This document shows, one piece after another, positions 1 to 57,803 of a stretch of 57,803 nucleotides of DNA (position 1 is the first letter of the stretch; each line of letters begins with the position of its first letter). Under the pieces are notes generated by a model, which was given only the letters and a program-made list of their open reading frames with translations, was not told where the DNA came from and did not search any database. A program made the translations under genes and the position numbers. The DNA comes from a virus. Its lineage: Duplodnaviria > Caudoviricetes. The stretch lies in the IMG/VR virus record IMGVR_UViG_3300037422_000254, positions 1 through 57,803 of that record; one strand, given 5' to 3'.

Positions 1-412
1 TGTCTCGCTGCTCAAAGTAATCATGTAAGATCGATCCCTTGAATAGCCCCGCTCTTTCCACCGTCGCCCGCACCATTTTCTCGCCATTCGGCATCGTTTT
101 TTCGCGAAAGACGTGAATCTCGTCAATCTGCGAATCGTCGGCGTACACGTTGGCGTGCTGAAGGGAGTCCAATATGGCCTTCAGCACGTTATCCACGTCC
201 CGACGCCGCTTGTCCGGCGGAAAGATGTGGAGCGTTATAGACAGCCGTCCGTCCATTATTATTTCGCCGGGGTTAGGGAATACCGCCGCACACACGTCCT
301 GGCGATACTTTCGGCCTTTTGCCGAAATCAAGACTCGTCCGTTGACGTATCGCCAGTAATGGTTTACGGACGGTGGATAGGGCAACGGCTTGGTAAATGT
401 CTTCTGGCTCAT
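1..412 (-). CDS. rusA: RusA Holliday junction resolvase (3' end runs off window; absent from ORF track)
   Basis: Manual translation from ATG 412: MSQKTFTKPLPYPPSVNHYWR...FPPDKRRRDVDNVLKAILDSLQHANVYADDSQIDEI, which carries the RusA PPSVN, DxDNxxK and DD motifs; ATGA overlap with upstream HTH gene. Confidence 0.92.
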   Translation of the reverse strand, partial: MSQKTFTKPLPYPPSVNHYWRYVNGRVLISAKGRKYRQDVCAAVFPNPGEIIMDGRLSITLHIFPPDKRRRDVDNVLKAILDSLQHANVYADDSQIDEIHVFREKTMPNGEKMVRATVERAGLFKGSILHDYFEQRD

Positions 413-648
413 TTCCGCCTCTTTGCTACGGGGAAGATGTCTCGTCCGAGGGCGCCCATGAGGCGGGAGGCCCGCTCCGCGAAAGCGCAACATTTGCCGT
501 TTTCTATCGACCGGACGGCGTTTTCGCAGACCCCCATCGCGGCCGCGAGCTCGGCCAGCGCCATGCCTTTTTTGATGCGGGCGCGTTTGACGGCCTGACC
601 GAATTGCCGGCGAAACGCGAGCGATTTTCTGTAAGTCATTTTCCGCAC
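409..648 (-). CDS. XRE-family HTH regulator
   Basis: FGQAVKRARIKKGMALAELAAAMGVCENAVRSIENGK HTH_3 pattern. Confidence 0.8.
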   Translation of the reverse strand: MRKMTYRKSLAFRRQFGQAVKRARIKKGMALAELAAAMGVCENAVRSIENGKCCAFAERASRLMGALGRDIFPVAKRRK

Positions 649-666
649 TCCATTTACGCCTTCCAG

Positions 667-701
667 ATGATTTTACCGAAAATCATTCAAGATTTTCTTG
701 A
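667..701. promoter_or_regulatory. Two adjacent operator-like palindromes between divergent operons
   Basis: ATGATTTT-ACCG-AAAATCAT (667-686) and TCAAGA-TTT-TCTTGA (687-701); the second overlaps the -35 box. Confidence 0.55.
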
Positions 702-725
702 CTCCCACGATCGTTATGATACAAT
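698..725 (+). promoter_or_regulatory. sigma70-type promoter
   Basis: TTGACT-N16-TACAAT with extended -10 TG. Confidence 0.65.
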
Positions 726-766
726 CACTTGCGGTCGCGGTCAAGTGGTTTTTTGGGAGACAGGGA

Positions 767-1225
767 ATGTGTACCCCAAAGATGGCTGGCGAAAGAAGGA
801 TATATGTTCGGTGGGCCGTTCTCTCAGACATGGATGACTGTGTGCGGTGTTCTAGGGGCGCGGGGGTTTATCCTTGGGGCAAAAACGACTTCTTGGTATT
901 TCTTCGCCAGCGGGGAACGGCCGCGAAGCTGGCCGAAATTGGCGGAGATTTCGGCGGATTCGTGGCTTACCAGACCACGAAGAATTTCGTTGAGTTGGTA
1001 AATTTTGCGACGGGGTTGGGGTTTCGTCGGTCTGGCGTGGCCAAAAAACTGATCGGCATGGTGGAGGATCATGCGACGAAGGAGGGCAAAGAGTTAATTG
1101 CGGCCGTGCCGGAGTCGGCCTTGTCTTGCCATCTGTTTTTGCGAGGGCGTGGTTACGTCTGCGTGAAAACGCGGCACGACGAGGATGGGGAGCGATACGT
1201 ATTTTCGCGGATGATGGGTGAGTGA
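767..1225 (+). CDS. RimI-like GNAT N-acetyltransferase
   Basis: RWAVLSDM..YPW..DFLVFLRQR..VNFATGLGFRRSGVAKKL (acetyl-CoA motif)..ESALSCHLFLRGRGY. Confidence 0.8.
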   Translation: MCTPKMAGERRIYVRWAVLSDMDDCVRCSRGAGVYPWGKNDFLVFLRQRGTAAKLAEIGGDFGGFVAYQTTKNFVELVNFATGLGFRRSGVAKKLIGMVEDHATKEGKELIAAVPESALSCHLFLRGRGYVCVKTRHDEDGERYVFSRMMGE

Positions 1226-1448
1226 TGGGGCGGAATGGCCCCGCGTGGATGGATGCCTAGATGGATATGGCGGAAAGGGAATCTGGTCTTGTTGGCGGGG
1301 AGGAGAGGGCTTTTGAAAAGTTCGTTAATACCCCAGCTAGATCATATTGCCGGCCAAATGTTTCCGACACTCAAGTTGATTGGCCAGGGTGATTTTCGCA
1401 CGCTTCACGATTGTGTTCGGCAGATTGCAGGCACGAAGGGAATCAGAT

Positions 1449-2933
1449 ATGATCGCAACTCGCCTTTGGGTCCGATGCTACTCCTGGACTTGGCTCGACA
1501 ATCTGCGAGCCAACTTCGATGGGTTAGAATGGAAGCGTGTCGGCGGTATGGGAGGACTCGTTGGCTTCGACATCCATGAGCGATTCCAAGACTACAACCG
1601 CCCGCGACAAATGGCGGCGTTGCAAACCTGCCGAGCCGCCGGATTCGTCGCCCGGCCCGGCCTGATCTGGAACATCGCCAGCCACGTTGCCAATCCCTAT
1701 GCCAAATGGCTTGAGTGGACGAATCATGTAGCATGGGCCAGCCGTTCGGAGTTGCTGGGCAAGATCGCAGAATTGCAAGACCCTAAATCGCCCGGAATTT
1801 CGATCGACTTTGAAATGTACGGGAGCTTGGGCGATAAGTGCCCGCCGCTGTCGCGGGTGTTTGAGGTTTACTGCGCGTGCGAATCGCTTCAGGCTGTTGC
1901 GGGGACGAAGAGGATTTACGCCTATCCGGCCGTCCCGCAATTTCCGCAAAATGTCGCAATTGAAAAGCGGCTTCGCGATATTGTGTGGGAGGGGCAAAAC
2001 CAATTCAATCTCGCCCGCAAAATCGACGATCCGGTGGCGCTGCAACGCGACCTTGACGAGATTGTGACGGAAGGGCGGATATATCAGCAATGGGGCGACG
2101 GCTTCGCTCCTGGTATCGACCAAGACCTCTTGCGGGACTGGGCTATCCCGGTGCAGGACGAATTGGCCAGGCGACTGATCGAAAACGCATGGATCTTTTT
2201 GGACCTATCGCAGGATGACGCCTTGCAATTTGGTACGGTTGAATGGCGGACGCGCCCGCGCGAGCCAATCGCGCCGCCTGATCCGGCCTGGATGGGCTTG
2301 ATGGCGTTCGACGTAGATGTCTCGAAATTTGCGATCGGGCCTTGCGTCGCCTTTGCTCCGTCGGCTGGCTCGACCGCGCCAGTGTTTAACGCTACCGTCT
2401 TGGCGAACGTGGTCGAAGAATATGCGCCTATCCTGCGCAGATTTCTCAGGTTCGACGGCACGCAAGGCCAGGGTTTCCGCGCCGGATTCTCCCGGCAATT
2501 GTCGAACAATTACACTCTGGCGTTCGTCGGCCGGCTGCCAGACTGGCGGGCCAACGATGGTACGGGTTGGCAATTGGGGCCGTTTCGGCTTTACGTGTCG
2601 CAGTCGCCATCCGCACGATGGAACTGGGGCGCGACATGGGCGGCGGCTGATAATGATCGGCATGTCGTGGTCTGCGAGCAGTCGGTATCGGCCGGCAAGA
2701 CCAAGCGGTCGATTCTGATTGACGGCGTGCTGGCCGGTACGAGCGAATTGACGCCGGAAGCGCAGCCTGACGGGACGATGTGTATTGGAAATACCGACGG
2801 CATGACGAGCCGGCCATGCCGTACGGAGCTTGAACGATTGACCGTGTGGGAGGGTGTTGACCGGGCGAAGTCGTTGGACATCGCCAAGCGATACTGTGCA
2901 TGGCATCAGGTGAGGTGGAGGGGCGAGCAGTGA
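1449..2933 (+). CDS. Hypothetical protein with possible C-terminal LamG/ConA-like domain
   Basis: Long ORF; C-terminal HVVVC..ILIDGVL..MCIGN beta-sandwich pattern. Confidence 0.55.
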   Translation: MIATRLWVRCYSWTWLDNLRANFDGLEWKRVGGMGGLVGFDIHERFQDYNRPRQMAALQTCRAAGFVARPGLIWNIASHVANPYAKWLEWTNHVAWASRSELLGKIAELQDPKSPGISIDFEMYGSLGDKCPPLSRVFEVYCACESLQAVAGTKRIYAYPAVPQFPQNVAIEKRLRDIVWEGQNQFNLARKIDDPVALQRDLDEIVTEGRIYQQWGDGFAPGIDQDLLRDWAIPVQDELARRLIENAWIFLDLSQDDALQFGTVEWRTRPREPIAPPDPAWMGLMAFDVDVSKFAIGPCVAFAPSAGSTAPVFNATVLANVVEEYAPILRRFLRFDGTQGQGFRAGFSRQLSNNYTLAFVGRLPDWRANDGTGWQLGPFRLYVSQSPSARWNWGATWAAADNDRHVVVCEQSVSAGKTKRSILIDGVLAGTSELTPEAQPDGTMCIGNTDGMTSRPCRTELERLTVWEGVDRAKSLDIAKRYCAWHQVRWRGEQ

Positions 2934-3039
2934 CCAGCGTGGCGAGCTTGCTTGTGCTGGCGTTTTGTTTTGTTGGTGTCGTGGGAATGTATGCCGGATT
3001 GGTGTATGTGATCCTGTACGGAGGGAAGCGGTAACGCGA

Positions 3040-3387
3040 ATGGGGAAAACGGATTTTCTCTCTCGAAAGGAGGGAACGAGTGTTGGCCGGAAGGCGTCAC
3101 AGCCGATTGCGTGGGTGATGGTGAGTGAGCTTGCCGCAATGCTTAGGGTTAGCCAAAGCACGCTGTATAAGATGCTGAGGGACGGTCGGCTTCCTGTACC
3201 ATCAAAGGTTGGCGGGAAGAAAAAATGGTATCGGTCGGAAATTGAAGAGTGGGAAAGGATGGGTCGGCCATCAGCGCAGGAGTTTGATGCCGATATTGAA
3301 AGACGGCAATTGAAGATGATGCGGCAGTTGACTCCGATTTTGGGACGCGAAAAATTTACTGGCGCGAAAATTCAAAAGAAATACTAG
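3040..3387 (+). CDS. AlpA/excisionase-like HTH protein
   Basis: VSELAAMLRVSQSTLYKMLRDGRLPVPSKVGGKKKWYRSEIEEW. Confidence 0.8.
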   Translation: MGKTDFLSRKEGTSVGRKASQPIAWVMVSELAAMLRVSQSTLYKMLRDGRLPVPSKVGGKKKWYRSEIEEWERMGRPSAQEFDADIERRQLKMMRQLTPILGREKFTGAKIQKKY

Positions 3388-3399
3388 GGCGAGGCGGGC

Positions 3400-4569
3400 A
3401 TGGATCGACTGACGCATTCTTTGGGCGCGGTGAATCAAAAAACGATCAGCGGCAGGGACTATCACGTCCTGGCGTCGCTCATGCGTGGCTACGATGCGCG
3501 GTGGTCGGCTGAGCACAGCAATTATGTTGTCGAAGAAATCGAAAACGAGTTCTGTCACAAGATCAGAAACCCTAAAACCGGCTACCCGCTCAAGGGCCTT
3601 TGGCACGCCGGCAAGATTGACGGCTTGGTCAAGTATGGCGAAAAGCGGTTCCTCTTGGAACACAAAACCACGTCCGAAGATATTTCCGATGCGGATGCGG
3701 TTTATTGGCGCCGGCTGGCTATTGACAGCCAAATCAGCGGTTACATGTTGTCGTTGTGGGATCGCGGAATTGAGGTTGATGGGACGGTTTACGATGTGAT
3801 TCGCAAGCCGTCGATCCGCCCGCGACGGCTGACCAAAGAAAACAAGGCTGAGATTCAGTCGGGGAGTTATTTCGGCCGGTGCCTTGATGGTCGGAAAATC
3901 AATCAGTACCTCGAAATGGAATCGGAGGACGATGAGCTTTTTTCCTTTCGTCTCCTAGCGGACGCGATACAAAATCCGGCGAATTACTACCAGCGAAAAC
4001 AGATTGTCCGCACGCGACAGGACTTGGCGGAGTACGCCCAGGAGCTTTACCAGATTGGCGGACAGATTCGCGAATCGAAGCAGAGCGGCGTTCATTTTAG
4101 AAACTCATCGGCTTGCACGCAATTTGGCTCGACGTGCGAATACTTGCCCTTGTGTTGCGGCTACGATTCGTTTGGTTCCGACTCATGGCAGCGACGGAAA
4201 AGGGCGCACGCTGAGCTTGGCGACAGCACGAACGATCTTCCTGATCGCGAAATTGTTGTCACGGGCAGCCGGCTGAAAACCTTCTTGGCCTGCCGCCGCA
4301 AGGACCATTATCGTTATGGGTTACGGATCGAAAAGGCGGATGGGGAGATAAGCGAAGCATTGAGTTTCGGGGCGGCCTTCCATGAAGCTTTGGCTGCATG
4401 GTGGTCGTATGGCGTGAGTGGGTTAGGACTAGAGGCTGAAGGACAAAAGGAGCCTAAAAATGAGCACGGGGAAAATGCCGGGATCGGCGAGTCGGTCGCT
4501 GAGCCTGGCGGATGCGATCAAGAAGCCGACGAGGAAAGCTCCAAGTTTTTTAGTTTTGCACGCGGTTGA
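3400..4569 (+). CDS. PD-(D/E)XK (RecB/Cas4-like) exonuclease, apparently circularly permuted
   Basis: GKIDGL..LLEHKT, QISGY, CxxxxxxCxxxxxC cluster; the SRLKTFLACRRK..ALSFGAAFHEAL block lies at the C-terminus. Confidence 0.8.
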   Translation: MDRLTHSLGAVNQKTISGRDYHVLASLMRGYDARWSAEHSNYVVEEIENEFCHKIRNPKTGYPLKGLWHAGKIDGLVKYGEKRFLLEHKTTSEDISDADAVYWRRLAIDSQISGYMLSLWDRGIEVDGTVYDVIRKPSIRPRRLTKENKAEIQSGSYFGRCLDGRKINQYLEMESEDDELFSFRLLADAIQNPANYYQRKQIVRTRQDLAEYAQELYQIGGQIRESKQSGVHFRNSSACTQFGSTCEYLPLCCGYDSFGSDSWQRRKRAHAELGDSTNDLPDREIVVTGSRLKTFLACRRKDHYRYGLRIEKADGEISEALSFGAAFHEALAAWWSYGVSGLGLEAEGQKEPKNEHGENAGIGESVAEPGGCDQEADEESSKFFSFARG

Positions 4570-5311
4570 GGGATTCGGCAAAACGTCGTTTGCGGCGTTC
4601 TCGCCGAATCCGATTTTTCTGACGACGGAAAGCGGCATCGAAACGCTGATCCACAGGGGAAGGTTGCCGGAGACGGCGCACTTGCCAAGGGTGGCGAGAT
4701 GGCGCGATGTGCTGGGGTTGGTCGATGAGTTGGCGTCGTCGCAGCACGATTACAAGACATTGGTGATCGATACGCTAAACGGGGTCGAAAAACTGTGCCA
4801 CGAGCACGTCTGCGGCCGTGACTTCAACGGCGAATTCAATGAGAAGGGCTTCTTGGCTTACGCTCGTGGTTACGAGGTCGCTACAAGCGATTGGAGGGAA
4901 TTTCTGATCCGGCTTGAGAAAATCAAGGACGTCGGCATGGGGGTGGTCGCGCTGTGTCATACTCGCATCGCCAATTTCAAAAACCCCGAAGGCCCCGACT
5001 ACGATCGCTACCAAGCGGATCTTCACGCGAAAACATGGTCGCTCACGCATAAGGCGGCGGACGAGGTTTTGTTCGGCAACTTCGCCGTGAACGTGGATCG
5101 CGACAAAAGAGGAGACAGGGCGAAGGCCCGGAGTGGAGGTGAACGGGTTCTCCACACGGAATGGTCGGCGGCTTACGACGCGAAGAACCGCTATGGCCTG
5201 CCGGCGGAAATCGACGTTTCTTCGACCGGAAAATACGAATTCGAGGGCAAGGAGGCTTGGGAAAACTTTCTTCAGGCCATCAAAGAAAGCAAAAAGAAGG
5301 ACGGTGAGTGA
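4460..5311 (+). CDS. AAA_24/Sak4-like phage recombination ATPase
   Basis: Walker A AVEGFGKT, Walker B LVIDT, YDAKNRYGLP. Confidence 0.85.
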   Translation: MSTGKMPGSASRSLSLADAIKKPTRKAPSFLVLHAVEGFGKTSFAAFSPNPIFLTTESGIETLIHRGRLPETAHLPRVARWRDVLGLVDELASSQHDYKTLVIDTLNGVEKLCHEHVCGRDFNGEFNEKGFLAYARGYEVATSDWREFLIRLEKIKDVGMGVVALCHTRIANFKNPEGPDYDRYQADLHAKTWSLTHKAADEVLFGNFAVNVDRDKRGDRAKARSGGERVLHTEWSAAYDAKNRYGLPAEIDVSSTGKYEFEGKEAWENFLQAIKESKKKDGE

Positions 5312-5823
5312 TGTACGAACAGGGCGCCTACGACGCGACGGTGATGTCGCAGGGCTTCGGCAAGAGCGAGAAGAGGGGGACTCCCTATTTCTGGCTCGAA
5401 GTGGAGCCGTTCGCGCTGATCGACAAGTACACGGGCGAGAAGAAGGAGGTCGGGCGGCAACCCCGGACGATCTACGTCTACATCACAGAAAAGACGATCG
5501 AATTCGTTGCCGAGAACTTGGCGGCGATCGGGTACAATGGGTCATCGTTTTCCGATCTTGACCCAGTGAATGAAGGTCACCATTCCTTTGTCGGTCAGGA
5601 GATTCGTGCTTACTGCAAGCACGAGGAATACGACGGGGACATGCGCGAGAAGTGGCAGATTTCCGGCGGCGGTGGACCCTCGCATGAACCGTTGGGCAAG
5701 TCGGCCCAAATGGCGATCGACAAACTGTTCGGCAAACATGCGAAGGCCAATCGGCCAAGCAAGAAGAACGGCAAGGCCGCCGAATCCGCTGTGGTTAACC
5801 CCGAAGAGGAGTTGGAATTTTAA
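5308..5823 (+). CDS. Putative ssDNA-binding protein (DUF669-like)
   Basis: Position after Sak4-like gene; OB-like pattern; acidic tail ending EEELEF. Confidence 0.6.
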   Translation: MMYEQGAYDATVMSQGFGKSEKRGTPYFWLEVEPFALIDKYTGEKKEVGRQPRTIYVYITEKTIEFVAENLAAIGYNGSSFSDLDPVNEGHHSFVGQEIRAYCKHEEYDGDMREKWQISGGGGPSHEPLGKSAQMAIDKLFGKHAKANRPSKKNGKAAESAVVNPEEELEF

Positions 5824-5840
5824 CCGTGGAGGCCAAAAGG

Positions 5841-6035
5841 GTGTTGGTTGTGACGCGACTGGTCGGGCAGGAGATTGACATTCTGACTGATCCGCCAGTG
5901 AAGATCAAATTCCTGCGGAGCAGTGGGCTGGGGAAGATCAGTCTTGGTATTGATGTCGATTCGTCAATCCAGGTGTTTCGCCACGAAATTAATCCGTTCG
6001 TGGCAGGAAAGGAAACGAAAGAGCATGGCGAATAA
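5841..6035 (+). CDS. csrA: CsrA/RsmA-like RNA-binding protein
   Basis: MLVVTRLVGQEI..ISLGIDVDSSIQVFRHEI matches CsrA MLxLTRxxGE..VxIGIxAP..VxRxEI. Confidence 0.75.
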   Translation: MLVVTRLVGQEIDILTDPPVKIKFLRSSGLGKISLGIDVDSSIQVFRHEINPFVAGKETKEHGE

Positions 6036-6269
6036 GAAGTTGCTTGGGGGTCAATCAGCCCTGCTTCCTGTGGCGGACACCCTGAAGTCGTCAAGGTTGC
6101 AAGAAGCGATGGAGATTGCTGTAAAAATGGTACTTTTGCGGCTTTTGTCGCTGGAAATTTTTGATCTTCATTAGGGGCGGATGCTCCTCCTCTGGGCATG
6201 ACGCCCTCAATCATGTCTCTGCCGTGTCCCTCGCGACCGAGCTTTTGCCTTGGTCGCGGGGGATTTTAG

Positions 6270-6298
6270 TTGACAGCCATAGTTCTCCTTGATAGCCT
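6270..6298 (+). promoter_or_regulatory. sigma70-type promoter candidate
   Basis: TTGACA-N17-TAGCCT ahead of GGGAGG RBS and ATG 6318. Confidence 0.5.
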
Positions 6299-6317
6299 TA
6301 CTTTGGGGAGGGTTCTC

Positions 6318-6521
6318 ATGGGCAACGCCGTCGCAAAGCCTGGGTGGATTCGGATTTCGGAGGCCGCGAAATTGGCCAGCGTTAGTAGGCAATCTGTCTA
6401 CAAGCGGATCGAAAAGGGCCAGTTGCCGGCGAAAACAGAATACGCCGACAATCGGAAAATTATGTTTGTGCGAGCGAATGAGCTTTTGGCTTGGGCGAAC
6501 TTTCGGAGAGAAAAGAAATGA
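6318..6521 (+). CDS. HTH_17/excisionase-like DNA-binding protein
   Basis: IRISEAAKLASVSRQSVYKRIEKGQLPA. Confidence 0.75.
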   Translation: MGNAVAKPGWIRISEAAKLASVSRQSVYKRIEKGQLPAKTEYADNRKIMFVRANELLAWANFRREKK

Positions 6522-6811
6522 ATGACGAGCTTTTGACGAGACTGGTGGCGTGGGTGTACGCGATGGTCGGTGTGGCCGATCCGACGCCGAAGCTGGTCTC
6601 GGCGACAAAAAGCCTGATTCTGGCCATCTTCGGCTTCGTGGCCGCGCTGGCCGGTGGTTACGAATTAGGTGTGTTCGACACAGCCCAGCCATTCTTTGGT
6701 GCGGTTGCGGCCGATCCGGGGGTTGTGGGACGGGCCTACGGCTCGGGCGCGTTGATGGCGGCAATCTTCAGTTTCGGCGTGAACTTGCTGCTCAAGATCC
6801 TTTCGAGGTGA
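6518..6811 (+). CDS. Small membrane protein (holin candidate)
   Basis: 97 aa, 2-3 hydrophobic segments, basic C-terminus. Confidence 0.5.
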   Translation: MNDELLTRLVAWVYAMVGVADPTPKLVSATKSLILAIFGFVAALAGGYELGVFDTAQPFFGAVAADPGVVGRAYGSGALMAAIFSFGVNLLLKILSR

Positions 6812-7200
6812 TAGGCGTGGCCGAAGCGTCCATTACCGGCCTTGTGCCGTATATCTACAACGCCAAAATCGTTCGCGTTATTGATGGTGACACGATTGAG
6901 GTTGATACCGACCTCGGTGATGGGATCTGGAAGCACAAGGAAAAAATTCGGCTCTACGGCGTGGACGCGCCAGAGCTTCGAGGGCCGGCGAAAGAGGCTG
7001 GCCTTGAGGCTAAAGAGTGGATGGCGACGAAGCTTGTTCCGGGGACAATGGTTCTGATCCGGTCGATCGAAAAGCCGGAGAAATTTGGTCGGCGGTTGGC
7101 GTCGATGTGGGTGCCGGGCGACGCGGAAACGATTTCCGCTCAACTGATAAAGGCCGGCTTGGCAAGGAGTTATTTCGGTGGCACTCATGGCCCTGCATAG
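6808..7200 (+). CDS. Thermonuclease (SNase family)
   Basis: VRVIDGDTI, IRLYGVDAPE, EKFGRRLA. Confidence 0.88.
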   Translation: MIGVAEASITGLVPYIYNAKIVRVIDGDTIEVDTDLGDGIWKHKEKIRLYGVDAPELRGPAKEAGLEAKEWMATKLVPGTMVLIRSIEKPEKFGRRLASMWVPGDAETISAQLIKAGLARSYFGGTHGPA

Positions 7201-7888
7201 CCTGTTTCTGGTTCTCGCCATCGATATCGTAGGGCCGTCATCGGTCCCCGTTGGCGATCTGTTCGAGCTTCGCGCAGGCAAGACGGCGCAAGCCTACGCA
7301 TGGTTGGTGGTTCCCTCCAAGACGTTTTTTCAGGCTGATGGCGGCTCCAGAATCGCTTTTGCGTCGGGCAAGCCTGGGCTTTACACGTTCGTCTTGGCTG
7401 CGATCGTGGACGGAAAAGTTGAGATTCAGCCGCATATTGTTTCTGTCGGTGACGCCCCTCCTGGCCCGCAACCCCCAAATCCTCCTCCGGTCCCTGTGCC
7501 GCCTGGGCCTATTCCCCCCAGGCCACCCGATCCCCCGGCGCCGCCGGTTCCGCCCACGCCGACGGCGCTGGGGGTTTCGCGAGTCGTGTTCGACGAGGCC
7601 ATGAAGTTGTCGCCGGAGGCAAAGGCAAAGGCTCCTGATTTGTCTGCGGCGTTCGATTCCTTGGCGGCGGCGATTTCGGCCGGGACGCTTTCCGGCTTGG
7701 CGATCGGCAAGGAAACGCGGGCCAAATTCAACGAAGCGGTTGGCGACAGGGCAGCGGAATGGAAGGCTGTCGATAAGGCGGTACAAGCAAAATTCCGCTT
7801 GCTTGTCGCGGAAAAGAAACTGCAAAATACGGATGACCTCGCGGCGGCTTACCGAGAGGTCGCCGGAGGGCTGGCCAAGATAAAGTAG
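7178..7888 (+). CDS. Secreted protein with Pro-rich linker
   Basis: Hydrophobic N-terminus, beta domain, PPGPQPPNPPP linker, helical C-terminal domain. Confidence 0.7.
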   Translation: MALMALHSLFLVLAIDIVGPSSVPVGDLFELRAGKTAQAYAWLVVPSKTFFQADGGSRIAFASGKPGLYTFVLAAIVDGKVEIQPHIVSVGDAPPGPQPPNPPPVPVPPGPIPPRPPDPPAPPVPPTPTALGVSRVVFDEAMKLSPEAKAKAPDLSAAFDSLAAAISAGTLSGLAIGKETRAKFNEAVGDRAAEWKAVDKAVQAKFRLLVAEKKLQNTDDLAAAYREVAGGLAKIK

Positions 7889-7898
7889 GGGGTAAGCC

Positions 7899-8099
7899 AT
7901 GCGGGATATGCCATCATTCATGGCGCAAAACCGGCCAGAAAAGGTGAAGGAAATTTTCGCTGCGATGGCCAGGGAACATCCCGAAATGCCGGCTGCGATG
8001 AAGGCCAGGATCGCATCGCGACAAGGCAAGCCGGGCAAACAAAAACAGGGTCCGCCATACAAGGCGGAATTGGCTCTCAAGAAGGCATTAACCGATTAG
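7899..8099 (+). CDS. Small basic hypothetical protein
   Basis: ORF packed in operon with RBS. Confidence 0.55.
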   Translation: MRDMPSFMAQNRPEKVKEIFAAMAREHPEMPAAMKARIASRQGKPGKQKQGPPYKAELALKKALTD

Positions 8100-8461
8100 T
8101 GGAGACTCCTGTGTTGACGAAAAGCGAAATGTGGGGAAACAGGATCGCGAAGAATAATCCGCTTGTGGCGGATCTTGACCCCGTTTTACTCGCGGCGATT
8201 ATTTCGGCGCTGCTGCCGCTGATCGGCAAAATCTGCAAGTTTCAGAACGAGCCTACGAAGGCCAAAGAAAAGGCTGCCGTGTTGATTCTTCGTGGCGAAA
8301 TGAAACCTCCTCTCAAGATCCGGCGAGAAATGCGACGGCAGGGGCTGAAAGACACAGACAAGCAAGACAGAGTGTGGGTTGCGATGATGACCGACGCGGC
8401 TAATCAGCCGGACGTTGAGTTTGAGAAGGTGGCGGCGTCGATCAACTGGACTGAGGATTGA
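8099..8461 (+). CDS. Hypothetical protein with one hydrophobic helix
   Basis: Overlapping start and stop with neighbours; VLLAAIISALLPLIG. Confidence 0.6.
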   Translation: METPVLTKSEMWGNRIAKNNPLVADLDPVLLAAIISALLPLIGKICKFQNEPTKAKEKAAVLILRGEMKPPLKIRREMRRQGLKDTDKQDRVWVAMMTDAANQPDVEFEKVAASINWTED

Positions 8462-9636
8462 CAGTGAGATACCGCGACGATGATGGCCGGATGACGAATG
8501 GGCTGAAAATCGCCCTTGGCGGTTTTGCGGCCACTGTCACGATTGCGATTGGTGTTCTTGTTTGGTCGGTGATCGGTGTCCAGAAACAGGTCGCCGACAT
8601 CCAGCGTCAAATTCTGTCTACTGATACGGCCCCTCAAGAGTTGATGGGATGGGCCGGCAAAGAGGCGTTCGAGGCCCAATTGCCGGCGTTGGAGCAAATG
8701 ACGCCGGCGTTTGAGATAATTGGCGCTCCTCGCGACAACGCCAAGAAGGTCGTCAATCTGTGGGATGCCGAGAGGCAACTGCTTGGCTCGACAATCCCCG
8801 CCATGCAACAACTCGTCGGCGATTGTGTCGGCGCCGGGGCCAAGCAAGCTGTCGAACGCCTGCATTGTTCACAGGCGATAACGGAAGGGTCGAACACCTA
8901 TAAGGAGGTATTCGAGGCGTATCATTACGCCTGCGGCCGAAACGCCCCTGAGTGTGGCAACGGACGGCTAAATAAAGGCCGAGAGCCTTGGTCTGGTTCT
9001 ATCGGTGGCTGGCAAGCGCTGGCGCTGAAGAATTATGGCGTCCTCGCGCAAGACGCTGAGGCCGAGGACGGCGAAACACTACCCAAATACTCGCTGGCCG
9101 TCATCAAGTCGTGGGCGGTAAAGATGCCCGCCACGAAATGGGTAAATGTCGGCCGACAGTATCCAGTCAAAACAATTGCCCGCGTCAAAACCGCTGACCA
9201 GATTCGCGATGCGATTTGTTCCGGCTATCCGGTAACGATCGCGAGCGATTGCGGCTTTTCGATGCAACCGCAAATCCAAAACGGCAAACTCGTCAACTTC
9301 CGAAACGGCGTTTGGAAACACCAGATGTGTGTTCTCGGCTACGATGGCGCTGGACAGGGTGGTCCCTATTGGTATATCCTAAATTCGTGGGGACCGAAAG
9401 CGCATGGGACGCCGGTGGACAATTCTCCGGCGGGAGGGTTTTGGGTGACGAAACGGGACATGGACTACATCGCCGCGCAGGATTCATGGGCGTTGTCTGA
9501 CGCCGAAGGGTTCCCGGCTCGCGATTGGCAATTTGTTGATGGGCGATGGGGCTGGCATGGGAAAAATTCTGATTTGGCAATGGCGGCATGGTTGCAAGGC
9601 GACGCCGTTCGGCTATGTCTCGCATTGGCATTGTGA
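8458..9636 (+). CDS. Papain-like (C1) cysteine peptidase with N-terminal TM anchor
   Basis: QQLVGDCVG (oxyanion Q, catalytic C), HQMCVLGY (H), YILNSWG (N). Confidence 0.85.
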   Translation: MTVRYRDDDGRMTNGLKIALGGFAATVTIAIGVLVWSVIGVQKQVADIQRQILSTDTAPQELMGWAGKEAFEAQLPALEQMTPAFEIIGAPRDNAKKVVNLWDAERQLLGSTIPAMQQLVGDCVGAGAKQAVERLHCSQAITEGSNTYKEVFEAYHYACGRNAPECGNGRLNKGREPWSGSIGGWQALALKNYGVLAQDAEAEDGETLPKYSLAVIKSWAVKMPATKWVNVGRQYPVKTIARVKTADQIRDAICSGYPVTIASDCGFSMQPQIQNGKLVNFRNGVWKHQMCVLGYDGAGQGGPYWYILNSWGPKAHGTPVDNSPAGGFWVTKRDMDYIAAQDSWALSDAEGFPARDWQFVDGRWGWHGKNSDLAMAAWLQGDAVRLCLALAL

Positions 9637-9660
9637 TTGAGGCTATTGGGGAGCTTAACT

Positions 9661-10131
9661 ATGAGAACGTTCTTTTTGGTGTCGCTTGTCTGTGTCTCGC
9701 TGCTCTGTGTTTCTCTCGCCGCTTCCGCCGATGATTGGCAATTCGGCCTTCCGCCAAGCGATGCGGTCGCCGTCAAGGCTCGTGGGCTGTCGATCACCTC
9801 GTCTGCCCCTGACTGGCAATTCGGCCTTGCGCCACCGTCAAGGATGGACTACTCGGCGGCATACCAGAAGGTAGTCAACGAAGGGTCAAAGCCTTGTTTG
9901 GTTGGCGTCGGCCTGACGGAGGACCAGAAGAAGATAGCCAAGAGGGAGGCGGACGAGCACCGGCTTGGTTTCGCGGTCGCTGGCTCGCTGGAAGGGTTTG
10001 GCGCGGGACTTTACGTACTGTCGAAGTCGCCGAACGGCGGCGGGATCTTGGTTCCGTACCCATCGCGATCAAAGCCTGTTCCGGTTATGGTATGCCCGAA
10101 TGGCAGGTGCAATTTGGTGGTTGGCCCATAA
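9661..10131 (+). CDS. Secreted protein with duplicated DWQFGL motif and C-terminal CPNGRC
   Basis: Signal peptide ending ASA; internal repeat. Confidence 0.65.
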   Translation: MRTFFLVSLVCVSLLCVSLAASADDWQFGLPPSDAVAVKARGLSITSSAPDWQFGLAPPSRMDYSAAYQKVVNEGSKPCLVGVGLTEDQKKIAKREADEHRLGFAVAGSLEGFGAGLYVLSKSPNGGGILVPYPSRSKPVPVMVCPNGRCNLVVGP

Positions 10132-10286
10132 GCCGTGTGCCGCCGAGCGACGAGACGGAAGCCTGGCTTCTCCGCTTTGCTCGACCATCGTGACGCCGGA
10201 TGGTAGGCGACGATCGGCGGCGGGCGTCAAAATTTCCCGGCGACCCTCTACCGCATTGCGGATACGGTCATAATGGCCGGGATTAT

Positions 10287-10354
10287 CGCCGATGGGCAGG
10301 TGCTCACGGGAGACTCATAACCTCCCAGGGCCGGTTCAAGTCCGGCATCGGCAA
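10287..10354 (+). tRNA. tRNA-like gene, anticodon CAT (Met/fMet/Ile2), truncated D-arm, no encoded CCA
   Basis: Acceptor cGCCGAT/ATCGGCa; anticodon arm GGAGa-CTCATAA-cCTCC; T-arm GCCGG-TTCAAGT-CCGGC. Confidence 0.65.
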
Positions 10355-10393
10355 ATAGGCCGCTAAGGATAGCGGTTATGGCTGGAGTGATGG

Positions 10394-11206
10394 ATGCTCC
10401 CGTTTTTCCGTAATCGGCACGCTTCGACGATCGCGTCGCCTCCTGGAGTCACGCTAGCTTCGTCGTGGCCCGGCGCGTCTACCGACTACCTCAAGATCGC
10501 CAATGCGAATTTTGGCCTGGCTGGCTTGGCGATATGGCACGCTTGCGGATGGGTCCGATTCAATTCGGTGGCGGCGAACCCGGCAACGATCATTCCGATT
10601 ATTGGCCAGCACGAAAACAATACGGCCGATGACTCGTTCACGCTGGTCAATTGCCACGACGGATCGAATAGCCTGTTGTGTTTTCAGCTTACTTACGATA
10701 ACGGTTCCGAGATTCCCATATTGGTCACGTCCAGTGTGTTCGCTAGCAGTTTTGGCGCAATTGCGGCGAGCACGTGGTATTTTTGGGACATCGCCTATGA
10801 CGGCACAATCCCTGTCGTAAGAATCAGAATCAACGCCGACACAGTGAACGGCACGGATACCGTTACGCCGGCAACCACTGGCGTGACTGCCACGTCGCCG
10901 CACGATTTGCTTTTGGGTATTTGGTCTGGCCTTTTGCCGATCACGCCGTTTGCTGGGCGGCAAGCTTCGGTTGCGTTTCGGACGGGATCGTGGTGGTCGG
11001 ATTTGGACATCGACTACCTTTACAATGGCGGGTGCGGCATCCTGTACGCCAACGTCGATACGGCGAACCACCCCAACATTTTCACTGGCTTGTACACATG
11101 GCACGACCTTAAAGAGGCTAGCGGAACGCGAGTCAATTCGCAGGGCGTGTCGGCGCGAGACATGCTGCAAGTCGGGACAATCAGCGGCGCGGCGGGGCCA
11201 TGCTAA
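10394..11206 (+). CDS. LamG/ConA-like domain protein (probably virion-associated)
   Basis: STWYFWDIAYDG, DIDYLYNGG, WHDLKEASGTRVNS patterns. Confidence 0.65.
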   Translation: MLPFFRNRHASTIASPPGVTLASSWPGASTDYLKIANANFGLAGLAIWHACGWVRFNSVAANPATIIPIIGQHENNTADDSFTLVNCHDGSNSLLCFQLTYDNGSEIPILVTSSVFASSFGAIAASTWYFWDIAYDGTIPVVRIRINADTVNGTDTVTPATTGVTATSPHDLLLGIWSGLLPITPFAGRQASVAFRTGSWWSDLDIDYLYNGGCGILYANVDTANHPNIFTGLYTWHDLKEASGTRVNSQGVSARDMLQVGTISGAAGPC

Positions 11207-11649
11207 TGAGCACAACTCGTGCCCCCGTCCAAGGCGCTGCGACACCGGAAGACATTGAGGCTGGCCGCGCAAAGCTGATGGCGAGAGACGCGCTGAACGC
11301 CGCGATTTCGTCAATCAGCGCGGGAGGCTACAAGCCCGACTGGCTGACGGAAGCCATGTACTCGTCGATCGGCGGCAAGGACGGATTGATTTCGACCATG
11401 CAAAGCCTGATGGCGTCGGAAAAGGATTTCATCCGTCTGCAAGCCATGAAAATGGCGGTTGCGGTGTTTGAGCGAAGCGAGGACCGTAATCACGATTCGC
11501 GCAAAGAAATGACCAAGGCAATGATGGGGACCGATGAATGGAAAGAACGGTTCCGCGAGACGGTCATCAGGATGCTGAATCAGCAACCCGCCGAAGTCGA
11601 TTTATCAACTCAGCCACAAGACGCGGTGGACGTGGAGACGATCGAATAA
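11206..11649 (+). CDS. Putative terminase small subunit
   Basis: Helical 147-aa ORF coupled (TAATG) directly upstream of TerL. Confidence 0.5.
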   Translation: MSTTRAPVQGAATPEDIEAGRAKLMARDALNAAISSISAGGYKPDWLTEAMYSSIGGKDGLISTMQSLMASEKDFIRLQAMKMAVAVFERSEDRNHDSRKEMTKAMMGTDEWKERFRETVIRMLNQQPAEVDLSTQPQDAVDVETIE

Positions 11650-13286
11650 TGTGGTCGGCGGAAGAATTTGAGAAGCTTGAGGCGGAGGCCCGAAGGGAAT
11701 TCGGCCTTGTCGGCGGCAAGGTTGACGCCGAGGATCTGCGCCGCGAATTCGACAACATCTTTCGCGAATGGATGGATCATCAGCAATGCGGGCTGAATTG
11801 CTACCGGCCTACGGCTAGCCAACTTGAGTTTCACGAATCGCCGGCGAAAGAGCGAATCCTGATCGGGTCGAACCGATCGGGTAAGACGCTCGCCTCTTGC
11901 GCCGAATTGGCAATGGTGGTTACAGGCCGCAATCTTAACGGGGTTCCGTTTCCTAAAAAAAATGGGATTGTCCTGATTGCCGGGCTGGATCTGTTCCATT
12001 TGTCGACGACGATCTGGCGCAACTTGACGATGCCGGGGGCGTTTCACGCGATTTGGGACAAAAACGAATTGTGTTTGCGGCCGGTGAAACCGGATGACGA
12101 GAAGGATCGACTACGGCGGGCGGAATGGATTCCTTCTCCACCGTTTTTGCCTCGCCATTGGTTCAAGTCAATCGCGTGGGAAAATCGCGCCCAGGGCATT
12201 CCCCGCATGGCAACAATCAGGGAGAACGACTGCGAGTTGCGGCTCTACTCGTCGAAGGGTGAGCCGCCCCAAGGGTTCCGAGTCGATTACGCCTGGTTCG
12301 ACGAAGAGATGGAACACGAACAGTGGTACAAGGAGGTTGTGCGCGGCATGACCGATAATCCGAACGCCCGGTTTGTCTGGTCGGCGACGCCGCAAGTGTC
12401 ATCGCCTGACCTGTTCGACTTGCATATGCGGGGTATCGATCGCTCGAATCCGCATGTGTCCGAGCACTTCCTGCATATCCAGAACAATCCCCATATTGCG
12501 GAGGCCGACAAGCAATGGTTTCGGTCTACGCTGCGGACGCCGGAGCAAGTTTCGGTGCGATGGGACGGCCAATTCCAAATGCACAGCCGCAAGGTCTACC
12601 CGGAGTTTCGGGAGGACTTGCATGTCATCGACCCGTTTCCGATTCCGGTCGAATGGCGTCGCGACTTGGCGCTTGACCCAGGATACCAGACGGCGGCGGT
12701 GGTGTTTATCGCCATTTCGCCGGAGGGGATGATTCACGTCTATGACGAGCTTTACATCAAATACGCGACGGCGAAAATTGTTGCCGAGCAAGTCGCGATG
12801 GTTATTGGCCCTTACCAATTCCAACGATTTCTGATAGACTATCGCATGGGACGCCAAACCCAAATGACTGATGGACGGTCATACGAGTGGCATTACTCGG
12901 AGGCGTTTCGCGAGAAAAGGATTTCGAGTGTTGAGACAGGCCACGGGTTTGCGTGGGGATCGGACAACGTTCCGTCGCGGGAGGAATCCTTGCGGCGATG
13001 GCTTGATGGCCGAATCAAATTTCATCGCGGGAAAACCCCCAACCTCCTCTACGAATTCGGCGAACAGTTTTACCAAAAGAATTCGGCCGGATTGGTCACG
13101 AATAAGCGGATGGGTGTTCGCGATCACGCGGTTACCTGCCTCGAATACTTGGCGGCGTCGAACCCGGCGTACATTCCGCCACCGAAGGGCAGAAAACGGA
13201 AAAATCCGCTTGAGCGACGGAAGAAGTTCTGGCGGGATATTCGCCGGGCGGCCGGCGAGGACGACAAATTTGTGAGCCTCAGTTAG
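11649..13286 (+). CDS. terL: Terminase large subunit
   Basis: Walker A GSNRSGKT, Walker B AWFDEE, SATP coupling motif, nuclease ALDPG and DH. Confidence 0.92.
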   Translation: MWSAEEFEKLEAEARREFGLVGGKVDAEDLRREFDNIFREWMDHQQCGLNCYRPTASQLEFHESPAKERILIGSNRSGKTLASCAELAMVVTGRNLNGVPFPKKNGIVLIAGLDLFHLSTTIWRNLTMPGAFHAIWDKNELCLRPVKPDDEKDRLRRAEWIPSPPFLPRHWFKSIAWENRAQGIPRMATIRENDCELRLYSSKGEPPQGFRVDYAWFDEEMEHEQWYKEVVRGMTDNPNARFVWSATPQVSSPDLFDLHMRGIDRSNPHVSEHFLHIQNNPHIAEADKQWFRSTLRTPEQVSVRWDGQFQMHSRKVYPEFREDLHVIDPFPIPVEWRRDLALDPGYQTAAVVFIAISPEGMIHVYDELYIKYATAKIVAEQVAMVIGPYQFQRFLIDYRMGRQTQMTDGRSYEWHYSEAFREKRISSVETGHGFAWGSDNVPSREESLRRWLDGRIKFHRGKTPNLLYEFGEQFYQKNSAGLVTNKRMGVRDHAVTCLEYLAASNPAYIPPPKGRKRKNPLERRKKFWRDIRRAAGEDDKFVSLS

Positions 13287-13295
13287 GAGAGAGAA

Positions 13296-13640
13296 GTGAG
13301 CGAAAGCAAGTTCAAGTTTCCCGTGTTGAAGGTTGGCGATTTGGTCGGCTATCGCCGGCGGCGAAACCACGAAGGGTTTTGCGTGGCGATGGTTAAGGAG
13401 GTCAACGCCGAAACAATCGCGGTGACGGTGTTCCCCAATGGCGGGATCGCCGCGATGGAAGAAGGGGTCCGCCATGAGGATGATCCGTTCTTGCAGCGGG
13501 TCGATTTTCAGGAGAGTCGATGTTTCTTCGAGCTGCCGCAAACGGTCGCGATCGGCGAATTGATCGAATTGCTGCCGACGCTGCGGCGGATGTGTGAGCA
13601 GTACAAGAAGAGCGCGGCGAGTAAGTCTGCGGTTGCCTGA
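13296..13640 (+). CDS. Hypothetical protein
   Basis: AGGAG RBS; between TerL and portal. Confidence 0.65.
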   Translation: MSESKFKFPVLKVGDLVGYRRRRNHEGFCVAMVKEVNAETIAVTVFPNGGIAAMEEGVRHEDDPFLQRVDFQESRCFFELPQTVAIGELIELLPTLRRMCEQYKKSAASKSAVA

Positions 13641-13667
13641 TCGTTTCGACAACATGGACGGGACTAG

Positions 13668-15848
13668 GTGGAAGGATCTGCCTTTGAGCCGGATGATCCA
13701 TTCAAATGGCTCGCCAATTTGTGGCTCGAAAAAGTAGAGATCGCGCGCAAGTACAAGCAGTCGGTTTTCGGCGAAGACGCCGACGAAATCACCCGTTTGT
13801 ACTCTGGCTCGCACGATTTTATCTACGATGAGCGATACATCAAAACGTCGCCGGGGATGCGAGTCACTCCCGGTTCCGACGACGAAACCGGTTTGCGCCC
13901 AACGTTCGGAATGACGGTCAATAAGGCCGCCGAATTGGTGCAAATCTACGGGCCGGTCCTTTACCACCGAAACCCAGTCCGCACCGTAACGCCTCGACAA
14001 GTTCCTTCCGACGCCATTGATTCGTTGGCGTCGCTCGACCCCGCGCTGGCCCAGTTCGTGATGCAGGGCGCCTCTCGCACGATGGGTGTCAGAAAAATTC
14101 GCGCCGCCCTCATGCAAGCGGTCCTGAACTACACGCCGAATGAATTGCCGGGTGGTGGCCTGAAGTCTCACGTTCGCGCCTCGATCGTTGAGGCGCTGCT
14201 CAAGGGCCGGGGATGTTTGTGGACCGAACTTTATGTTTCGCCATCGGGAGCCAGTCAGATTGTCGGATCGTTCTATGATTCGGTGGACAATCTGTTGATT
14301 GATCCTGACGCCACTTCGATGCTCGATGCCAAATGGATCGCTCGCCGTCACATTCTTCCCGTCTGGCAGGCTGAGGACGAATACGGTTTACCTCGCGGAT
14401 CGCTCAAGGCTCATGCTGAGTCTTACGATTCGCTGGCCAGGTCGAATACCGACTACGGTGCTGCGACGAAACGCCGGATGGGGCAAACAAACGACCTGGT
14501 ATGCCTCTATGAAATTTTCTCCAAGATGGGGATTGGAGACCAACTTGCCGGGTCGCAAACGGAGAGCGAATACCGGACGCAAGCCCGCCAAGTGATGCGG
14601 GACCGATTCGACCAGTTCGGGCCTTTTGTTCGCCTGGTCGCGTGCAAGGGCTGCAATTACTTCCTCAACATTCCGCCGTCGTCGCGTTCGGATGACGAGG
14701 AAATTGGCTCTCGTTTGGCGTGGCCGATTCCTTTCTACCAAGATGGCGAGTGGCCGGTTTCCTGTATCGACTTCCACCTGAATCCGAATATTCCGTGGCC
14801 TATTTCGCACCTGAATTTCGCCCGTGGCGAAATGAAGTGCATGGATTGGGTGGCCAGTTTCATCATGGGCAAAATCCGCACGACTTGTCGAGACTTCGTG
14901 GCAGTGATCGAAGCGGCCGACGAAGAAATCAAGCGGACGATCCAGTATGGTTCCGACTTGTCGATTCTGTCGCTGAAGGGATCGACGCACAAGACTATCA
15001 GCGAAATGATCCAGTTCTTACAGCATCCGCCGATGAATGGCGATCTGTTGACAGTATTCAATCTGGCGGAATCTCTTTTTGAGAAGCGGACCGGCCTTAC
15101 CGACCTTGCCTACGGCATGTCTCCGCACCAATTCCGATCGGCGGCGGAAAGCCAATTGAAGGGGGATGCGACGAAGGCTCGTCCCGACGATATGGCGAGC
15201 AAGGTGGAAGACTGGATGACGGCCTGCGCCAGGAAAGAGGCGATGGCGAACCGATGGCTGATGAAGGCCGAGGACATCGCGCCGTTGCTTGGCCAGGAAT
15301 TCGCCGTGCTATGGATGCAATATGTTTGGTCCGCCAGCATTGATGAAGTGGTTCGGGAGCTGGATTACCGTGTCGAAGCGGGTAGCGCGAGAAAGCCGAA
15401 TCGGGACTGGGAGGCATCAACACTTGACGAGTCCGCCCATGTTCTTTTGCCTGCTCTTCAGCAGCTTTGGCAAATGGGGAACCCATTGCCCTTCAATGCG
15501 TGGATCAGCAAATGGGCGCAATCGCGAGACATGGACCCAACCCCATTTTTGGTTGGTCCGCCTCCCCCTCCACCACCTCCACCACCGCCACAAGCTCCTC
15601 CACCAGAGGCGCAACAATCATTGCCGCCAGCGGCTCCGCCCGCCGCTGGTCCGCCACCGGTTGCCCCGCCATTGTTGCCACAAGAATTAGAGGCGATGCT
15701 GGCCCAGCAATTAGCAATGAATGGCGGCGGATTGTCTACCGGAATGGCTCCTGCTCCGCCAGTGGCGATGGCGCCTACTGGATTGCCGGCGCTGCCGCCT
15801 GGGCTTGAGGACATCATTATGGGGGGTGGAATTCCGCCGATCCTATGA
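13668..15848 (+). CDS. Portal protein with poly-Pro tail
   Basis: 726 aa after TerL; LLIDPDAT..AKWIARR and EKRTGLTDLAYG podovirus-type portal patterns. Confidence 0.8.
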   Translation: MEGSAFEPDDPFKWLANLWLEKVEIARKYKQSVFGEDADEITRLYSGSHDFIYDERYIKTSPGMRVTPGSDDETGLRPTFGMTVNKAAELVQIYGPVLYHRNPVRTVTPRQVPSDAIDSLASLDPALAQFVMQGASRTMGVRKIRAALMQAVLNYTPNELPGGGLKSHVRASIVEALLKGRGCLWTELYVSPSGASQIVGSFYDSVDNLLIDPDATSMLDAKWIARRHILPVWQAEDEYGLPRGSLKAHAESYDSLARSNTDYGAATKRRMGQTNDLVCLYEIFSKMGIGDQLAGSQTESEYRTQARQVMRDRFDQFGPFVRLVACKGCNYFLNIPPSSRSDDEEIGSRLAWPIPFYQDGEWPVSCIDFHLNPNIPWPISHLNFARGEMKCMDWVASFIMGKIRTTCRDFVAVIEAADEEIKRTIQYGSDLSILSLKGSTHKTISEMIQFLQHPPMNGDLLTVFNLAESLFEKRTGLTDLAYGMSPHQFRSAAESQLKGDATKARPDDMASKVEDWMTACARKEAMANRWLMKAEDIAPLLGQEFAVLWMQYVWSASIDEVVRELDYRVEAGSARKPNRDWEASTLDESAHVLLPALQQLWQMGNPLPFNAWISKWAQSRDMDPTPFLVGPPPPPPPPPPPQAPPPEAQQSLPPAAPPAAGPPPVAPPLLPQELEAMLAQQLAMNGGGLSTGMAPAPPVAMAPTGLPALPPGLEDIIMGGGIPPIL

Positions 15849-16375
15849 CTTTTCCTGTCATTAGCGAAATCGAAGAAATCCAATCGGCCTATGTGGTGAT
15901 GCGGAAAGCGGGCGAGAGCCACAACATCGCCGAAATATTGGCCATGCGGATTACGCCCGGACTTCGCGGAACAGAACGGATGTTCTTCGAGGGCCATTGC
16001 AACGGCAATCAGTTTGCTATGGATTCCAACGCTGGAAAGAAATTCAAGCGGGCGGCAAAGCGGGCTGGCGTGGATACGACCGGCGCGGTGTATGTCGGCG
16101 GATTGGCCGATTATCCTGGCGACCCGAAGGCCTGGGTAAAGGATACTTCCGACATCAAGCGAGTTCTCAAAGAGCGGAATTGGTCGGCTCGTGGCGCCGT
16201 GAATCACAAGGCCCATGACGAAGCTCTCACGGGGTTCGTGCCGATTGCGGACGACATTGTGGACCGGGAAACGGCCAAGGAAATCGCAATCGATCCCGGC
16301 AAGAAGGCAAAGATCAAACAGGTTCGCGAGGAGGTCAAGGATCGGTTGACGCCAAGTTGGAAAAAAGGTGGTTGA
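15845..16375 (+). CDS. Hypothetical protein (head module)
   Basis: ATGA overlap with portal. Confidence 0.65.
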   Translation: MTFPVISEIEEIQSAYVVMRKAGESHNIAEILAMRITPGLRGTERMFFEGHCNGNQFAMDSNAGKKFKRAAKRAGVDTTGAVYVGGLADYPGDPKAWVKDTSDIKRVLKERNWSARGAVNHKAHDEALTGFVPIADDIVDRETAKEIAIDPGKKAKIKQVREEVKDRLTPSWKKGG

Positions 16376-16435
16376 CAGCCCTTGACGGGGTAAGCAGTTA
16401 GTAGAAAATGAGACTAGAGCCACAAGGAAGGTGTT

Positions 16436-17476
16436 ATGGCTGACGATACCGCGCCATTGGATGGCGCGACGAATAACGATGGTCAAGGCGCGGCAGCGCC
16501 GTCGCAACCGAACATTCCGGTCGCCGATGTGCAGGCCGGAATGGACGCGGATTCCGGCGGCGGCGCTTCGCAACCGCAAGGTAGCGCCGAACCGCAAAGC
16601 AGCGTCGGGCTTCGCGACATTGCCCGTCAACATTACGGGTTCGACTTCGCGACCCAGTTCGGTTCCGATGATGAGTTTTTCTCGTCGCTTCTGAATACGG
16701 CCCGCGATTACCAGTCCCGGCAAAACGATTTCGCGATTGCCGAGCAAGTTCGCGGCAACTGGGACGCCTACCAAGAATTCCTCCGATCGCAGCAGAAGGC
16801 CCAGCAGGCTGCGCCGCAGGAAAAGGGATGGTGGGACCCGCCCAAGTATGATGTGTCGCTCGACAATCAGATGCGGACCGATGCCAACGGTACGATCCGG
16901 TTCACGGATGGGACGATTGTTCCACCGGAAATCCTGAATCAGCGGATTGCGTATCATCGGTACACCGCCAAGTGGATCGACGATCTTCGCCACAACCCGC
17001 AAAAGGCCATGGCGCCCATCTTGGAGTCGTTTAAGCAGGAGCTTCGTGAGGAGTTCCGTAAGTCTCGCCAAGAGGAGCATCGCCACCAGAGTGCGTCTGG
17101 CATCCTGAATCAGAACGCTCATTGGCTCTATGCCGATCCCGACCGCGAACGACTGACGCCGGTGGGCGAGTTGTACCAGAGACATATTGAAGTCGCTCGC
17201 GACATCGGAATCACCGATCCTGTTGCCAAGGACCGGTACGCCCAATCCATGATGGAGTTGGAGTGGGCACGGAATCAGCTTCGTTCTTCGCAAGCGGCGA
17301 CGGCGCAACCGACCGATCAGGGCGAAGTGGAGAAACAGCGGTTTTTGGCTGCAAGCCGAAAGCCAAGGAATGGGACGAGCGCGGGATACGCCAACTCGCC
17401 CCGAAGAGAAATCAACAGCGGAAACCTTGGCCAAATCCTGGCTGAGGCTCTCAAGGATGTTGACAAGCCGTGGTAG
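16436..17476 (+). CDS. Putative capsid scaffolding protein
   Basis: Acidic, disordered N-terminus and helical body, immediately before capsid gene. Confidence 0.6.
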   Translation: MADDTAPLDGATNNDGQGAAAPSQPNIPVADVQAGMDADSGGGASQPQGSAEPQSSVGLRDIARQHYGFDFATQFGSDDEFFSSLLNTARDYQSRQNDFAIAEQVRGNWDAYQEFLRSQQKAQQAAPQEKGWWDPPKYDVSLDNQMRTDANGTIRFTDGTIVPPEILNQRIAYHRYTAKWIDDLRHNPQKAMAPILESFKQELREEFRKSRQEEHRHQSASGILNQNAHWLYADPDRERLTPVGELYQRHIEVARDIGITDPVAKDRYAQSMMELEWARNQLRSSQAATAQPTDQGEVEKQRFLAASRKPRNGTSAGYANSPRREINSGNLGQILAEALKDVDKPW

Positions 17477-17507
17477 GTTTGTGATTCGTTGACACGGAGG
17501 AAGTGAT

Positions 17508-18605
17508 ATGGTAAGCTGGGCCAGAATCGTTAACACGACGATCACGAACTATCTGCGGGATACCCAGCCCGCGATTCTTCGCAATCGCGTCTTGACGGGG
17601 CTGCTGGACAAGAAGGGCCGGTACAGTTTCAACAATTCCGGCGCCGACTTCGAGTGGAAGATTCATTACAGGCGATACCAGGCCAACCCGTATGAGGACT
17701 ACGGGCTGACCGTGTTCACTCGTAAGGATCGGATCAAGTCGCCGCGTCTCGACTGGCGCAGCTACGAAATCAACGATTCGGTGAGCGACTGGGAAAAGCT
17801 GAAGAATCGCGGCACTGAAGCGATCGTGAAGTCGTTCGAGAACATGGGCAAGTCCCTGGCCGACGATTTCGCCGAGTTTTGGGCGACTGAGCTTTACGTC
17901 GACGGCAACGCTGCCGGAAACGAAAACCGGATTCACGGCGTTGGTTCGTTTCACGGCAACACGCCGGTCGCGGGCCAAAAGTTCGCGAACCCGAACGACA
18001 CCTACGCCGGGCTTGCCACAAACCTTGGAACCTACGGCGGTTCCGGCCCAAACTGGCCCGACGGGAAGGTCGATTATAACTACGATTTCTTTTCGCCGGT
18101 CGTCATCAACTATATTGCGGCGCCCCCGACAGGGTTCAGCAATGCGACGCCAAGCTGGAAGAATAACTGTATCGAAGCTCTTCGGTACGGCATTTCGGCC
18201 AGCCAGCGCGACAACCGCAAGGATGTCAAGCTAGACGTGATTTTGATGGGAAGCTCGATGTACCGCGACTTCCTCTCGCAGTTGGATTCCAAGGAGCGAA
18301 TCCAAATCCAGCGCGGCGAGATGAATGACGTCGTGGCGCTCGGCTTCACGGAGTCGGTCAACTTTGAGGGCGTCCCGATCACCTGGGAAGTCGGCTGTGG
18401 TGACGGTGACACGACCAAGGCGTTCGGCTTCACGGTTTCCCAAATGGAAATTATGTGCATGAACGACCAGTTGTTCAAGATGGGGAGCGAGTACCCGTAC
18501 TACGACCCGTCGCGCAAGTCTTACGTGGTGTCGGTGGACTTTTACGGCAACGCGAAATTCCAGTCGCCGCGCCATTTCCCGTTGTGGGACGATCTGATTA
18601 ACTAA
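17508..18605 (+). CDS. Major capsid protein
   Basis: 365 aa, strong GGAGG RBS, biased codon use, LYVDG..RIHG..LGF..VNFEGV pattern, synteny. Confidence 0.82.
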   Translation: MVSWARIVNTTITNYLRDTQPAILRNRVLTGLLDKKGRYSFNNSGADFEWKIHYRRYQANPYEDYGLTVFTRKDRIKSPRLDWRSYEINDSVSDWEKLKNRGTEAIVKSFENMGKSLADDFAEFWATELYVDGNAAGNENRIHGVGSFHGNTPVAGQKFANPNDTYAGLATNLGTYGGSGPNWPDGKVDYNYDFFSPVVINYIAAPPTGFSNATPSWKNNCIEALRYGISASQRDNRKDVKLDVILMGSSMYRDFLSQLDSKERIQIQRGEMNDVVALGFTESVNFEGVPITWEVGCGDGDTTKAFGFTVSQMEIMCMNDQLFKMGSEYPYYDPSRKSYVVSVDFYGNAKFQSPRHFPLWDDLIN

Positions 18606-18616
18606 GGAGGTGATTC

Positions 18617-19240
18617 ATGGAGAGTTCGGATCTTCCCTTCGAGATTGGTTCGACTTTCTTCAACGGAACGTCGATCATCGCCGACGTGAACAAACTGAAC
18701 CTTGGCGCCGAATTCCAAGTGCCGGACTCGAAGTTCGGCCTTGCGACCGGCCGGCTAGTCACGGTGCGGATGGTGCGGAACACCTCCGGCGGGACGCTGT
18801 ATCCCAGTCTTGGCGTCCACTTCGACGAAACCGTTTCGAGCTACCCTTACGGAACGGCCGTCGGTGGAAGCCCTGGCGCTGGTCACAGTTTTTCAACCAC
18901 AAAACCGATAGGGATTGTCGATCCAGCATTGCCGGCGGCTGGCGTGGCCAACAATGACATCTTCTGGATTGTTGTCGAAGGCCCAGCCATGGGCAAGACC
19001 GGCCATACGATTGCTCCGGCGATCGCAGTTGGCGATCTTGTTCAGGCGTTTTCGACCACATCCGGCGGAACGACTGGCAATGGCGCTGGCGCTGTTGGCC
19101 GATTCACGTCAATCGCCCAAGGAGCTACAACCGGCGCGATCGACCAACTTAATTCTTTGTGGGGTCGGGCCATGAGCGCGGCGACAACCAACAACACACA
19201 TACGCTGACGCTCATCGATCTGAAACGGACGTTCGGGTAA
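18617..19240 (+). CDS. Capsid decoration/cement-like protein
   Basis: G/T/A-rich beta protein after capsid gene; DIFWIVVEGP. Confidence 0.6.
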   Translation: MESSDLPFEIGSTFFNGTSIIADVNKLNLGAEFQVPDSKFGLATGRLVTVRMVRNTSGGTLYPSLGVHFDETVSSYPYGTAVGGSPGAGHSFSTTKPIGIVDPALPAAGVANNDIFWIVVEGPAMGKTGHTIAPAIAVGDLVQAFSTTSGGTTGNGAGAVGRFTSIAQGATTGAIDQLNSLWGRAMSAATTNNTHTLTLIDLKRTFG

Positions 19241-19302
19241 GACACCGAGGGCTGGGGCGGAATGGAATCCGCCCCTGGCCTTCGACCCTTTTGGAGCCAT
19301 TC

Positions 19303-20271
19303 GTGAAAGAGCAATATCGGGTCATGGTGGCCCGCTTCCCTGGCAACAATTCTGAGCATCCCGCTTCGAGCGAATACGCGGCCAATTTGCGGCTTCGGCT
19401 TCGTGATGATCCGCGGGTAGAGAGCGCCGACAGTTGGTATCTGGCCGACACACCGATCACCATGACCCGCAACCGGTGTGTGCAGGACGCCATCAAGGCC
19501 GGCATCGACATCCTGGTGATGATCGACAGCGACATGGCGCCAGACATTATCGGTCACGCCGAAAAGGCGTTCTGGCCCGACGCGTTCGATTTCATCCGAT
19601 CGCGGTGGAATCACTGCCCGACTATCGTCGGCGCGCCCTACGTCGGCCCCAGGCCGTCGGAGAACATCTACGTGTTTCGGTGGAGAACCAAGCTGTCTGA
19701 TTCCCTTGATCCGCACTTCTCGCTTGAGCAATACACGCGGGAAGAGGCTGCGATTCGATCGGGAGTTGAAGAGGTTGCGGCGTTGCCGACCGGTCTTGTG
19801 GCCATCGACATGCGGCTGTTCACAGGCTTCAAACATCTGGTGACCGGCGAGACGGTCAAGATGAAGTCTCCGTACTTCTACTACGAGTGGAAGGACGAGA
19901 CGCAGAGCGACAAGGCATCGACCGAGGACGTGACATTCACGCGGGACGCCAATCTGCTGTTTCGCGCGGCCGGCATCGGTCATGTTTGCTATTGCAATTG
20001 GGATTCTTGGGCGATCCACATGAAATTGACGCCGTGCATGAGGCCCAAGGTGATTTCGAGCGAGTCGGTTAGCGAACAGCTTCGCAACGTGGTGTTGCAA
20101 GGCGAGAAGGCCGGGAACAGCCGCTTGCAGTTCATGGGCGAAGGGTTGCCAAAAATGCCGGCCCCGCAAACGCCGTGCCCGGCTTCGCGAGACAAAATTG
20201 AGCCGAACGGCTGGAAAAACCGGCTTGCTCCTGGCCAGAACGGGATTCCTTTGGTTCCGCTTGAGAGATAA
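19303..20271 (+). CDS. Glycosyltransferase, GT-A fold (GT2-like)
   Basis: ITMTRN..DILVMIDSD (DxD)..TGLVAID..STEDVTFTR..H. Confidence 0.75.
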   Translation: MKEQYRVMVARFPGNNSEHPASSEYAANLRLRLRDDPRVESADSWYLADTPITMTRNRCVQDAIKAGIDILVMIDSDMAPDIIGHAEKAFWPDAFDFIRSRWNHCPTIVGAPYVGPRPSENIYVFRWRTKLSDSLDPHFSLEQYTREEAAIRSGVEEVAALPTGLVAIDMRLFTGFKHLVTGETVKMKSPYFYYEWKDETQSDKASTEDVTFTRDANLLFRAAGIGHVCYCNWDSWAIHMKLTPCMRPKVISSESVSEQLRNVVLQGEKAGNSRLQFMGEGLPKMPAPQTPCPASRDKIEPNGWKNRLAPGQNGIPLVPLER

Positions 20272-20274
20272 CAG

Positions 20275-20571
20275 ATGGCGAACGAAGTCTATCACACGCG
20301 ATTCGAGAATCCGGGGATTTCGGTCCATGCCGCGACAAACAACGTCGGCTCATTCGTGGCGGTCCCAAGCCTGCCCGCCCAGGTGCTTCAGTTCAGCACG
20401 CCGGTGACGAATGTGAGCGCTATTTTCCTTGGCGTGGGATCGACCGCGACGACAGGTATCAATTTTTCGCCGGGCAAGGTGGGCGATTTTCTGCCGATCA
20501 CGAACGCCAACCTGTATTCGTGGATGTCACAGACGACGGGCGATAAGCTGGAACTACACGCGCTGAGGTAA
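20275..20571 (+). CDS. Small virion-module protein
   Basis: In operon; beta-rich. Confidence 0.6.
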   Translation: MANEVYHTRFENPGISVHAATNNVGSFVAVPSLPAQVLQFSTPVTNVSAIFLGVGSTATTGINFSPGKVGDFLPITNANLYSWMSQTTGDKLELHALR

Positions 20572-20574
20572 TAC

Positions 20575-21702
20575 ATGGTCACGACCGTGGATGACCTGGC
20601 GACACATTTACGCGATTTCCTTGGCGCGGACGCCACCACACAGGCGAGTCGTCGAATCCAAAAGGCGATCCGCGACGCGCTGCTCGACATGTCCACCTAC
20701 TGCCGGTGGTCCTACTACTATTCTCACGGTCGAATCAACACGGACGCATCTTTTGCGCTGGGGACGGTCACGTTCGATTTTTCGACCAAAACGTTGACGT
20801 TTTCCGCTTCGGTCCCTTCGTGGATCGGGAGCGGGACAATCACGATCAATTCGGTGGGCTACCCGATCACGGAACGAATATCGCCGTTTAACGCCACGCT
20901 ATCGCAGCCGTTCATGCCGCAATCGTCGATCACCACCGGAGTTCCGTTCGAGGTCTACCACGATAGCTATTTGCTGCCGGCCGATTTCACGCAAATTGAT
21001 GCGCCACATTTCGAGGTCGATGGGTTCAGCCTGAATTACGTTCATCCGACAGAATGGTTGCGGGTGCAGCGATACGATCAAGCGGGCGGGTTGCCGGAAA
21101 TTTACACGGTGACTGGTGATCCCGACAATCCTGGCCGGTTTGTGTTTCGGATGTACCCTCATCCGGTTGAGGTAAAGACAATCGACTTTTTCTATCGCCG
21201 AACACCGAAAGAACTTAGGACGACGAAGTATTCGGACGGACAGGTGGCTACGACGGCGGCGTCGGTGGTGATTACAGGAACGAATACGGTCTGGACACAG
21301 GCGATGGTTGGGAGCGTGATTCGGCTTTCGGCCGATTCGGTATCCGAGCCTACCGACTTTGACGGAGCGAACCCCTACGAATTCGAGTTTTTCATCAAGT
21401 CGGTCGATTCGGCCACGCAATTGACGGTGTACGGCGCGCCGAGCGTGACACGGAGCGGGATTAAGTACGTCATCAGCGACCATATCGACATTGACGACAA
21501 AACAATGTTGCGAGCCTTTCGCCGAAACTGCGAACGGCAAGTAGCGTTCGGGTTCAACATGGAGAGCCGCGCGGCCATTGACGCCGAATACAAGGAATCG
21601 CTATACCAAGCGATGGAGGCCGATCAGCGGTCATTCCAGACGCGGCGGATCGGTTCGACCAATCCGTTTAGGCGGTTTATCTACGGAGGGGACTCGCCAT
21701 AA
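20575..21702 (+). CDS. Head-tail adaptor-like protein
   Basis: N-terminal helices, YLLPADF, GLPEIY, RMYPHP motifs typical of podovirus adaptors. Confidence 0.65.
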   Translation: MVTTVDDLATHLRDFLGADATTQASRRIQKAIRDALLDMSTYCRWSYYYSHGRINTDASFALGTVTFDFSTKTLTFSASVPSWIGSGTITINSVGYPITERISPFNATLSQPFMPQSSITTGVPFEVYHDSYLLPADFTQIDAPHFEVDGFSLNYVHPTEWLRVQRYDQAGGLPEIYTVTGDPDNPGRFVFRMYPHPVEVKTIDFFYRRTPKELRTTKYSDGQVATTAASVVITGTNTVWTQAMVGSVIRLSADSVSEPTDFDGANPYEFEFFIKSVDSATQLTVYGAPSVTRSGIKYVISDHIDIDDKTMLRAFRRNCERQVAFGFNMESRAAIDAEYKESLYQAMEADQRSFQTRRIGSTNPFRRFIYGGDSP

Positions 21703-21887
21703 TGGAACAGGCGAAACCGCAAGCCGAGGTTGGCGACTTCCCAGGCTTGCAGACAAACGCGGACCCCGACGATCTTCCGGCTGGCGCCTCGACCCAGCAA
21801 GTCAACGTGTCGTCGTTGGTGCCGGGCGAGTTGAGGGTCCGCCGAGGTCTGAGACAGGTGAGATTCGGGATCTTGGTGAATGTCTGA
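21702..21887 (+). CDS. Small tail-module protein
   Basis: DFPGL..DP..NV..GELRVRRG resembles the N-terminus of tail stabilisation proteins. Confidence 0.55.
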   Translation: MEQAKPQAEVGDFPGLQTNADPDDLPAGASTQQVNVSSLVPGELRVRRGLRQVRFGILVNV

Positions 21888-22425
21888 TTTTCTCGGATTC
21901 TTTGGCTCATCGGTCGGAAATGTCGCGGCCGGTATAATCCAAACGGCGAATGATGCCGCCGTGCCGGTGGATGCGGATATTTTTCCGACGTTCAAGATTT
22001 ACGAAGCGGGAGGGACCGCGATGGCCAACGGCACGGGGACGGCCGTGTACCTTGAGGAAAAAGCCATCACGGGAGCAACAAACGCCTCGCCGATCGTGAT
22101 TACCAGCGCAGGGCATGGATTGCTGACCGGGATGCGGGTGACCGTTTCTGGCGTGTTGGGCAACACGAACGCGAATGGGTCTTGGACGGTGACCGTAATT
22201 GACGCGAACACGTTCAGCCTTCAGGGATCTACCGGGAACGGCACTTACACTGGCGGCGGGCTTTGGCATCGGGTGGGGCTGTACAAGTGGAGCAAGACGC
22301 TCAATGTCGGCGATGGGTATGCGGCGGGAAAGACGTACATTGTGGTGGGTAATGCGCTGGTGACGGACCAGCAATCCATTCAGCGGGCGGTTACGGACGC
22401 GGACACGTTTCAGTTTGTTGGGTAA
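21880..22425 (+). CDS. Tail-associated protein with FCCH-like beta module
   Basis: ITGATNASPIVITSAGHGLLTGMRVTVSGV..TVTVIDANTFSL. Confidence 0.7.
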   Translation: MSDFLGFFGSSVGNVAAGIIQTANDAAVPVDADIFPTFKIYEAGGTAMANGTGTAVYLEEKAITGATNASPIVITSAGHGLLTGMRVTVSGVLGNTNANGSWTVTVIDANTFSLQGSTGNGTYTGGGLWHRVGLYKWSKTLNVGDGYAAGKTYIVVGNALVTDQQSIQRAVTDADTFQFVG

Positions 22426-22428
22426 ACG

Positions 22429-24684
22429 ATGAAGTTGCAGCCGTTCAATTCGAGTTCGATTTCCGCCCTCGCCGGCGTGACGATCGTAAACGCGCAGCTT
22501 GGTCAGATTCTGGTCTATGACACGAACGCGCCGAACGCGAATACGTGGAAGAACGTTTTCCCGTATGACGCGATCGCGAAGATCGTGACGACCGGCTCGA
22601 CAGTGAATGACGTTCAGACGCTTGGCGCTCACAAGACGTGGTCAGTGATTCCGAGTGGATCGGCCATCACAATCAAGAACAATACGGATATCGGATTCTT
22701 TACGGTATCGGCCCCATCGACGCCGTTCACTGGCCAAAACATCATCGCGGTTCCGAAAGAGAACCACAAAGAGGGCCAGTACATCCAGGTCATCAGCGGG
22801 TCGCCGACGAGTCAAGCCCGCTTCAATAACCTCGAAGTCGATTCGTGGCGATTGGAAGCCAACGGCGCGACCGGGGTGAAGCTCGTTCCGGTCGGCGATT
22901 ACAACGCTGGTGTGCAGTCCGGCAAAATCAACATTGACAAGAAGGTGATTGAGTTTTCGACAGCGCCAACGTTCACGTTTGCGGGGGGTGACACGGCCAC
23001 GACCGCAGTAATTTACGCCCAAGAGGCGAGTGGTCTGGTAACGATTGGATTCGAGACCGGGCTTCCGGCCAGCGGTGGCGATTTGACAACGCACAAAGTC
23101 CGTAGCGGCCCAACGCCATCCAAGCGATTTGTGGGAATTTGCAGCGTCGCTTCAGGCCAAGTTTCGGGGGTGCTATCCGCTAGAAACCGAAAGATTAGGC
23201 CGTTAGTGAACGATTGCCGCTTGGCGATTGGATTCAACTATTCGAGTGGCGGGAGTAGTCCTTGGGGAACGAGCGGCGCGCCGGCGGCTGTGCCGACGGT
23301 GGATTTGCCAAGGCGAATTGGCCGGTCAACCGCGTCACCACTTAATGACCCTGCGGTATCAATTCCTTTTGACGTGAATCAAATATCGAATGTCACTGGG
23401 TATCCTACAAGCGGCTCTCCGTCGGGGCCAATCACTGTGACCACGACAGTTCCTCATGGGCTTACCACGGGAATGAAGGTCAGGGTCACAATGACTGGAT
23501 CTGATCGCCCATTGTTTACCGGCGGAACTCCATCTGTTTCAAGCAGCGCTACTGTTGTGACCACGGTAACGGTTTCCTCTTCGACTTCTTTTATCATTGA
23601 CAATGTTATCGGGGTAGGAAGCACTTATGCTGCCGGGTCCAGCAATGGACATTGGACATTAGTAAGCGACACCATTTGGTTATTGCCGTATCATGGCAAC
23701 CGCATGATGATTTTCCCGGCATGGGGCGGCGATGCTTGGACAGAGATCGAAATACCAGACACGGGAATCAGCCTAACTCCGTTATTAGTACCAAACACCA
23801 ATTACGATGTTTTCGCCGTTCCTGAAGGCGGAAAAATCAGGCTGGAGGTTTTGGCGTGGCTTGACAACATTACGAGAAACGCCCCGCTTGCGTCTATTGG
23901 CGGTGTACTGGTTAGATCGCTATTGCTGCCCAACATTTACTTGGGAACTGTTCGCTCGACGGAGACCGACCAGGCCAGTCAGGCGATGTTAGTGGATTCG
24001 TCTAGTCAGCGATGGCTATACAACCACTACAACAGATTGCCAAGAAGGGTTTTTGCTGAATTCCCTTCTTCTCCGGTAACATGGAACTACACTTCGGCGG
24101 CGTGGCGAGGGGCGAATAATGCTCCGTTCACGATTACTGGAGTCACCACAAGTGGCGTCGTAACTACATCCGCGACCCACAACTTAGTTCCTGGCGATTT
24201 AGTGCAAATTGTTGGTGTGACCGGCACGGGATCATTGCCAACGGTAATCAATAGAATTTGGAGTGTTTCCGCAACAACTCCAACGGCGACTACTTTCTCT
24301 GTTGCCGATCCTCCGGGAATGACAGGAACATACTCTTCTGGCGGTACAGCTACCCGCATAAAAACAAGGGTAGAGGTTGTCCAAGGAATACAGGAAGCAA
24401 TAATCAGTCTCGACTTGAAGGGCGCAACGAGGCGAAACGCCGCTGGCCAATTGGCGAGATATTTGGGGATAAGCCGGGACAGCTTAACGTCGATCATTGC
24501 GTCATCGCCACAAAGCAATTCAGGTAACGCTGCGGATGTAGTGCCGAATTCTGTATCGACCAGCGATCAGCCGCCTGTTGGCTGGCATTATTACTCTGCA
24601 ATGGAATACGGTGGCGCTAACATGGAGTTCTACGGAAGTGATCCCGTAACAACCGTCGGCCTGTCCGGCAGATGGGACTGCTAA
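22429..24684 (+). CDS. Tail fibre/receptor-binding protein
   Basis: 751 aa, S/T/G/V-rich, two FCCH-like modules. Confidence 0.7.
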   Translation: MKLQPFNSSSISALAGVTIVNAQLGQILVYDTNAPNANTWKNVFPYDAIAKIVTTGSTVNDVQTLGAHKTWSVIPSGSAITIKNNTDIGFFTVSAPSTPFTGQNIIAVPKENHKEGQYIQVISGSPTSQARFNNLEVDSWRLEANGATGVKLVPVGDYNAGVQSGKINIDKKVIEFSTAPTFTFAGGDTATTAVIYAQEASGLVTIGFETGLPASGGDLTTHKVRSGPTPSKRFVGICSVASGQVSGVLSARNRKIRPLVNDCRLAIGFNYSSGGSSPWGTSGAPAAVPTVDLPRRIGRSTASPLNDPAVSIPFDVNQISNVTGYPTSGSPSGPITVTTTVPHGLTTGMKVRVTMTGSDRPLFTGGTPSVSSSATVVTTVTVSSSTSFIIDNVIGVGSTYAAGSSNGHWTLVSDTIWLLPYHGNRMMIFPAWGGDAWTEIEIPDTGISLTPLLVPNTNYDVFAVPEGGKIRLEVLAWLDNITRNAPLASIGGVLVRSLLLPNIYLGTVRSTETDQASQAMLVDSSSQRWLYNHYNRLPRRVFAEFPSSPVTWNYTSAAWRGANNAPFTITGVTTSGVVTTSATHNLVPGDLVQIVGVTGTGSLPTVINRIWSVSATTPTATTFSVADPPGMTGTYSSGGTATRIKTRVEVVQGIQEAIISLDLKGATRRNAAGQLARYLGISRDSLTSIIASSPQSNSGNAADVVPNSVSTSDQPPVGWHYYSAMEYGGANMEFYGSDPVTTVGLSGRWDC

Positions 24685-24685
24685 C

Positions 24686-25387
24686 ATGCCTTTCCTTGGC
24701 GATGGCTTTCGTCCTGGTGACCGAATTCCGCTTATGCTCTACTGTCTCAACGCCAGTAACACGGAAGTTGTGCCGGCGCCGGGACCATACGCCACAATCT
24801 ATCGGCAGCCGCTTGTCGGCCCCACATCAATTACGGCGGCGGTTGGCACGCCGGGAGTTGGGACGCCCATCAAAATCACGACCGCGACAGCGCATGGGCT
24901 GACGACTGGCCAGCTTGTCGCGATCACGAACACGACCGGGATAACGACGAGCACGCCGTCCCCGTCAGGTTCAATCAATCGTACTTGGCCGGTAACGGTG
25001 GTTGATTCTACGAGCTTTACGCTGGACGGTTCGGCGCTACTGGCGGCATATACCGGTGGAGGCGAAATCACGCCGTTCGACCAGTTCGTGGTCAATCTTC
25101 AGCTTTCGCCGATGGATCTGCTGGACCGGCAAGGGCTGTTTGGGCTGCTATATCAGCTGGACGGAGCGACGTTTACGCCGGCGAAATACATCGTGTCGTA
25201 TTACACAACCTGCGACGGGTTGACGGTCACCGATACGGACTACTTCGAGGTCCGGGCCGGTGGGGACTCGGACGGCAATGTGCTGTCGATGGATTATTGG
25301 ACAAGGCCAGAAGGCGGTGTTATTCTGGCGCAGCTTGCCAGCGGGAAGATCGGCACGGGCGCCAGCCCGGCGGCGATCCAGGGTTAG
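24686..25387 (+). CDS. Tail-associated protein, paralogue of 21880-22425
   Basis: MPFLG start, FCCH-like module, TDTDYF end motif. Confidence 0.65.
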   Translation: MPFLGDGFRPGDRIPLMLYCLNASNTEVVPAPGPYATIYRQPLVGPTSITAAVGTPGVGTPIKITTATAHGLTTGQLVAITNTTGITTSTPSPSGSINRTWPVTVVDSTSFTLDGSALLAAYTGGGEITPFDQFVVNLQLSPMDLLDRQGLFGLLYQLDGATFTPAKYIVSYYTTCDGLTVTDTDYFEVRAGGDSDGNVLSMDYWTRPEGGVILAQLASGKIGTGASPAAIQG

Positions 25388-25389
25388 CA

Positions 25390-26205
25390 ATGGCCGTAAT
25401 CATCCACAACAAATATGGCGACGAGATTTACAACGGGCCGGAGGCAACCGTTAAGGACGCGATTCTTGCGCACCCCGACATTTATCTGATCGGCGCCAAC
25501 TTGTCGAACGCCGATCTGAGCGGATTGGATCTGGCAAGTTTCGATTTAAGGGATTCATTGTTGACCTCGGCTAATTTATCGAATTGTAATTTAACCGGAT
25601 GCAGGCTGGGGAACGTCTCGGCCGTCGGGGCTAATTTCTCTGGATCGACATGCTCCTCGACCATCTTCCGCTTTGGCAATTTCACCGATTCCGATTGCTC
25701 GTCGACTACCATTTCGGTTTCGGGCGCGGATAGCCTTTTGGGGGCTAACTTTTCCGGGGTAGATTTTTCCCGGAGCGTAATCACTGGTCAGGTTGATGGA
25801 TGCGATTGCACTGGCGCGGATTTCACTCTTGCGGATCTGCGAGGAATTTTGGTCGGAAGCAGCCTGACGATGGCTAACGCTGTCATGCGGGGAGCTACGT
25901 TTTCCGGCGGAAACTTTTCCGGGATAAGGTTTACGGGGTTAAACCTTACCCAATGCGATTTCTACGAAGCGGACGTAAGCGACACGGATTTTTCCCATAC
26001 GAATCTTACGGACGCCATTCTTCGTTTTGCTAGAATTTGGGGAAGCAATTTTAGCGAAGCCGATTTGACAAGGGCTGATTTTCGCAAGGCAAATGGCGAA
26101 TTTGTCGGGGCTGGCGCGACGTTCACGGGTTGTAATTTGCGCTATGTGCAAATGTCACAAGAGCAAATAGACGAGGCCGTGGCCGGTGGGGCGATCGTGG
26201 AGTGA
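25390..26205 (+). CDS. Pentapeptide repeat protein
   Basis: ANLSNADLSGLDLAS..ADFT..ADLR..SNFSEADLTRADFR. Confidence 0.88.
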   Translation: MAVIIHNKYGDEIYNGPEATVKDAILAHPDIYLIGANLSNADLSGLDLASFDLRDSLLTSANLSNCNLTGCRLGNVSAVGANFSGSTCSSTIFRFGNFTDSDCSSTTISVSGADSLLGANFSGVDFSRSVITGQVDGCDCTGADFTLADLRGILVGSSLTMANAVMRGATFSGGNFSGIRFTGLNLTQCDFYEADVSDTDFSHTNLTDAILRFARIWGSNFSEADLTRADFRKANGEFVGAGATFTGCNLRYVQMSQEQIDEAVAGGAIVE

Positions 26206-26211
26206 TGAGGC

Positions 26212-28320
26212 GTGAGCGTTCCGAGCACTACGACTGTCACGACACAGCGGGCAACCATGCACCGCGAGTACCCCGTCACGTTCTGCGTCGCCAATCAAAA
26301 CCTAATCCTGGCGGCGAACGGGCTTGAACGCCCGAAACGATGGAACGGCATGGAGGCCAATTTCGATACGGCCGGAATCCTCGGCCCGCAAACCGCCATT
26401 ACGATTCTCGATGACGCGTCATCGCCTGCTGGCGCCATTACGGGTAGCCCGTACTTGGCGTTTGTTCGATTCATGGATGCGGCCGGCAACGTCAGCAATG
26501 TTTCGCCGGCATCCAATCTGATTCCGTCTTTGACGGCCAAGATGATTGTCTATCAAAACGTGGCGATTCCCACAGACACGAAGGTTGTCCGCCGGCAGAT
26601 TCTTAGGAATACCAGCGGGCAGGTGACCGTTCTGTATGTCGATATTGACACGGCGGATCTGACATCGACCCAATTTACATCCAATACCGATGACGCGATG
26701 CTGATTGCCGCCGGCAATCCGGTCACGATAAGCGACACGGACGGATCGACCCTTGTAAACCGATTCGACATTCCGCCAAACAATAAGGCGGTTTTCATTT
26801 CCCATCTATCCCGGATTTTTGGGGCGGTGGAGGTCGTCTACGACAAGGGTCATATCGTCATCAACAATGGTTCGACGCTGGTGACCGGCATCAACACGCG
26901 ATGGACGGCGGAAATGACCGGCCGCAACATCTACGTGTTCGGAGCGCCGCAACCGTTCACCATTGCGAGCGTGAACGTGGCGGCACAAACCCTGACGCTA
27001 ACAACGGCGTATACGGGGTCGTCCGAGTTGGTGGCAATTTACGCCATTCGGCCGACATCGGACAATCAGCGGTCGATCGTCTATTCGGAGGCCGGGTTGC
27101 CGGAGGCGTGGCCCCCGACAAATAGCCTTGTGCTGAACTACACTGGCGACGAGATTACTGGACTAATCTCAAAATCGACTTTCGTGTACATTCTGGAACG
27201 TCGCCACGTTCACAAAATGGCCTACCAAACCGATCCCGCGGATGACGGGACGGTATCGCTTGTGGCCTATCGCGGATGCCTGAATCAGCGGTGTTGGCAA
27301 TCCGTGGACAACGTGTTGTTCCTCTTGGACGGGCAGGGTATATGGGCCTTTGATGGGCAGGGTGGAGCGGACGCCAAGAGCACGAAGGTCCAAGAGATTT
27401 TCCGGCCGGATTCGGTGGGAGCCAAGATCAACTGGAAGGAATCGAAATGGTTTCATTCGTCCCACGATAGGGCAGGCGAAACTTTGCGGTGGTTTGTGGT
27501 GCTGCAAGGGACGGACTATCCGCAACACGCGATTTGTTACAACTATCGCCAAGACCGGTGGTGGATTGAGGAATACCCCATCACGATCACCGCGTCAACG
27601 CTGGCCAGGGTATCGGGAACCTCGGAAGCGCTACGCGGCCTTTTCGGCGGCGAATACGAGCGGTTCTACTTGTCGGAGTTCGGGCACTTTGACAATCTGT
27701 TGCCGATCGGGACGGTGTCTGGTAAGGTCGCGAATCCGTCCGGTGTTCTGGCGACTTCGATCACGCTGACCGACTACACGGCTGATTTCGATAGCGGCGT
27801 GGTGGGCGCCCAAGTTTCGATCGTGGCCGGCAAAGGAAAGGGACAGAGCCGAATTGTCGTGGCGGCGACGCCTACGACGCTGACTATTCGCGACCCGTGG
27901 TTGATTACGCCGGACGCGACCAGTGAATACCATATCGGCGGCGTGCCGTGGAAATGGCGTAGCGGACCGCTCGCGCTGGTTATTGGCGAGCAATGGCAGA
28001 ATCAGGATTTCTGGCTGCGGTTCGAGCCGTCGGAAGGGACAATCGACTTGCAGATTTTCCTTAACCGGAATGAATCGCCGGAGACAATGGGCGTCACGCT
28101 GACCCAACAGGATCAGAATGTCAGAACCCAAAAGGGGTTGCCGGACATTCAATTCGACTTGTCGCAGGATGATGGGTTCCACTACTATCGCCGGATCACT
28201 GGGCTGATTGAAGGCTACACGCACGGTGAGCGGCTAATCACGCTGGATCTTTCCGGGGTCGCAAGGACCAAGCCGGTTCGGGTGCATTCGGTGGCGATCG
28301 GCGGAGTGCTGAATGGCTGA
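26212..28320 (+). CDS. Tail stabilisation/nozzle protein (P22 gp10 / T7 gp12-like)
   Basis: IVYSEAGLPEAWP, GDEITGL, RGC, YNYRQDRWW beta-propeller pattern. Confidence 0.65.
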   Translation: MSVPSTTTVTTQRATMHREYPVTFCVANQNLILAANGLERPKRWNGMEANFDTAGILGPQTAITILDDASSPAGAITGSPYLAFVRFMDAAGNVSNVSPASNLIPSLTAKMIVYQNVAIPTDTKVVRRQILRNTSGQVTVLYVDIDTADLTSTQFTSNTDDAMLIAAGNPVTISDTDGSTLVNRFDIPPNNKAVFISHLSRIFGAVEVVYDKGHIVINNGSTLVTGINTRWTAEMTGRNIYVFGAPQPFTIASVNVAAQTLTLTTAYTGSSELVAIYAIRPTSDNQRSIVYSEAGLPEAWPPTNSLVLNYTGDEITGLISKSTFVYILERRHVHKMAYQTDPADDGTVSLVAYRGCLNQRCWQSVDNVLFLLDGQGIWAFDGQGGADAKSTKVQEIFRPDSVGAKINWKESKWFHSSHDRAGETLRWFVVLQGTDYPQHAICYNYRQDRWWIEEYPITITASTLARVSGTSEALRGLFGGEYERFYLSEFGHFDNLLPIGTVSGKVANPSGVLATSITLTDYTADFDSGVVGAQVSIVAGKGKGQSRIVVAATPTTLTIRDPWLITPDATSEYHIGGVPWKWRSGPLALVIGEQWQNQDFWLRFEPSEGTIDLQIFLNRNESPETMGVTLTQQDQNVRTQKGLPDIQFDLSQDDGFHYYRRITGLIEGYTHGERLITLDLSGVARTKPVRVHSVAIGGVLNG

Positions 28321-28546
28321 CAGCCCATCCATCGCTGGCGAGATTGAGGCGCCACACTGGGAGGGGGCGGACGCTTTGGCGCAACGTCTGGCCCAGTTGT
28401 TCGCAAAGGGGATACCAGTAGCGAACCTGAAGGTGTCCCAGCGGGAAATTACGGTAGTCACGTCTGTTCAACTTGTTGGGGATTTAATCATCGGATATGA
28501 TTTAATCGTAGGGACGGAAACGCTAACTGTGTTGGTTCCCGAATAG
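28313..28546 (+). CDS. Small hypothetical protein
   Basis: Overlaps upstream stop. Confidence 0.5.
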   Translation: MADSPSIAGEIEAPHWEGADALAQRLAQLFAKGIPVANLKVSQREITVVTSVQLVGDLIIGYDLIVGTETLTVLVPE

Positions 28547-28561
28547 GAATAGGGGTGATCC

Positions 28562-29239
28562 GTGGCATTCCTCGGCGGTGGTCGGGATATGTATGAAGGG
28601 CCACAAAGCACGTGGCTCGAAATACGACAGCACGAAGCAGCGCAGCGAAACGCCGAACAGGCGAACAGATTGGCGCAACAGCGGCTACAGATGGAGCAAC
28701 AGGCCCAACAGGCTGAGTTGGCCAATCGGGCGCAGAACCGGTCACTGATCCAGCAATTGGGGACACAATGGGGCGTTCTCCCTGGTACAGGTACGGCGGG
28801 TGGCGGAGCTGGCGGAACGGGAGGCCCCGGCCCAGTTCCTGTTGGCGGCGTTGGTGGGGCTGGTTCCGGCGGGACCGGTGGCACTGGCTCCGGTGGTGGT
28901 ACGACTGACGATAGGCTTTATCCCCAACCATTTCAATCGCAGTGGGGACAAACCCAGTTAGCGAACGCGCCGCTTACGGCGTCGGTTTATGGTCCACAAG
29001 GAACCGCTCCGGCGGCGGCGCACCAGCGAATGCTTGCATCAATGCTGGCGACACAGCAAGCGAACACGCAACGGGTGAACGACCTGCGACAAATGGGGCG
29101 GGAAAATCTTGGCTACGCCGCGACGACCCGCGCCTTGCAACAACAAGACCTCGAAAACGAACGGGTTGGCTACCAAAACATGCTGGAGAATCAGGCCCGA
29201 TACCGTAACGCGATCCTTAGCGCTTTGATGGGGACGTAA
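28562..29239 (+). CDS. Gly/Gln-rich putative ejection (internal virion) protein
   Basis: Composition and position after nozzle gene. Confidence 0.55.
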   Translation: MAFLGGGRDMYEGPQSTWLEIRQHEAAQRNAEQANRLAQQRLQMEQQAQQAELANRAQNRSLIQQLGTQWGVLPGTGTAGGGAGGTGGPGPVPVGGVGGAGSGGTGGTGSGGGTTDDRLYPQPFQSQWGQTQLANAPLTASVYGPQGTAPAAAHQRMLASMLATQQANTQRVNDLRQMGRENLGYAATTRALQQQDLENERVGYQNMLENQARYRNAILSALMGT

Positions 29240-30072
29240 TGCCGACGCAAACTGGCGGTGGAGTTGGCGGCTATTCGCAATCCGGTGGCGGAACCGGTGG
29301 CAATACGCGCCCGCCTGGCGGCTCGGGCGCTGGGTTTCCGCCGGGTAGTTCGAGGCCCGCCACAAGTCCATGCCCTGGCCCTCCTCCGCCGTATATTGTT
29401 GCGGCGGCAAGGGATGCGTGGGAGCGGTCTCGCGCGGAGTGCTTGGCTCGACAACAAAGATCGCAACAACAAACCCCACAAGCCCCCCAAGGAAGGGGTG
29501 GCGGCGGGAGTGGCGGACAAGGTGGGGACAGCGGGGGAGGCGGGGGAGGTGGTGGAGAATCGCCACAACCGCAACCGCCACCAATGGCAACACCGCTGAG
29601 TGTATCAGCTGGGACAGTCGGAAGCGGTGGCGGAACGAGCGCCGTCAATCTGCAAGGACTGCTTACGGGTGGCGCTCCTGGCGGCGGGACTGCGCCGGTC
29701 GCAGCGCCGCCAAAACCGGCGTTCAGTGAAGGGCTTATGGCCCAGCGGTCGAACCAATTGCGGTCACAAGGGATAGCGGCCGGTGATCAGGCCGCGAAAT
29801 CCTTGACGGAGGGGTTCGCTGGGCGTGGCTTTTCGACGCTTTCTCCCGGTCTAGCTCAACAACAAATGCTGGCCCGGATGATGGGACAGGCCCAAGGGCA
29901 AGCGGAGGCGAGCAAGGATCTGATTACGATGGGCGGAGAAGACGCAGCCTTTTCCGCGATCCGCCGGCAAATGGAGCAAGACAGGCTACGAAACCAAATG
30001 CTCCGGCAACAAGCTAGCACGGAATCGCAAATCGGATTGGCGACGGGGTTGCTTGGGCTGTTAAGGGCGTAG
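29239..30072 (+). CDS. Gly/Gln/Pro-rich putative ejection protein
   Basis: TAATG coupling; low complexity; FAGRGFS. Confidence 0.55.
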   Translation: MPTQTGGGVGGYSQSGGGTGGNTRPPGGSGAGFPPGSSRPATSPCPGPPPPYIVAAARDAWERSRAECLARQQRSQQQTPQAPQGRGGGGSGGQGGDSGGGGGGGGESPQPQPPPMATPLSVSAGTVGSGGGTSAVNLQGLLTGGAPGGGTAPVAAPPKPAFSEGLMAQRSNQLRSQGIAAGDQAAKSLTEGFAGRGFSTLSPGLAQQQMLARMMGQAQGQAEASKDLITMGGEDAAFSAIRRQMEQDRLRNQMLRQQASTESQIGLATGLLGLLRA

Positions 30073-30075
30073 GTC

Positions 30076-30330
30076 GTGGCTTGCGAGGCTTGTATGGGCG
30101 GTGACCATATGCGGTGCGAGTCCCTCATGGGAGGCGGCAAAATGTGTGGAGGTCCGCACGACATGCTAATGAAAATTCTTTCTGGCGAGGGTATGGCCGG
30201 CATGATGGGTGAGCAAGACAAGGTGGCCAAGGCCGCTCGGCTGTCGCCGGGATACAATGACATGAAGATCAAGAAGTCCAGATTGATGATGACGCTGGTT
30301 GGCGGGAAGGACCAAAACGATGCCTACTAG
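30076..30330 (+). CDS. Small Met/Cys-rich protein
   Basis: CEAC..H..C..C..H. Confidence 0.45.
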   Translation: MACEACMGGDHMRCESLMGGGKMCGGPHDMLMKILSGEGMAGMMGEQDKVAKAARLSPGYNDMKIKKSRLMMTLVGGKDQNDAY

Positions 30331-30805
30331 ACTTCGCGGCGGAATGGGAACCTTCTCGTCGTCGATGGGCGGCCTAGGCGATACGTTTGGTGGCGATCGC
30401 GAAAACATCCTCGGACTCATGGGGGAGCCAAACCCAATGTATGGGCAGGGATTGCCGCGATATCAAACGCCAAGCGTTCCGAATAGCGCAGCCCACAGGC
30501 GGATGCTGGGGCTTTTGCTTGGACGGTTCGGGAACGATCCTGAAATGATCCGACAGCTTGATGTTTACCCGGAAGCGACACCATCGGGACGGTTTGATCC
30601 CGGCGCTGGTGATCGATTCGACATTCGCGGGTCGCGATTCCAATACGATCCTGGGCGAAGGGTTCGTGGGCGGGGGAGCGTGAACCCGCGATTCGGGGGT
30701 GTTGAATACCGCAATTGGCAAGGTCCAGCGGAGCAACCGTTTTTGGCGAACGCAGCGGTGTTGCAGGCTTACCGGGATAACTTAGCGGCAATGGGGCGGA
30801 GATAA
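30320..30805 (+). CDS. Hypothetical protein
   Basis: Operon packing. Confidence 0.55.
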   Translation: MPTRLRGGMGTFSSSMGGLGDTFGGDRENILGLMGEPNPMYGQGLPRYQTPSVPNSAAHRRMLGLLLGRFGNDPEMIRQLDVYPEATPSGRFDPGAGDRFDIRGSRFQYDPGRRVRGRGSVNPRFGGVEYRNWQGPAEQPFLANAAVLQAYRDNLAAMGRR

Positions 30806-30807
30806 CA

Positions 30808-31464
30808 ATGGCCGATCTGTACAATCCGAAAAATCCGATGCGGCGACGAACCACTGTTGCGGGCAGTCCCGACGAAGCGGAAGACGTAGCGGCGGCGCTG
30901 GAGCAAATGGCCGCGATGCCAAAGGGCGCCCGCGAACGGGCGCAACATGGTAATTGGCCATCGGCCGGCGGATACCATGTGATGCTGGACGGTTCTCTCA
31001 TGTCCGACGAGCAAATGCAAAAGCCGTGGTTGGGCGAGCCTCGGCCAGGGACGGTGGAGTCGATGGCTGCAACCAATCGCGTGATGGGGAATGAGCCGGC
31101 CGATCTTCCTGCTTGGATGAGGATGGGCAGGCCACATCCGCGATACGACATCTATGCGAATATTGAAGATGATAGGATGCCGATGGCGACAAATCCGTTG
31201 GAGGAACGGGTGATGCTGGCGGAAGCGGTGGCAAACGCGCCATGGATCCAAAACGATCGCCCTTGGGTGGTTGACGAATACGCTCCGGTCCCTTCCGATC
31301 TTCGGATTGTCGATCGCGAAGGGAATCCCCTCGGGCGAATGAAGGCAGGCCCGGCTGGCCACGCTGCCGGAAACGCAATGTTTGGCGCTGGACAGGGCGT
31401 TGGGCAGGGCATTGGCGGATTCGGTAATCGGCGACTGCTCGGTGCGCTGTTGGAAAGCCGGTAA
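30808..31464 (+). CDS. Hypothetical protein
   Basis: GGAG RBS; operon packing. Confidence 0.6.
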   Translation: MADLYNPKNPMRRRTTVAGSPDEAEDVAAALEQMAAMPKGARERAQHGNWPSAGGYHVMLDGSLMSDEQMQKPWLGEPRPGTVESMAATNRVMGNEPADLPAWMRMGRPHPRYDIYANIEDDRMPMATNPLEERVMLAEAVANAPWIQNDRPWVVDEYAPVPSDLRIVDREGNPLGRMKAGPAGHAAGNAMFGAGQGVGQGIGGFGNRRLLGALLESR

Positions 31465-32570
31465 TGGTGACAACTTCGCAAAATCGCCGGATTCCCAACT
31501 ATGACGGATCGCCAAAGGGGCGGGATTTCGTTTTTGAAGAGTTTGCCCGCCGTGCTGGCCAGGACGCTTTGGCGAAATTGAGCGAGGCGGTTGGCCGGAT
31601 GGCTGGCAATATCCCGATGGAGCCACAGGCTGCGGCTGCGGGCTTGGCATCACCGGAAATGGATGATTCTGTTCCGGTTTCTTCCCGTCCCGCTCCGCAA
31701 CCCGCCGTTTCTACCCTCGGTATGCGCCAGGTTCGTGGTCCAGCAACGCCAGACTTTGGGGAGGACTTCGAGGGCCAAGACATGGACCCGGCCCAAGCAG
31801 TGGAGTTCCACCCCTCGGCGATCAACCGGATGCGACAGCAAACCTGGTTGGCTGGCCAGCGAAAAATGTTCGGCGATGAAGGTTTGCGGCAGGCTAGCCA
31901 AGAAATGATGGAGCGTGGCCGGCGGCGGGCAGTGGATATTGAGACGGCGCTAAGGCGGGAATTAGGACAGGAGAGACAGGCTGGCCCGGACGAGTGGACG
32001 ACGAAGCTCTACGAAATCAACGTGAGTTCCGGCATGAATCCTGCGGAGGCGTGGGCGTCTGCCGTGCAGAGCGCACAGCAAATGGCGAAAATGTTTGGTG
32101 ATCGCGCAGGCGCGTTGCCGGCGATTGCCGGCGGACGGCAACCGCCGACAACGGCTGGGCGGTCGGCTCCGCCGATAGCACGGGCGGCTATTAGATTGCG
32201 AACGCCAGCTATTGCAATGGCGGAACGGGAAAAGGTGACGCAAGCGGCAGCTGCCGGATCTCCGCTTGTCCAAGAAATGAGCGAAGCCGGATTTCTGCCT
32301 GATAGCTTAAAGGACATTGATGCTCTTCACAACGCACTCGTTCAATGGCAGCGGCAGGGAGGGGATATTCCTACGGACGAAGTTAACAAGCTGATCCAGT
32401 GGGCATCTGCAAAATACGGAGTTCCGGCCGGGCAAATTTCCGAAAGATTTGCGGAGCTTCAAACTCCTTGGCATCGGCGATATTTTCGCTCAGCCGCCAG
32501 AAATATCGGCGGCAGCTTGGAAACGATGGGTCGAGGAGTTGAAGCCATCAAAAGAAGCGTTGGCGGATAA
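31464..32570 (+). CDS. Putative internal virion protein
   Basis: TAATG coupling; A/Q/M-rich helical. Confidence 0.55.
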   Translation: MVTTSQNRRIPNYDGSPKGRDFVFEEFARRAGQDALAKLSEAVGRMAGNIPMEPQAAAAGLASPEMDDSVPVSSRPAPQPAVSTLGMRQVRGPATPDFGEDFEGQDMDPAQAVEFHPSAINRMRQQTWLAGQRKMFGDEGLRQASQEMMERGRRRAVDIETALRRELGQERQAGPDEWTTKLYEINVSSGMNPAEAWASAVQSAQQMAKMFGDRAGALPAIAGGRQPPTTAGRSAPPIARAAIRLRTPAIAMAEREKVTQAAAAGSPLVQEMSEAGFLPDSLKDIDALHNALVQWQRQGGDIPTDEVNKLIQWASAKYGVPAGQISERFAELQTPWHRRYFRSAARNIGGSLETMGRGVEAIKRSVGG

Positions 32571-32589
32571 TCCAGATGTCAAGTAATCC

Positions 32590-35500
32590 TTGACGAATGA
32601 ACTTATGGTCCTTGGCGACTTCACTGATGATTACCAGCCTTATCGCCGGCGTTCATACTGGGACGTTGGTGGCGTGGGCAGCTCGCCTGGTCGTGGCGGT
32701 TACGGTCCACCTATTCCTCCGATGGCCCCGGAGGAGGCTCGTTCGGTTCTCGGCGAGGTCGGCCAAGCCGGGCTAAGTGGACTGGCGTACCTCGGCGGGT
32801 CGATCGGCAAACTAGGTCGCGCTATCCGTGGCGGTATCGGCGCGGCTACTGGCCAAGGCACTCCCCGCGAAATTCTTGCCGCCATTCCGTTTTCCGATTT
32901 GCTCGGAATCACTAACCCGGAACAGGAAGTCACCGAAGAACAACTATTTGAGGCTACGCCTTTCGCCGGCGAAAAGGGTTCCTGGCGCAATTGGTTGGGC
33001 GGTCTTGCGGTTGGCATCGCTACCGATCCGCTTACCTACATTGGCGGTGGCGGGCTAACAAAGGCCGGCCAATTGGCTGCTAAGGCCGGACCGAGACTAA
33101 GGAATGTTGCGGAGGTCGCCGCTCAAGGTGGAAAAACGGCTCATTCCACCCTGGCTAAAGAGGCTATCAAGCAAGGTCGGCTTGCCGCTACTCGTGCCGC
33201 ACAAATTGAGGCGGGACAGGCGGGATTGCTTCATGCGGGAATTCCCTTCACGGGGAAACGCATCGCAATCGGTACGGGCGAACGGTCCCGCAAGATCGCC
33301 GCATGGGCGCATGAAGCAAATAAGCAGTTCCGGTCATTGCCGGGAGTTCGCCACTTAGCCGGACCGTTCTCGGAAGCAAACACCACAAACGCCATGTTGC
33401 AAATGGCGCACGAAAATATCACGCGGCCGGCAATCGACGCTGCTGAACACCTTGTGTGGAACGCAAGGCGCGAGGCACAACAGGCGTTCAACGCCTTGAA
33501 CCTCGATCAAGTCGACGCCGATCTGGTCAAGGTCATGGTGAAGGTCGTGCAGGAGGGGCCTGAATCGCTCAAAGTGTTGCCGGCGAAAGTCCAGCAGGAA
33601 TACGCTTCGTTGGTCGCGCGCCGGCCGGAAGTGCAAACGTTCTTGACCGATCACGCGGCGCGGCGGCGCGCAATTAGCGCCGCACAGATTGAAGATCCTC
33701 GGCTGCTCGGAAAGGGCAAAGCGGAGTTTGGCGAAAAGACGTTCGATTCGCGGGGCAAACTCCTCGGAAAATACGTTTCGCGCATCCAGGCTGCCGATCT
33801 GGACGAGCAATTAGCTTACGCAAGCATGACGCCGGCTGAACAGAATCAGTTGCGGCTACTGTTCCAGGCTAAGCCGACAATCAATAACGATCTGCAACAA
33901 GGCTTGCAGAGCATCGACGTGAAGCGGCAAGGTATTATTGCCCGCAATCCGAATTTCACGGACGCGGCTGTGCGGAAACATCTGTCGCGAGACTTTCACC
34001 AGCTTCGCGGCACGATGATGGCGCCGTTTCACGAGCAAAAGTACGAATACGTCGGCCGGCTCAAGACCAAGGTTCCCGGCGAGTTCACCGCACGGGCATT
34101 GAACCCATTGCGGACGGCGATGGGATCGGACATCAAACGCGACCCGATCCTGCGATTCTTCCCACAACACATCCTGAACGAAATGAGCCTTGACCCTGCG
34201 ATTGCCGGCAGCGCCGGGACGATGGATCTGGCGGCGCGACAGAAGTACATCGCCAATAACTATTTGAGTCGATTCGACTTTCCGCCTGACAAGATGCAAA
34301 AGCTGTCGAGGGGACTCGCCCAAGAGATGGCGAACATCCCGGATGAAGCGGTTGCCAGCGGCATCCCGATGTTTGGAAACAATCCGTTTGACGACGAGTT
34401 GATTCGCGACTTGCGGACCACCAATCAAGAGCTTCCCGCCATCAAGACAAAACATTCCGTGTTGGCGGACTCGGCCGTCCCACTCGGCGCGGCGGCGAAA
34501 GAGCCGATGATTCCGATGGCTGACGCCCTCAAGAAAGTTGGCCTTGATTACGACGTGATGGGGCCTGGCACGCAAGCGACCGGCCCGAACTATGTGTCCG
34601 GCGCCCGCGTGACAGCGGCCAGCGAACTTACTCGGCGGTATGGTGGTCAGCTTACTGGCGCCGACGTTGACAAATTCATGGTCCCCAAGCGGATCGTGGC
34701 CGACCTCGAAAAGATACGGATGGTGGCGCACGCCGGCGAAGGGACCAATCCGCTGATGGATTTCATGCGGAAGTACAAGAGCGGATTCGACCGCATGGTC
34801 ACGCTCCCCTGGCTTGCCCATCACGTCCGCAACTTAGGGTCTGGGACCGTTACGAACGTCGTCGAACGGGCCTACGACCCCACAGCGTCGTGGGCGATGT
34901 CGTACATCAAACCCAAGATCCAGGCCCACAAGCTGGCACAAGGTGGCGTGGTCAAGAACCTTGCCAGCGAAATAGCTTCGGCCCAGCCTGGCTGGAAGGG
35001 GCTGACCGACGAACAGGCCGGTCAACGGCTGGTCGAAATGGGGTTCGATTGGGGGTGGTTCCGTCCCGGCGAGGTCGGAGTCGCCGTGAAAACTCCGTCA
35101 GCCGGCAACCTAGGCCAGATGACAATGCCGGAACGTCTCGTTCCTGGCATGGCCGGATACCTCCAAGAACCAGAGTTAGCGAAGGCCGCGAGAGAATTGG
35201 TGACGGGCAAGGCCGGCGCGGCGGGCGCGAGACTCAAAGCCGGCGCCGCCGAAATGCTTCCGTTCAAGCGTGGCGCCGGTCCCGCATGGCTCAAAGGCGT
35301 TGGACTGAATCCCGAATGGTTTCCGCTCAAGGAGGGCGAGAAAGCCCTGAACAATGTCGAATTCATCAACCGTATGGAAATGGCGATCCCGCTCCTGAAG
35401 CAAGGGTTCTCGCCGGAAGCGATCGCGGAGCGGATTCGTAACGCCCACTTTGACTATAGCCGGATTGGGGCCGGCGAAAAGTCATGGATTCGTCCGCTCA

Positions 35501-36264
35501 CCACGGTTGGTTATACCTATGCTCGGAAGAATCTGCCTTACCAGTTGCGGACGCTCTACAACGATCCCGCTCGCCTATCCACCATGTTGAAAGTTGGCGA
35601 AGGATTGGCCGAGTCCCCGTTGGCTCAAGAAAGCATGGAGGCTCGGCCGGAATGGATGACGCGGGGTTTTACGGTTCCGCTCCCCTCGTGGCTGTCCGGC
35701 GCGCCCGAGGGGCGTCAGGCATTCTTGTCCCAACTTGGGCTGCCGATCGAAGAGGCGTTCCAGCGGTTCAATTTCGGACCTGGCGGTGTGCCAGATGTTG
35801 GCCGCACAACCGCCGAAATACTGGGCATGATCCACCCGATCCCCAAGGCGGCAATCGAATACGCCACGGGCAGGCAACTCTACAGCGGCCGCGAACTAAA
35901 AGACGTGGAGCGACAGTTCACGCGATCGCCGCTATTAAATGAGTTAATCGTCGCCTCCCCCCTGGCTCGTCTCTTCAGCACCGGGCGGGCGCTGTCGAAC
36001 CTGGCGCAAGCGCCGATCCCGACGGCGATGAATGTGGCCAGCGGGGTCCGGGTGTCGGACGTGGACGTGGAACGGACGCGGCGGGCATTAGAGAGGCGGA
36101 TGGCAGAAGCGGTGATTCGCCAGATTCCAGGCTCGCGGGAGTTCCGCGAGGTTTACGTGCCAAAATCTATTCGGGGGAAGTTGACCCCCGAACAGATGCA
36201 ATGGCTGGCGGCGGTCCAGGCGTTGAACCGGGAAGCAATGCGGCGGGCGAAGATGGCTCAATAG
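32590..36264 (+). CDS. Large internal virion/DNA ejection protein
   Basis: 1224 aa, last late gene; ATDPLTYI, HHVRN, HFDYS, YARKNLP patterns of large podovirus ejection proteins. Confidence 0.65.
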   Translation: MTNELMVLGDFTDDYQPYRRRSYWDVGGVGSSPGRGGYGPPIPPMAPEEARSVLGEVGQAGLSGLAYLGGSIGKLGRAIRGGIGAATGQGTPREILAAIPFSDLLGITNPEQEVTEEQLFEATPFAGEKGSWRNWLGGLAVGIATDPLTYIGGGGLTKAGQLAAKAGPRLRNVAEVAAQGGKTAHSTLAKEAIKQGRLAATRAAQIEAGQAGLLHAGIPFTGKRIAIGTGERSRKIAAWAHEANKQFRSLPGVRHLAGPFSEANTTNAMLQMAHENITRPAIDAAEHLVWNARREAQQAFNALNLDQVDADLVKVMVKVVQEGPESLKVLPAKVQQEYASLVARRPEVQTFLTDHAARRRAISAAQIEDPRLLGKGKAEFGEKTFDSRGKLLGKYVSRIQAADLDEQLAYASMTPAEQNQLRLLFQAKPTINNDLQQGLQSIDVKRQGIIARNPNFTDAAVRKHLSRDFHQLRGTMMAPFHEQKYEYVGRLKTKVPGEFTARALNPLRTAMGSDIKRDPILRFFPQHILNEMSLDPAIAGSAGTMDLAARQKYIANNYLSRFDFPPDKMQKLSRGLAQEMANIPDEAVASGIPMFGNNPFDDELIRDLRTTNQELPAIKTKHSVLADSAVPLGAAAKEPMIPMADALKKVGLDYDVMGPGTQATGPNYVSGARVTAASELTRRYGGQLTGADVDKFMVPKRIVADLEKIRMVAHAGEGTNPLMDFMRKYKSGFDRMVTLPWLAHHVRNLGSGTVTNVVERAYDPTASWAMSYIKPKIQAHKLAQGGVVKNLASEIASAQPGWKGLTDEQAGQRLVEMGFDWGWFRPGEVGVAVKTPSAGNLGQMTMPERLVPGMAGYLQEPELAKAARELVTGKAGAAGARLKAGAAEMLPFKRGAGPAWLKGVGLNPEWFPLKEGEKALNNVEFINRMEMAIPLLKQGFSPEAIAERIRNAHFDYSRIGAGEKSWIRPLTTVGYTYARKNLPYQLRTLYNDPARLSTMLKVGEGLAESPLAQESMEARPEWMTRGFTVPLPSWLSGAPEGRQAFLSQLGLPIEEAFQRFNFGPGGVPDVGRTTAEILGMIHPIPKAAIEYATGRQLYSGRELKDVERQFTRSPLLNELIVASPLARLFSTGRALSNLAQAPIPTAMNVASGVRVSDVDVERTRRALERRMAEAVIRQIPGSREFREVYVPKSIRGKLTPEQMQWLAAVQALNREAMRRAKMAQ

Positions 36265-36269
36265 GGCGG

Positions 36270-36563
36270 TTAGGCCCCCTCCGTCATCCTTTTCATTTCC
36301 ACTTGATAGTCAGCCGGAAGGCACTTCGGGCATGGATGCGCCAGGGCGCCAAAGTCTGATGATGCGGTGGTGATTTGTCTGGCTCCGTGGCATTTGTCAC
36401 ACTTGTTTATGTAGTAGTGACAGGCCGGGCAGTCGCCGGCGTAATCAATTTGCTCCACGTTTGCGTCGCAGCCTAAACATACGGAGTAGAACGCATGCTC
36501 TTTCCTCTGTTCGATTTCGTTTTCTTGTGCGTCGAAGTATCGGTTTTTGTTGGACCAGTCCAT
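36270..36563 (-). CDS. Cys-rich zinc-finger protein
   Basis: Four CxxC pairs (CLGC, CPAC, CDKC, CPKC). Confidence 0.6.
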   Translation of the reverse strand: MDWSNKNRYFDAQENEIEQRKEHAFYSVCLGCDANVEQIDYAGDCPACHYYINKCDKCHGARQITTASSDFGALAHPCPKCLPADYQVEMKRMTEGA

Positions 36564-36579
36564 TATGGTTGTTCCTTTA

Positions 36580-36828
36580 TTAGTTCCGCTCCACCACGTT
36601 GTTGTTTGCGATGCGGTCACACCGCTCCAGAACGTCATCAATGATGTTGCACAATAAGGCGATCTTTTTCGCGTCGTCTGCGTTCGCGCCATGCAACGTA
36701 AGGAACTTGGTCGTTTGGATCATCGCGATAGCGAACGTCGCTTGGATTTCCCGGCGGTTCATGGACGGAATGTCCTCGCCGCATTCAAACAAGTCGTTCA
36801 TCGTGTCGAACACGCTACTTCCCATCAA
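36580..36828 (-). CDS. Hypothetical protein
   Basis: Overlap with recombinase stop; AGGAG RBS. Confidence 0.55.
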   Translation of the reverse strand: MMGSSVFDTMNDLFECGEDIPSMNRREIQATFAIAMIQTTKFLTLHGANADDAKKIALLCNIIDDVLERCDRIANNNVVERN

Positions 36829-37736
36829 TTACCGCTCCTTTTGAACCACGTTTTCCATTCGTATAATCCAGGTGGCAACGCCACTGTTTGGTCGCGGTTT
36901 TCGTAACTCGTTGCGTTCTCGGTCACTGGCTCAGCGTAGCCGATTATTTCAGGGCGCATCTTCTGGCCGTGGACGGCCGTGTACACAAGGTTCACGTACC
37001 ACTTATCGATGTAGTGGTGCTGAACCCAGCTTTTCTCTCGGGCTGACAAATAGCTTGCCTTTCGCTTGTACCGCAGCGCAAACATGGTTTCGGTGTTCAA
37101 CTTATTCGCGATCTCAGAATAGGTTTTCCCTTCCTTGTGTTCCCTTCTGATCCGGTCGATAATCCTCCCCATGTATTCATCACGAACCACCACCAACTTC
37201 TTGCTGTTCTGGAATTCCTTAAACATGTAACCAAGGGGGGCGCGAGTAATGGTCCTTGGCGGCAACTTGCCGCCGTTCTGTTCTCGTAATCTGTTGTTGT
37301 GCTGCCTTCTTCGCTCGCCCCGGATTCCGCTCTCGAATTCGGCGAAGCTCATCATCGTGGTGAGTAGCAGCTTGCCCACACAAGAAGAAGTGTCTACGAA
37401 TCCTCCTCCCATGTGGCAGATAACCAATCTAATCTCTCGTTCGTCCCACTCTCGCATACAGGCGATTCCGTCGGCGGTGTTTCGGAAGAGCCTGTCGAGG
37501 GTGGCGGCGACGACGATGTCTCCGTCCTTGAGACTGAGCGACAGCTTTCGCCCCTCGCTTCGGTCGGCCAGTCGCTTAGTGTAGGCGCTCTCTCCGATGT
37601 CTCTGTACCATTCGGCTCGCGAGATGTTGATTTGCCGGTACTTTGCAAACTCGCGGATGGCGTTTTCTTGGTTCTCCGGGCTGTGACCAGAGATTGCTTG
37701 CTCGTCTCGGCTGCATCGGAGATAAATCTTAGTCGT
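36825..37736 (-). CDS. Serine recombinase (resolvase domain plus recombinase-type C-terminal domain); start uncertain
   Basis: IYLRCS (catalytic S), DIGESA, LDRLFRN, FAEFES..ER, APLGY, YSEIANKLN. Confidence 0.88.
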   Translation of the reverse strand, partial: TTKIYLRCSRDEQAISGHSPENQENAIREFAKYRQINISRAEWYRDIGESAYTKRLADRSEGRKLSLSLKDGDIVVAATLDRLFRNTADGIACMREWDEREIRLVICHMGGGFVDTSSCVGKLLLTTMMSFAEFESGIRGERRRQHNNRLREQNGGKLPPRTITRAPLGYMFKEFQNSKKLVVVRDEYMGRIIDRIRREHKEGKTYSEIANKLNTETMFALRYKRKASYLSAREKSWVQHHYIDKWYVNLVYTAVHGQKMRPEIIGYAEPVTENATSYENRDQTVALPPGLYEWKTWFKRSGN

Positions 37737-38146
37737 TGGCTCGGCTCCTGGCCTTGCCGCTCGGCGTCGTGTACCATGCCTCTTAGCTGGCATACTCTCC
37801 ACCATGCTTCTGGCTCCTCCATCTTGTAGTTTTCTGGCGGCTCCTTGCCAGGGGGCCAACCGTACAAATCAAAATGCAATCTCATTCGCCACCACATGGT
37901 AACGGTGGCCCATTTTGCCTGCTCCTTTTTGGATGACCTAAGAATCGCGCCATCGTGCAGTAGCACAACGAAAATGAATTGCTTGCGGCGTTTGTACCGC
38001 GACAGCACAAACTCTTCCGAGTAGTCCCTGACCCACTCGGATATTCCAACGAGAATCTTTGTCCCCTTGACCTTTGGCAGTCTTTGCGCTTTGTGTTTCT
38101 CGCAGATTGCCTTTCGTCTTGTTTTGCTTATTGGCGTCCCTGACAT
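37394..38146 (-). CDS. Hypothetical protein whose frame runs ~340 nt into the recombinase (ancestral stop probably at 37733)
   Basis: ORF track; see finding on the ACGA junction. Confidence 0.5.
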   Translation of the reverse strand: MSGTPISKTRRKAICEKHKAQRLPKVKGTKILVGISEWVRDYSEEFVLSRYKRRKQFIFVVLLHDGAILRSSKKEQAKWATVTMWWRMRLHFDLYGWPPGKEPPENYKMEEPEAWWRVCQLRGMVHDAERQGQEPSQRLRFISDAAETSKQSLVTARRTKKTPSASLQSTGKSTSREPNGTETSERAPTLSDWPTEARGESCRSVSRTETSSSPPPSTGSSETPPTESPVCESGTNERLDWLSATWEEDS

Positions 38147-38577
38147 GACGGAATATCTTCACCCCACCCCGTATTGAATACCAGGTTCTCCACCGCTTGT
38201 GTGTAGGCGGCGGCGATTTGGGCGCTCGCGGCGGCTTGCCGGATCTCCCAGTCTGGCATGGTCTTGGGTAGTCCTGTCCATCCCTCGCTGGGGTTATGCG
38301 ATCTCAGCATCGCAACAATCCCCTCTTTGGTTGGCGACACGTAGGCGCAATGGTGGTCGATGTCGCGCGGGTAATCCGAGAAGTACGACACGCTGGCGAC
38401 GTACTCCCCCTTGTCGTGTTGGTAAAGGGTGAGTTCGTGCCACCGGCGTTTGCCTTTGTGGTCCTCTGGCTCGGCATCACTCTCGGCGATCTTCTTTCCG
38501 TGAAACACCAGCGGCATTGCCCCCGTGCGGGCAAGCCGGACCAAGTCCGATTGTGGCGGCGAGCTAGCTTTTGGCAT
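38128..38577 (-). CDS. Hypothetical protein
   Basis: 149-aa ORF in operon. Confidence 0.65.
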   Translation of the reverse strand: MPKASSPPQSDLVRLARTGAMPLVFHGKKIAESDAEPEDHKGKRRWHELTLYQHDKGEYVASVSYFSDYPRDIDHHCAYVSPTKEGIVAMLRSHNPSEGWTGLPKTMPDWEIRQAAASAQIAAAYTQAVENLVFNTGWGEDIPSCQGRQ

Positions 38578-38791
38578 CGTTTTTTCCTTTCGTTCGTAGC
38601 AGTTCCGAAAGAGACTGTAGCGCGCTCTCTCTTTGCGCTAACCCCCATTCGGGGCTGTTGATGGCGGCTACCAATTGCCGCACGTGTGTTTGTTGGAAGC
38701 TAGCCAACCGCTCGTAGGCGGCGAACATCCTGGCAAACTTGGCGAGTTCCGCTTGTTCGAACAGCGTCAGGTCTTTTGTTGTGGTTGTCAT
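38564..38791 (-). CDS. Hypothetical protein
   Basis: ATG 38791 after AAGGGA; downstream of promoter. Confidence 0.55.
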   Translation of the reverse strand: MTTTTKDLTLFEQAELAKFARMFAAYERLASFQQTHVRQLVAAINSPEWGLAQRESALQSLSELLRTKGKNDAKS

Positions 38792-38876
38792 ATTCCCTTG
38801 CGCGCTCTCTTCAACGATTTTACCGGCATGGGGGAGCGCCCATGCAGCCGGCGATCCGCATCCGCGGACCGCCGGT

Positions 38877-38904
38877 ATTGTACCTGTGGTGGCGGTCAAG
38901 TCAA
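38877..38904 (-). promoter_or_regulatory. sigma70-type promoter for recombinase operon
   Basis: TTGACT-N16-TACAAT, same boxes and spacing as at 698-725. Confidence 0.65.
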
Positions 38905-39048
38905 GGGATAGGTTTCAGTCACGGCTTTTACTCCTGGGCGCCTTGCCGGGCGCCAATGGTTCCGGCTTGTGTTCGCCCCATCGCGCCGCCGGGTCGCGAT
39001 GGGTGTTCGGCGCCCCTTGCCGCGACGCGCGGCATCGCTTCCCGCTTT

Positions 39049-39645
39049 TCATTGCTGACTCTCGATCAATTCCACTAGCTTATCCGCGAACCGCGACCAC
39101 ACCGCCGCCCGCGCCGCCTCCGCCCGCGCCGCCTCTGTCAGCGACGGCCACACCGCCGCCTCCGCCAACGCCTCCACCGCATTCGCCGCATTCGCCTCCG
39201 TATCCGCCTCCGCCTCCGCCTCCGCCCGCGCCAGCGCCCGCGCCGCCGCCTCCGCCGCCTCCGACGCCGCTGCCGCCGCCGCTGCCTCCGCCTTCGCCGC
39301 CGCGGATGATCTGGCCTCGGCCACGACGAACTGCAAAAACGGTTTTTTGATGCCCTTCAAGTCCTGGCCTACCGCGATCGCGGACAGAAACCGTTCCGGC
39401 CATCGCTTGGCCTGATCGAGGGGCATTCCCTCGAAGATCCGATCTTCGAGGAGCGCTAGCCAGCGCGGGATACCCAGTTCTGTTTCGTATTTTCTGTGGT
39501 CCCATCCGTGGATCGTGCAACCGACCGCGCACCCGCGGCCGCCTTCCCAATAAATCCCCTTGACAATCTTGTCCGCCGCCGCGTGAGCGCGGACGCGGGA
39601 AAGGTACTTGGCCTTGATCGCCTTTTTCCCATGGAACGCTTTCAT
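39049..39645 (-). CDS. Ala-rich array paralogue P1 (198 aa)
   Basis: MKAFHGKK..GCAVGC..WPERFL..Ala tract..FADKLVELI. Confidence 0.85.
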   Translation of the reverse strand: MKAFHGKKAIKAKYLSRVRAHAAADKIVKGIYWEGGRGCAVGCTIHGWDHRKYETELGIPRWLALLEDRIFEGMPLDQAKRWPERFLSAIAVGQDLKGIKKPFLQFVVAEARSSAAAKAEAAAAAAASEAAEAAARALARAEAEAEADTEANAANAVEALAEAAVWPSLTEAARAEAARAAVWSRFADKLVELIESQQ

Positions 39646-40352
39646 AATTTTTGCTCCTCCTTCGTGTTGGCCGCCTCCTCGATCAGCGCGATGAGCGTCT
39701 CCGCGAAGTGCGAATAAGCCTCCGCCCGCGCCGCCTCCGCCCGCGCCACCAACGCCGCCTCTGCCTGTGGCGTCTCCACTCGCGCCGCCGACCACGCCAC
39801 CGCCCGCGCCTTCGCCGCCGCCGCCGACCACGCCGCCGCGTCCGCCGCCGCCAACGCATCCGCCGCCACCGCCGCCGCGGCCGTTCGCGCCACCTCCTGA
39901 AGCGCCGCGGCCTCCGCCTGCGCCGCCGACGCCTTTACCTGCGCGGCCGTCGATGCCTTCGCCGCCGCTTGCGCCGCAGCCTCCGCCCGCGCCTCCGCCG
40001 CCCGCGCCGCCGACGATCTGGCATCGGCCACGACGAACGCCAGAAACGGCGCCTTCACGGCTTCAAGGTCCTGGCCTACCGCGATCGCGGAGAGGAACCG
40101 CTCAGGCCAGAGTTTGGCTTCCTCGAGGGGCAACCCCTCGAAGATCTGATCTTCGATGACCGCTAACCACCGCGGAATACCTAGCTCCGCTTCGTATTTT
40201 CCATAGTCCGATCCGTGAACGGTGCAACCGACTGCGCACCCGCGGCCGTCCTGCCAGTAGAACCCCTTTTCAATCTCGTCTGCCGCTGCGTGGGCGCGAA
40301 CGCGATCAAGGTAGAGCGACTTGATTGCCGCGTCATCGTGGAACGCTTTCAT
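39642..40352 (-). CDS. Ala-rich array paralogue P2 (236 aa)
   Basis: MKAFHDD..; ATGA coupling. Confidence 0.85.
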   Translation of the reverse strand: MKAFHDDAAIKSLYLDRVRAHAAADEIEKGFYWQDGRGCAVGCTVHGSDYGKYEAELGIPRWLAVIEDQIFEGLPLEEAKLWPERFLSAIAVGQDLEAVKAPFLAFVVADARSSAARAAEARAEAAAQAAAKASTAAQVKASAAQAEAAALQEVARTAAAAVAADALAAADAAAWSAAAAKARAVAWSAARVETPQAEAALVARAEAARAEAYSHFAETLIALIEEAANTKEEQKL

Positions 40353-41071
40353 GATTTTTGCTCCTCCTTTGTGTTGCCCGCCTGTTCAATCAATTCAATT
40401 AGCTTATCCGCGAAGTATGAATAAGCCTCCGCTTGCGCCGCCTCTGCCAGCGATGGCCACACCGCCGCCTCCGCCAACGCCTCCACCGCATTCGCCGCAT
40501 TCGCCTCCGTATCCGCCTCCGCCTCCGCCTCCGCCCGCGCCAGCGCCCGCGCCGCCGTCGCCGCCGACCACGTCGCCGCCTCCGCCGCCCGCGCCGCCGC
40601 CAACGCCGCCGACGCCGCCTCCCACGCCGCCGATTCCGACGCCGCCGCCTCCGCCGCCTCCGACGCCGCTTCCGTTGCAGTCAACGCCTCCGTTAACGCC
40701 GATGTTGCCCGCGCCGTCGCCGACCGCGCCGACTCTTTGGCGTCCGCCACGACGAACGCCAAAAACGGCTTCTTCACCTTTTCCAAATCCTGGCCGACGG
40801 CGATCGCAGCCAGGAACTTCTCAGGCCAGAGCTTGGCCTGATCGAGGGGCATTCCCTCGAAGATCCGATTTTCGAGGAGCGCCAGCCACATTGGGATACC
40901 CAGCTCCGTTTCGTAGGCCGCGTGATCCGATCCGTGGATCGTGCAACCGACTGCGCATCCGCGGCCGCGCTGCCAGTAGAACCCCTTTTCAATCTCATCC
41001 GCCGCCGCATGGGCGCGGATGCGGGAAAGGTACTTGGCCTTGATCGTTTTCTTCCCATGGAACGCTTTCAT
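40349..41071 (-). CDS. Ala-rich array paralogue P3 (240 aa)
   Basis: MKAFHGKK..; ATGA coupling. Confidence 0.85.
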   Translation of the reverse strand: MKAFHGKKTIKAKYLSRIRAHAAADEIEKGFYWQRGRGCAVGCTIHGSDHAAYETELGIPMWLALLENRIFEGMPLDQAKLWPEKFLAAIAVGQDLEKVKKPFLAFVVADAKESARSATARATSALTEALTATEAASEAAEAAASESAAWEAASAALAAARAAEAATWSAATAARALARAEAEAEADTEANAANAVEALAEAAVWPSLAEAAQAEAYSYFADKLIELIEQAGNTKEEQKS

Positions 41072-41742
41072 GATTTTTTCTCCTCCTTCGTGTCTGGCGA
41101 ATTCTCAATCAATGAGATGAGCTTCTCCGCGAACCGCGCCCATGCCGCCTCCCACGCCGCCGGCCACGCCGCCCGCGCCTCCCACGTCGCCAGCGCCGCG
41201 GCCGCCCGCGGCGCCGCCCGTCCCGCCGCCGCCGCCGCTTCCGCCGCCTCCCACACCGCGTCCGCCGCCCGCGCCGCCGCATCCGCCTCCGCCGCCGCCC
41301 GCGCCGCCCACGCCGCCGCCTTTGCCGCCGCCGTCCGCGCCGCCGCCCGCGCCGTCGTCCGCGCCGCCGTCGATGCTGCCCGCGCCTCCGCCAACCGCGC
41401 CGACTCTTTGGCGTCCGCGACGACGAACGCCAAAAACGGCTTCTTGATGGCCTCCAAATCCTGGCCTACCGCGATCGCGGACAGAAACCGTTCCGGCCAT
41501 CGCTTGGCTTTCCCCATGGGCAACGCCTCGAAGATCCAATCTTCGAGGAGCGCTAACCACACTGGAATCCCGAGCTCCGTTTCGTAGGCCGCGTGGTCAT
41601 CACCGTGAACGGTGCAACCGACTGCGCACCCGCGGCCGCGCTGCCAGTAGAACCCTTTTTGAATTTCGTCCGCCGCCGCATGGGCGCGGATGCGGGAAAG
41701 GTACTTGGCCTTGATCGTTTTCTTCCCATGGAACGCTTTCAT
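41068..41742 (-). CDS. Ala-rich array paralogue P4 (224 aa)
   Basis: ATG 41742 after AAGGAG. Confidence 0.85.
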   Translation of the reverse strand: MKAFHGKKTIKAKYLSRIRAHAAADEIQKGFYWQRGRGCAVGCTVHGDDHAAYETELGIPVWLALLEDWIFEALPMGKAKRWPERFLSAIAVGQDLEAIKKPFLAFVVADAKESARLAEARAASTAARTTARAAARTAAAKAAAWAARAAAEADAAARAADAVWEAAEAAAAAGRAAPRAAAALATWEARAAWPAAWEAAWARFAEKLISLIENSPDTKEEKKS

Positions 41743-41910
41743 GATTTTCTCCTTCCTTTTTTTTTGTGCCGGCGATGCGGGCCGGCCCACCGATCAGCGG
41801 GTTTCAGTTTCCGCCGACTCTCTTAATTCGAAAAAAAAGATCCGGGCGTTTGATTTTTTTTCGAAAATTTTTCGAAACCACCGATGCCGGTGCCGGCGCC
41901 GCCGCCAAAT
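41743..41910 (-). repeat. Array spacer cassette A
   Basis: TTCGAA palindromes, TCAAAC-N16-TCGAAT, hairpin with AAACTGAAAC loop, GCCGGC hairpin, RBS. Confidence 0.85.
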
Positions 41911-42666
41911 TTACCCGGCGTTACCGCCTAACTCGATCAGCGCGATTAGCTTGTCCGCGAATTTCATCCATGATGCTTCGCGCGCCTCCGTGCGCGCCAC
42001 AGCCACCGCCTCGGCCATCGCCTGGGCCACCGCCGAAGCCATAGCCTCGGCCATAACCTTCCGCGCCGTCCACTCCAACGCCTCCGCGGCCTCCTCCGCG
42101 GCGGCCAACGCCGTCCGCGCCACCGCATCCGACACCGTCCACGCCGCCGAATCCGGCATCATCCACGCCTCCCACGCCGCCTCCTCCGCCGCCGCCCGCG
42201 CCGCCGATTCCGACGCTGCCGCCTCCGCCGCCGTCGCATCCGACGCCGTCCACGCCGTCCACGCCGCCTCCGCCGCCCGCGCCGCCTGCGACGTGGCCCA
42301 CTCCGTCCACGCCGCCTCCGTCGCCCGCGCCGATTCTTTGACGTCCGCCACGACGAACTGGAGAAACGGTTTTTTGATGCCCTTCAAGTCCTGCCCCACC
42401 TCGATGGCCGACAGGAACCGCTCAGGCCATCGCTTGGCCTGATCGAGGGGCATTCCCTCGAAGAGGCGATCTTCGAGACACCCGAGCCATGCCGGGATAC
42501 CCAGCACGGTCTCGTAGGTCGTGTATTGCGGGCACTCCCGGCCCGCACCAATCGCTGTCGATAGACCCAGACCCAGCCTCTCCCCCTCCTCCGCCGCCGC
42601 CGCGTAGCGGCGGAGCCAGTCAAGGTATCTCGCCTTGATTGCCGTGTTGTTATGAAATGCGCGCAT
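41911..42666 (-). CDS. Ala-rich array paralogue P5 (251 aa; divergent N-domain)
   Basis: MRAFHNN..; lacks GCAVGC. Confidence 0.85.
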   Translation of the reverse strand: MRAFHNNTAIKARYLDWLRRYAAAAEEGERLGLGLSTAIGAGRECPQYTTYETVLGIPAWLGCLEDRLFEGMPLDQAKRWPERFLSAIEVGQDLKGIKKPFLQFVVADVKESARATEAAWTEWATSQAARAAEAAWTAWTASDATAAEAAASESAARAAAEEAAWEAWMMPDSAAWTVSDAVARTALAAAEEAAEALEWTARKVMAEAMASAVAQAMAEAVAVARTEAREASWMKFADKLIALIELGGNAG

Positions 42667-42829
42667 TTGTCCTTCTCCTTTTTTGGCCGACGACGGCCGG
42701 CTCGCCGATCGGCGGGTTTCAGTTTCCGCCAACGCTTTTGATTCGAAAAAAAGATCCGTGGCGTTTGAAATCTTTTTCGAAAATTTTTCGAAACCACCGA
42801 TGCCGGCGCCGGCGATTCCGCCGCCAAAT
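42667..42829 (-). repeat. Array spacer cassette B
   Basis: Same element as A. Confidence 0.85.
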
Positions 42830-43651
42830 TTACCCGGCGTTACCGCCTAACTTGATCAGGGCGATTAGCTTGTCCGCGAACCGCGACCATGCTGCCTCCC
42901 ACGCCGCCCGCCCCGCGGCCGCCCGCGCCTCCCACGCCGCCGCCCACGCCGCCCGTCCCGCGGCCGCCGCCGCCGCCGCTGTTCGCGCCGCCGACCACGC
43001 CGCCGCATCCGCCGCCCGCGCCTCCCACGCCGCCGCCCACGCCGCCCGTCCCGCCGCCTCCGCCGCCGCCGCCGCCGCGGCCGCCTGCGCCGCCGCATCC
43101 GCCGCCACCTCCGCCAACGCCTCCGCCGCATCCGCCTCCGCCGCCGCCCGCGCCACCGCCACCGCATCCGCCCGCGCCGCCGCATCCTCCGCCACCTCCG
43201 CCGCCACCTCCGCCAACGCCTCCGCCGCATCCGCCTCCGCCGCCGCCCGCGCCACCGCCACCGCATCCGCCCGCGCCGCCGTCGATGCTGCTCGCGCCGC
43301 CGACCGCGCCGACTCTTTGGCGTCCGCGACGACGAGCGCCAAAAAGGGCGCCTTGATTTTGTCCAAGTCCTGGCCGACGGCGATCGCGGACAGAAACCGC
43401 TCGGGCCATCGCTTGGCCTGATCGAGGGGCATTCCCTCGAAGATCCGATCTTCGAGCAGCGCCAGCCACGCTGGGATACCTAGCTCCGTTTCGTAGGCCG
43501 CGTGGTCATCACCGTGAACGGTGCAACCGACCGCGCACCCGCGGCCAGCTTCCCAGTAGAACCCCTTTTCAATCTCATCCGCCGCCGCATGGGCGCGGAT
43601 GCGGGAAAGGTACTTGGCCTTGATCGTTTTCTTCCCATGGAACGCTTTCAT
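42830..43651 (-). CDS. Ala-rich array paralogue P6 (273 aa)
   Basis: Internal duplications ARADAVAVARAAAEADAAEALAEVAA x2 and GRAAWAAAWEARAA x2. Confidence 0.85.
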   Translation of the reverse strand: MKAFHGKKTIKAKYLSRIRAHAAADEIEKGFYWEAGRGCAVGCTVHGDDHAAYETELGIPAWLALLEDRIFEGMPLDQAKRWPERFLSAIAVGQDLDKIKAPFLALVVADAKESARSAARAASTAARADAVAVARAAAEADAAEALAEVAAEVAEDAAARADAVAVARAAAEADAAEALAEVAADAAAQAAAAAAAAEAAGRAAWAAAWEARAADAAAWSAARTAAAAAAAGRAAWAAAWEARAAAGRAAWEAAWSRFADKLIALIKLGGNAG

Positions 43652-44415
43652 GATTGCTTCTCCTTCGTGATCAGCGCAATTAGCCTTTCCGCGAATCTCA
43701 TCCATGATGCTTCGCGCGCCTCCGTGCGCGCCACAGCCACCGCCTCGGCCATCGCCTCGGCCATCGCCTCGGCCATGGCCTCCCGCGCCGCCTCCCGCGC
43801 CTGGGCCACCGCCGAAGCCATAGCCTCGGCCATAACCTTCCGCGCCGTCCACTCCAACGCCTCCGCGGCCTCCTCCGCGGCGGCCAACGCCGTCCGCGCC
43901 ACCGCATCCGACACCGTCCACGCCGCCGAATCCGGCATCATCCACGCCTCCCACGCCGCCTCCTCCGCCGCCGCCCGCGCCGCCGATTCCGACGCTGCCG
44001 CCTCCGCCGCCGTCGCCGCCCGCGCCGCCTGCGACGTGGCCCACTCCGTCCACGCCGCCTCCGTCGCCCGCGCCGATTCTTTGACGTCCGCCACGACGAA
44101 CTGGAGAAACGGTTTTTTGATGCCCTTCAAGTCCTGCCCCACCTCGATGGCCGACAGGAACCGCTCAGGCCATCGCTTGGCTTCCTCGATGGGCAGGCCC
44201 TCGAAGATCTGATCTTCGAGGAGCGCCAGCCACATTGGGATACCCAGCTCCGTTTCGTAGGCCGCGTGATCCGATCCGTGGATCGTGCAACCGACCGCGT
44301 TCCCGCGACCGCGCTGCCAGTAGAACCCTTTTTGAATTTCGTCCGCCGCCGCATGGGCGCGGATGCGGGAAAGGTACTTGGCCTTGATCGTTTTCTTCCC
44401 ATGGAACGCTTTCAT
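43648..44415 (-). CDS. Ala-rich array paralogue P7 (255 aa)
   Basis: GNAVGC variant; Ala tract near-identical to P5. Confidence 0.85.
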   Translation of the reverse strand: MKAFHGKKTIKAKYLSRIRAHAAADEIQKGFYWQRGRGNAVGCTIHGSDHAAYETELGIPMWLALLEDQIFEGLPIEEAKRWPERFLSAIEVGQDLKGIKKPFLQFVVADVKESARATEAAWTEWATSQAARAATAAEAAASESAARAAAEEAAWEAWMMPDSAAWTVSDAVARTALAAAEEAAEALEWTARKVMAEAMASAVAQAREAAREAMAEAMAEAMAEAVAVARTEAREASWMRFAERLIALITKEKQS

Positions 44416-44596
44416 GATTTTCTCCTTCCTTTTTTTTTGTGCCGGCGATGCGGGCCGGCCCACCGATCAGCGAGTTTCAGTTTCCGCCAACGCTTTTGAT
44501 TCGAAAAAAAGATCCGTGGCGTTTGAAATCTTTTTCGAAAATTTTTCGAAACCACCGATGCCGGCGCCGGCGATTCCGCCGGCACCGCCGCCAAAT
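44416..44596 (-). repeat. Array spacer cassette C
   Basis: Full element including GCCGGCG-GAAT-CGCCGGC hairpin. Confidence 0.85.
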
Positions 44597-45259
44597 TTAC
44601 CCGGCGTTGCCGCCTAACTCGATCAGGGCGATTAGCTTCTCCGCGAACCGCGACCACACCGCCGCCCGCGACACCGACCATGCCTCCGCCGTCGCCGCCG
44701 TCGACCACGCCGCCGCCCGCGCCGCCGACCATGTTGCCTCTGCCTCCTCCGCCGCCGCTGCCCGCGCCGCCTCCGCCGCAAACCACGCCGCCGCCTCCGC
44801 CGTCCGCGCCGCCGACCACGCCGCCCCCTCCGCCGTCCGCGCCGCCCCCATCACGTCCGCCTCCGCCCGCGCCGCCGCATCCTCCAGCACCTCCGCCCGC
44901 GCCTCCGCCGCCCGCGCCGATTCTTCGGAGTCCGAGACGGCGAACGCCAGAAACGGAGCCTTCACGGCTTCCAAGTCCTGGCCGACGGTGATCGCCGCCA
45001 GGAACCGCTCGGGCCATCGCTTGGCTTCCTCGAGGGGCAACCCCGCGAAGATCCTATCTTCGAGGAGCGCCAGCCACATTGGGATACCCATCTCCGTTTC
45101 GTAGGCCGCGTGATCCGATCCGTGGATCGTGCAACCGACCGCGTTCCCGCGGCCGCGCTGCCAGTAGAACCCTTTTTGAATTTCGTCCGCCGCCGCATGG
45201 GCGCGAACGCGATCAAGGTATCTCGACTTGATTGCCGCGTTGTTATGAAATGCGAGCAT
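44597..45259 (-). CDS. Ala-rich array paralogue P8 (220 aa)
   Basis: MLAFHNN..GNAVGC. Confidence 0.85.
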   Translation of the reverse strand: MLAFHNNAAIKSRYLDRVRAHAAADEIQKGFYWQRGRGNAVGCTIHGSDHAAYETEMGIPMWLALLEDRIFAGLPLEEAKRWPERFLAAITVGQDLEAVKAPFLAFAVSDSEESARAAEARAEVLEDAAARAEADVMGAARTAEGAAWSAARTAEAAAWFAAEAARAAAAEEAEATWSAARAAAWSTAATAEAWSVSRAAVWSRFAEKLIALIELGGNAG

Positions 45260-45429
45260 TTGCTTTTCCTTCCTCTTTTTGTTGTGCCGGCGACGGCCGG
45301 CCCACCGATCGGCGGGTTTCAGTTTTCGCCAACGCTTTTGATTCGAAAAAAAAGATCCGTGGCGTTTGAAATCTTTTTCGAAACCACCGATGCCGGCGCC
45401 GTCCGATACCGCCGGCGCCGCCGCCAAAT
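45260..45429 (-). repeat. Array spacer cassette D
   Basis: Same element; box spacing +1. Confidence 0.85.
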
Positions 45430-46248
45430 TTACCCGGCGTTACCGCCTAACTTGATCAGGGCGATTAGCTTGTCCGCGAAGCGCGACCACGTCGGCGACC
45501 ACGCATGCACCCATGCCGCATCCATCCGCGCCCACGACCGCGCCTCCTCCGCCGCCGCCTGCGCCGCCGCCGCCGCCTGCGTTGCCGCCTTCGTTGCCGC
45601 CGCCGCATCCGCCGCCGACCACGCCGCCGCATCCGCCGCCGCCGCCGCCGTCGTTCGCGCCGCCGCCTGAAGCGCCGCCGCCGCCGCCTGAAGCGCCGCC
45701 GCCGCCGCCCGCGCCGACCACGCCGCCGCATCCGCCGCCGCCGCCTCCGCCGCCGCCCGCGCCGCAAACCACGCCGCCGCCTCCGCCGCCACCTCCGCCG
45801 CCGCCCGCGCCGCCCACGCCGCCGCCTTTGCCGCCGCCGCCCGCGCCGCCGCCCGTGCCACCGTCCGCGCCGCCGTCGATGCTGCCCGCGCCTCCGCCAA
45901 CCGCGCCGACTCTTTGGCGTCCGCGACGACGAACGCCAGAAACGGCGCCTTCACGGCTTCAAGGTCCTGGCCGACGGTGATCGCCGCCAGGAACTTCTCA
46001 GGCCATCGCTTGGCTTCCTCGATGGGCAGGCCCTCGAAGATCTTATCTTCGAGAAGCGCTAACCACGCTGGGATACCTAGCTCCGTTTCGTAGGCCGCGT
46101 GATCCGATCCGTGGATCGTGCAACCGATTGCGCACCCGCGGTCAGCTTCCCAGTAGATCCCCTTGACAATCTCGTCCGCCGCCGCATGGGCGCGGACGCG
46201 GGAAAGGTACTTGGCCTTGATCGTTTTCTTCCCATGGAACGCTTTCAT
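45430..46248 (-). CDS. Ala-rich array paralogue P9 (272 aa)
   Basis: MKAFHGKK..GCAIGC. Confidence 0.85.
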   Translation of the reverse strand: MKAFHGKKTIKAKYLSRVRAHAAADEIVKGIYWEADRGCAIGCTIHGSDHAAYETELGIPAWLALLEDKIFEGLPIEEAKRWPEKFLAAITVGQDLEAVKAPFLAFVVADAKESARLAEARAASTAARTVARAAARAAAAKAAAWAARAAAEVAAEAAAWFAARAAAEAAAADAAAWSARAAAAALQAAAAALQAAARTTAAAAADAAAWSAADAAAATKAATQAAAAAQAAAEEARSWARMDAAWVHAWSPTWSRFADKLIALIKLGGNAG

Positions 46249-46997
46249 GATTGCTTCTCCTTCGTGTTGCCCGCCTGTTCAATCAATTCAATTAGCTTAT
46301 CCGCGAAGTATGAATAAGCCTCCGCTTGCGCCGCCTCTGCCAGCGACGGCCACACCGCCGCCTCCGCCAACGCCTCCACCGCATTCGCCGCATTCGCCTC
46401 CGTATCCGCCTCCGCCTCCGCCCGCGCCGCCGTCGCCGCCGACCACGCCGCCGCCCGCGCCGCCGACCACGCCGCCGCATCCGCCGCCTGCGCCGCCGCC
46501 GCCCGCGCCGCCCGCGCCGCCCACGCCGCCGCCCGCGCCGCCGCCTTTGCCTCCGCCGCCCGCGCCGCCGTCCGCGCCGCCGCCTTCGTTGCCGCCTTCG
46601 TTGCCGCCGCCGCCTCCGCCAACGCCGATGTTGCTCGCGCCGCCGCCGTCGCCGCGGATGATCTGGCCTCGGCCACGACGAACTGCAAAAACGGTTTTTT
46701 GATGCCCTTCAAGTCCTGACCTACCGTTATCGCGGACAGAAACCGTTCAGGCCATCGCTTGGCTTCCTCGATGGGCAGGCCCTCGAAGATCTTATCTTCG
46801 AGGAGCGCCAGCCACATTGGGATACCCAGCTCCGTTTCGTAGGCCGCGTGGTCATCACCGTGAACGGTGCAACCGACTGCGCACCCGCGGCCAGCTTCCC
46901 AGTAGAACCCCTTTTGAATCTCATCCGCCGCCGCATGGGCGCGGATGCGATCAAGGTAGAACGACTTGATTGCCGCGTTGTTATGAAATGCTCGCAT
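46245..46997 (-). CDS. Ala-rich array paralogue P10 (250 aa)
   Basis: MRAFHNN..GCAVGC. Confidence 0.85.
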   Translation of the reverse strand: MRAFHNNAAIKSFYLDRIRAHAAADEIQKGFYWEAGRGCAVGCTVHGDDHAAYETELGIPMWLALLEDKIFEGLPIEEAKRWPERFLSAITVGQDLKGIKKPFLQFVVAEARSSAATAAARATSALAEAAAATKAATKAAARTAARAAEAKAAARAAAWAARAARAAAAQAADAAAWSAARAAAWSAATAARAEAEADTEANAANAVEALAEAAVWPSLAEAAQAEAYSYFADKLIELIEQAGNTKEKQS

Positions 46998-47200
46998 TTG
47001 TCCTTCTCCTTTTTTGGCCGACGACGGCCGGCTCGCCGATCAGCGGTTTTCAGTTTCCGCCGACGCTTTTGATTCGAAAAAAAGATCCGTGGCGTTTGAA
47101 ATCTTTTTCGAAACCACCGATGCCGGCGCCGGCGATTCCGCCAATACCGGCGCGCCACCGATGCCGGCGCCGGCGATTCCGCCGGCGCCGCCACCAAATT
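46998..47200 (-). repeat. Array spacer cassette E (hairpin part duplicated)
   Basis: CCACCGATGCCGGCGCCGGCGATTCCGCC occurs twice. Confidence 0.85.
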
Positions 47201-48134
47201 TGATCAGGGCGATTAGCGTCTCGGCGAACCTAGACCACACCCACGCCTCCACCTCCGCCAACGCGGCTTTTGCTGCATCCGCCCGCGCCGCCGCCGCCTC
47301 CGCCACCGCACGCGCCGCTTCCGCCTCCGCTTCTGCCTCCGCCGCCCACCGCGCCGACGACCACGCATCCGCCGCCGCCAACGCCGCCGCCGCACGCGCC
47401 TCCCGCGCCTCCTCCGCCGCCTCCGCCGCCGCCGACCGCGCCGCCGCTGCCTCCCACGCCGCCACCGTCTCCGCCTCCTCAGCCGCCGCCGCCGCCGCCG
47501 CCGCGGCCGTTCGCGCCGCCGACCGCCATGTGGCTGCCTCCGTCGCCGCCGACACCGCCGCCGCCGCCTGCGCCTCCGCCGCCTCCGCCGCCTCCGCCGC
47601 CTCCGCCAACAATACCACAGTCGCGGCGGCCGCGGCGGCTCGCGCCGCCCACGTCACCGCCAACGCATCTGCCGGCGCCGGCGCCCGCGCCGCCGCCCGC
47701 GACGAATAGGCGGCCGCTGCCTCCGCATCCGCCGCCGCCTCCGCCGCTTGAAGCGACGCCCACGTCGGGGCCGCCCGCGCCTCCGCCGCCCGCGCCCACT
47801 CTTTGGCGTAGGCGACGACGATATGCAAAAACAGGGTCTGGACCTTGTCGAGGTCCTGACCTACCGAAATGCTGGCCAACAACCTTGTTGGCCATCGCTT
47901 GGCCGCTTCGGGGGGCAACCCCGCGAAGATCCAATCTTCGAGGAGCGCCAGCCATGTGGGCAGACCGATCTGCCCGTACTCTTCGTAATCCAATCCATGG
48001 ACCGTGTAACCGGTCGCGTTCCCGCGACCGTCGGTCCAGTAAAATCCATTTTCGAGACCGCCAGCCGCTGCTACGCGGCGAACGCGGCGGAGGATTTTGT
48101 CTTTGACAGCTACGGAGCCGTGAAACGCGCGCAT
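47040..48134 (-). CDS. Ala-rich array paralogue P11 (stop lost; reads through cassette E)
   Basis: MRAFHGS..GNATGY..FAETLIALIK then spacer-derived tail. Confidence 0.8.
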   Translation of the reverse strand: MRAFHGSVAVKDKILRRVRRVAAAGGLENGFYWTDGRGNATGYTVHGLDYEEYGQIGLPTWLALLEDWIFAGLPPEAAKRWPTRLLASISVGQDLDKVQTLFLHIVVAYAKEWARAAEARAAPTWASLQAAEAAADAEAAAAYSSRAAARAPAPADALAVTWAARAAAAAATVVLLAEAAEAAEAAEAQAAAAVSAATEAATWRSAARTAAAAAAAAAEEAETVAAWEAAAARSAAAEAAEEAREARAAAALAAADAWSSARWAAEAEAEAEAARAVAEAAAARADAAKAALAEVEAWVWSRFAETLIALIKFGGGAGGIAGAGIGGAPVLAESPAPASVVSKKISNATDLFFESKASAETENR

Positions 48135-48285
48135 TTGTCCTTCTCCTTTTTTGGCCGACGACGGCCGGCTCGCCGATCGGCGGGTTTCAGTTTTCGCCGA
48201 CTCTCTTAATTCGAAAAAAAAGATCCGGGCGTTTGAAATCTTTTTCGAAACCACCGATGCCGGCGCCGGCGATTCCGCCGGCACC
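48135..48285 (-). repeat. Array spacer cassette F
   Basis: Same element. Confidence 0.85.
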
Positions 48286-48358
48286 GCCTCCGCTTCCCAC
48301 GGCGACGCCCACGCCCACGCATCCGCCACCGCTTCCGCCCGCGCCGCCGCTTCCGCTA
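48282..48358 (-). pseudogene. Remnant of an Ala-rich tract
   Basis: Translates VAEAAARAEAVADAWAWASPWEAEAV with no N-domain. Confidence 0.5.
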
Positions 48359-48634
48359 CGAGTTTTCCTCCAAGGTTTTGTGCCTCTCGCGGCGCTGCGC
48401 GATGTACGTTTGGGCGGCCATCCAGCCGCGAACGTAAGCGCAGGCGACTTCGTCTACGGTCCGGTTGCGTGGTAGCTTGCCGACCGGGCATAACGGGGAC
48501 AGGAAGGTCCTTGCACAGTGTTGGCGCATCCGTTCATGCCAACCCTGGGCGAAGGCGATTTGTGCTGGATTGGCCAGCCCAACGTATTTCTTACGCTTGG
48601 CCCGATACAGAATGTTGCCACCGTAGACTTTCAT
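48356..48634 (-). CDS. Unrelated basic hypothetical protein inside the array
   Basis: MKVYGGNILYRAKRKK..; GGGGAG RBS. Confidence 0.55.
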   Translation of the reverse strand: MKVYGGNILYRAKRKKYVGLANPAQIAFAQGWHERMRQHCARTFLSPLCPVGKLPRNRTVDEVACAYVRGWMAAQTYIAQRRERHKTLEENS

Positions 48635-48720
48635 TTTCACTCTCCCTATTCCGCCAAGTTTTTGTGTCCCCTCCACCCATTGGCGGGATGGGTGGAAGAG
48701 GGTTCCTTCGTCTTATTGTC

Positions 48721-49467
48721 TTATTGGGCCGCCTCTTCAATCAGCGCGATGAGCTTGGCCGCTAATCGCGTAATCGCGGTGTCGAAGGTGCAGACGCCCG
48801 AATGGGCGGCCGCCCAGGCCGCCGAATTGGCCGCCTCCTGCGGTGCCCTTTGGCCAGCCCGTTCTGCTTCCAACATAGCCAACCAACGATCGCCCATTTG
48901 GGCAATCGGCGCCCGCTGGTGCGCGTCCGCGGGCGGCGCCTTTGCTTCCGCCTCCACCACCTCCTGCACGTACTCCGCGCACCGTGTCGCCGATGACATC
49001 GCTAACGCATTCGTTGCCTTTGCCTCCGCAACCTCCGCCGATTCTTTGGCGAAGGTCGCGGCGAACGCGAGAAACGGAGCCTTCACGGCTTCCAAGTCCT
49101 GGCCGACGGTGATCGCCGTCAGCAATCGAGCCGGCCAAGAGATGTCCTCCGTCCCCTCGAAAATCCAGTTTTCGAGCCCCCCGAGCCAACGGGGTATCCC
49201 GAGCCTACGTTCGTAGGCAACGAACGCTTCCCCCCCGAGGGAAAGCCCGACTTCTGTGAGCAAACCCTCCCATCTCCCAGCCCCACGGTATTGTGGAGGA
49301 TTTGGCGTCCATGCCATCTCCTCCAACCCTAATTCCTGGCCGGCTTTGACGGCCTCACGTACATCCTGCACGTACTCCGCATGCGCCACCGCCGCTAAGG
49401 CGGCTGATTTACGAACGCGGGAAAGATACCGCGCCTTGAGCTTTTTACTACCGTGAAACGCTTTCAT
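48721..49467 (-). CDS. Array paralogue P12 (248 aa; most divergent)
   Basis: MKAFHGSKK..LGIPRWL..WPARLL..QDLEAVKAPFL..AAKLIALI. Confidence 0.85.
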   Translation of the reverse strand: MKAFHGSKKLKARYLSRVRKSAALAAVAHAEYVQDVREAVKAGQELGLEEMAWTPNPPQYRGAGRWEGLLTEVGLSLGGEAFVAYERRLGIPRWLGGLENWIFEGTEDISWPARLLTAITVGQDLEAVKAPFLAFAATFAKESAEVAEAKATNALAMSSATRCAEYVQEVVEAEAKAPPADAHQRAPIAQMGDRWLAMLEAERAGQRAPQEAANSAAWAAAHSGVCTFDTAITRLAAKLIALIEEAAQ

Positions 49468-49602
49468 GATTTTCTCCTTCCTCTCTTTGTTTTGGCCGGC
49501 GACGGCCGGCCCACCGATCAGCGGGTTTCAGTTTCCGCCGACGCTTTTGATTCGAAAAAGATAGCCGTGGCGTTTGATTTTTTTTCGAAAATTTTTCGAA
49601 AC
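49468..49602 (-). repeat. Array spacer cassette G (first in transcription order)
   Basis: Same element; its GC hairpin lies ~200 bp further upstream (49797-49830). Confidence 0.85.
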
Positions 49603-49876
49603 AGGCTTTTTACCGTCGGCGAGCCGTCCGATACCGCCGGCGAAGGGGGGGGGGATTAGTGGTGCAGCGCCGCCGACAAAGAAGAACTATAAGCGAAAGG
49701 AAACGGATAACGGAAACAACCAAAAACGGCCAATCACGACCAACGAAAGAAACGCAATCCGCTATGCAGCGCCCCAAGAACGCCACAAGGCAGGACGCGC
49801 CGCCGGCGATTCCGCCGGCACCGCCGCCAAAGTATCGGAAACCGAACGCCAGCGCGCCGCCAGCGAGCCGCCGGCG

Positions 49877-49909
49877 AGCCGTCTGCAAGCCGTCTGCAAG
49901 CCGTCTGCA
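49877..49909. repeat. Three perfect tandem 11-bp repeats
   Basis: AGCCGTCTGCA x3. Confidence 0.85.
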
Positions 49910-49915
49910 GTCACC

Positions 49916-49943
49916 AAAATAGTGTACAAATGTACACTATTTT
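49916..49943. promoter_or_regulatory. Perfect 13-2-13 inverted repeat (operator or recombination site)
   Basis: AAAATAGTGTACA-AA-TGTACACTATTTT. Confidence 0.7.
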
Positions 49944-50050
49944 TTGGCCGCCGCTACTGCCGTTTTTTGCGTAACCTTTTGCGCTGCAAGCGTTTGTGTC
50001 GTTCGGAACGGTGTTGGGTGCCGGGCACCCCGTCCTTGCTGGTGTACGGT

Positions 50051-50110
50051 GCAGGAGTGGTGTGCGGGGCAGGAGTGGCGTGGTGCAGCGGCAGGAGTGG
50101 CGTGGTGCAG
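50051..50110. repeat. Three GCAGGAGTGG direct repeats
   Basis: At 50051, 50069 and 50091; the last two extend as CGTGGTGCAG. Confidence 0.75.
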
Positions 50111-50633
50111 GTGCAGTGCGGCCGGCCATCGCACGCGATCTGCCGGGATTGCGTACGATCGGCCGGGGGGGTACTGGCCCGTCCTGGTCCGGCCCAATAT
50201 CTATCTTCCCCTCCCGGAATTTTTGAGCCAAAAACGATTTTTGCTACCCAGCCGCAGATTTTCCAAAATCTCCAAGTGTGTCATTTTGACACACTTTTAG
50301 CGCGCCCGGTTTGTGCGCCCGTGCGCACACGGGAGCAAAACCGGGAGCGCGGAAGTTTACTGACGACTCAATGCGCCCGCTTTCTGCACCTCTCTTTAGG
50401 AGTGCAGAAAGCGGGCGCATGGTCGATCGTAAACGAATTTTGCGGGGGTATTTGAATTTTTCGTCAATATCGGTTTTTCACGAATGCGCAGTCGGGAGCG
50501 CGCATAACAGTATAATTGCGCCTCCGCTTTGCTTTGCGCAATCGGGAGCGCTAGAGATTTTACAAAATCTTGGTGAAGTCCACAAACCCATCGTGTCTTT
50601 GCCGTCGCGTCTGCGTGGCGGTATGATTGGTTC

Positions 50634-51110
50634 ATGGGCGGTGGCGGAAACGAATCTGGTGGTGGCGACAACAATCAGGATAGCCTAGTATCCTTGGCTT
50701 GCCGCGTTGAGGCTGACAATCAGTCTTGTTGCGAAGCGACCAGCGGTTTTCTTGGCCGACAATTATCACGGACGGGAATGTCTTTGGGCGAGATCGTGAT
50801 TCCTGAGTGTGACACGACTTGGATTACGGCCTTGAGTGCCCTTGGTGCGATAGAGTTGTTGGAGGATGGTTGGGATGGTGCTGGGTCACTGGCTCCTTCC
50901 GGCCGGGTCGTTGACCATGCGGAGTGGTTTCTGTTAAAGGCCAAGCTTGCTGGGAGCGATCCGCCGGTGCGAGCAGTTGCTGGGCATGAGGGGACGGTGG
51001 TCTTTGAGTGGCGAGATCACGGGATGTATGTCAAGGTTGAGATTTGGGGCGCCGAAGAGGGCGAGCACACGATTATGGGAATGGGGGCCAATCCAGATTA
51101 TCGTCCTTAG
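50634..51110 (+). CDS. Hypothetical protein (lone + strand gene; start uncertain)
   Basis: LEDGWDGAGS..PS..GTVVFEW pattern; TATAAT at 50511. Confidence 0.55.
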   Translation: MGGGGNESGGGDNNQDSLVSLACRVEADNQSCCEATSGFLGRQLSRTGMSLGEIVIPECDTTWITALSALGAIELLEDGWDGAGSLAPSGRVVDHAEWFLLKAKLAGSDPPVRAVAGHEGTVVFEWRDHGMYVKVEIWGAEEGEHTIMGMGANPDYRP

Positions 51111-51196
51111 TTTAGTGGTGCGATGACGGCGTTCTTGTGGAGTGCGAGATTTGGTGGGAGGACAAGGTTGTTTGGACCAAGAAGCGGGTGAAGCCG

Positions 51197-53149
51197 TTAT
51201 TGAAGTGATTGGTTTTTCGCCTTGATCTTCAGCATGATGTTTGCGGCGCGAGCGCCACCCACGCCGTACTTTTCGCGGATTTTGCGCCAGGTGGCTTCCT
51301 GGCCCGCCATTTCTTCGGCAATTTCGTCGTCGGTTAGTTCCCGATCGGCCTTGTTGGGGGTGTACGCCTTCTGGCCGGCAATTCGCGTTGGCCAAATTAG
51401 GCCCTTTGCGACAGCGGCGGAAATGAGGCGGCGGATTTTGGTGACGGGGATGCCGTCGCGAAGGGCGATCTCGGTGGATTCGGAAACCGATCGGGCTTCG
51501 TCGAAATACCTTTCGGCGAACTCCTCGGTGGTGATCCCCGCGATTCGTTCGGCGTCTCGGCCTTGGCGACCATGGCGCCCCTTGGGAGCCTTGAGGTCGT
51601 TTGGGTCGAGGTTTTCGTTGGCCATCCAGAGCGGATAGACCCAACAGAGAACTTGTTTTTCGGGGGTTCGCCATGACCTGCAGGCGGCTTCAACGGTGAC
51701 GCAACCTTCCTCGGCGTGCCGGCGGAATATGACATGAGTATCGCAAGCGCGGGACATGGACCCGCCGCCAGACCCAATGTCGGTGATCTCCTTGTTGGAC
51801 TGGTCCCCTTTGGTGGAGTGGTGAACAATCGTGAACGCAGCGCCAGTGAGTTTTGCGAGTCGGTCGATCTGGTTGTACATGTTGGAAATGTCGGCGTTGG
51901 AATTCTCGTCATCCCCTTTGGCGACGAACCGATAGAAGGCGTCAAGGACCACCAAGTCGAGTTCGTCTTTGGCGTAAGCGGCGATCCAATTTTCGATGCC
52001 TTCCAGGTCGCACAGTTCGCCGCGCAGCGACAGGATGGAGAGCCGATCGCCCAAATCATCAGCGGTGATTCCTCTGGCCTCCATAACCCTCCTGAGTCGG
52101 TCTGTGAAGGTTTCTGGATGAAGCTCGTTGTCGATGACGAGAACACGGCCGGGTGGTGTCTCGTAGCCCAACCATCCTTTTCCGGTCGCGATCGATAGCG
52201 ACAGGTCGACGACCAGAAACGATTTACCGACCTTTGATGGCGCGATGATGTTCATCGTTTCTGTTTTTCGGAGGAGGCCGACCCCGGCGTCGTTCCCGAT
52301 TACCGGTGGTAACAGGCTCGGATAATCGGCGAGGTATTGCGTCGCAAGGGGAGCCTTTTGGTGGTAGCCGTTTGATTCGATTGTTGGCTCGGCCTCCTTC
52401 AGGATTTCGGCCGTAACCTCTGGCGCGGCGTCCACCAGGGCAATCAGCGAGTCCGGCGACCCATCGGCGTCAAACCAATCCGAAATGTCGCCCTTTGGCG
52501 GAACTCCTGGCAGGTCGATGATTTTACAGCACGCGGCGATCCCGCTGACGGCGAGGGCAATTCCCTTCGCATGTTTGCGGCCTGGGTCGTCATTGTCGGG
52601 GACGATAACGACAAACTTGTCGCGAAAGTAGTCGTTGTATTCCGGCTTCCACTTTCCCGCTCCGCCGACGTTACAGGTCGCGTTAAACCCATGAGCGATT
52701 AGCCGGTCGGCGTCCTTCTCGCCTTCGACCACGAACACCATTGATCGTGCCGGCGATGCGACCAATTCCGGTAAGTGGTAGAGAACCCGCCGCGCGTTGG
52801 TCATGTTTTGTATCCAGCCGCCGCTACCGTCCGGCCGGCGCTGGAAAAACTTCTTAGGCTCGGTCCTTACTGATTGGTATATCAGTTTGCCGTTTTCGTC
52901 GCGGTAGTCGTATGTGGCGACGATCCGCCTTCCTTGTGACGGTTTTTGCTCGCCGCCGAACAGCCCGATGGCGTCGGCCAAGGCTCGGAAGTCGCACCCG
53001 GCGAAGCATTTAAAGAGGACGTGTCCGCCGCTTTGGGTAATTTGGAGAGAGGCTTTATCGTCTTCGTGGCACGGGCATTTAGCCATCCATCGGTTTTTGC
53101 CGCTCGGTTTGCCTCCCAGTTGGGCGACAATCTCCTCAGCGGTTTTCAT
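51197..53149 (-). CDS. DNA primase-helicase (Zn finger, TOPRIM, AAA_25/RepA helicase)
   Basis: CPCH..CFAGC, VVEGEKDAD, PDND, APSKVGKS, VVLD, IVHH. Confidence 0.92.
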   Translation of the reverse strand: MKTAEEIVAQLGGKPSGKNRWMAKCPCHEDDKASLQITQSGGHVLFKCFAGCDFRALADAIGLFGGEQKPSQGRRIVATYDYRDENGKLIYQSVRTEPKKFFQRRPDGSGGWIQNMTNARRVLYHLPELVASPARSMVFVVEGEKDADRLIAHGFNATCNVGGAGKWKPEYNDYFRDKFVVIVPDNDDPGRKHAKGIALAVSGIAACCKIIDLPGVPPKGDISDWFDADGSPDSLIALVDAAPEVTAEILKEAEPTIESNGYHQKAPLATQYLADYPSLLPPVIGNDAGVGLLRKTETMNIIAPSKVGKSFLVVDLSLSIATGKGWLGYETPPGRVLVIDNELHPETFTDRLRRVMEARGITADDLGDRLSILSLRGELCDLEGIENWIAAYAKDELDLVVLDAFYRFVAKGDDENSNADISNMYNQIDRLAKLTGAAFTIVHHSTKGDQSNKEITDIGSGGGSMSRACDTHVIFRRHAEEGCVTVEAACRSWRTPEKQVLCWVYPLWMANENLDPNDLKAPKGRHGRQGRDAERIAGITTEEFAERYFDEARSVSESTEIALRDGIPVTKIRRLISAAVAKGLIWPTRIAGQKAYTPNKADRELTDDEIAEEMAGQEATWRKIREKYGVGGARAANIMLKIKAKNQSLQ

Positions 53150-53179
53150 CCAACAGTCCTTTGTCCGTGTGTTAGTCGA

Positions 53180-53356
53180 TCAGCATGAGTATGATAAGCT
53201 CGTGATTTGTTCGTCGGCGTGGATTTCGATTCCCGTCACAGCCTGCCAAGCGAGCCAATAGGCGTCGATCATGTCTGTGTTTCCCATCATGTTGTAGCCG
53301 AATTTGGTGTTTCCGCAGCTGGCGATTCGACCAACGATTTTTGCTTGTTGATCCAT
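53180..53356 (-). CDS. 58-aa protein resembling the C-terminus of the upstream gene (not in ORF track)
   Basis: MDQQAKIVG..YWLAWQAVTGIEIHADEQITSLSYSC; TGATG coupling. Confidence 0.6.
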   Translation of the reverse strand: MDQQAKIVGRIASCGNTKFGYNMMGNTDMIDAYWLAWQAVTGIEIHADEQITSLSYSC

Positions 53357-54000
53357 CAGCAGCTACATCCGAATTTGACGCCGTTTTGCAGCTCGCGGTC
53401 CACGTTGATCCCGGTGAGCACGGAGTAGCATCTCAAAAACATCTCCTTGTGGCGGTTTAGGTCAATGGCCACGTCCTGGGCGCTGCCTTTGTCGCAAAGG
53501 TACGTGATGTCTTTTTCTCCAGTAGGTTTGCAGTTTTCGTCGCAGAGTTCGTATTCGTAAGCGTGGTTGTAAACGACAGCGCATGCAGGGCCTTCGTTTT
53601 GAAACTGGCCGCAAAGGACGGCTTCGAGCTTGTCGAATGTGGTGTGGTTTTTTGCGCAGAAGTTGTCCATCCACTGCTTGGCTCGCTCCTTGGTTATTTG
53701 CACGCCGTCGAGGGCGGGATGCATCCAGTTGTGCCGAAGATTCACGGCGGTTCGCGGGCGGAGGAATAGCCAGAAAATCGCGTCTTTTCTGACTGTCCAC
53801 ACGATGAAAGGATCGACAATCCCGATGCCGGTTGTGTATTTTCCGGCCGGGACGGCCATGCCGTCCTTGTCGAGGGTTACGTCTTCTCCGGCCTCAAGAT
53901 CGCATGACGCCTTTACGGCCATGACGGCGACGTGAACAGCATCCCGAACGCCCATCATTTCCTCGCCGGCCTCCTGGCCGATGATCGGTTCGAGCTTCAT
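53356..54000 (-). CDS. Conserved phage hypothetical protein
   Basis: RDAVHVAV..GIVDPF..FWLFLRP..LRHNWMHP..CSC. Confidence 0.7.
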   Translation of the reverse strand: MKLEPIIGQEAGEEMMGVRDAVHVAVMAVKASCDLEAGEDVTLDKDGMAVPAGKYTTGIGIVDPFIVWTVRKDAIFWLFLRPRTAVNLRHNWMHPALDGVQITKERAKQWMDNFCAKNHTTFDKLEAVLCGQFQNEGPACAVVYNHAYEYELCDENCKPTGEKDITYLCDKGSAQDVAIDLNRHKEMFLRCYSVLTGINVDRELQNGVKFGCSC

Positions 54001-54012
54001 TCTGATCTCCGG

Positions 54013-54276
54013 TCATTGCAATTCATAGCTATCTCCGCAAACATGGATTTTTGGCGGCGCCTCATCTTCGGTTAAGCGGCTTACGGAGAATCGTAGTATT
54101 TGGGCGATTTCGATTAAATCTGTGGACGAAATGGCCCGCTTTCCGACCTCCCAGTTATGGATACTGTTCCGGTGAACACCAATCAGGTCGGCCAATACCG
54201 ATTGCGACATATGCGATGCTTTTCGCCATTGCCGAATTTTACAACCAATCTGTGCGTGCAATGACTTTTTCACCAT
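54013..54276 (-). CDS. XRE-family HTH regulator
   Basis: IGCKIRQWRKASHMSQSVLADLIGVHRNSIHNWEVGKR. Confidence 0.85.
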   Translation of the reverse strand: MVKKSLHAQIGCKIRQWRKASHMSQSVLADLIGVHRNSIHNWEVGKRAISSTDLIEIAQILRFSVSRLTEDEAPPKIHVCGDSYELQ

Positions 54277-56045
54277 AAATCACCATCCGTGATCGGGTCG
54301 TAGGGCGTTTTCATCCAGTCGATGTATCCATTTCCAGTTTCGGAGTCGCGCCAATCCTTGGTTGCCGCCGCAATGGCTGACCTCGCGGCGACTGGACTCG
54401 GCGATTCCTCGCCAAATTTGATCGCCTTGATTCGCTCGAATTTCTCTCCGCGCGTCGCGGCAACCTTGATGAATGACGGCGCTTTGCGGCCGAAGTCCTC
54501 ATCATTCATCAGCGCGACCGCGTAGCCGGTCACGTTGGGGACGATCGTGCCGGGGAACCGGTCGAGCCACCACTTGACCGCCTTTTCTCTCGCATAGCCT
54601 CTATGCTGGAAGCAAACCCACTCCTTCACGGTGCGCCCGCCATCACAGATATACTCCACCCGCATCGTCGGCAAGCCCGGTGAATCTGATGTGGCGGGGT
54701 TTTTGCGGTGGACGTGGTACGAAACCGAATGAACGGAGAGCCATTCGGTGACCGGTCCGCCACCCAAAATGTCGCCGTCGAACGCCTTTTTGTCGTGGTT
54801 GATCCTTCTGCCGTCGCCGGCCGGGAATTCGTACCCGCACTCCGGGCAAATCTTTTCGTTGCTGTAGCCCGCCGTTCGGCATTGCGGGCACACCCGAACG
54901 GTCGGCTCGGAACTCAGTCCGGCGGTGTTCAGCTTGGCCGGCTTGATCTTTCCGAGCGGCCCGTGTCGCATGACGTTGCCGCCGAAATCGAGGACGAGAC
55001 AGTTCGGCTTCCCTTCGCACCGGCGGAAACCTCGGCCGACCATTTGGTAGTACAGCCCTGGCGACGCGGTGGGCCGCAATAGCACGATGCCATCCACGTT
55101 GGGTGCGTCAAACCCCTCGGTCCAGACTTCGCAGTTGATCGCCCATCGGACCTTGCCGGCCTTGAAGTCGTTCGCGATGTCGTCGCGGTCGTAGGAGGGT
55201 GTTTTGCCGGTGATCATTTCGACACGATCGGCCGGGCATCTCGCCCTTAACTCGGCGGCGACCATTTCGACGTGTTCGATGGACACGCAAAAGACGAGAC
55301 AGGAGCGGCGTCCTTCGGCCCGCTTGATCGTCTCGAAAACGGCATGGGCCACCCGATCGGCGTTTTTCATCAGATCGCTGGCTTCTTCCTTGACGAATTC
55401 TCCGGCACGAATGTGTAGTCCGCTGGTATTGGCGTCATTCACCGCTTGTTTGGTGACAAGTCCGCACAGGTAGCCTTGCTCAATCAAATCGATCAGTCCG
55501 GACTCGTGGACGGTGGTAGTCAAGATTTCGCCCTTGGCGACCAGCGGGCCGGTGCCGGTTCGGTAGGGGGTTGCGGTCAGGCCGGCGACCAAAAGGCTTG
55601 GATTGATCTTTTTGGCGTTGGCGATAGCCTGCCGGTACATGCCGAATCCGCTCGGTGGTATCCGGTGCGCCTCGTCGATAAGCAAGACGTCGAGTTTAGG
55701 GAACATCTCCATGTGGCGGTAGACGCTCTGGATTTGGCCGCAGGTGATTCGCGAATGGGTGTCACGCGATCCCAGCGATGCGGAGTATACGCCGCAATTC
55801 ATCGGCGACCCAAGCTCCCTAGTGGTGTGCTCCACCCGGTCGGCGGTCTGCTGGATCAGTTCTTTGCGGTGCGCGAGGATCATCGCGCGTTTGCCTGCGG
55901 CAACGGCGTCGATGCAAATTTGTGCCATGACGGGGGTTTTGCCGCCTCCGGTCGGAATGACGATCGCAGCGCCGCTTTCGGGCGACTTAGCCCAGTGGTC
56001 GTATAGGCTCGCGATTGCGGCCTTTTGATAATCGCGGAGGATCAT
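54270..56045 (-). CDS. SF2 DEAH helicase, RadD/YejH-like with zinc finger
   Basis: PTGGGKT, DEAH, TATP, EGFDAP, QMVGRG, CPQC..CPEC. Confidence 0.92.
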   Translation of the reverse strand: MILRDYQKAAIASLYDHWAKSPESGAAIVIPTGGGKTPVMAQICIDAVAAGKRAMILAHRKELIQQTADRVEHTTRELGSPMNCGVYSASLGSRDTHSRITCGQIQSVYRHMEMFPKLDVLLIDEAHRIPPSGFGMYRQAIANAKKINPSLLVAGLTATPYRTGTGPLVAKGEILTTTVHESGLIDLIEQGYLCGLVTKQAVNDANTSGLHIRAGEFVKEEASDLMKNADRVAHAVFETIKRAEGRRSCLVFCVSIEHVEMVAAELRARCPADRVEMITGKTPSYDRDDIANDFKAGKVRWAINCEVWTEGFDAPNVDGIVLLRPTASPGLYYQMVGRGFRRCEGKPNCLVLDFGGNVMRHGPLGKIKPAKLNTAGLSSEPTVRVCPQCRTAGYSNEKICPECGYEFPAGDGRRINHDKKAFDGDILGGGPVTEWLSVHSVSYHVHRKNPATSDSPGLPTMRVEYICDGGRTVKEWVCFQHRGYAREKAVKWWLDRFPGTIVPNVTGYAVALMNDEDFGRKAPSFIKVAATRGEKFERIKAIKFGEESPSPVAARSAIAAATKDWRDSETGNGYIDWMKTPYDPITDGDLW

Positions 56046-56194
56046 TCATGCATCCAAACCTGAAGCAAAACGGATTGCGACCATCCGCCGGGAACACCAG
56101 TAATGAACGATAGCAGGTATTGTTCGTGGCAGGATGCCCATACTGCCTCTTCCAACAGCGATTTGTCGTTTTTGGTCATTGCATCTACTCCAAC

Positions 56195-56232
56195 AAAAAA
56201 CCCGCCGCCCTGGGGTCAGACAGGGCGACGGG
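56195..56232 (-). terminator. Intrinsic terminator upstream of helicase operon
   Basis: CCCGTCGCCCTG-TCTGACCC-CAGGGCGGCGGG-TTTTTT. Confidence 0.75.
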
Positions 56233-56285
56233 CGAACCCTCGCGGGCGTGCTCGGTCGTCGGCTGACCCCGACAGGAAACGTAGT

Positions 56286-56606
56286 CTAGTACGCCTTTAT
56301 GTCCTTGTCAAGCATTTCTTGTTGAATCGAATCGACTAGTTGTTTGTGGCCTGTTTCCGCCTCTTCCCACGTCGCATACCGGTACATTTCTCCGTCCCGG
56401 TCTCCGCCGAAAACCAGCGTCTCGAAAAGCAGTGGCGGGCCTTCGTCCGAGAAGTTGTGATCGATGGCCAGAAACACGGTGGAAATTTTCGCTCGTCCGA
56501 TATAGTCAAGGGCTAGCCGGTGATCATTCCGGCCGAGACGTTCGGACCATTCGTCAAGCGAGCATGGGACAGGACGTTTTTTGCACAGCTTAAACAACTT
56601 GCTCAT
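56286..56606 (-). CDS. Conserved phage hypothetical protein
   Basis: ISTVFLAIDH..PPLLFETLVFGG..RYATWEEAETGH. Confidence 0.7.
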   Translation of the reverse strand: MSKLFKLCKKRPVPCSLDEWSERLGRNDHRLALDYIGRAKISTVFLAIDHNFSDEGPPLLFETLVFGGDRDGEMYRYATWEEAETGHKQLVDSIQQEMLDKDIKAY

Positions 56607-56702
56607 CTTCTTTTTCCCTTGAGCCGACCGGCCGGTGCGTCTCGATGAAGAAAGGGGCGCGCCGATTGGCCAAATGCGCCGCCCGGTGGCGGCGTCCACA
56701 TC

Positions 56703-56954
56703 CTATCGGCTTATTTTGTTGGTGTCAATCCCTATCGGCCCAAAATTTTCCTCCACCCATTTCGTCGCTGTTCCCGGCGCCAGTCGGATCATTATGGTCT
56801 TGCAGGCCGGGTGATTGGTTCCAGCAATTTCGACGACTGTTTTTCCAGGGATTTCCACGTCGATAGTCACTACATCGTAGGGGAATTTTTTTGTGTCCTC
56901 TGGTTGTTGTTCGGCCAGGATGTTTGCCGACAGGATTTTGATGTAGCCTTTCAT
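56703..56954 (-). CDS. Hypothetical protein
   Basis: AAGGA RBS; 83 aa. Confidence 0.6.
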   Translation of the reverse strand: MKGYIKILSANILAEQQPEDTKKFPYDVVTIDVEIPGKTVVEIAGTNHPACKTIMIRLAPGTATKWVEENFGPIGIDTNKISR

Positions 56955-57249
56955 TTGATTCCTTTCTTAAATCCAAGGGCCGGTCGGCCATGCAGGAGAA
57001 ACCGGCCGACCCCTGGCAGTAGCCCCCACTAAGAGCTACGTTTCGGAAATATCACCTAATCGCGAAGCACGCCATTATTAAGATCACAATGATCGTAATA
57101 ATCGCCAACGCAACGCTAAACCGAATATCGGACTTTGGATCTCGATCAAGAGCCGAGCTTTCCCTCTCTAAATATCCTTTGTACTGTTATGTCTATCTGT
57201 TCGTTGAGCCATAACAGTGATTCGCGTAGCTTGTCTGCGTTCTGTGCCA

Positions 57250-57408
57250 TCACTTAGCCCTCCTAACCGCCCACCGACTCGTTATCACTCGCCACCCGTC
57301 CTCGAATTCGACCAGCACGGAATTCATTCCGCCACTCGTCAGCACTCTACACCGCTGCCCCTTGCGATGGGGAAGGCGGGTACGCCAGTACCAAATGTGG
57401 TCATACAT
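57250..57408 (-). CDS. 52-aa small phage protein (not in ORF track)
   Basis: MYDHIWYWRTRLPHRKGQRCRVLTSGGMNSVLVEFEDGWRVITSRWAVRRAK. Confidence 0.6.
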   Translation of the reverse strand: MYDHIWYWRTRLPHRKGQRCRVLTSGGMNSVLVEFEDGWRVITSRWAVRRAK

Positions 57409-57410
57409 GG

Positions 57411-57803
57411 TTATCCACCGCCCTCCTCCCTTGCCGCCTGTTCAATCAACTCGATCAGCTTCTCCGCGAACCGCGCCCATGCCGCCTCCCACGCCGCCCG
57501 CCCCGCGGCCGCCCGCGCCTCCCGCGCCTCCCACGCCGCCGCCGCCGCCTGCGCCGCCGCCGCCGCCGCCGCCGCCGTTCGCGCCGCCGCCTGAAGCGCC
57601 GCCGCCGACCACGCCGCCGCATCCGCCGCCGCCTTTGCCGCCGCCGCCCGCGCCGCCGCCACCGCCGCCGCCACCGCATCCGCCCGCGCCGCCGCGGCCG
57701 TTCGCGCCGCCGCCGCCGAGCGCGCCGACTCTTTGGCATCGGCCACGACGAACGCCAGAAACGGCGCCTTCACGGCTTCAAGGTCCTGGCCTACCGCGAT
57801 CGC
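57411..57803 (-). CDS. Ala-rich paralogue P13 (5' end outside window)
   Basis: AIAVGQDLEAVKAPFLAFVVADAKES..FAEKLIELIEQA. Confidence 0.85.
   Translation of the reverse strand, partial: AIAVGQDLEAVKAPFLAFVVADAKESARSAAAARTAAAARADAVAAAVAAARAAAAKAAADAAAWSAAALQAAARTAAAAAAAAQAAAAAWEAREARAAAGRAAWEAAWARFAEKLIELIEQAAREEGGG

Follow-up and report, generated by a model that had tools for sequence, protein, structure and literature searches.

Thirteen diverged copies of one gene make up almost one fifth of the known genome of a phage from a freshwater sample. Twelve of these copies lie intact in a tandem array within the stretch of DNA that we analysed (57,803 nt, hereafter the window), and the array is, with very high probability, the genuine product of expansion in situ, under selection, of an unnamed gene family. 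What has expanded is a single gene family; the locus does not amount to a system of several components. In the reading that we favour on balance, the array is an old, lineage-specific tandem expansion to at least 13 copies, its genes encode a protein of three parts (head, Ala-rich tail and C-terminal helix), and the proteins would act as early-expressed, host-directed accessory factors. The last of these elements is the tentative one; a role in host takeover or counter-defence is possible. The phage itself is probably temperate.

The 12 intact open reading frames are all on the minus strand, between 39049 and 49467, begin with M[KRL]AFH and encode 198–364 residues. This bears out a first-pass annotation that had described 12 co-oriented paralogous genes, to which we add a partial 13th. 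The last gene of the array, paralogue 1 (39049..39645, 198 aa), keeps a Cys-Cys-His-His head motif, and paralogue 2 (39642..40352, 236 aa) has C-C-H-Y in its place. They are followed by paralogue 3 (40349..41071, 240 aa), for which the structure was modelled, and paralogue 4 (41068..41742, 224 aa counted from its MKAFH start). Paralogue 5 (41911..42666, 251 aa) has a divergent head without the Cys pair and without both His residues, and paralogue 6 (42830..43651, 273 aa) carries a perfect 99-nt in-frame duplication in its tail (43099–43281). The first Cys is replaced by Asn in both paralogue 7 (43648..44415, 255 aa) and paralogue 8 (44597..45259, 220 aa). Beyond paralogue 9 (45430..46248, 272 aa) and paralogue 10 (46245..46997, 250 aa) lies paralogue 11 (47040..48134, 364 aa), which has lost its stop, has the longest tail (251 aa) and lacks the Cys pair in its head. 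The first gene of the array, paralogue 12 (48721..49467, 248 aa), has the most divergent head, with an insertion of about 30 residues and no Cys pair. Two minus-strand features lie between paralogues 11 and 12: a headless, Ala/Trp-rich, tail-like remnant (48285..48362), probably what is left of a copy since lost, and a small unrelated ORF of 106 aa (48356..48676) that had no family match. Paralogue 13 (57411..57803, minus strand) is cut by the contig end, leaving head residues 89–114, the tail and the C-terminal helix.

Neighbouring genes in the array are joined in a small number of ways. Five junctions are 4-nt ATGA overlaps (between paralogues 1 and 2, 2 and 3, 3 and 4, 6 and 7, and 9 and 10), four are gaps of 163–181 nt, one is a gap of 586 nt, and one is only 42 nt long because paralogue 11 reads through a cassette. 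This cassette, of about 165 nt, occurs in seven copies, all within the array and on the minus strand. The copies lie upstream of paralogue 4 (41743..41910, 168 nt; here a TTCGAA-repeat core rich in AT precedes a ribosome-binding site), paralogue 5 (42667..42829, 163 nt), paralogue 7 (44416..44596, 181 nt), paralogue 8 (45260..45429, 170 nt), paralogue 10 (46998..47200, most of which codes for a C-terminal extension of paralogue 11), paralogue 11 (48135..48284) and paralogue 12 (49468..49660). A 31-nt cassette core gave seven matches with up to three mismatches, every one in the array, where 100 shuffles gave an expectation of zero; the repeated cassette of the first-pass annotation is real. 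The cassette did not match a sigma-70-type promoter and its RNA fold was not significant (z = −1.49). Most likely, the seven cassettes are units of promoter plus ribosome-binding site, which would give up to seven transcription units.

The encoded proteins share a common plan: a head of about 114 residues, an Ala-rich tail of 84–251 residues, and a C-terminal KLIxLI helix. The same three parts were present in 18 of 18 homologues that were read, and the best 150 profile matches were 142–348 residues long. The consensus motifs that had been given for the head agree with the consensus of our alignment. Within the head, a Cys-x3-Cys motif does not vary among 53 diverse family members and has a conserved His nearby, and from these residues the head Cys2His2 could possibly be a metal or redox site. 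Seven of the 12 array copies keep Cys-x3-Cys; the first Cys is missing from paralogues 7 and 8, and both are missing from paralogues 5, 11 and 12. Loss of the invariant Cys in these five heads could be decay rather than new function; the frames are all intact.

Structure prediction gave a full model of paralogue 3 with a mean pLDDT of 80.7. Most of the head had block means of 88–97, falling to 67 and 84 at residues 31–50; the C-terminal helix (residues 211–230) had 88 and 97, and a model of the head alone had a mean pLDDT of 89.9. The head is predicted to be mostly helical, and the Ala-rich stretch to form long helices. The C-terminal helix is conserved and amphipathic, and was modelled with confidence like that of the head. 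Judged from model confidence rather than from coordinates, it may pack back onto the head, in which case the Ala-rich stretch would protrude as a variable-length arm. The head model had no match to known folds in Foldseek at E ≤ 0.001. In VIA-align wide its best Z was 5.0 (rmsd 2.6, 67 aligned residues, CtsR C-terminal domain), a score that was not outstanding, and the family sequence profile had no matches in the PDB at E ≤ 10.

The arm changes fast. Degenerate repeats with periods of 6–48 nt run throughout the array tails, the changes between tails consist of triplet slippage and internal duplication, and the arm charge ranges from −13 to +5 among copies. We suggest that the tails evolve through triplet slippage and in-frame internal duplication. 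In relatives, tail residues track genome composition, with Tyr and Asn in AT-rich phages and Trp and Arg in GC-rich phages. The first-pass annotation suggested a diversified repertoire, with anti-defence or immunity-like binders as putative examples; slippage, duplication and the tracking of composition fit a helical arm of variable length and composition at least as well, and the variation may for the most part be neutral rather than encode specificity.

The family had no match in Pfam, NCBIfam or PHROGs; the four paralogues that were scanned against PADLOC-DB matched no model at E ≤ 0.01. The few source names seen for its members were all 'hypothetical protein', and our literature search found no study of it. 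A word-indexed search returned 193 matching proteins. A profile built from the 12 array copies themselves recovered these copies with E-values from 7e-68 to 8e-46, found the partial 13th (E = 2.8e-10) and matched 2962 cluster representatives at E ≤ 1e-3 (1820 at E ≤ 1e-10). Diverse members matched the head profile at E = 1e-25 to 4e-49. Of 52 diverse members that were aligned, 50 had a head identity to the array phage of 46–68%, and the remaining two, the most distant, had 32% and 40%. Relatives were encoded in 494 of 534 candidate stretches of IMG/VR, and at 55 loci in metagenome-assembled genomes (MAGs) whose labels span at least ten phyla; 4 of 401 Pseudomonadota genomes sampled had a match. 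The family is very large, is mostly phage-borne and is usually present as one copy in other phages.

Copy number sets the array apart. Counting within ±10 kb of each related locus, we found one copy at 75, two at six and three at one of 82 viral loci, and one copy at 52 and two at two of 54 genome loci. Over all 136 loci, 127 had one copy, eight had two and one had three, confirming that the scale of the array is unusual; its 13 copies are an extreme outlier. Twenty-two of the 82 viral loci end within 900 nt after the head, which shows that the tails do break assemblies.

The closest comparison with cultured phages is with those of Xanthomonas, in which the family gene is single-copy in each of 13 records. 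Gp37 of Xanthomonas virus phiXaf18 (QFR59591.1, 'hypothetical protein') has homologues in KPhi1, MYK3, NEB7 and XapPhi1-6. In common with the array, this group has Cys-x3-Cys in a loop of the head, the block (L/I)P.WL..L.D..FEGLP, and then repeats of an Ala-Ala-x-x type. It differs in being single-copy, in its head identity of 29–32%, in its far more regular repeats and in having no cassette. The phiXaf18 copy is an early-region gene that immediately follows one for a VirE-family primase. The array itself is flanked in the window by a primase-helicase on one side and a serine recombinase on the other. Elsewhere, neighbour families include AAA_24, RecT, YqaJ, VRR-NUC, SNF2/ResIII helicases and DNA methylases, and the family gene always lies among early phage genes for replication, recombination and methylation. 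No neighbour is conserved; the commonest real neighbour cluster was present at 8 of 135 loci.

The copies are old and under selection. Among 36 pairs of nine gap-free heads (paralogues 5, 11 and 12 were excluded because of indels), DNA identity was 74–89%, dS was 0.27–0.96 and the median dN/dS was 0.26. The best block shared between tails was 187 nt at 90.4% identity, and no shared segment was higher. In a quick IQ-TREE analysis of 64 heads, all 12 array copies formed one clade (SH-aLRT 99), with paralogues 5, 11 and 12 on long branches. This single clade argues for expansion in situ and against an assembly artefact. The array would have grown through unequal recombination between units of gene plus cassette.

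That the array is an artefact of assembly, or a chimera in which strain variants were joined end to end, is a very remote prospect. The region is GC-rich and repetitive, the frequent ending of related viral loci soon after the head is what such a reading would expect, and copy order rests on a single short-read assembly; the Logan contigs of the single public run with the sequence, which may itself be the source sample, break inside the array, with many spurious joints. Against this, the heads are distinct, the three junction types follow a consistent logic, and every frame is intact and under purifying selection. In that one DNA run, unique array pieces had depths of 66–75 (one piece had 127) compared to 59–65 for the flanks, and not a fraction of it. 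A second alternative, which we consider unlikely, is that all copies have the same function and serve only to raise the amount of one protein, as an old, frozen accordion with neutral noise in the tails. Purifying selection on the heads, the compositional look of tail residues in relatives and the boost in output that seven cassettes would give all agree with this. So does the behaviour of T4 and T6, which amplify counter-defence loci segmentally according to PMC9391042 and PMC13096335, and which resemble our phage in multiplying an early accessory locus in tandem. However, the array copies are old, diverged and individually selected, and none is near-identical to another. Repeats in the T4 and T6 accordions are reportedly recent, near-identical and unstable. 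Five heads are altered at positions where 53 diverse members are invariant, and three copies have long branches; both points also argue against copies that are interchangeable.

It is improbable that the array is an immunity-type locus, in which each copy would be an antidote to a different toxin of a host or competitor. Homogeneous polyimmunity loci of polymorphic toxin systems, as described in PMC3482391, can also be tandem arrays of one immunity family, and the array resembles them in its one, mostly helical family and in having no adjacent toxin gene. The nearest named Atlas cluster was Imm5_like (score 0.81), which we treat as a lead only; Imm5_like (PF21805) and Imm5 (PF14423) are likewise mostly helical and, by Atlas cluster labels, often phage-borne. 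However, the array head is a separate domain without a Pfam model, and none of five relatives passed the Pfam cut-off. Neither Imm5 nor Imm5_like was matched in Pfam scans of seven paralogues (E ≤ 1) or 125 members (E ≤ 0.01), PF21805 had no match at E ≤ 10 in a six-frame search of the window, and it was absent from the family locus in the records or genomes of five relatives (E ≤ 1), with one weak match (E = 0.03) elsewhere. Most members at other loci are single copies in phage modules for replication rather than neighbours of toxin genes. A head that docks on, or is reduced by, host thioredoxin, a universal and highly conserved protein that the phage proteins would recruit or sequester, is a weak lead and a decidedly improbable explanation. 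The invariant Cys-x3-Cys is compatible with it, and so is the fact that phages linked to many host phyla share a conserved head, which fits a universal target. In an Atlas structure search the head aligned (TM by query 0.75–0.79 over 113–114 residues) with the unannotated part of two bacterial thioredoxin-domain clusters, but these rows were under the tool's bar for family naming. One cellular relative is a fusion of PD40, Peptidase_S9 and a domain that resembles the head (E = 9e-11), and its start lies 1 nt beyond the end of a thioredoxin gene; however, of 151 genomes in the order, the query genome was the single one with this relative, and its head has no Cys pair, which is also missing from five array heads. 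Thioredoxin is the sole candidate with any lead for the universal host protein in a further, doubtful reading, that of a diversity system independent of reverse transcriptase. Here the head would bind one universal host protein, the arm would be reshuffled by slippage and duplication, and the 13 expressed variants would form a standing repertoire against variable host defences. The variable proteins of diversity-generating retroelements similarly combine a constant and a variable part in a phage protein, but the array varies by changes in repeat number and duplication among paralogues and not by targeted substitution in one gene; the repeats identified in it are paralogue and triplet repeats. 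As the first-pass annotation had stated, there is no reverse transcriptase in the window (PF00078, no matches at E ≤ 1; the record is 63% complete by CheckV).

We return to host-directed accessory factors for takeover or counter-defence. The early-gene context, the lack of a fixed partner, a head strongly conserved among phages of many linked host phyla and the fast-changing arm together tentatively suggest such a role. The conservation of the head among diverse members suggests a conserved, probably universal, target or chemistry. In this phage the copies have multiplied and diversified in arm length (84–251 residues), in arm charge and, in five copies, at the head site. What gives the family its wider interest? 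With about 3000 cluster representatives in phages and in MAGs labelled as many bacterial phyla, it has no library match and no clear match to a known fold. The phage is a natural experiment, in which 13 selected variants occur together, some with heads that lack the otherwise invariant Cys pair, and, with single-copy members present in Xanthomonas phages that are in culture, the function of the family can be tested at the bench.

Scanning for M[KRL]AFH starts located exactly 12 intact genes, all on the minus strand, between 39049 and 49467 (genes 1–12 in order of position). Alignment of the heads, the conserved N-terminal parts of ~114 aa, gave a mean column identity of 63% with 28 invariant columns. 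Together, the scan and the alignment bear out the first-pass annotation, which had described 12 co-oriented genes with a constant head and an Ala-rich tail. The tails were 84–251 aa long, with 30–55% Ala and net charges from -13 to +5, and an F/Y-A-x-K-L-I-x-L-I helix was conserved near the C-terminus of each protein. The proposed layout of genes that are either ATGA-coupled or separated by a repeated cassette also held, with ATGA overlaps at 5 junctions and the cassette at the others. A 31-nt core of the cassette occurred 7 times, in the array only, compared to 0 occurrences expected. A sigma-70 promoter search gave no match within any cassette, the RNA fold of the cassette was not significant, and a search of IMG/VR with a degenerate cassette pattern, from which the window's own record was possibly excluded, came back empty.

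A profile of the heads identified a 13th copy at 57411–57803 (-), 8 kb from the array and past the helicase and primase genes. The contig end truncates this copy, and the missing part of the genome, beyond the record, may therefore hold further members of the family. Circular closure was also checked: the ORF at the left end, which runs off the contig (2–493, -), is unrelated to the family. Its motifs suggest that this ORF may encode a RusA-type resolvase. In paralogue 11 the stop codon is lost, and the cassette is translated as a ~50-aa non-family extension (47040–47200, -). Between genes 11 and 12 (48285–48676, -) there is a 106-aa ORF without a family match; after it, in a different frame, comes an Ala/Trp-rich remnant resembling the terminal part of a lost copy. 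Because the GCN-rich tails across 38900–49700 stay open in several reading frames of either strand, they also yield long Pro-, Gly- and Arg-rich ORFs, which are spurious and overlie the real genes. No RNA runs holding array sequence were listed.

Is the array real, or was it created by assembly? The heads are distinct at the DNA level (74–89% identity), with dS of 0.27–0.96 and a median dN/dS of 0.26 in the 36 pairwise comparisons among the 9 heads without gaps, genes 5, 11 and 12 being set aside for their indels. Even the closest-matching block in the array reached only 90.4% identity over 187 nt. In Logan contigs from the sole public DNA run with the sequence, unique array pieces had depths of 66–75, with one piece at 127, compared to 59–65 for the flanks. 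These depths are as expected if each distinct copy is present once, and the collapse in coverage to 1–3 copies against which the first-pass annotation had warned was not seen. The contigs of this run break inside the array and the run may be the source sample, so that copy order lacks independent confirmation and rests on one assembly. The evidence nevertheless says that the array is real, and an assembly artefact is very improbable. A gene accordion, from which the array differs in that its copies are old and diverged, was rejected on the same identities and dS values. A diversity-generating retroelement is not supported either: as the first-pass annotation had noted, there is no reverse transcriptase in the window, a record estimated by CheckV to be 63% complete.

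A quick maximum-likelihood analysis of 64 heads, 12 of them from the window and the other 52 from further loci, placed the window heads in one clade (SH-aLRT 99), in which genes 5, 11 and 12 had long branches. This grouping indicates that one ancestral copy gave rise to the array within this lineage. The tails are made of degenerate GCN-based repeats with periods of 6–48 nt, and in the tail of paralogue 6 a 99-nt segment (33 codons) is duplicated in frame and in tandem without a mismatch (43099–43281); no other repeat of this size in the array is 100% identical. Judging from these repeats and this duplication, slippage and duplication in the tails are ongoing.

The array lies in a linear IMG/VR virus record of 57,803 bp. 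Its plus strand encodes a large terminase, virion or tail proteins and a weak portal match, and its minus strand encodes a primase-helicase (51197–53149), a helicase and, in the early region, a Cro/CI-type HTH protein (54013–54276). A serine recombinase gene (36825–37859, -; Resolvase N-terminal domain, E 1e-22) is just downstream of the array and, together with the HTH protein, suggests that the phage is temperate. The array, on the minus strand, is flanked by the primase-helicase and the serine recombinase, which puts it among the early genes on the replication side. The ~1.5 kb between the array and the primase-helicase gene (49600–51200) is mostly non-coding, with abundant palindromes and short direct repeats, and could serve in regulation or as an origin. 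Rfam and tRNA searches of the window returned no family and no tRNA.

Scans of the paralogues against Pfam, NCBIfam, PHROGs and PADLOC yielded no hit above threshold and just low-complexity noise below it, and none of 125 family members matched the relevant Pfam models. A word-indexed search found 193 proteins; among the 120 matches listed, the source names given all read ‘hypothetical protein’. An exhaustive profile search found 2962 cluster representatives at E<=1e-3, of which 1820 remained at E<=1e-10, and a relative was encoded in 494 of 534 candidate IMG/VR stretches. The family was also present in 13 cultured Xanthomonas phage records and at 55 loci in metagenome-assembled genomes labelled as Acidobacteriota, Bacteroidota, Planctomycetota, Pseudomonadota, Chloroflexota, Bdellovibrionota, Gemmatimonadota, Myxococcota, Cyanobacteria, Verrucomicrobiota and others. 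The Atlas clusters closest to paralogue 3 were 67–95% viral. The family is very large and mostly phage-borne, and is without a library match or source name. A literature search on phage paralogue arrays and anti-defence found nothing on it.

The same three-part plan recurs in all 18 homologues examined, often with tails of striking regularity made of Ala-Ala-x-x repeats or, in AT-rich phages, Ala-Ala-Tyr. The x residues track genome composition (Tyr/Asn in AT-rich and Trp/Arg in GC-rich phages). Heads from 50 of the 52 other loci were 46–68% identical to those of the window; the two most distant, which include that of Xanthomonas virus phiXaf18, were at 32% and 40%. A search for fused forms of 421–2000 aa found none, which is weak evidence.

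Elsewhere the family is seldom arrayed. Within +/-10 kb of the match, 75 of 82 viral loci had one copy, 6 had two and 1 had three; 52 of 54 genome loci had one copy, 2 had two and none had three. Four whole viral records had one copy each, and 4 of 401 sampled Pseudomonadota genomes had a match. The small arrays comprised three copies in L071 and two in each of L038, L015, L017, L019, L024, L058, L115 and L133; the contigs of L071 and L038 end within a copy. With 1–3 copies at loci elsewhere, the 13 copies here are an extreme outlier, and the claim that expansion on this scale is unusual stands for the loci surveyed. A first scan of genome contigs, with window-derived patterns only, gave no match, and a metagenome scan turned up 11 loci, none of them a sister array. 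The true copy numbers may be higher, since short-read assemblies often break in the Ala-repeat tail: 22 of the 82 viral loci (among L009–L091, IMG/VR) stop <900 nt past the head. These breaks hint at repeat-number heterogeneity in populations.

No neighbouring gene was conserved, the commonest real neighbour cluster being found at 8 of 135 loci. Neighbours included AAA_24 ATPases, RecT, YqaJ, VRR-NUC, SNF2/ResIII helicases and DNA methylases, and in phiXaf18 the family gene is directly 3' of a VirE-family primase gene. The lack of a conserved neighbour and these surroundings point to a stand-alone accessory gene of the early replication and recombination module.

An AlphaFold2 model of paralogue 3, from 125 aligned sequences, had a mean pLDDT of 80.7 (89.9 for the head alone). 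Block means were 88–97 for most of the head but 67 and 84 for residues 31–50; they were 61–68 for most of the Ala-rich helices, and 88 and 97 for the C-terminal helix (211–230). On these confidence values, the C-terminal helix would pack onto the head, with the Ala-rich part projecting as a helical arm. A PDB sequence profile search found no match, Foldseek against the PDB found nothing at E<=0.001 for either model, and a wide VIA-align search found nothing beyond generic helices (Z up to 6.8 on tail helices and 5.0 on the head). A BFVD search gave one match, an uncharacterised phage protein. No fold was recognised for the head in these searches; the helical tail is prone to slippage. Complex prediction for two copies of paralogue 3 scored 0.17 against a mark of 0.42, which speaks neither for nor against self-association.

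Across 53 diverse heads, Asp25, Gly38, Cys39, Gly42, Cys43, Pro60, Phe71 and Gly93 were invariant, and His21, His50, Asp68 and Glu72 were conserved in at least 90%; His46 was invariant in an 18-sequence alignment. The resulting Cys-x3-Cys-x2-His-x3-His pattern suggests a possible metal or redox site. Within the array, Cys39 is absent from genes 7 and 8, and both Cys residues from genes 5, 11 and 12.

What do the array proteins do? Docking of the head on thioredoxin is a weak lead, and we consider it improbable. An Atlas structure search with head residues 1–119 aligned 113–114 residues (TM by query 0.75–0.79) to a region without annotation in two bacterial clusters whose members are thioredoxin-domain proteins of 385–418 aa; these rows fall below the tool's bar for family naming. 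On a Pseudomonadota chromosome (L152:835-3976, +), a head-like N-terminal domain (E 9e-11) is joined to PD40 and Peptidase_S9 in a 935-aa protein, and the stop codon of a thioredoxin gene is 1 nt before its start codon. However, this head-like domain lacks the Cys pair, and with this query the protein was found in none of 150 other genomes of its order; a search with its head found one near-identical protein only.

Marginally less improbable is an immunity-type array. The format resembles polyimmunity loci (PMC3482391), and Imm5_like/Imm5 proteins share alanine-rich helices and phage carriage; against this, their profiles had no match in the window, in 125 family members, or at the family locus in the records or genomes of 5 relatives. 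A literature search on Imm5-like/PF21805 returned no papers. That the copies serve dosage only is more plausible, if still unlikely. The array is real and reflects the in-situ expansion, under selection, of a very large, mostly phage-borne family to 13 copies. The most likely reading, itself tentative, is that the array proteins may have an early, host-directed accessory role.
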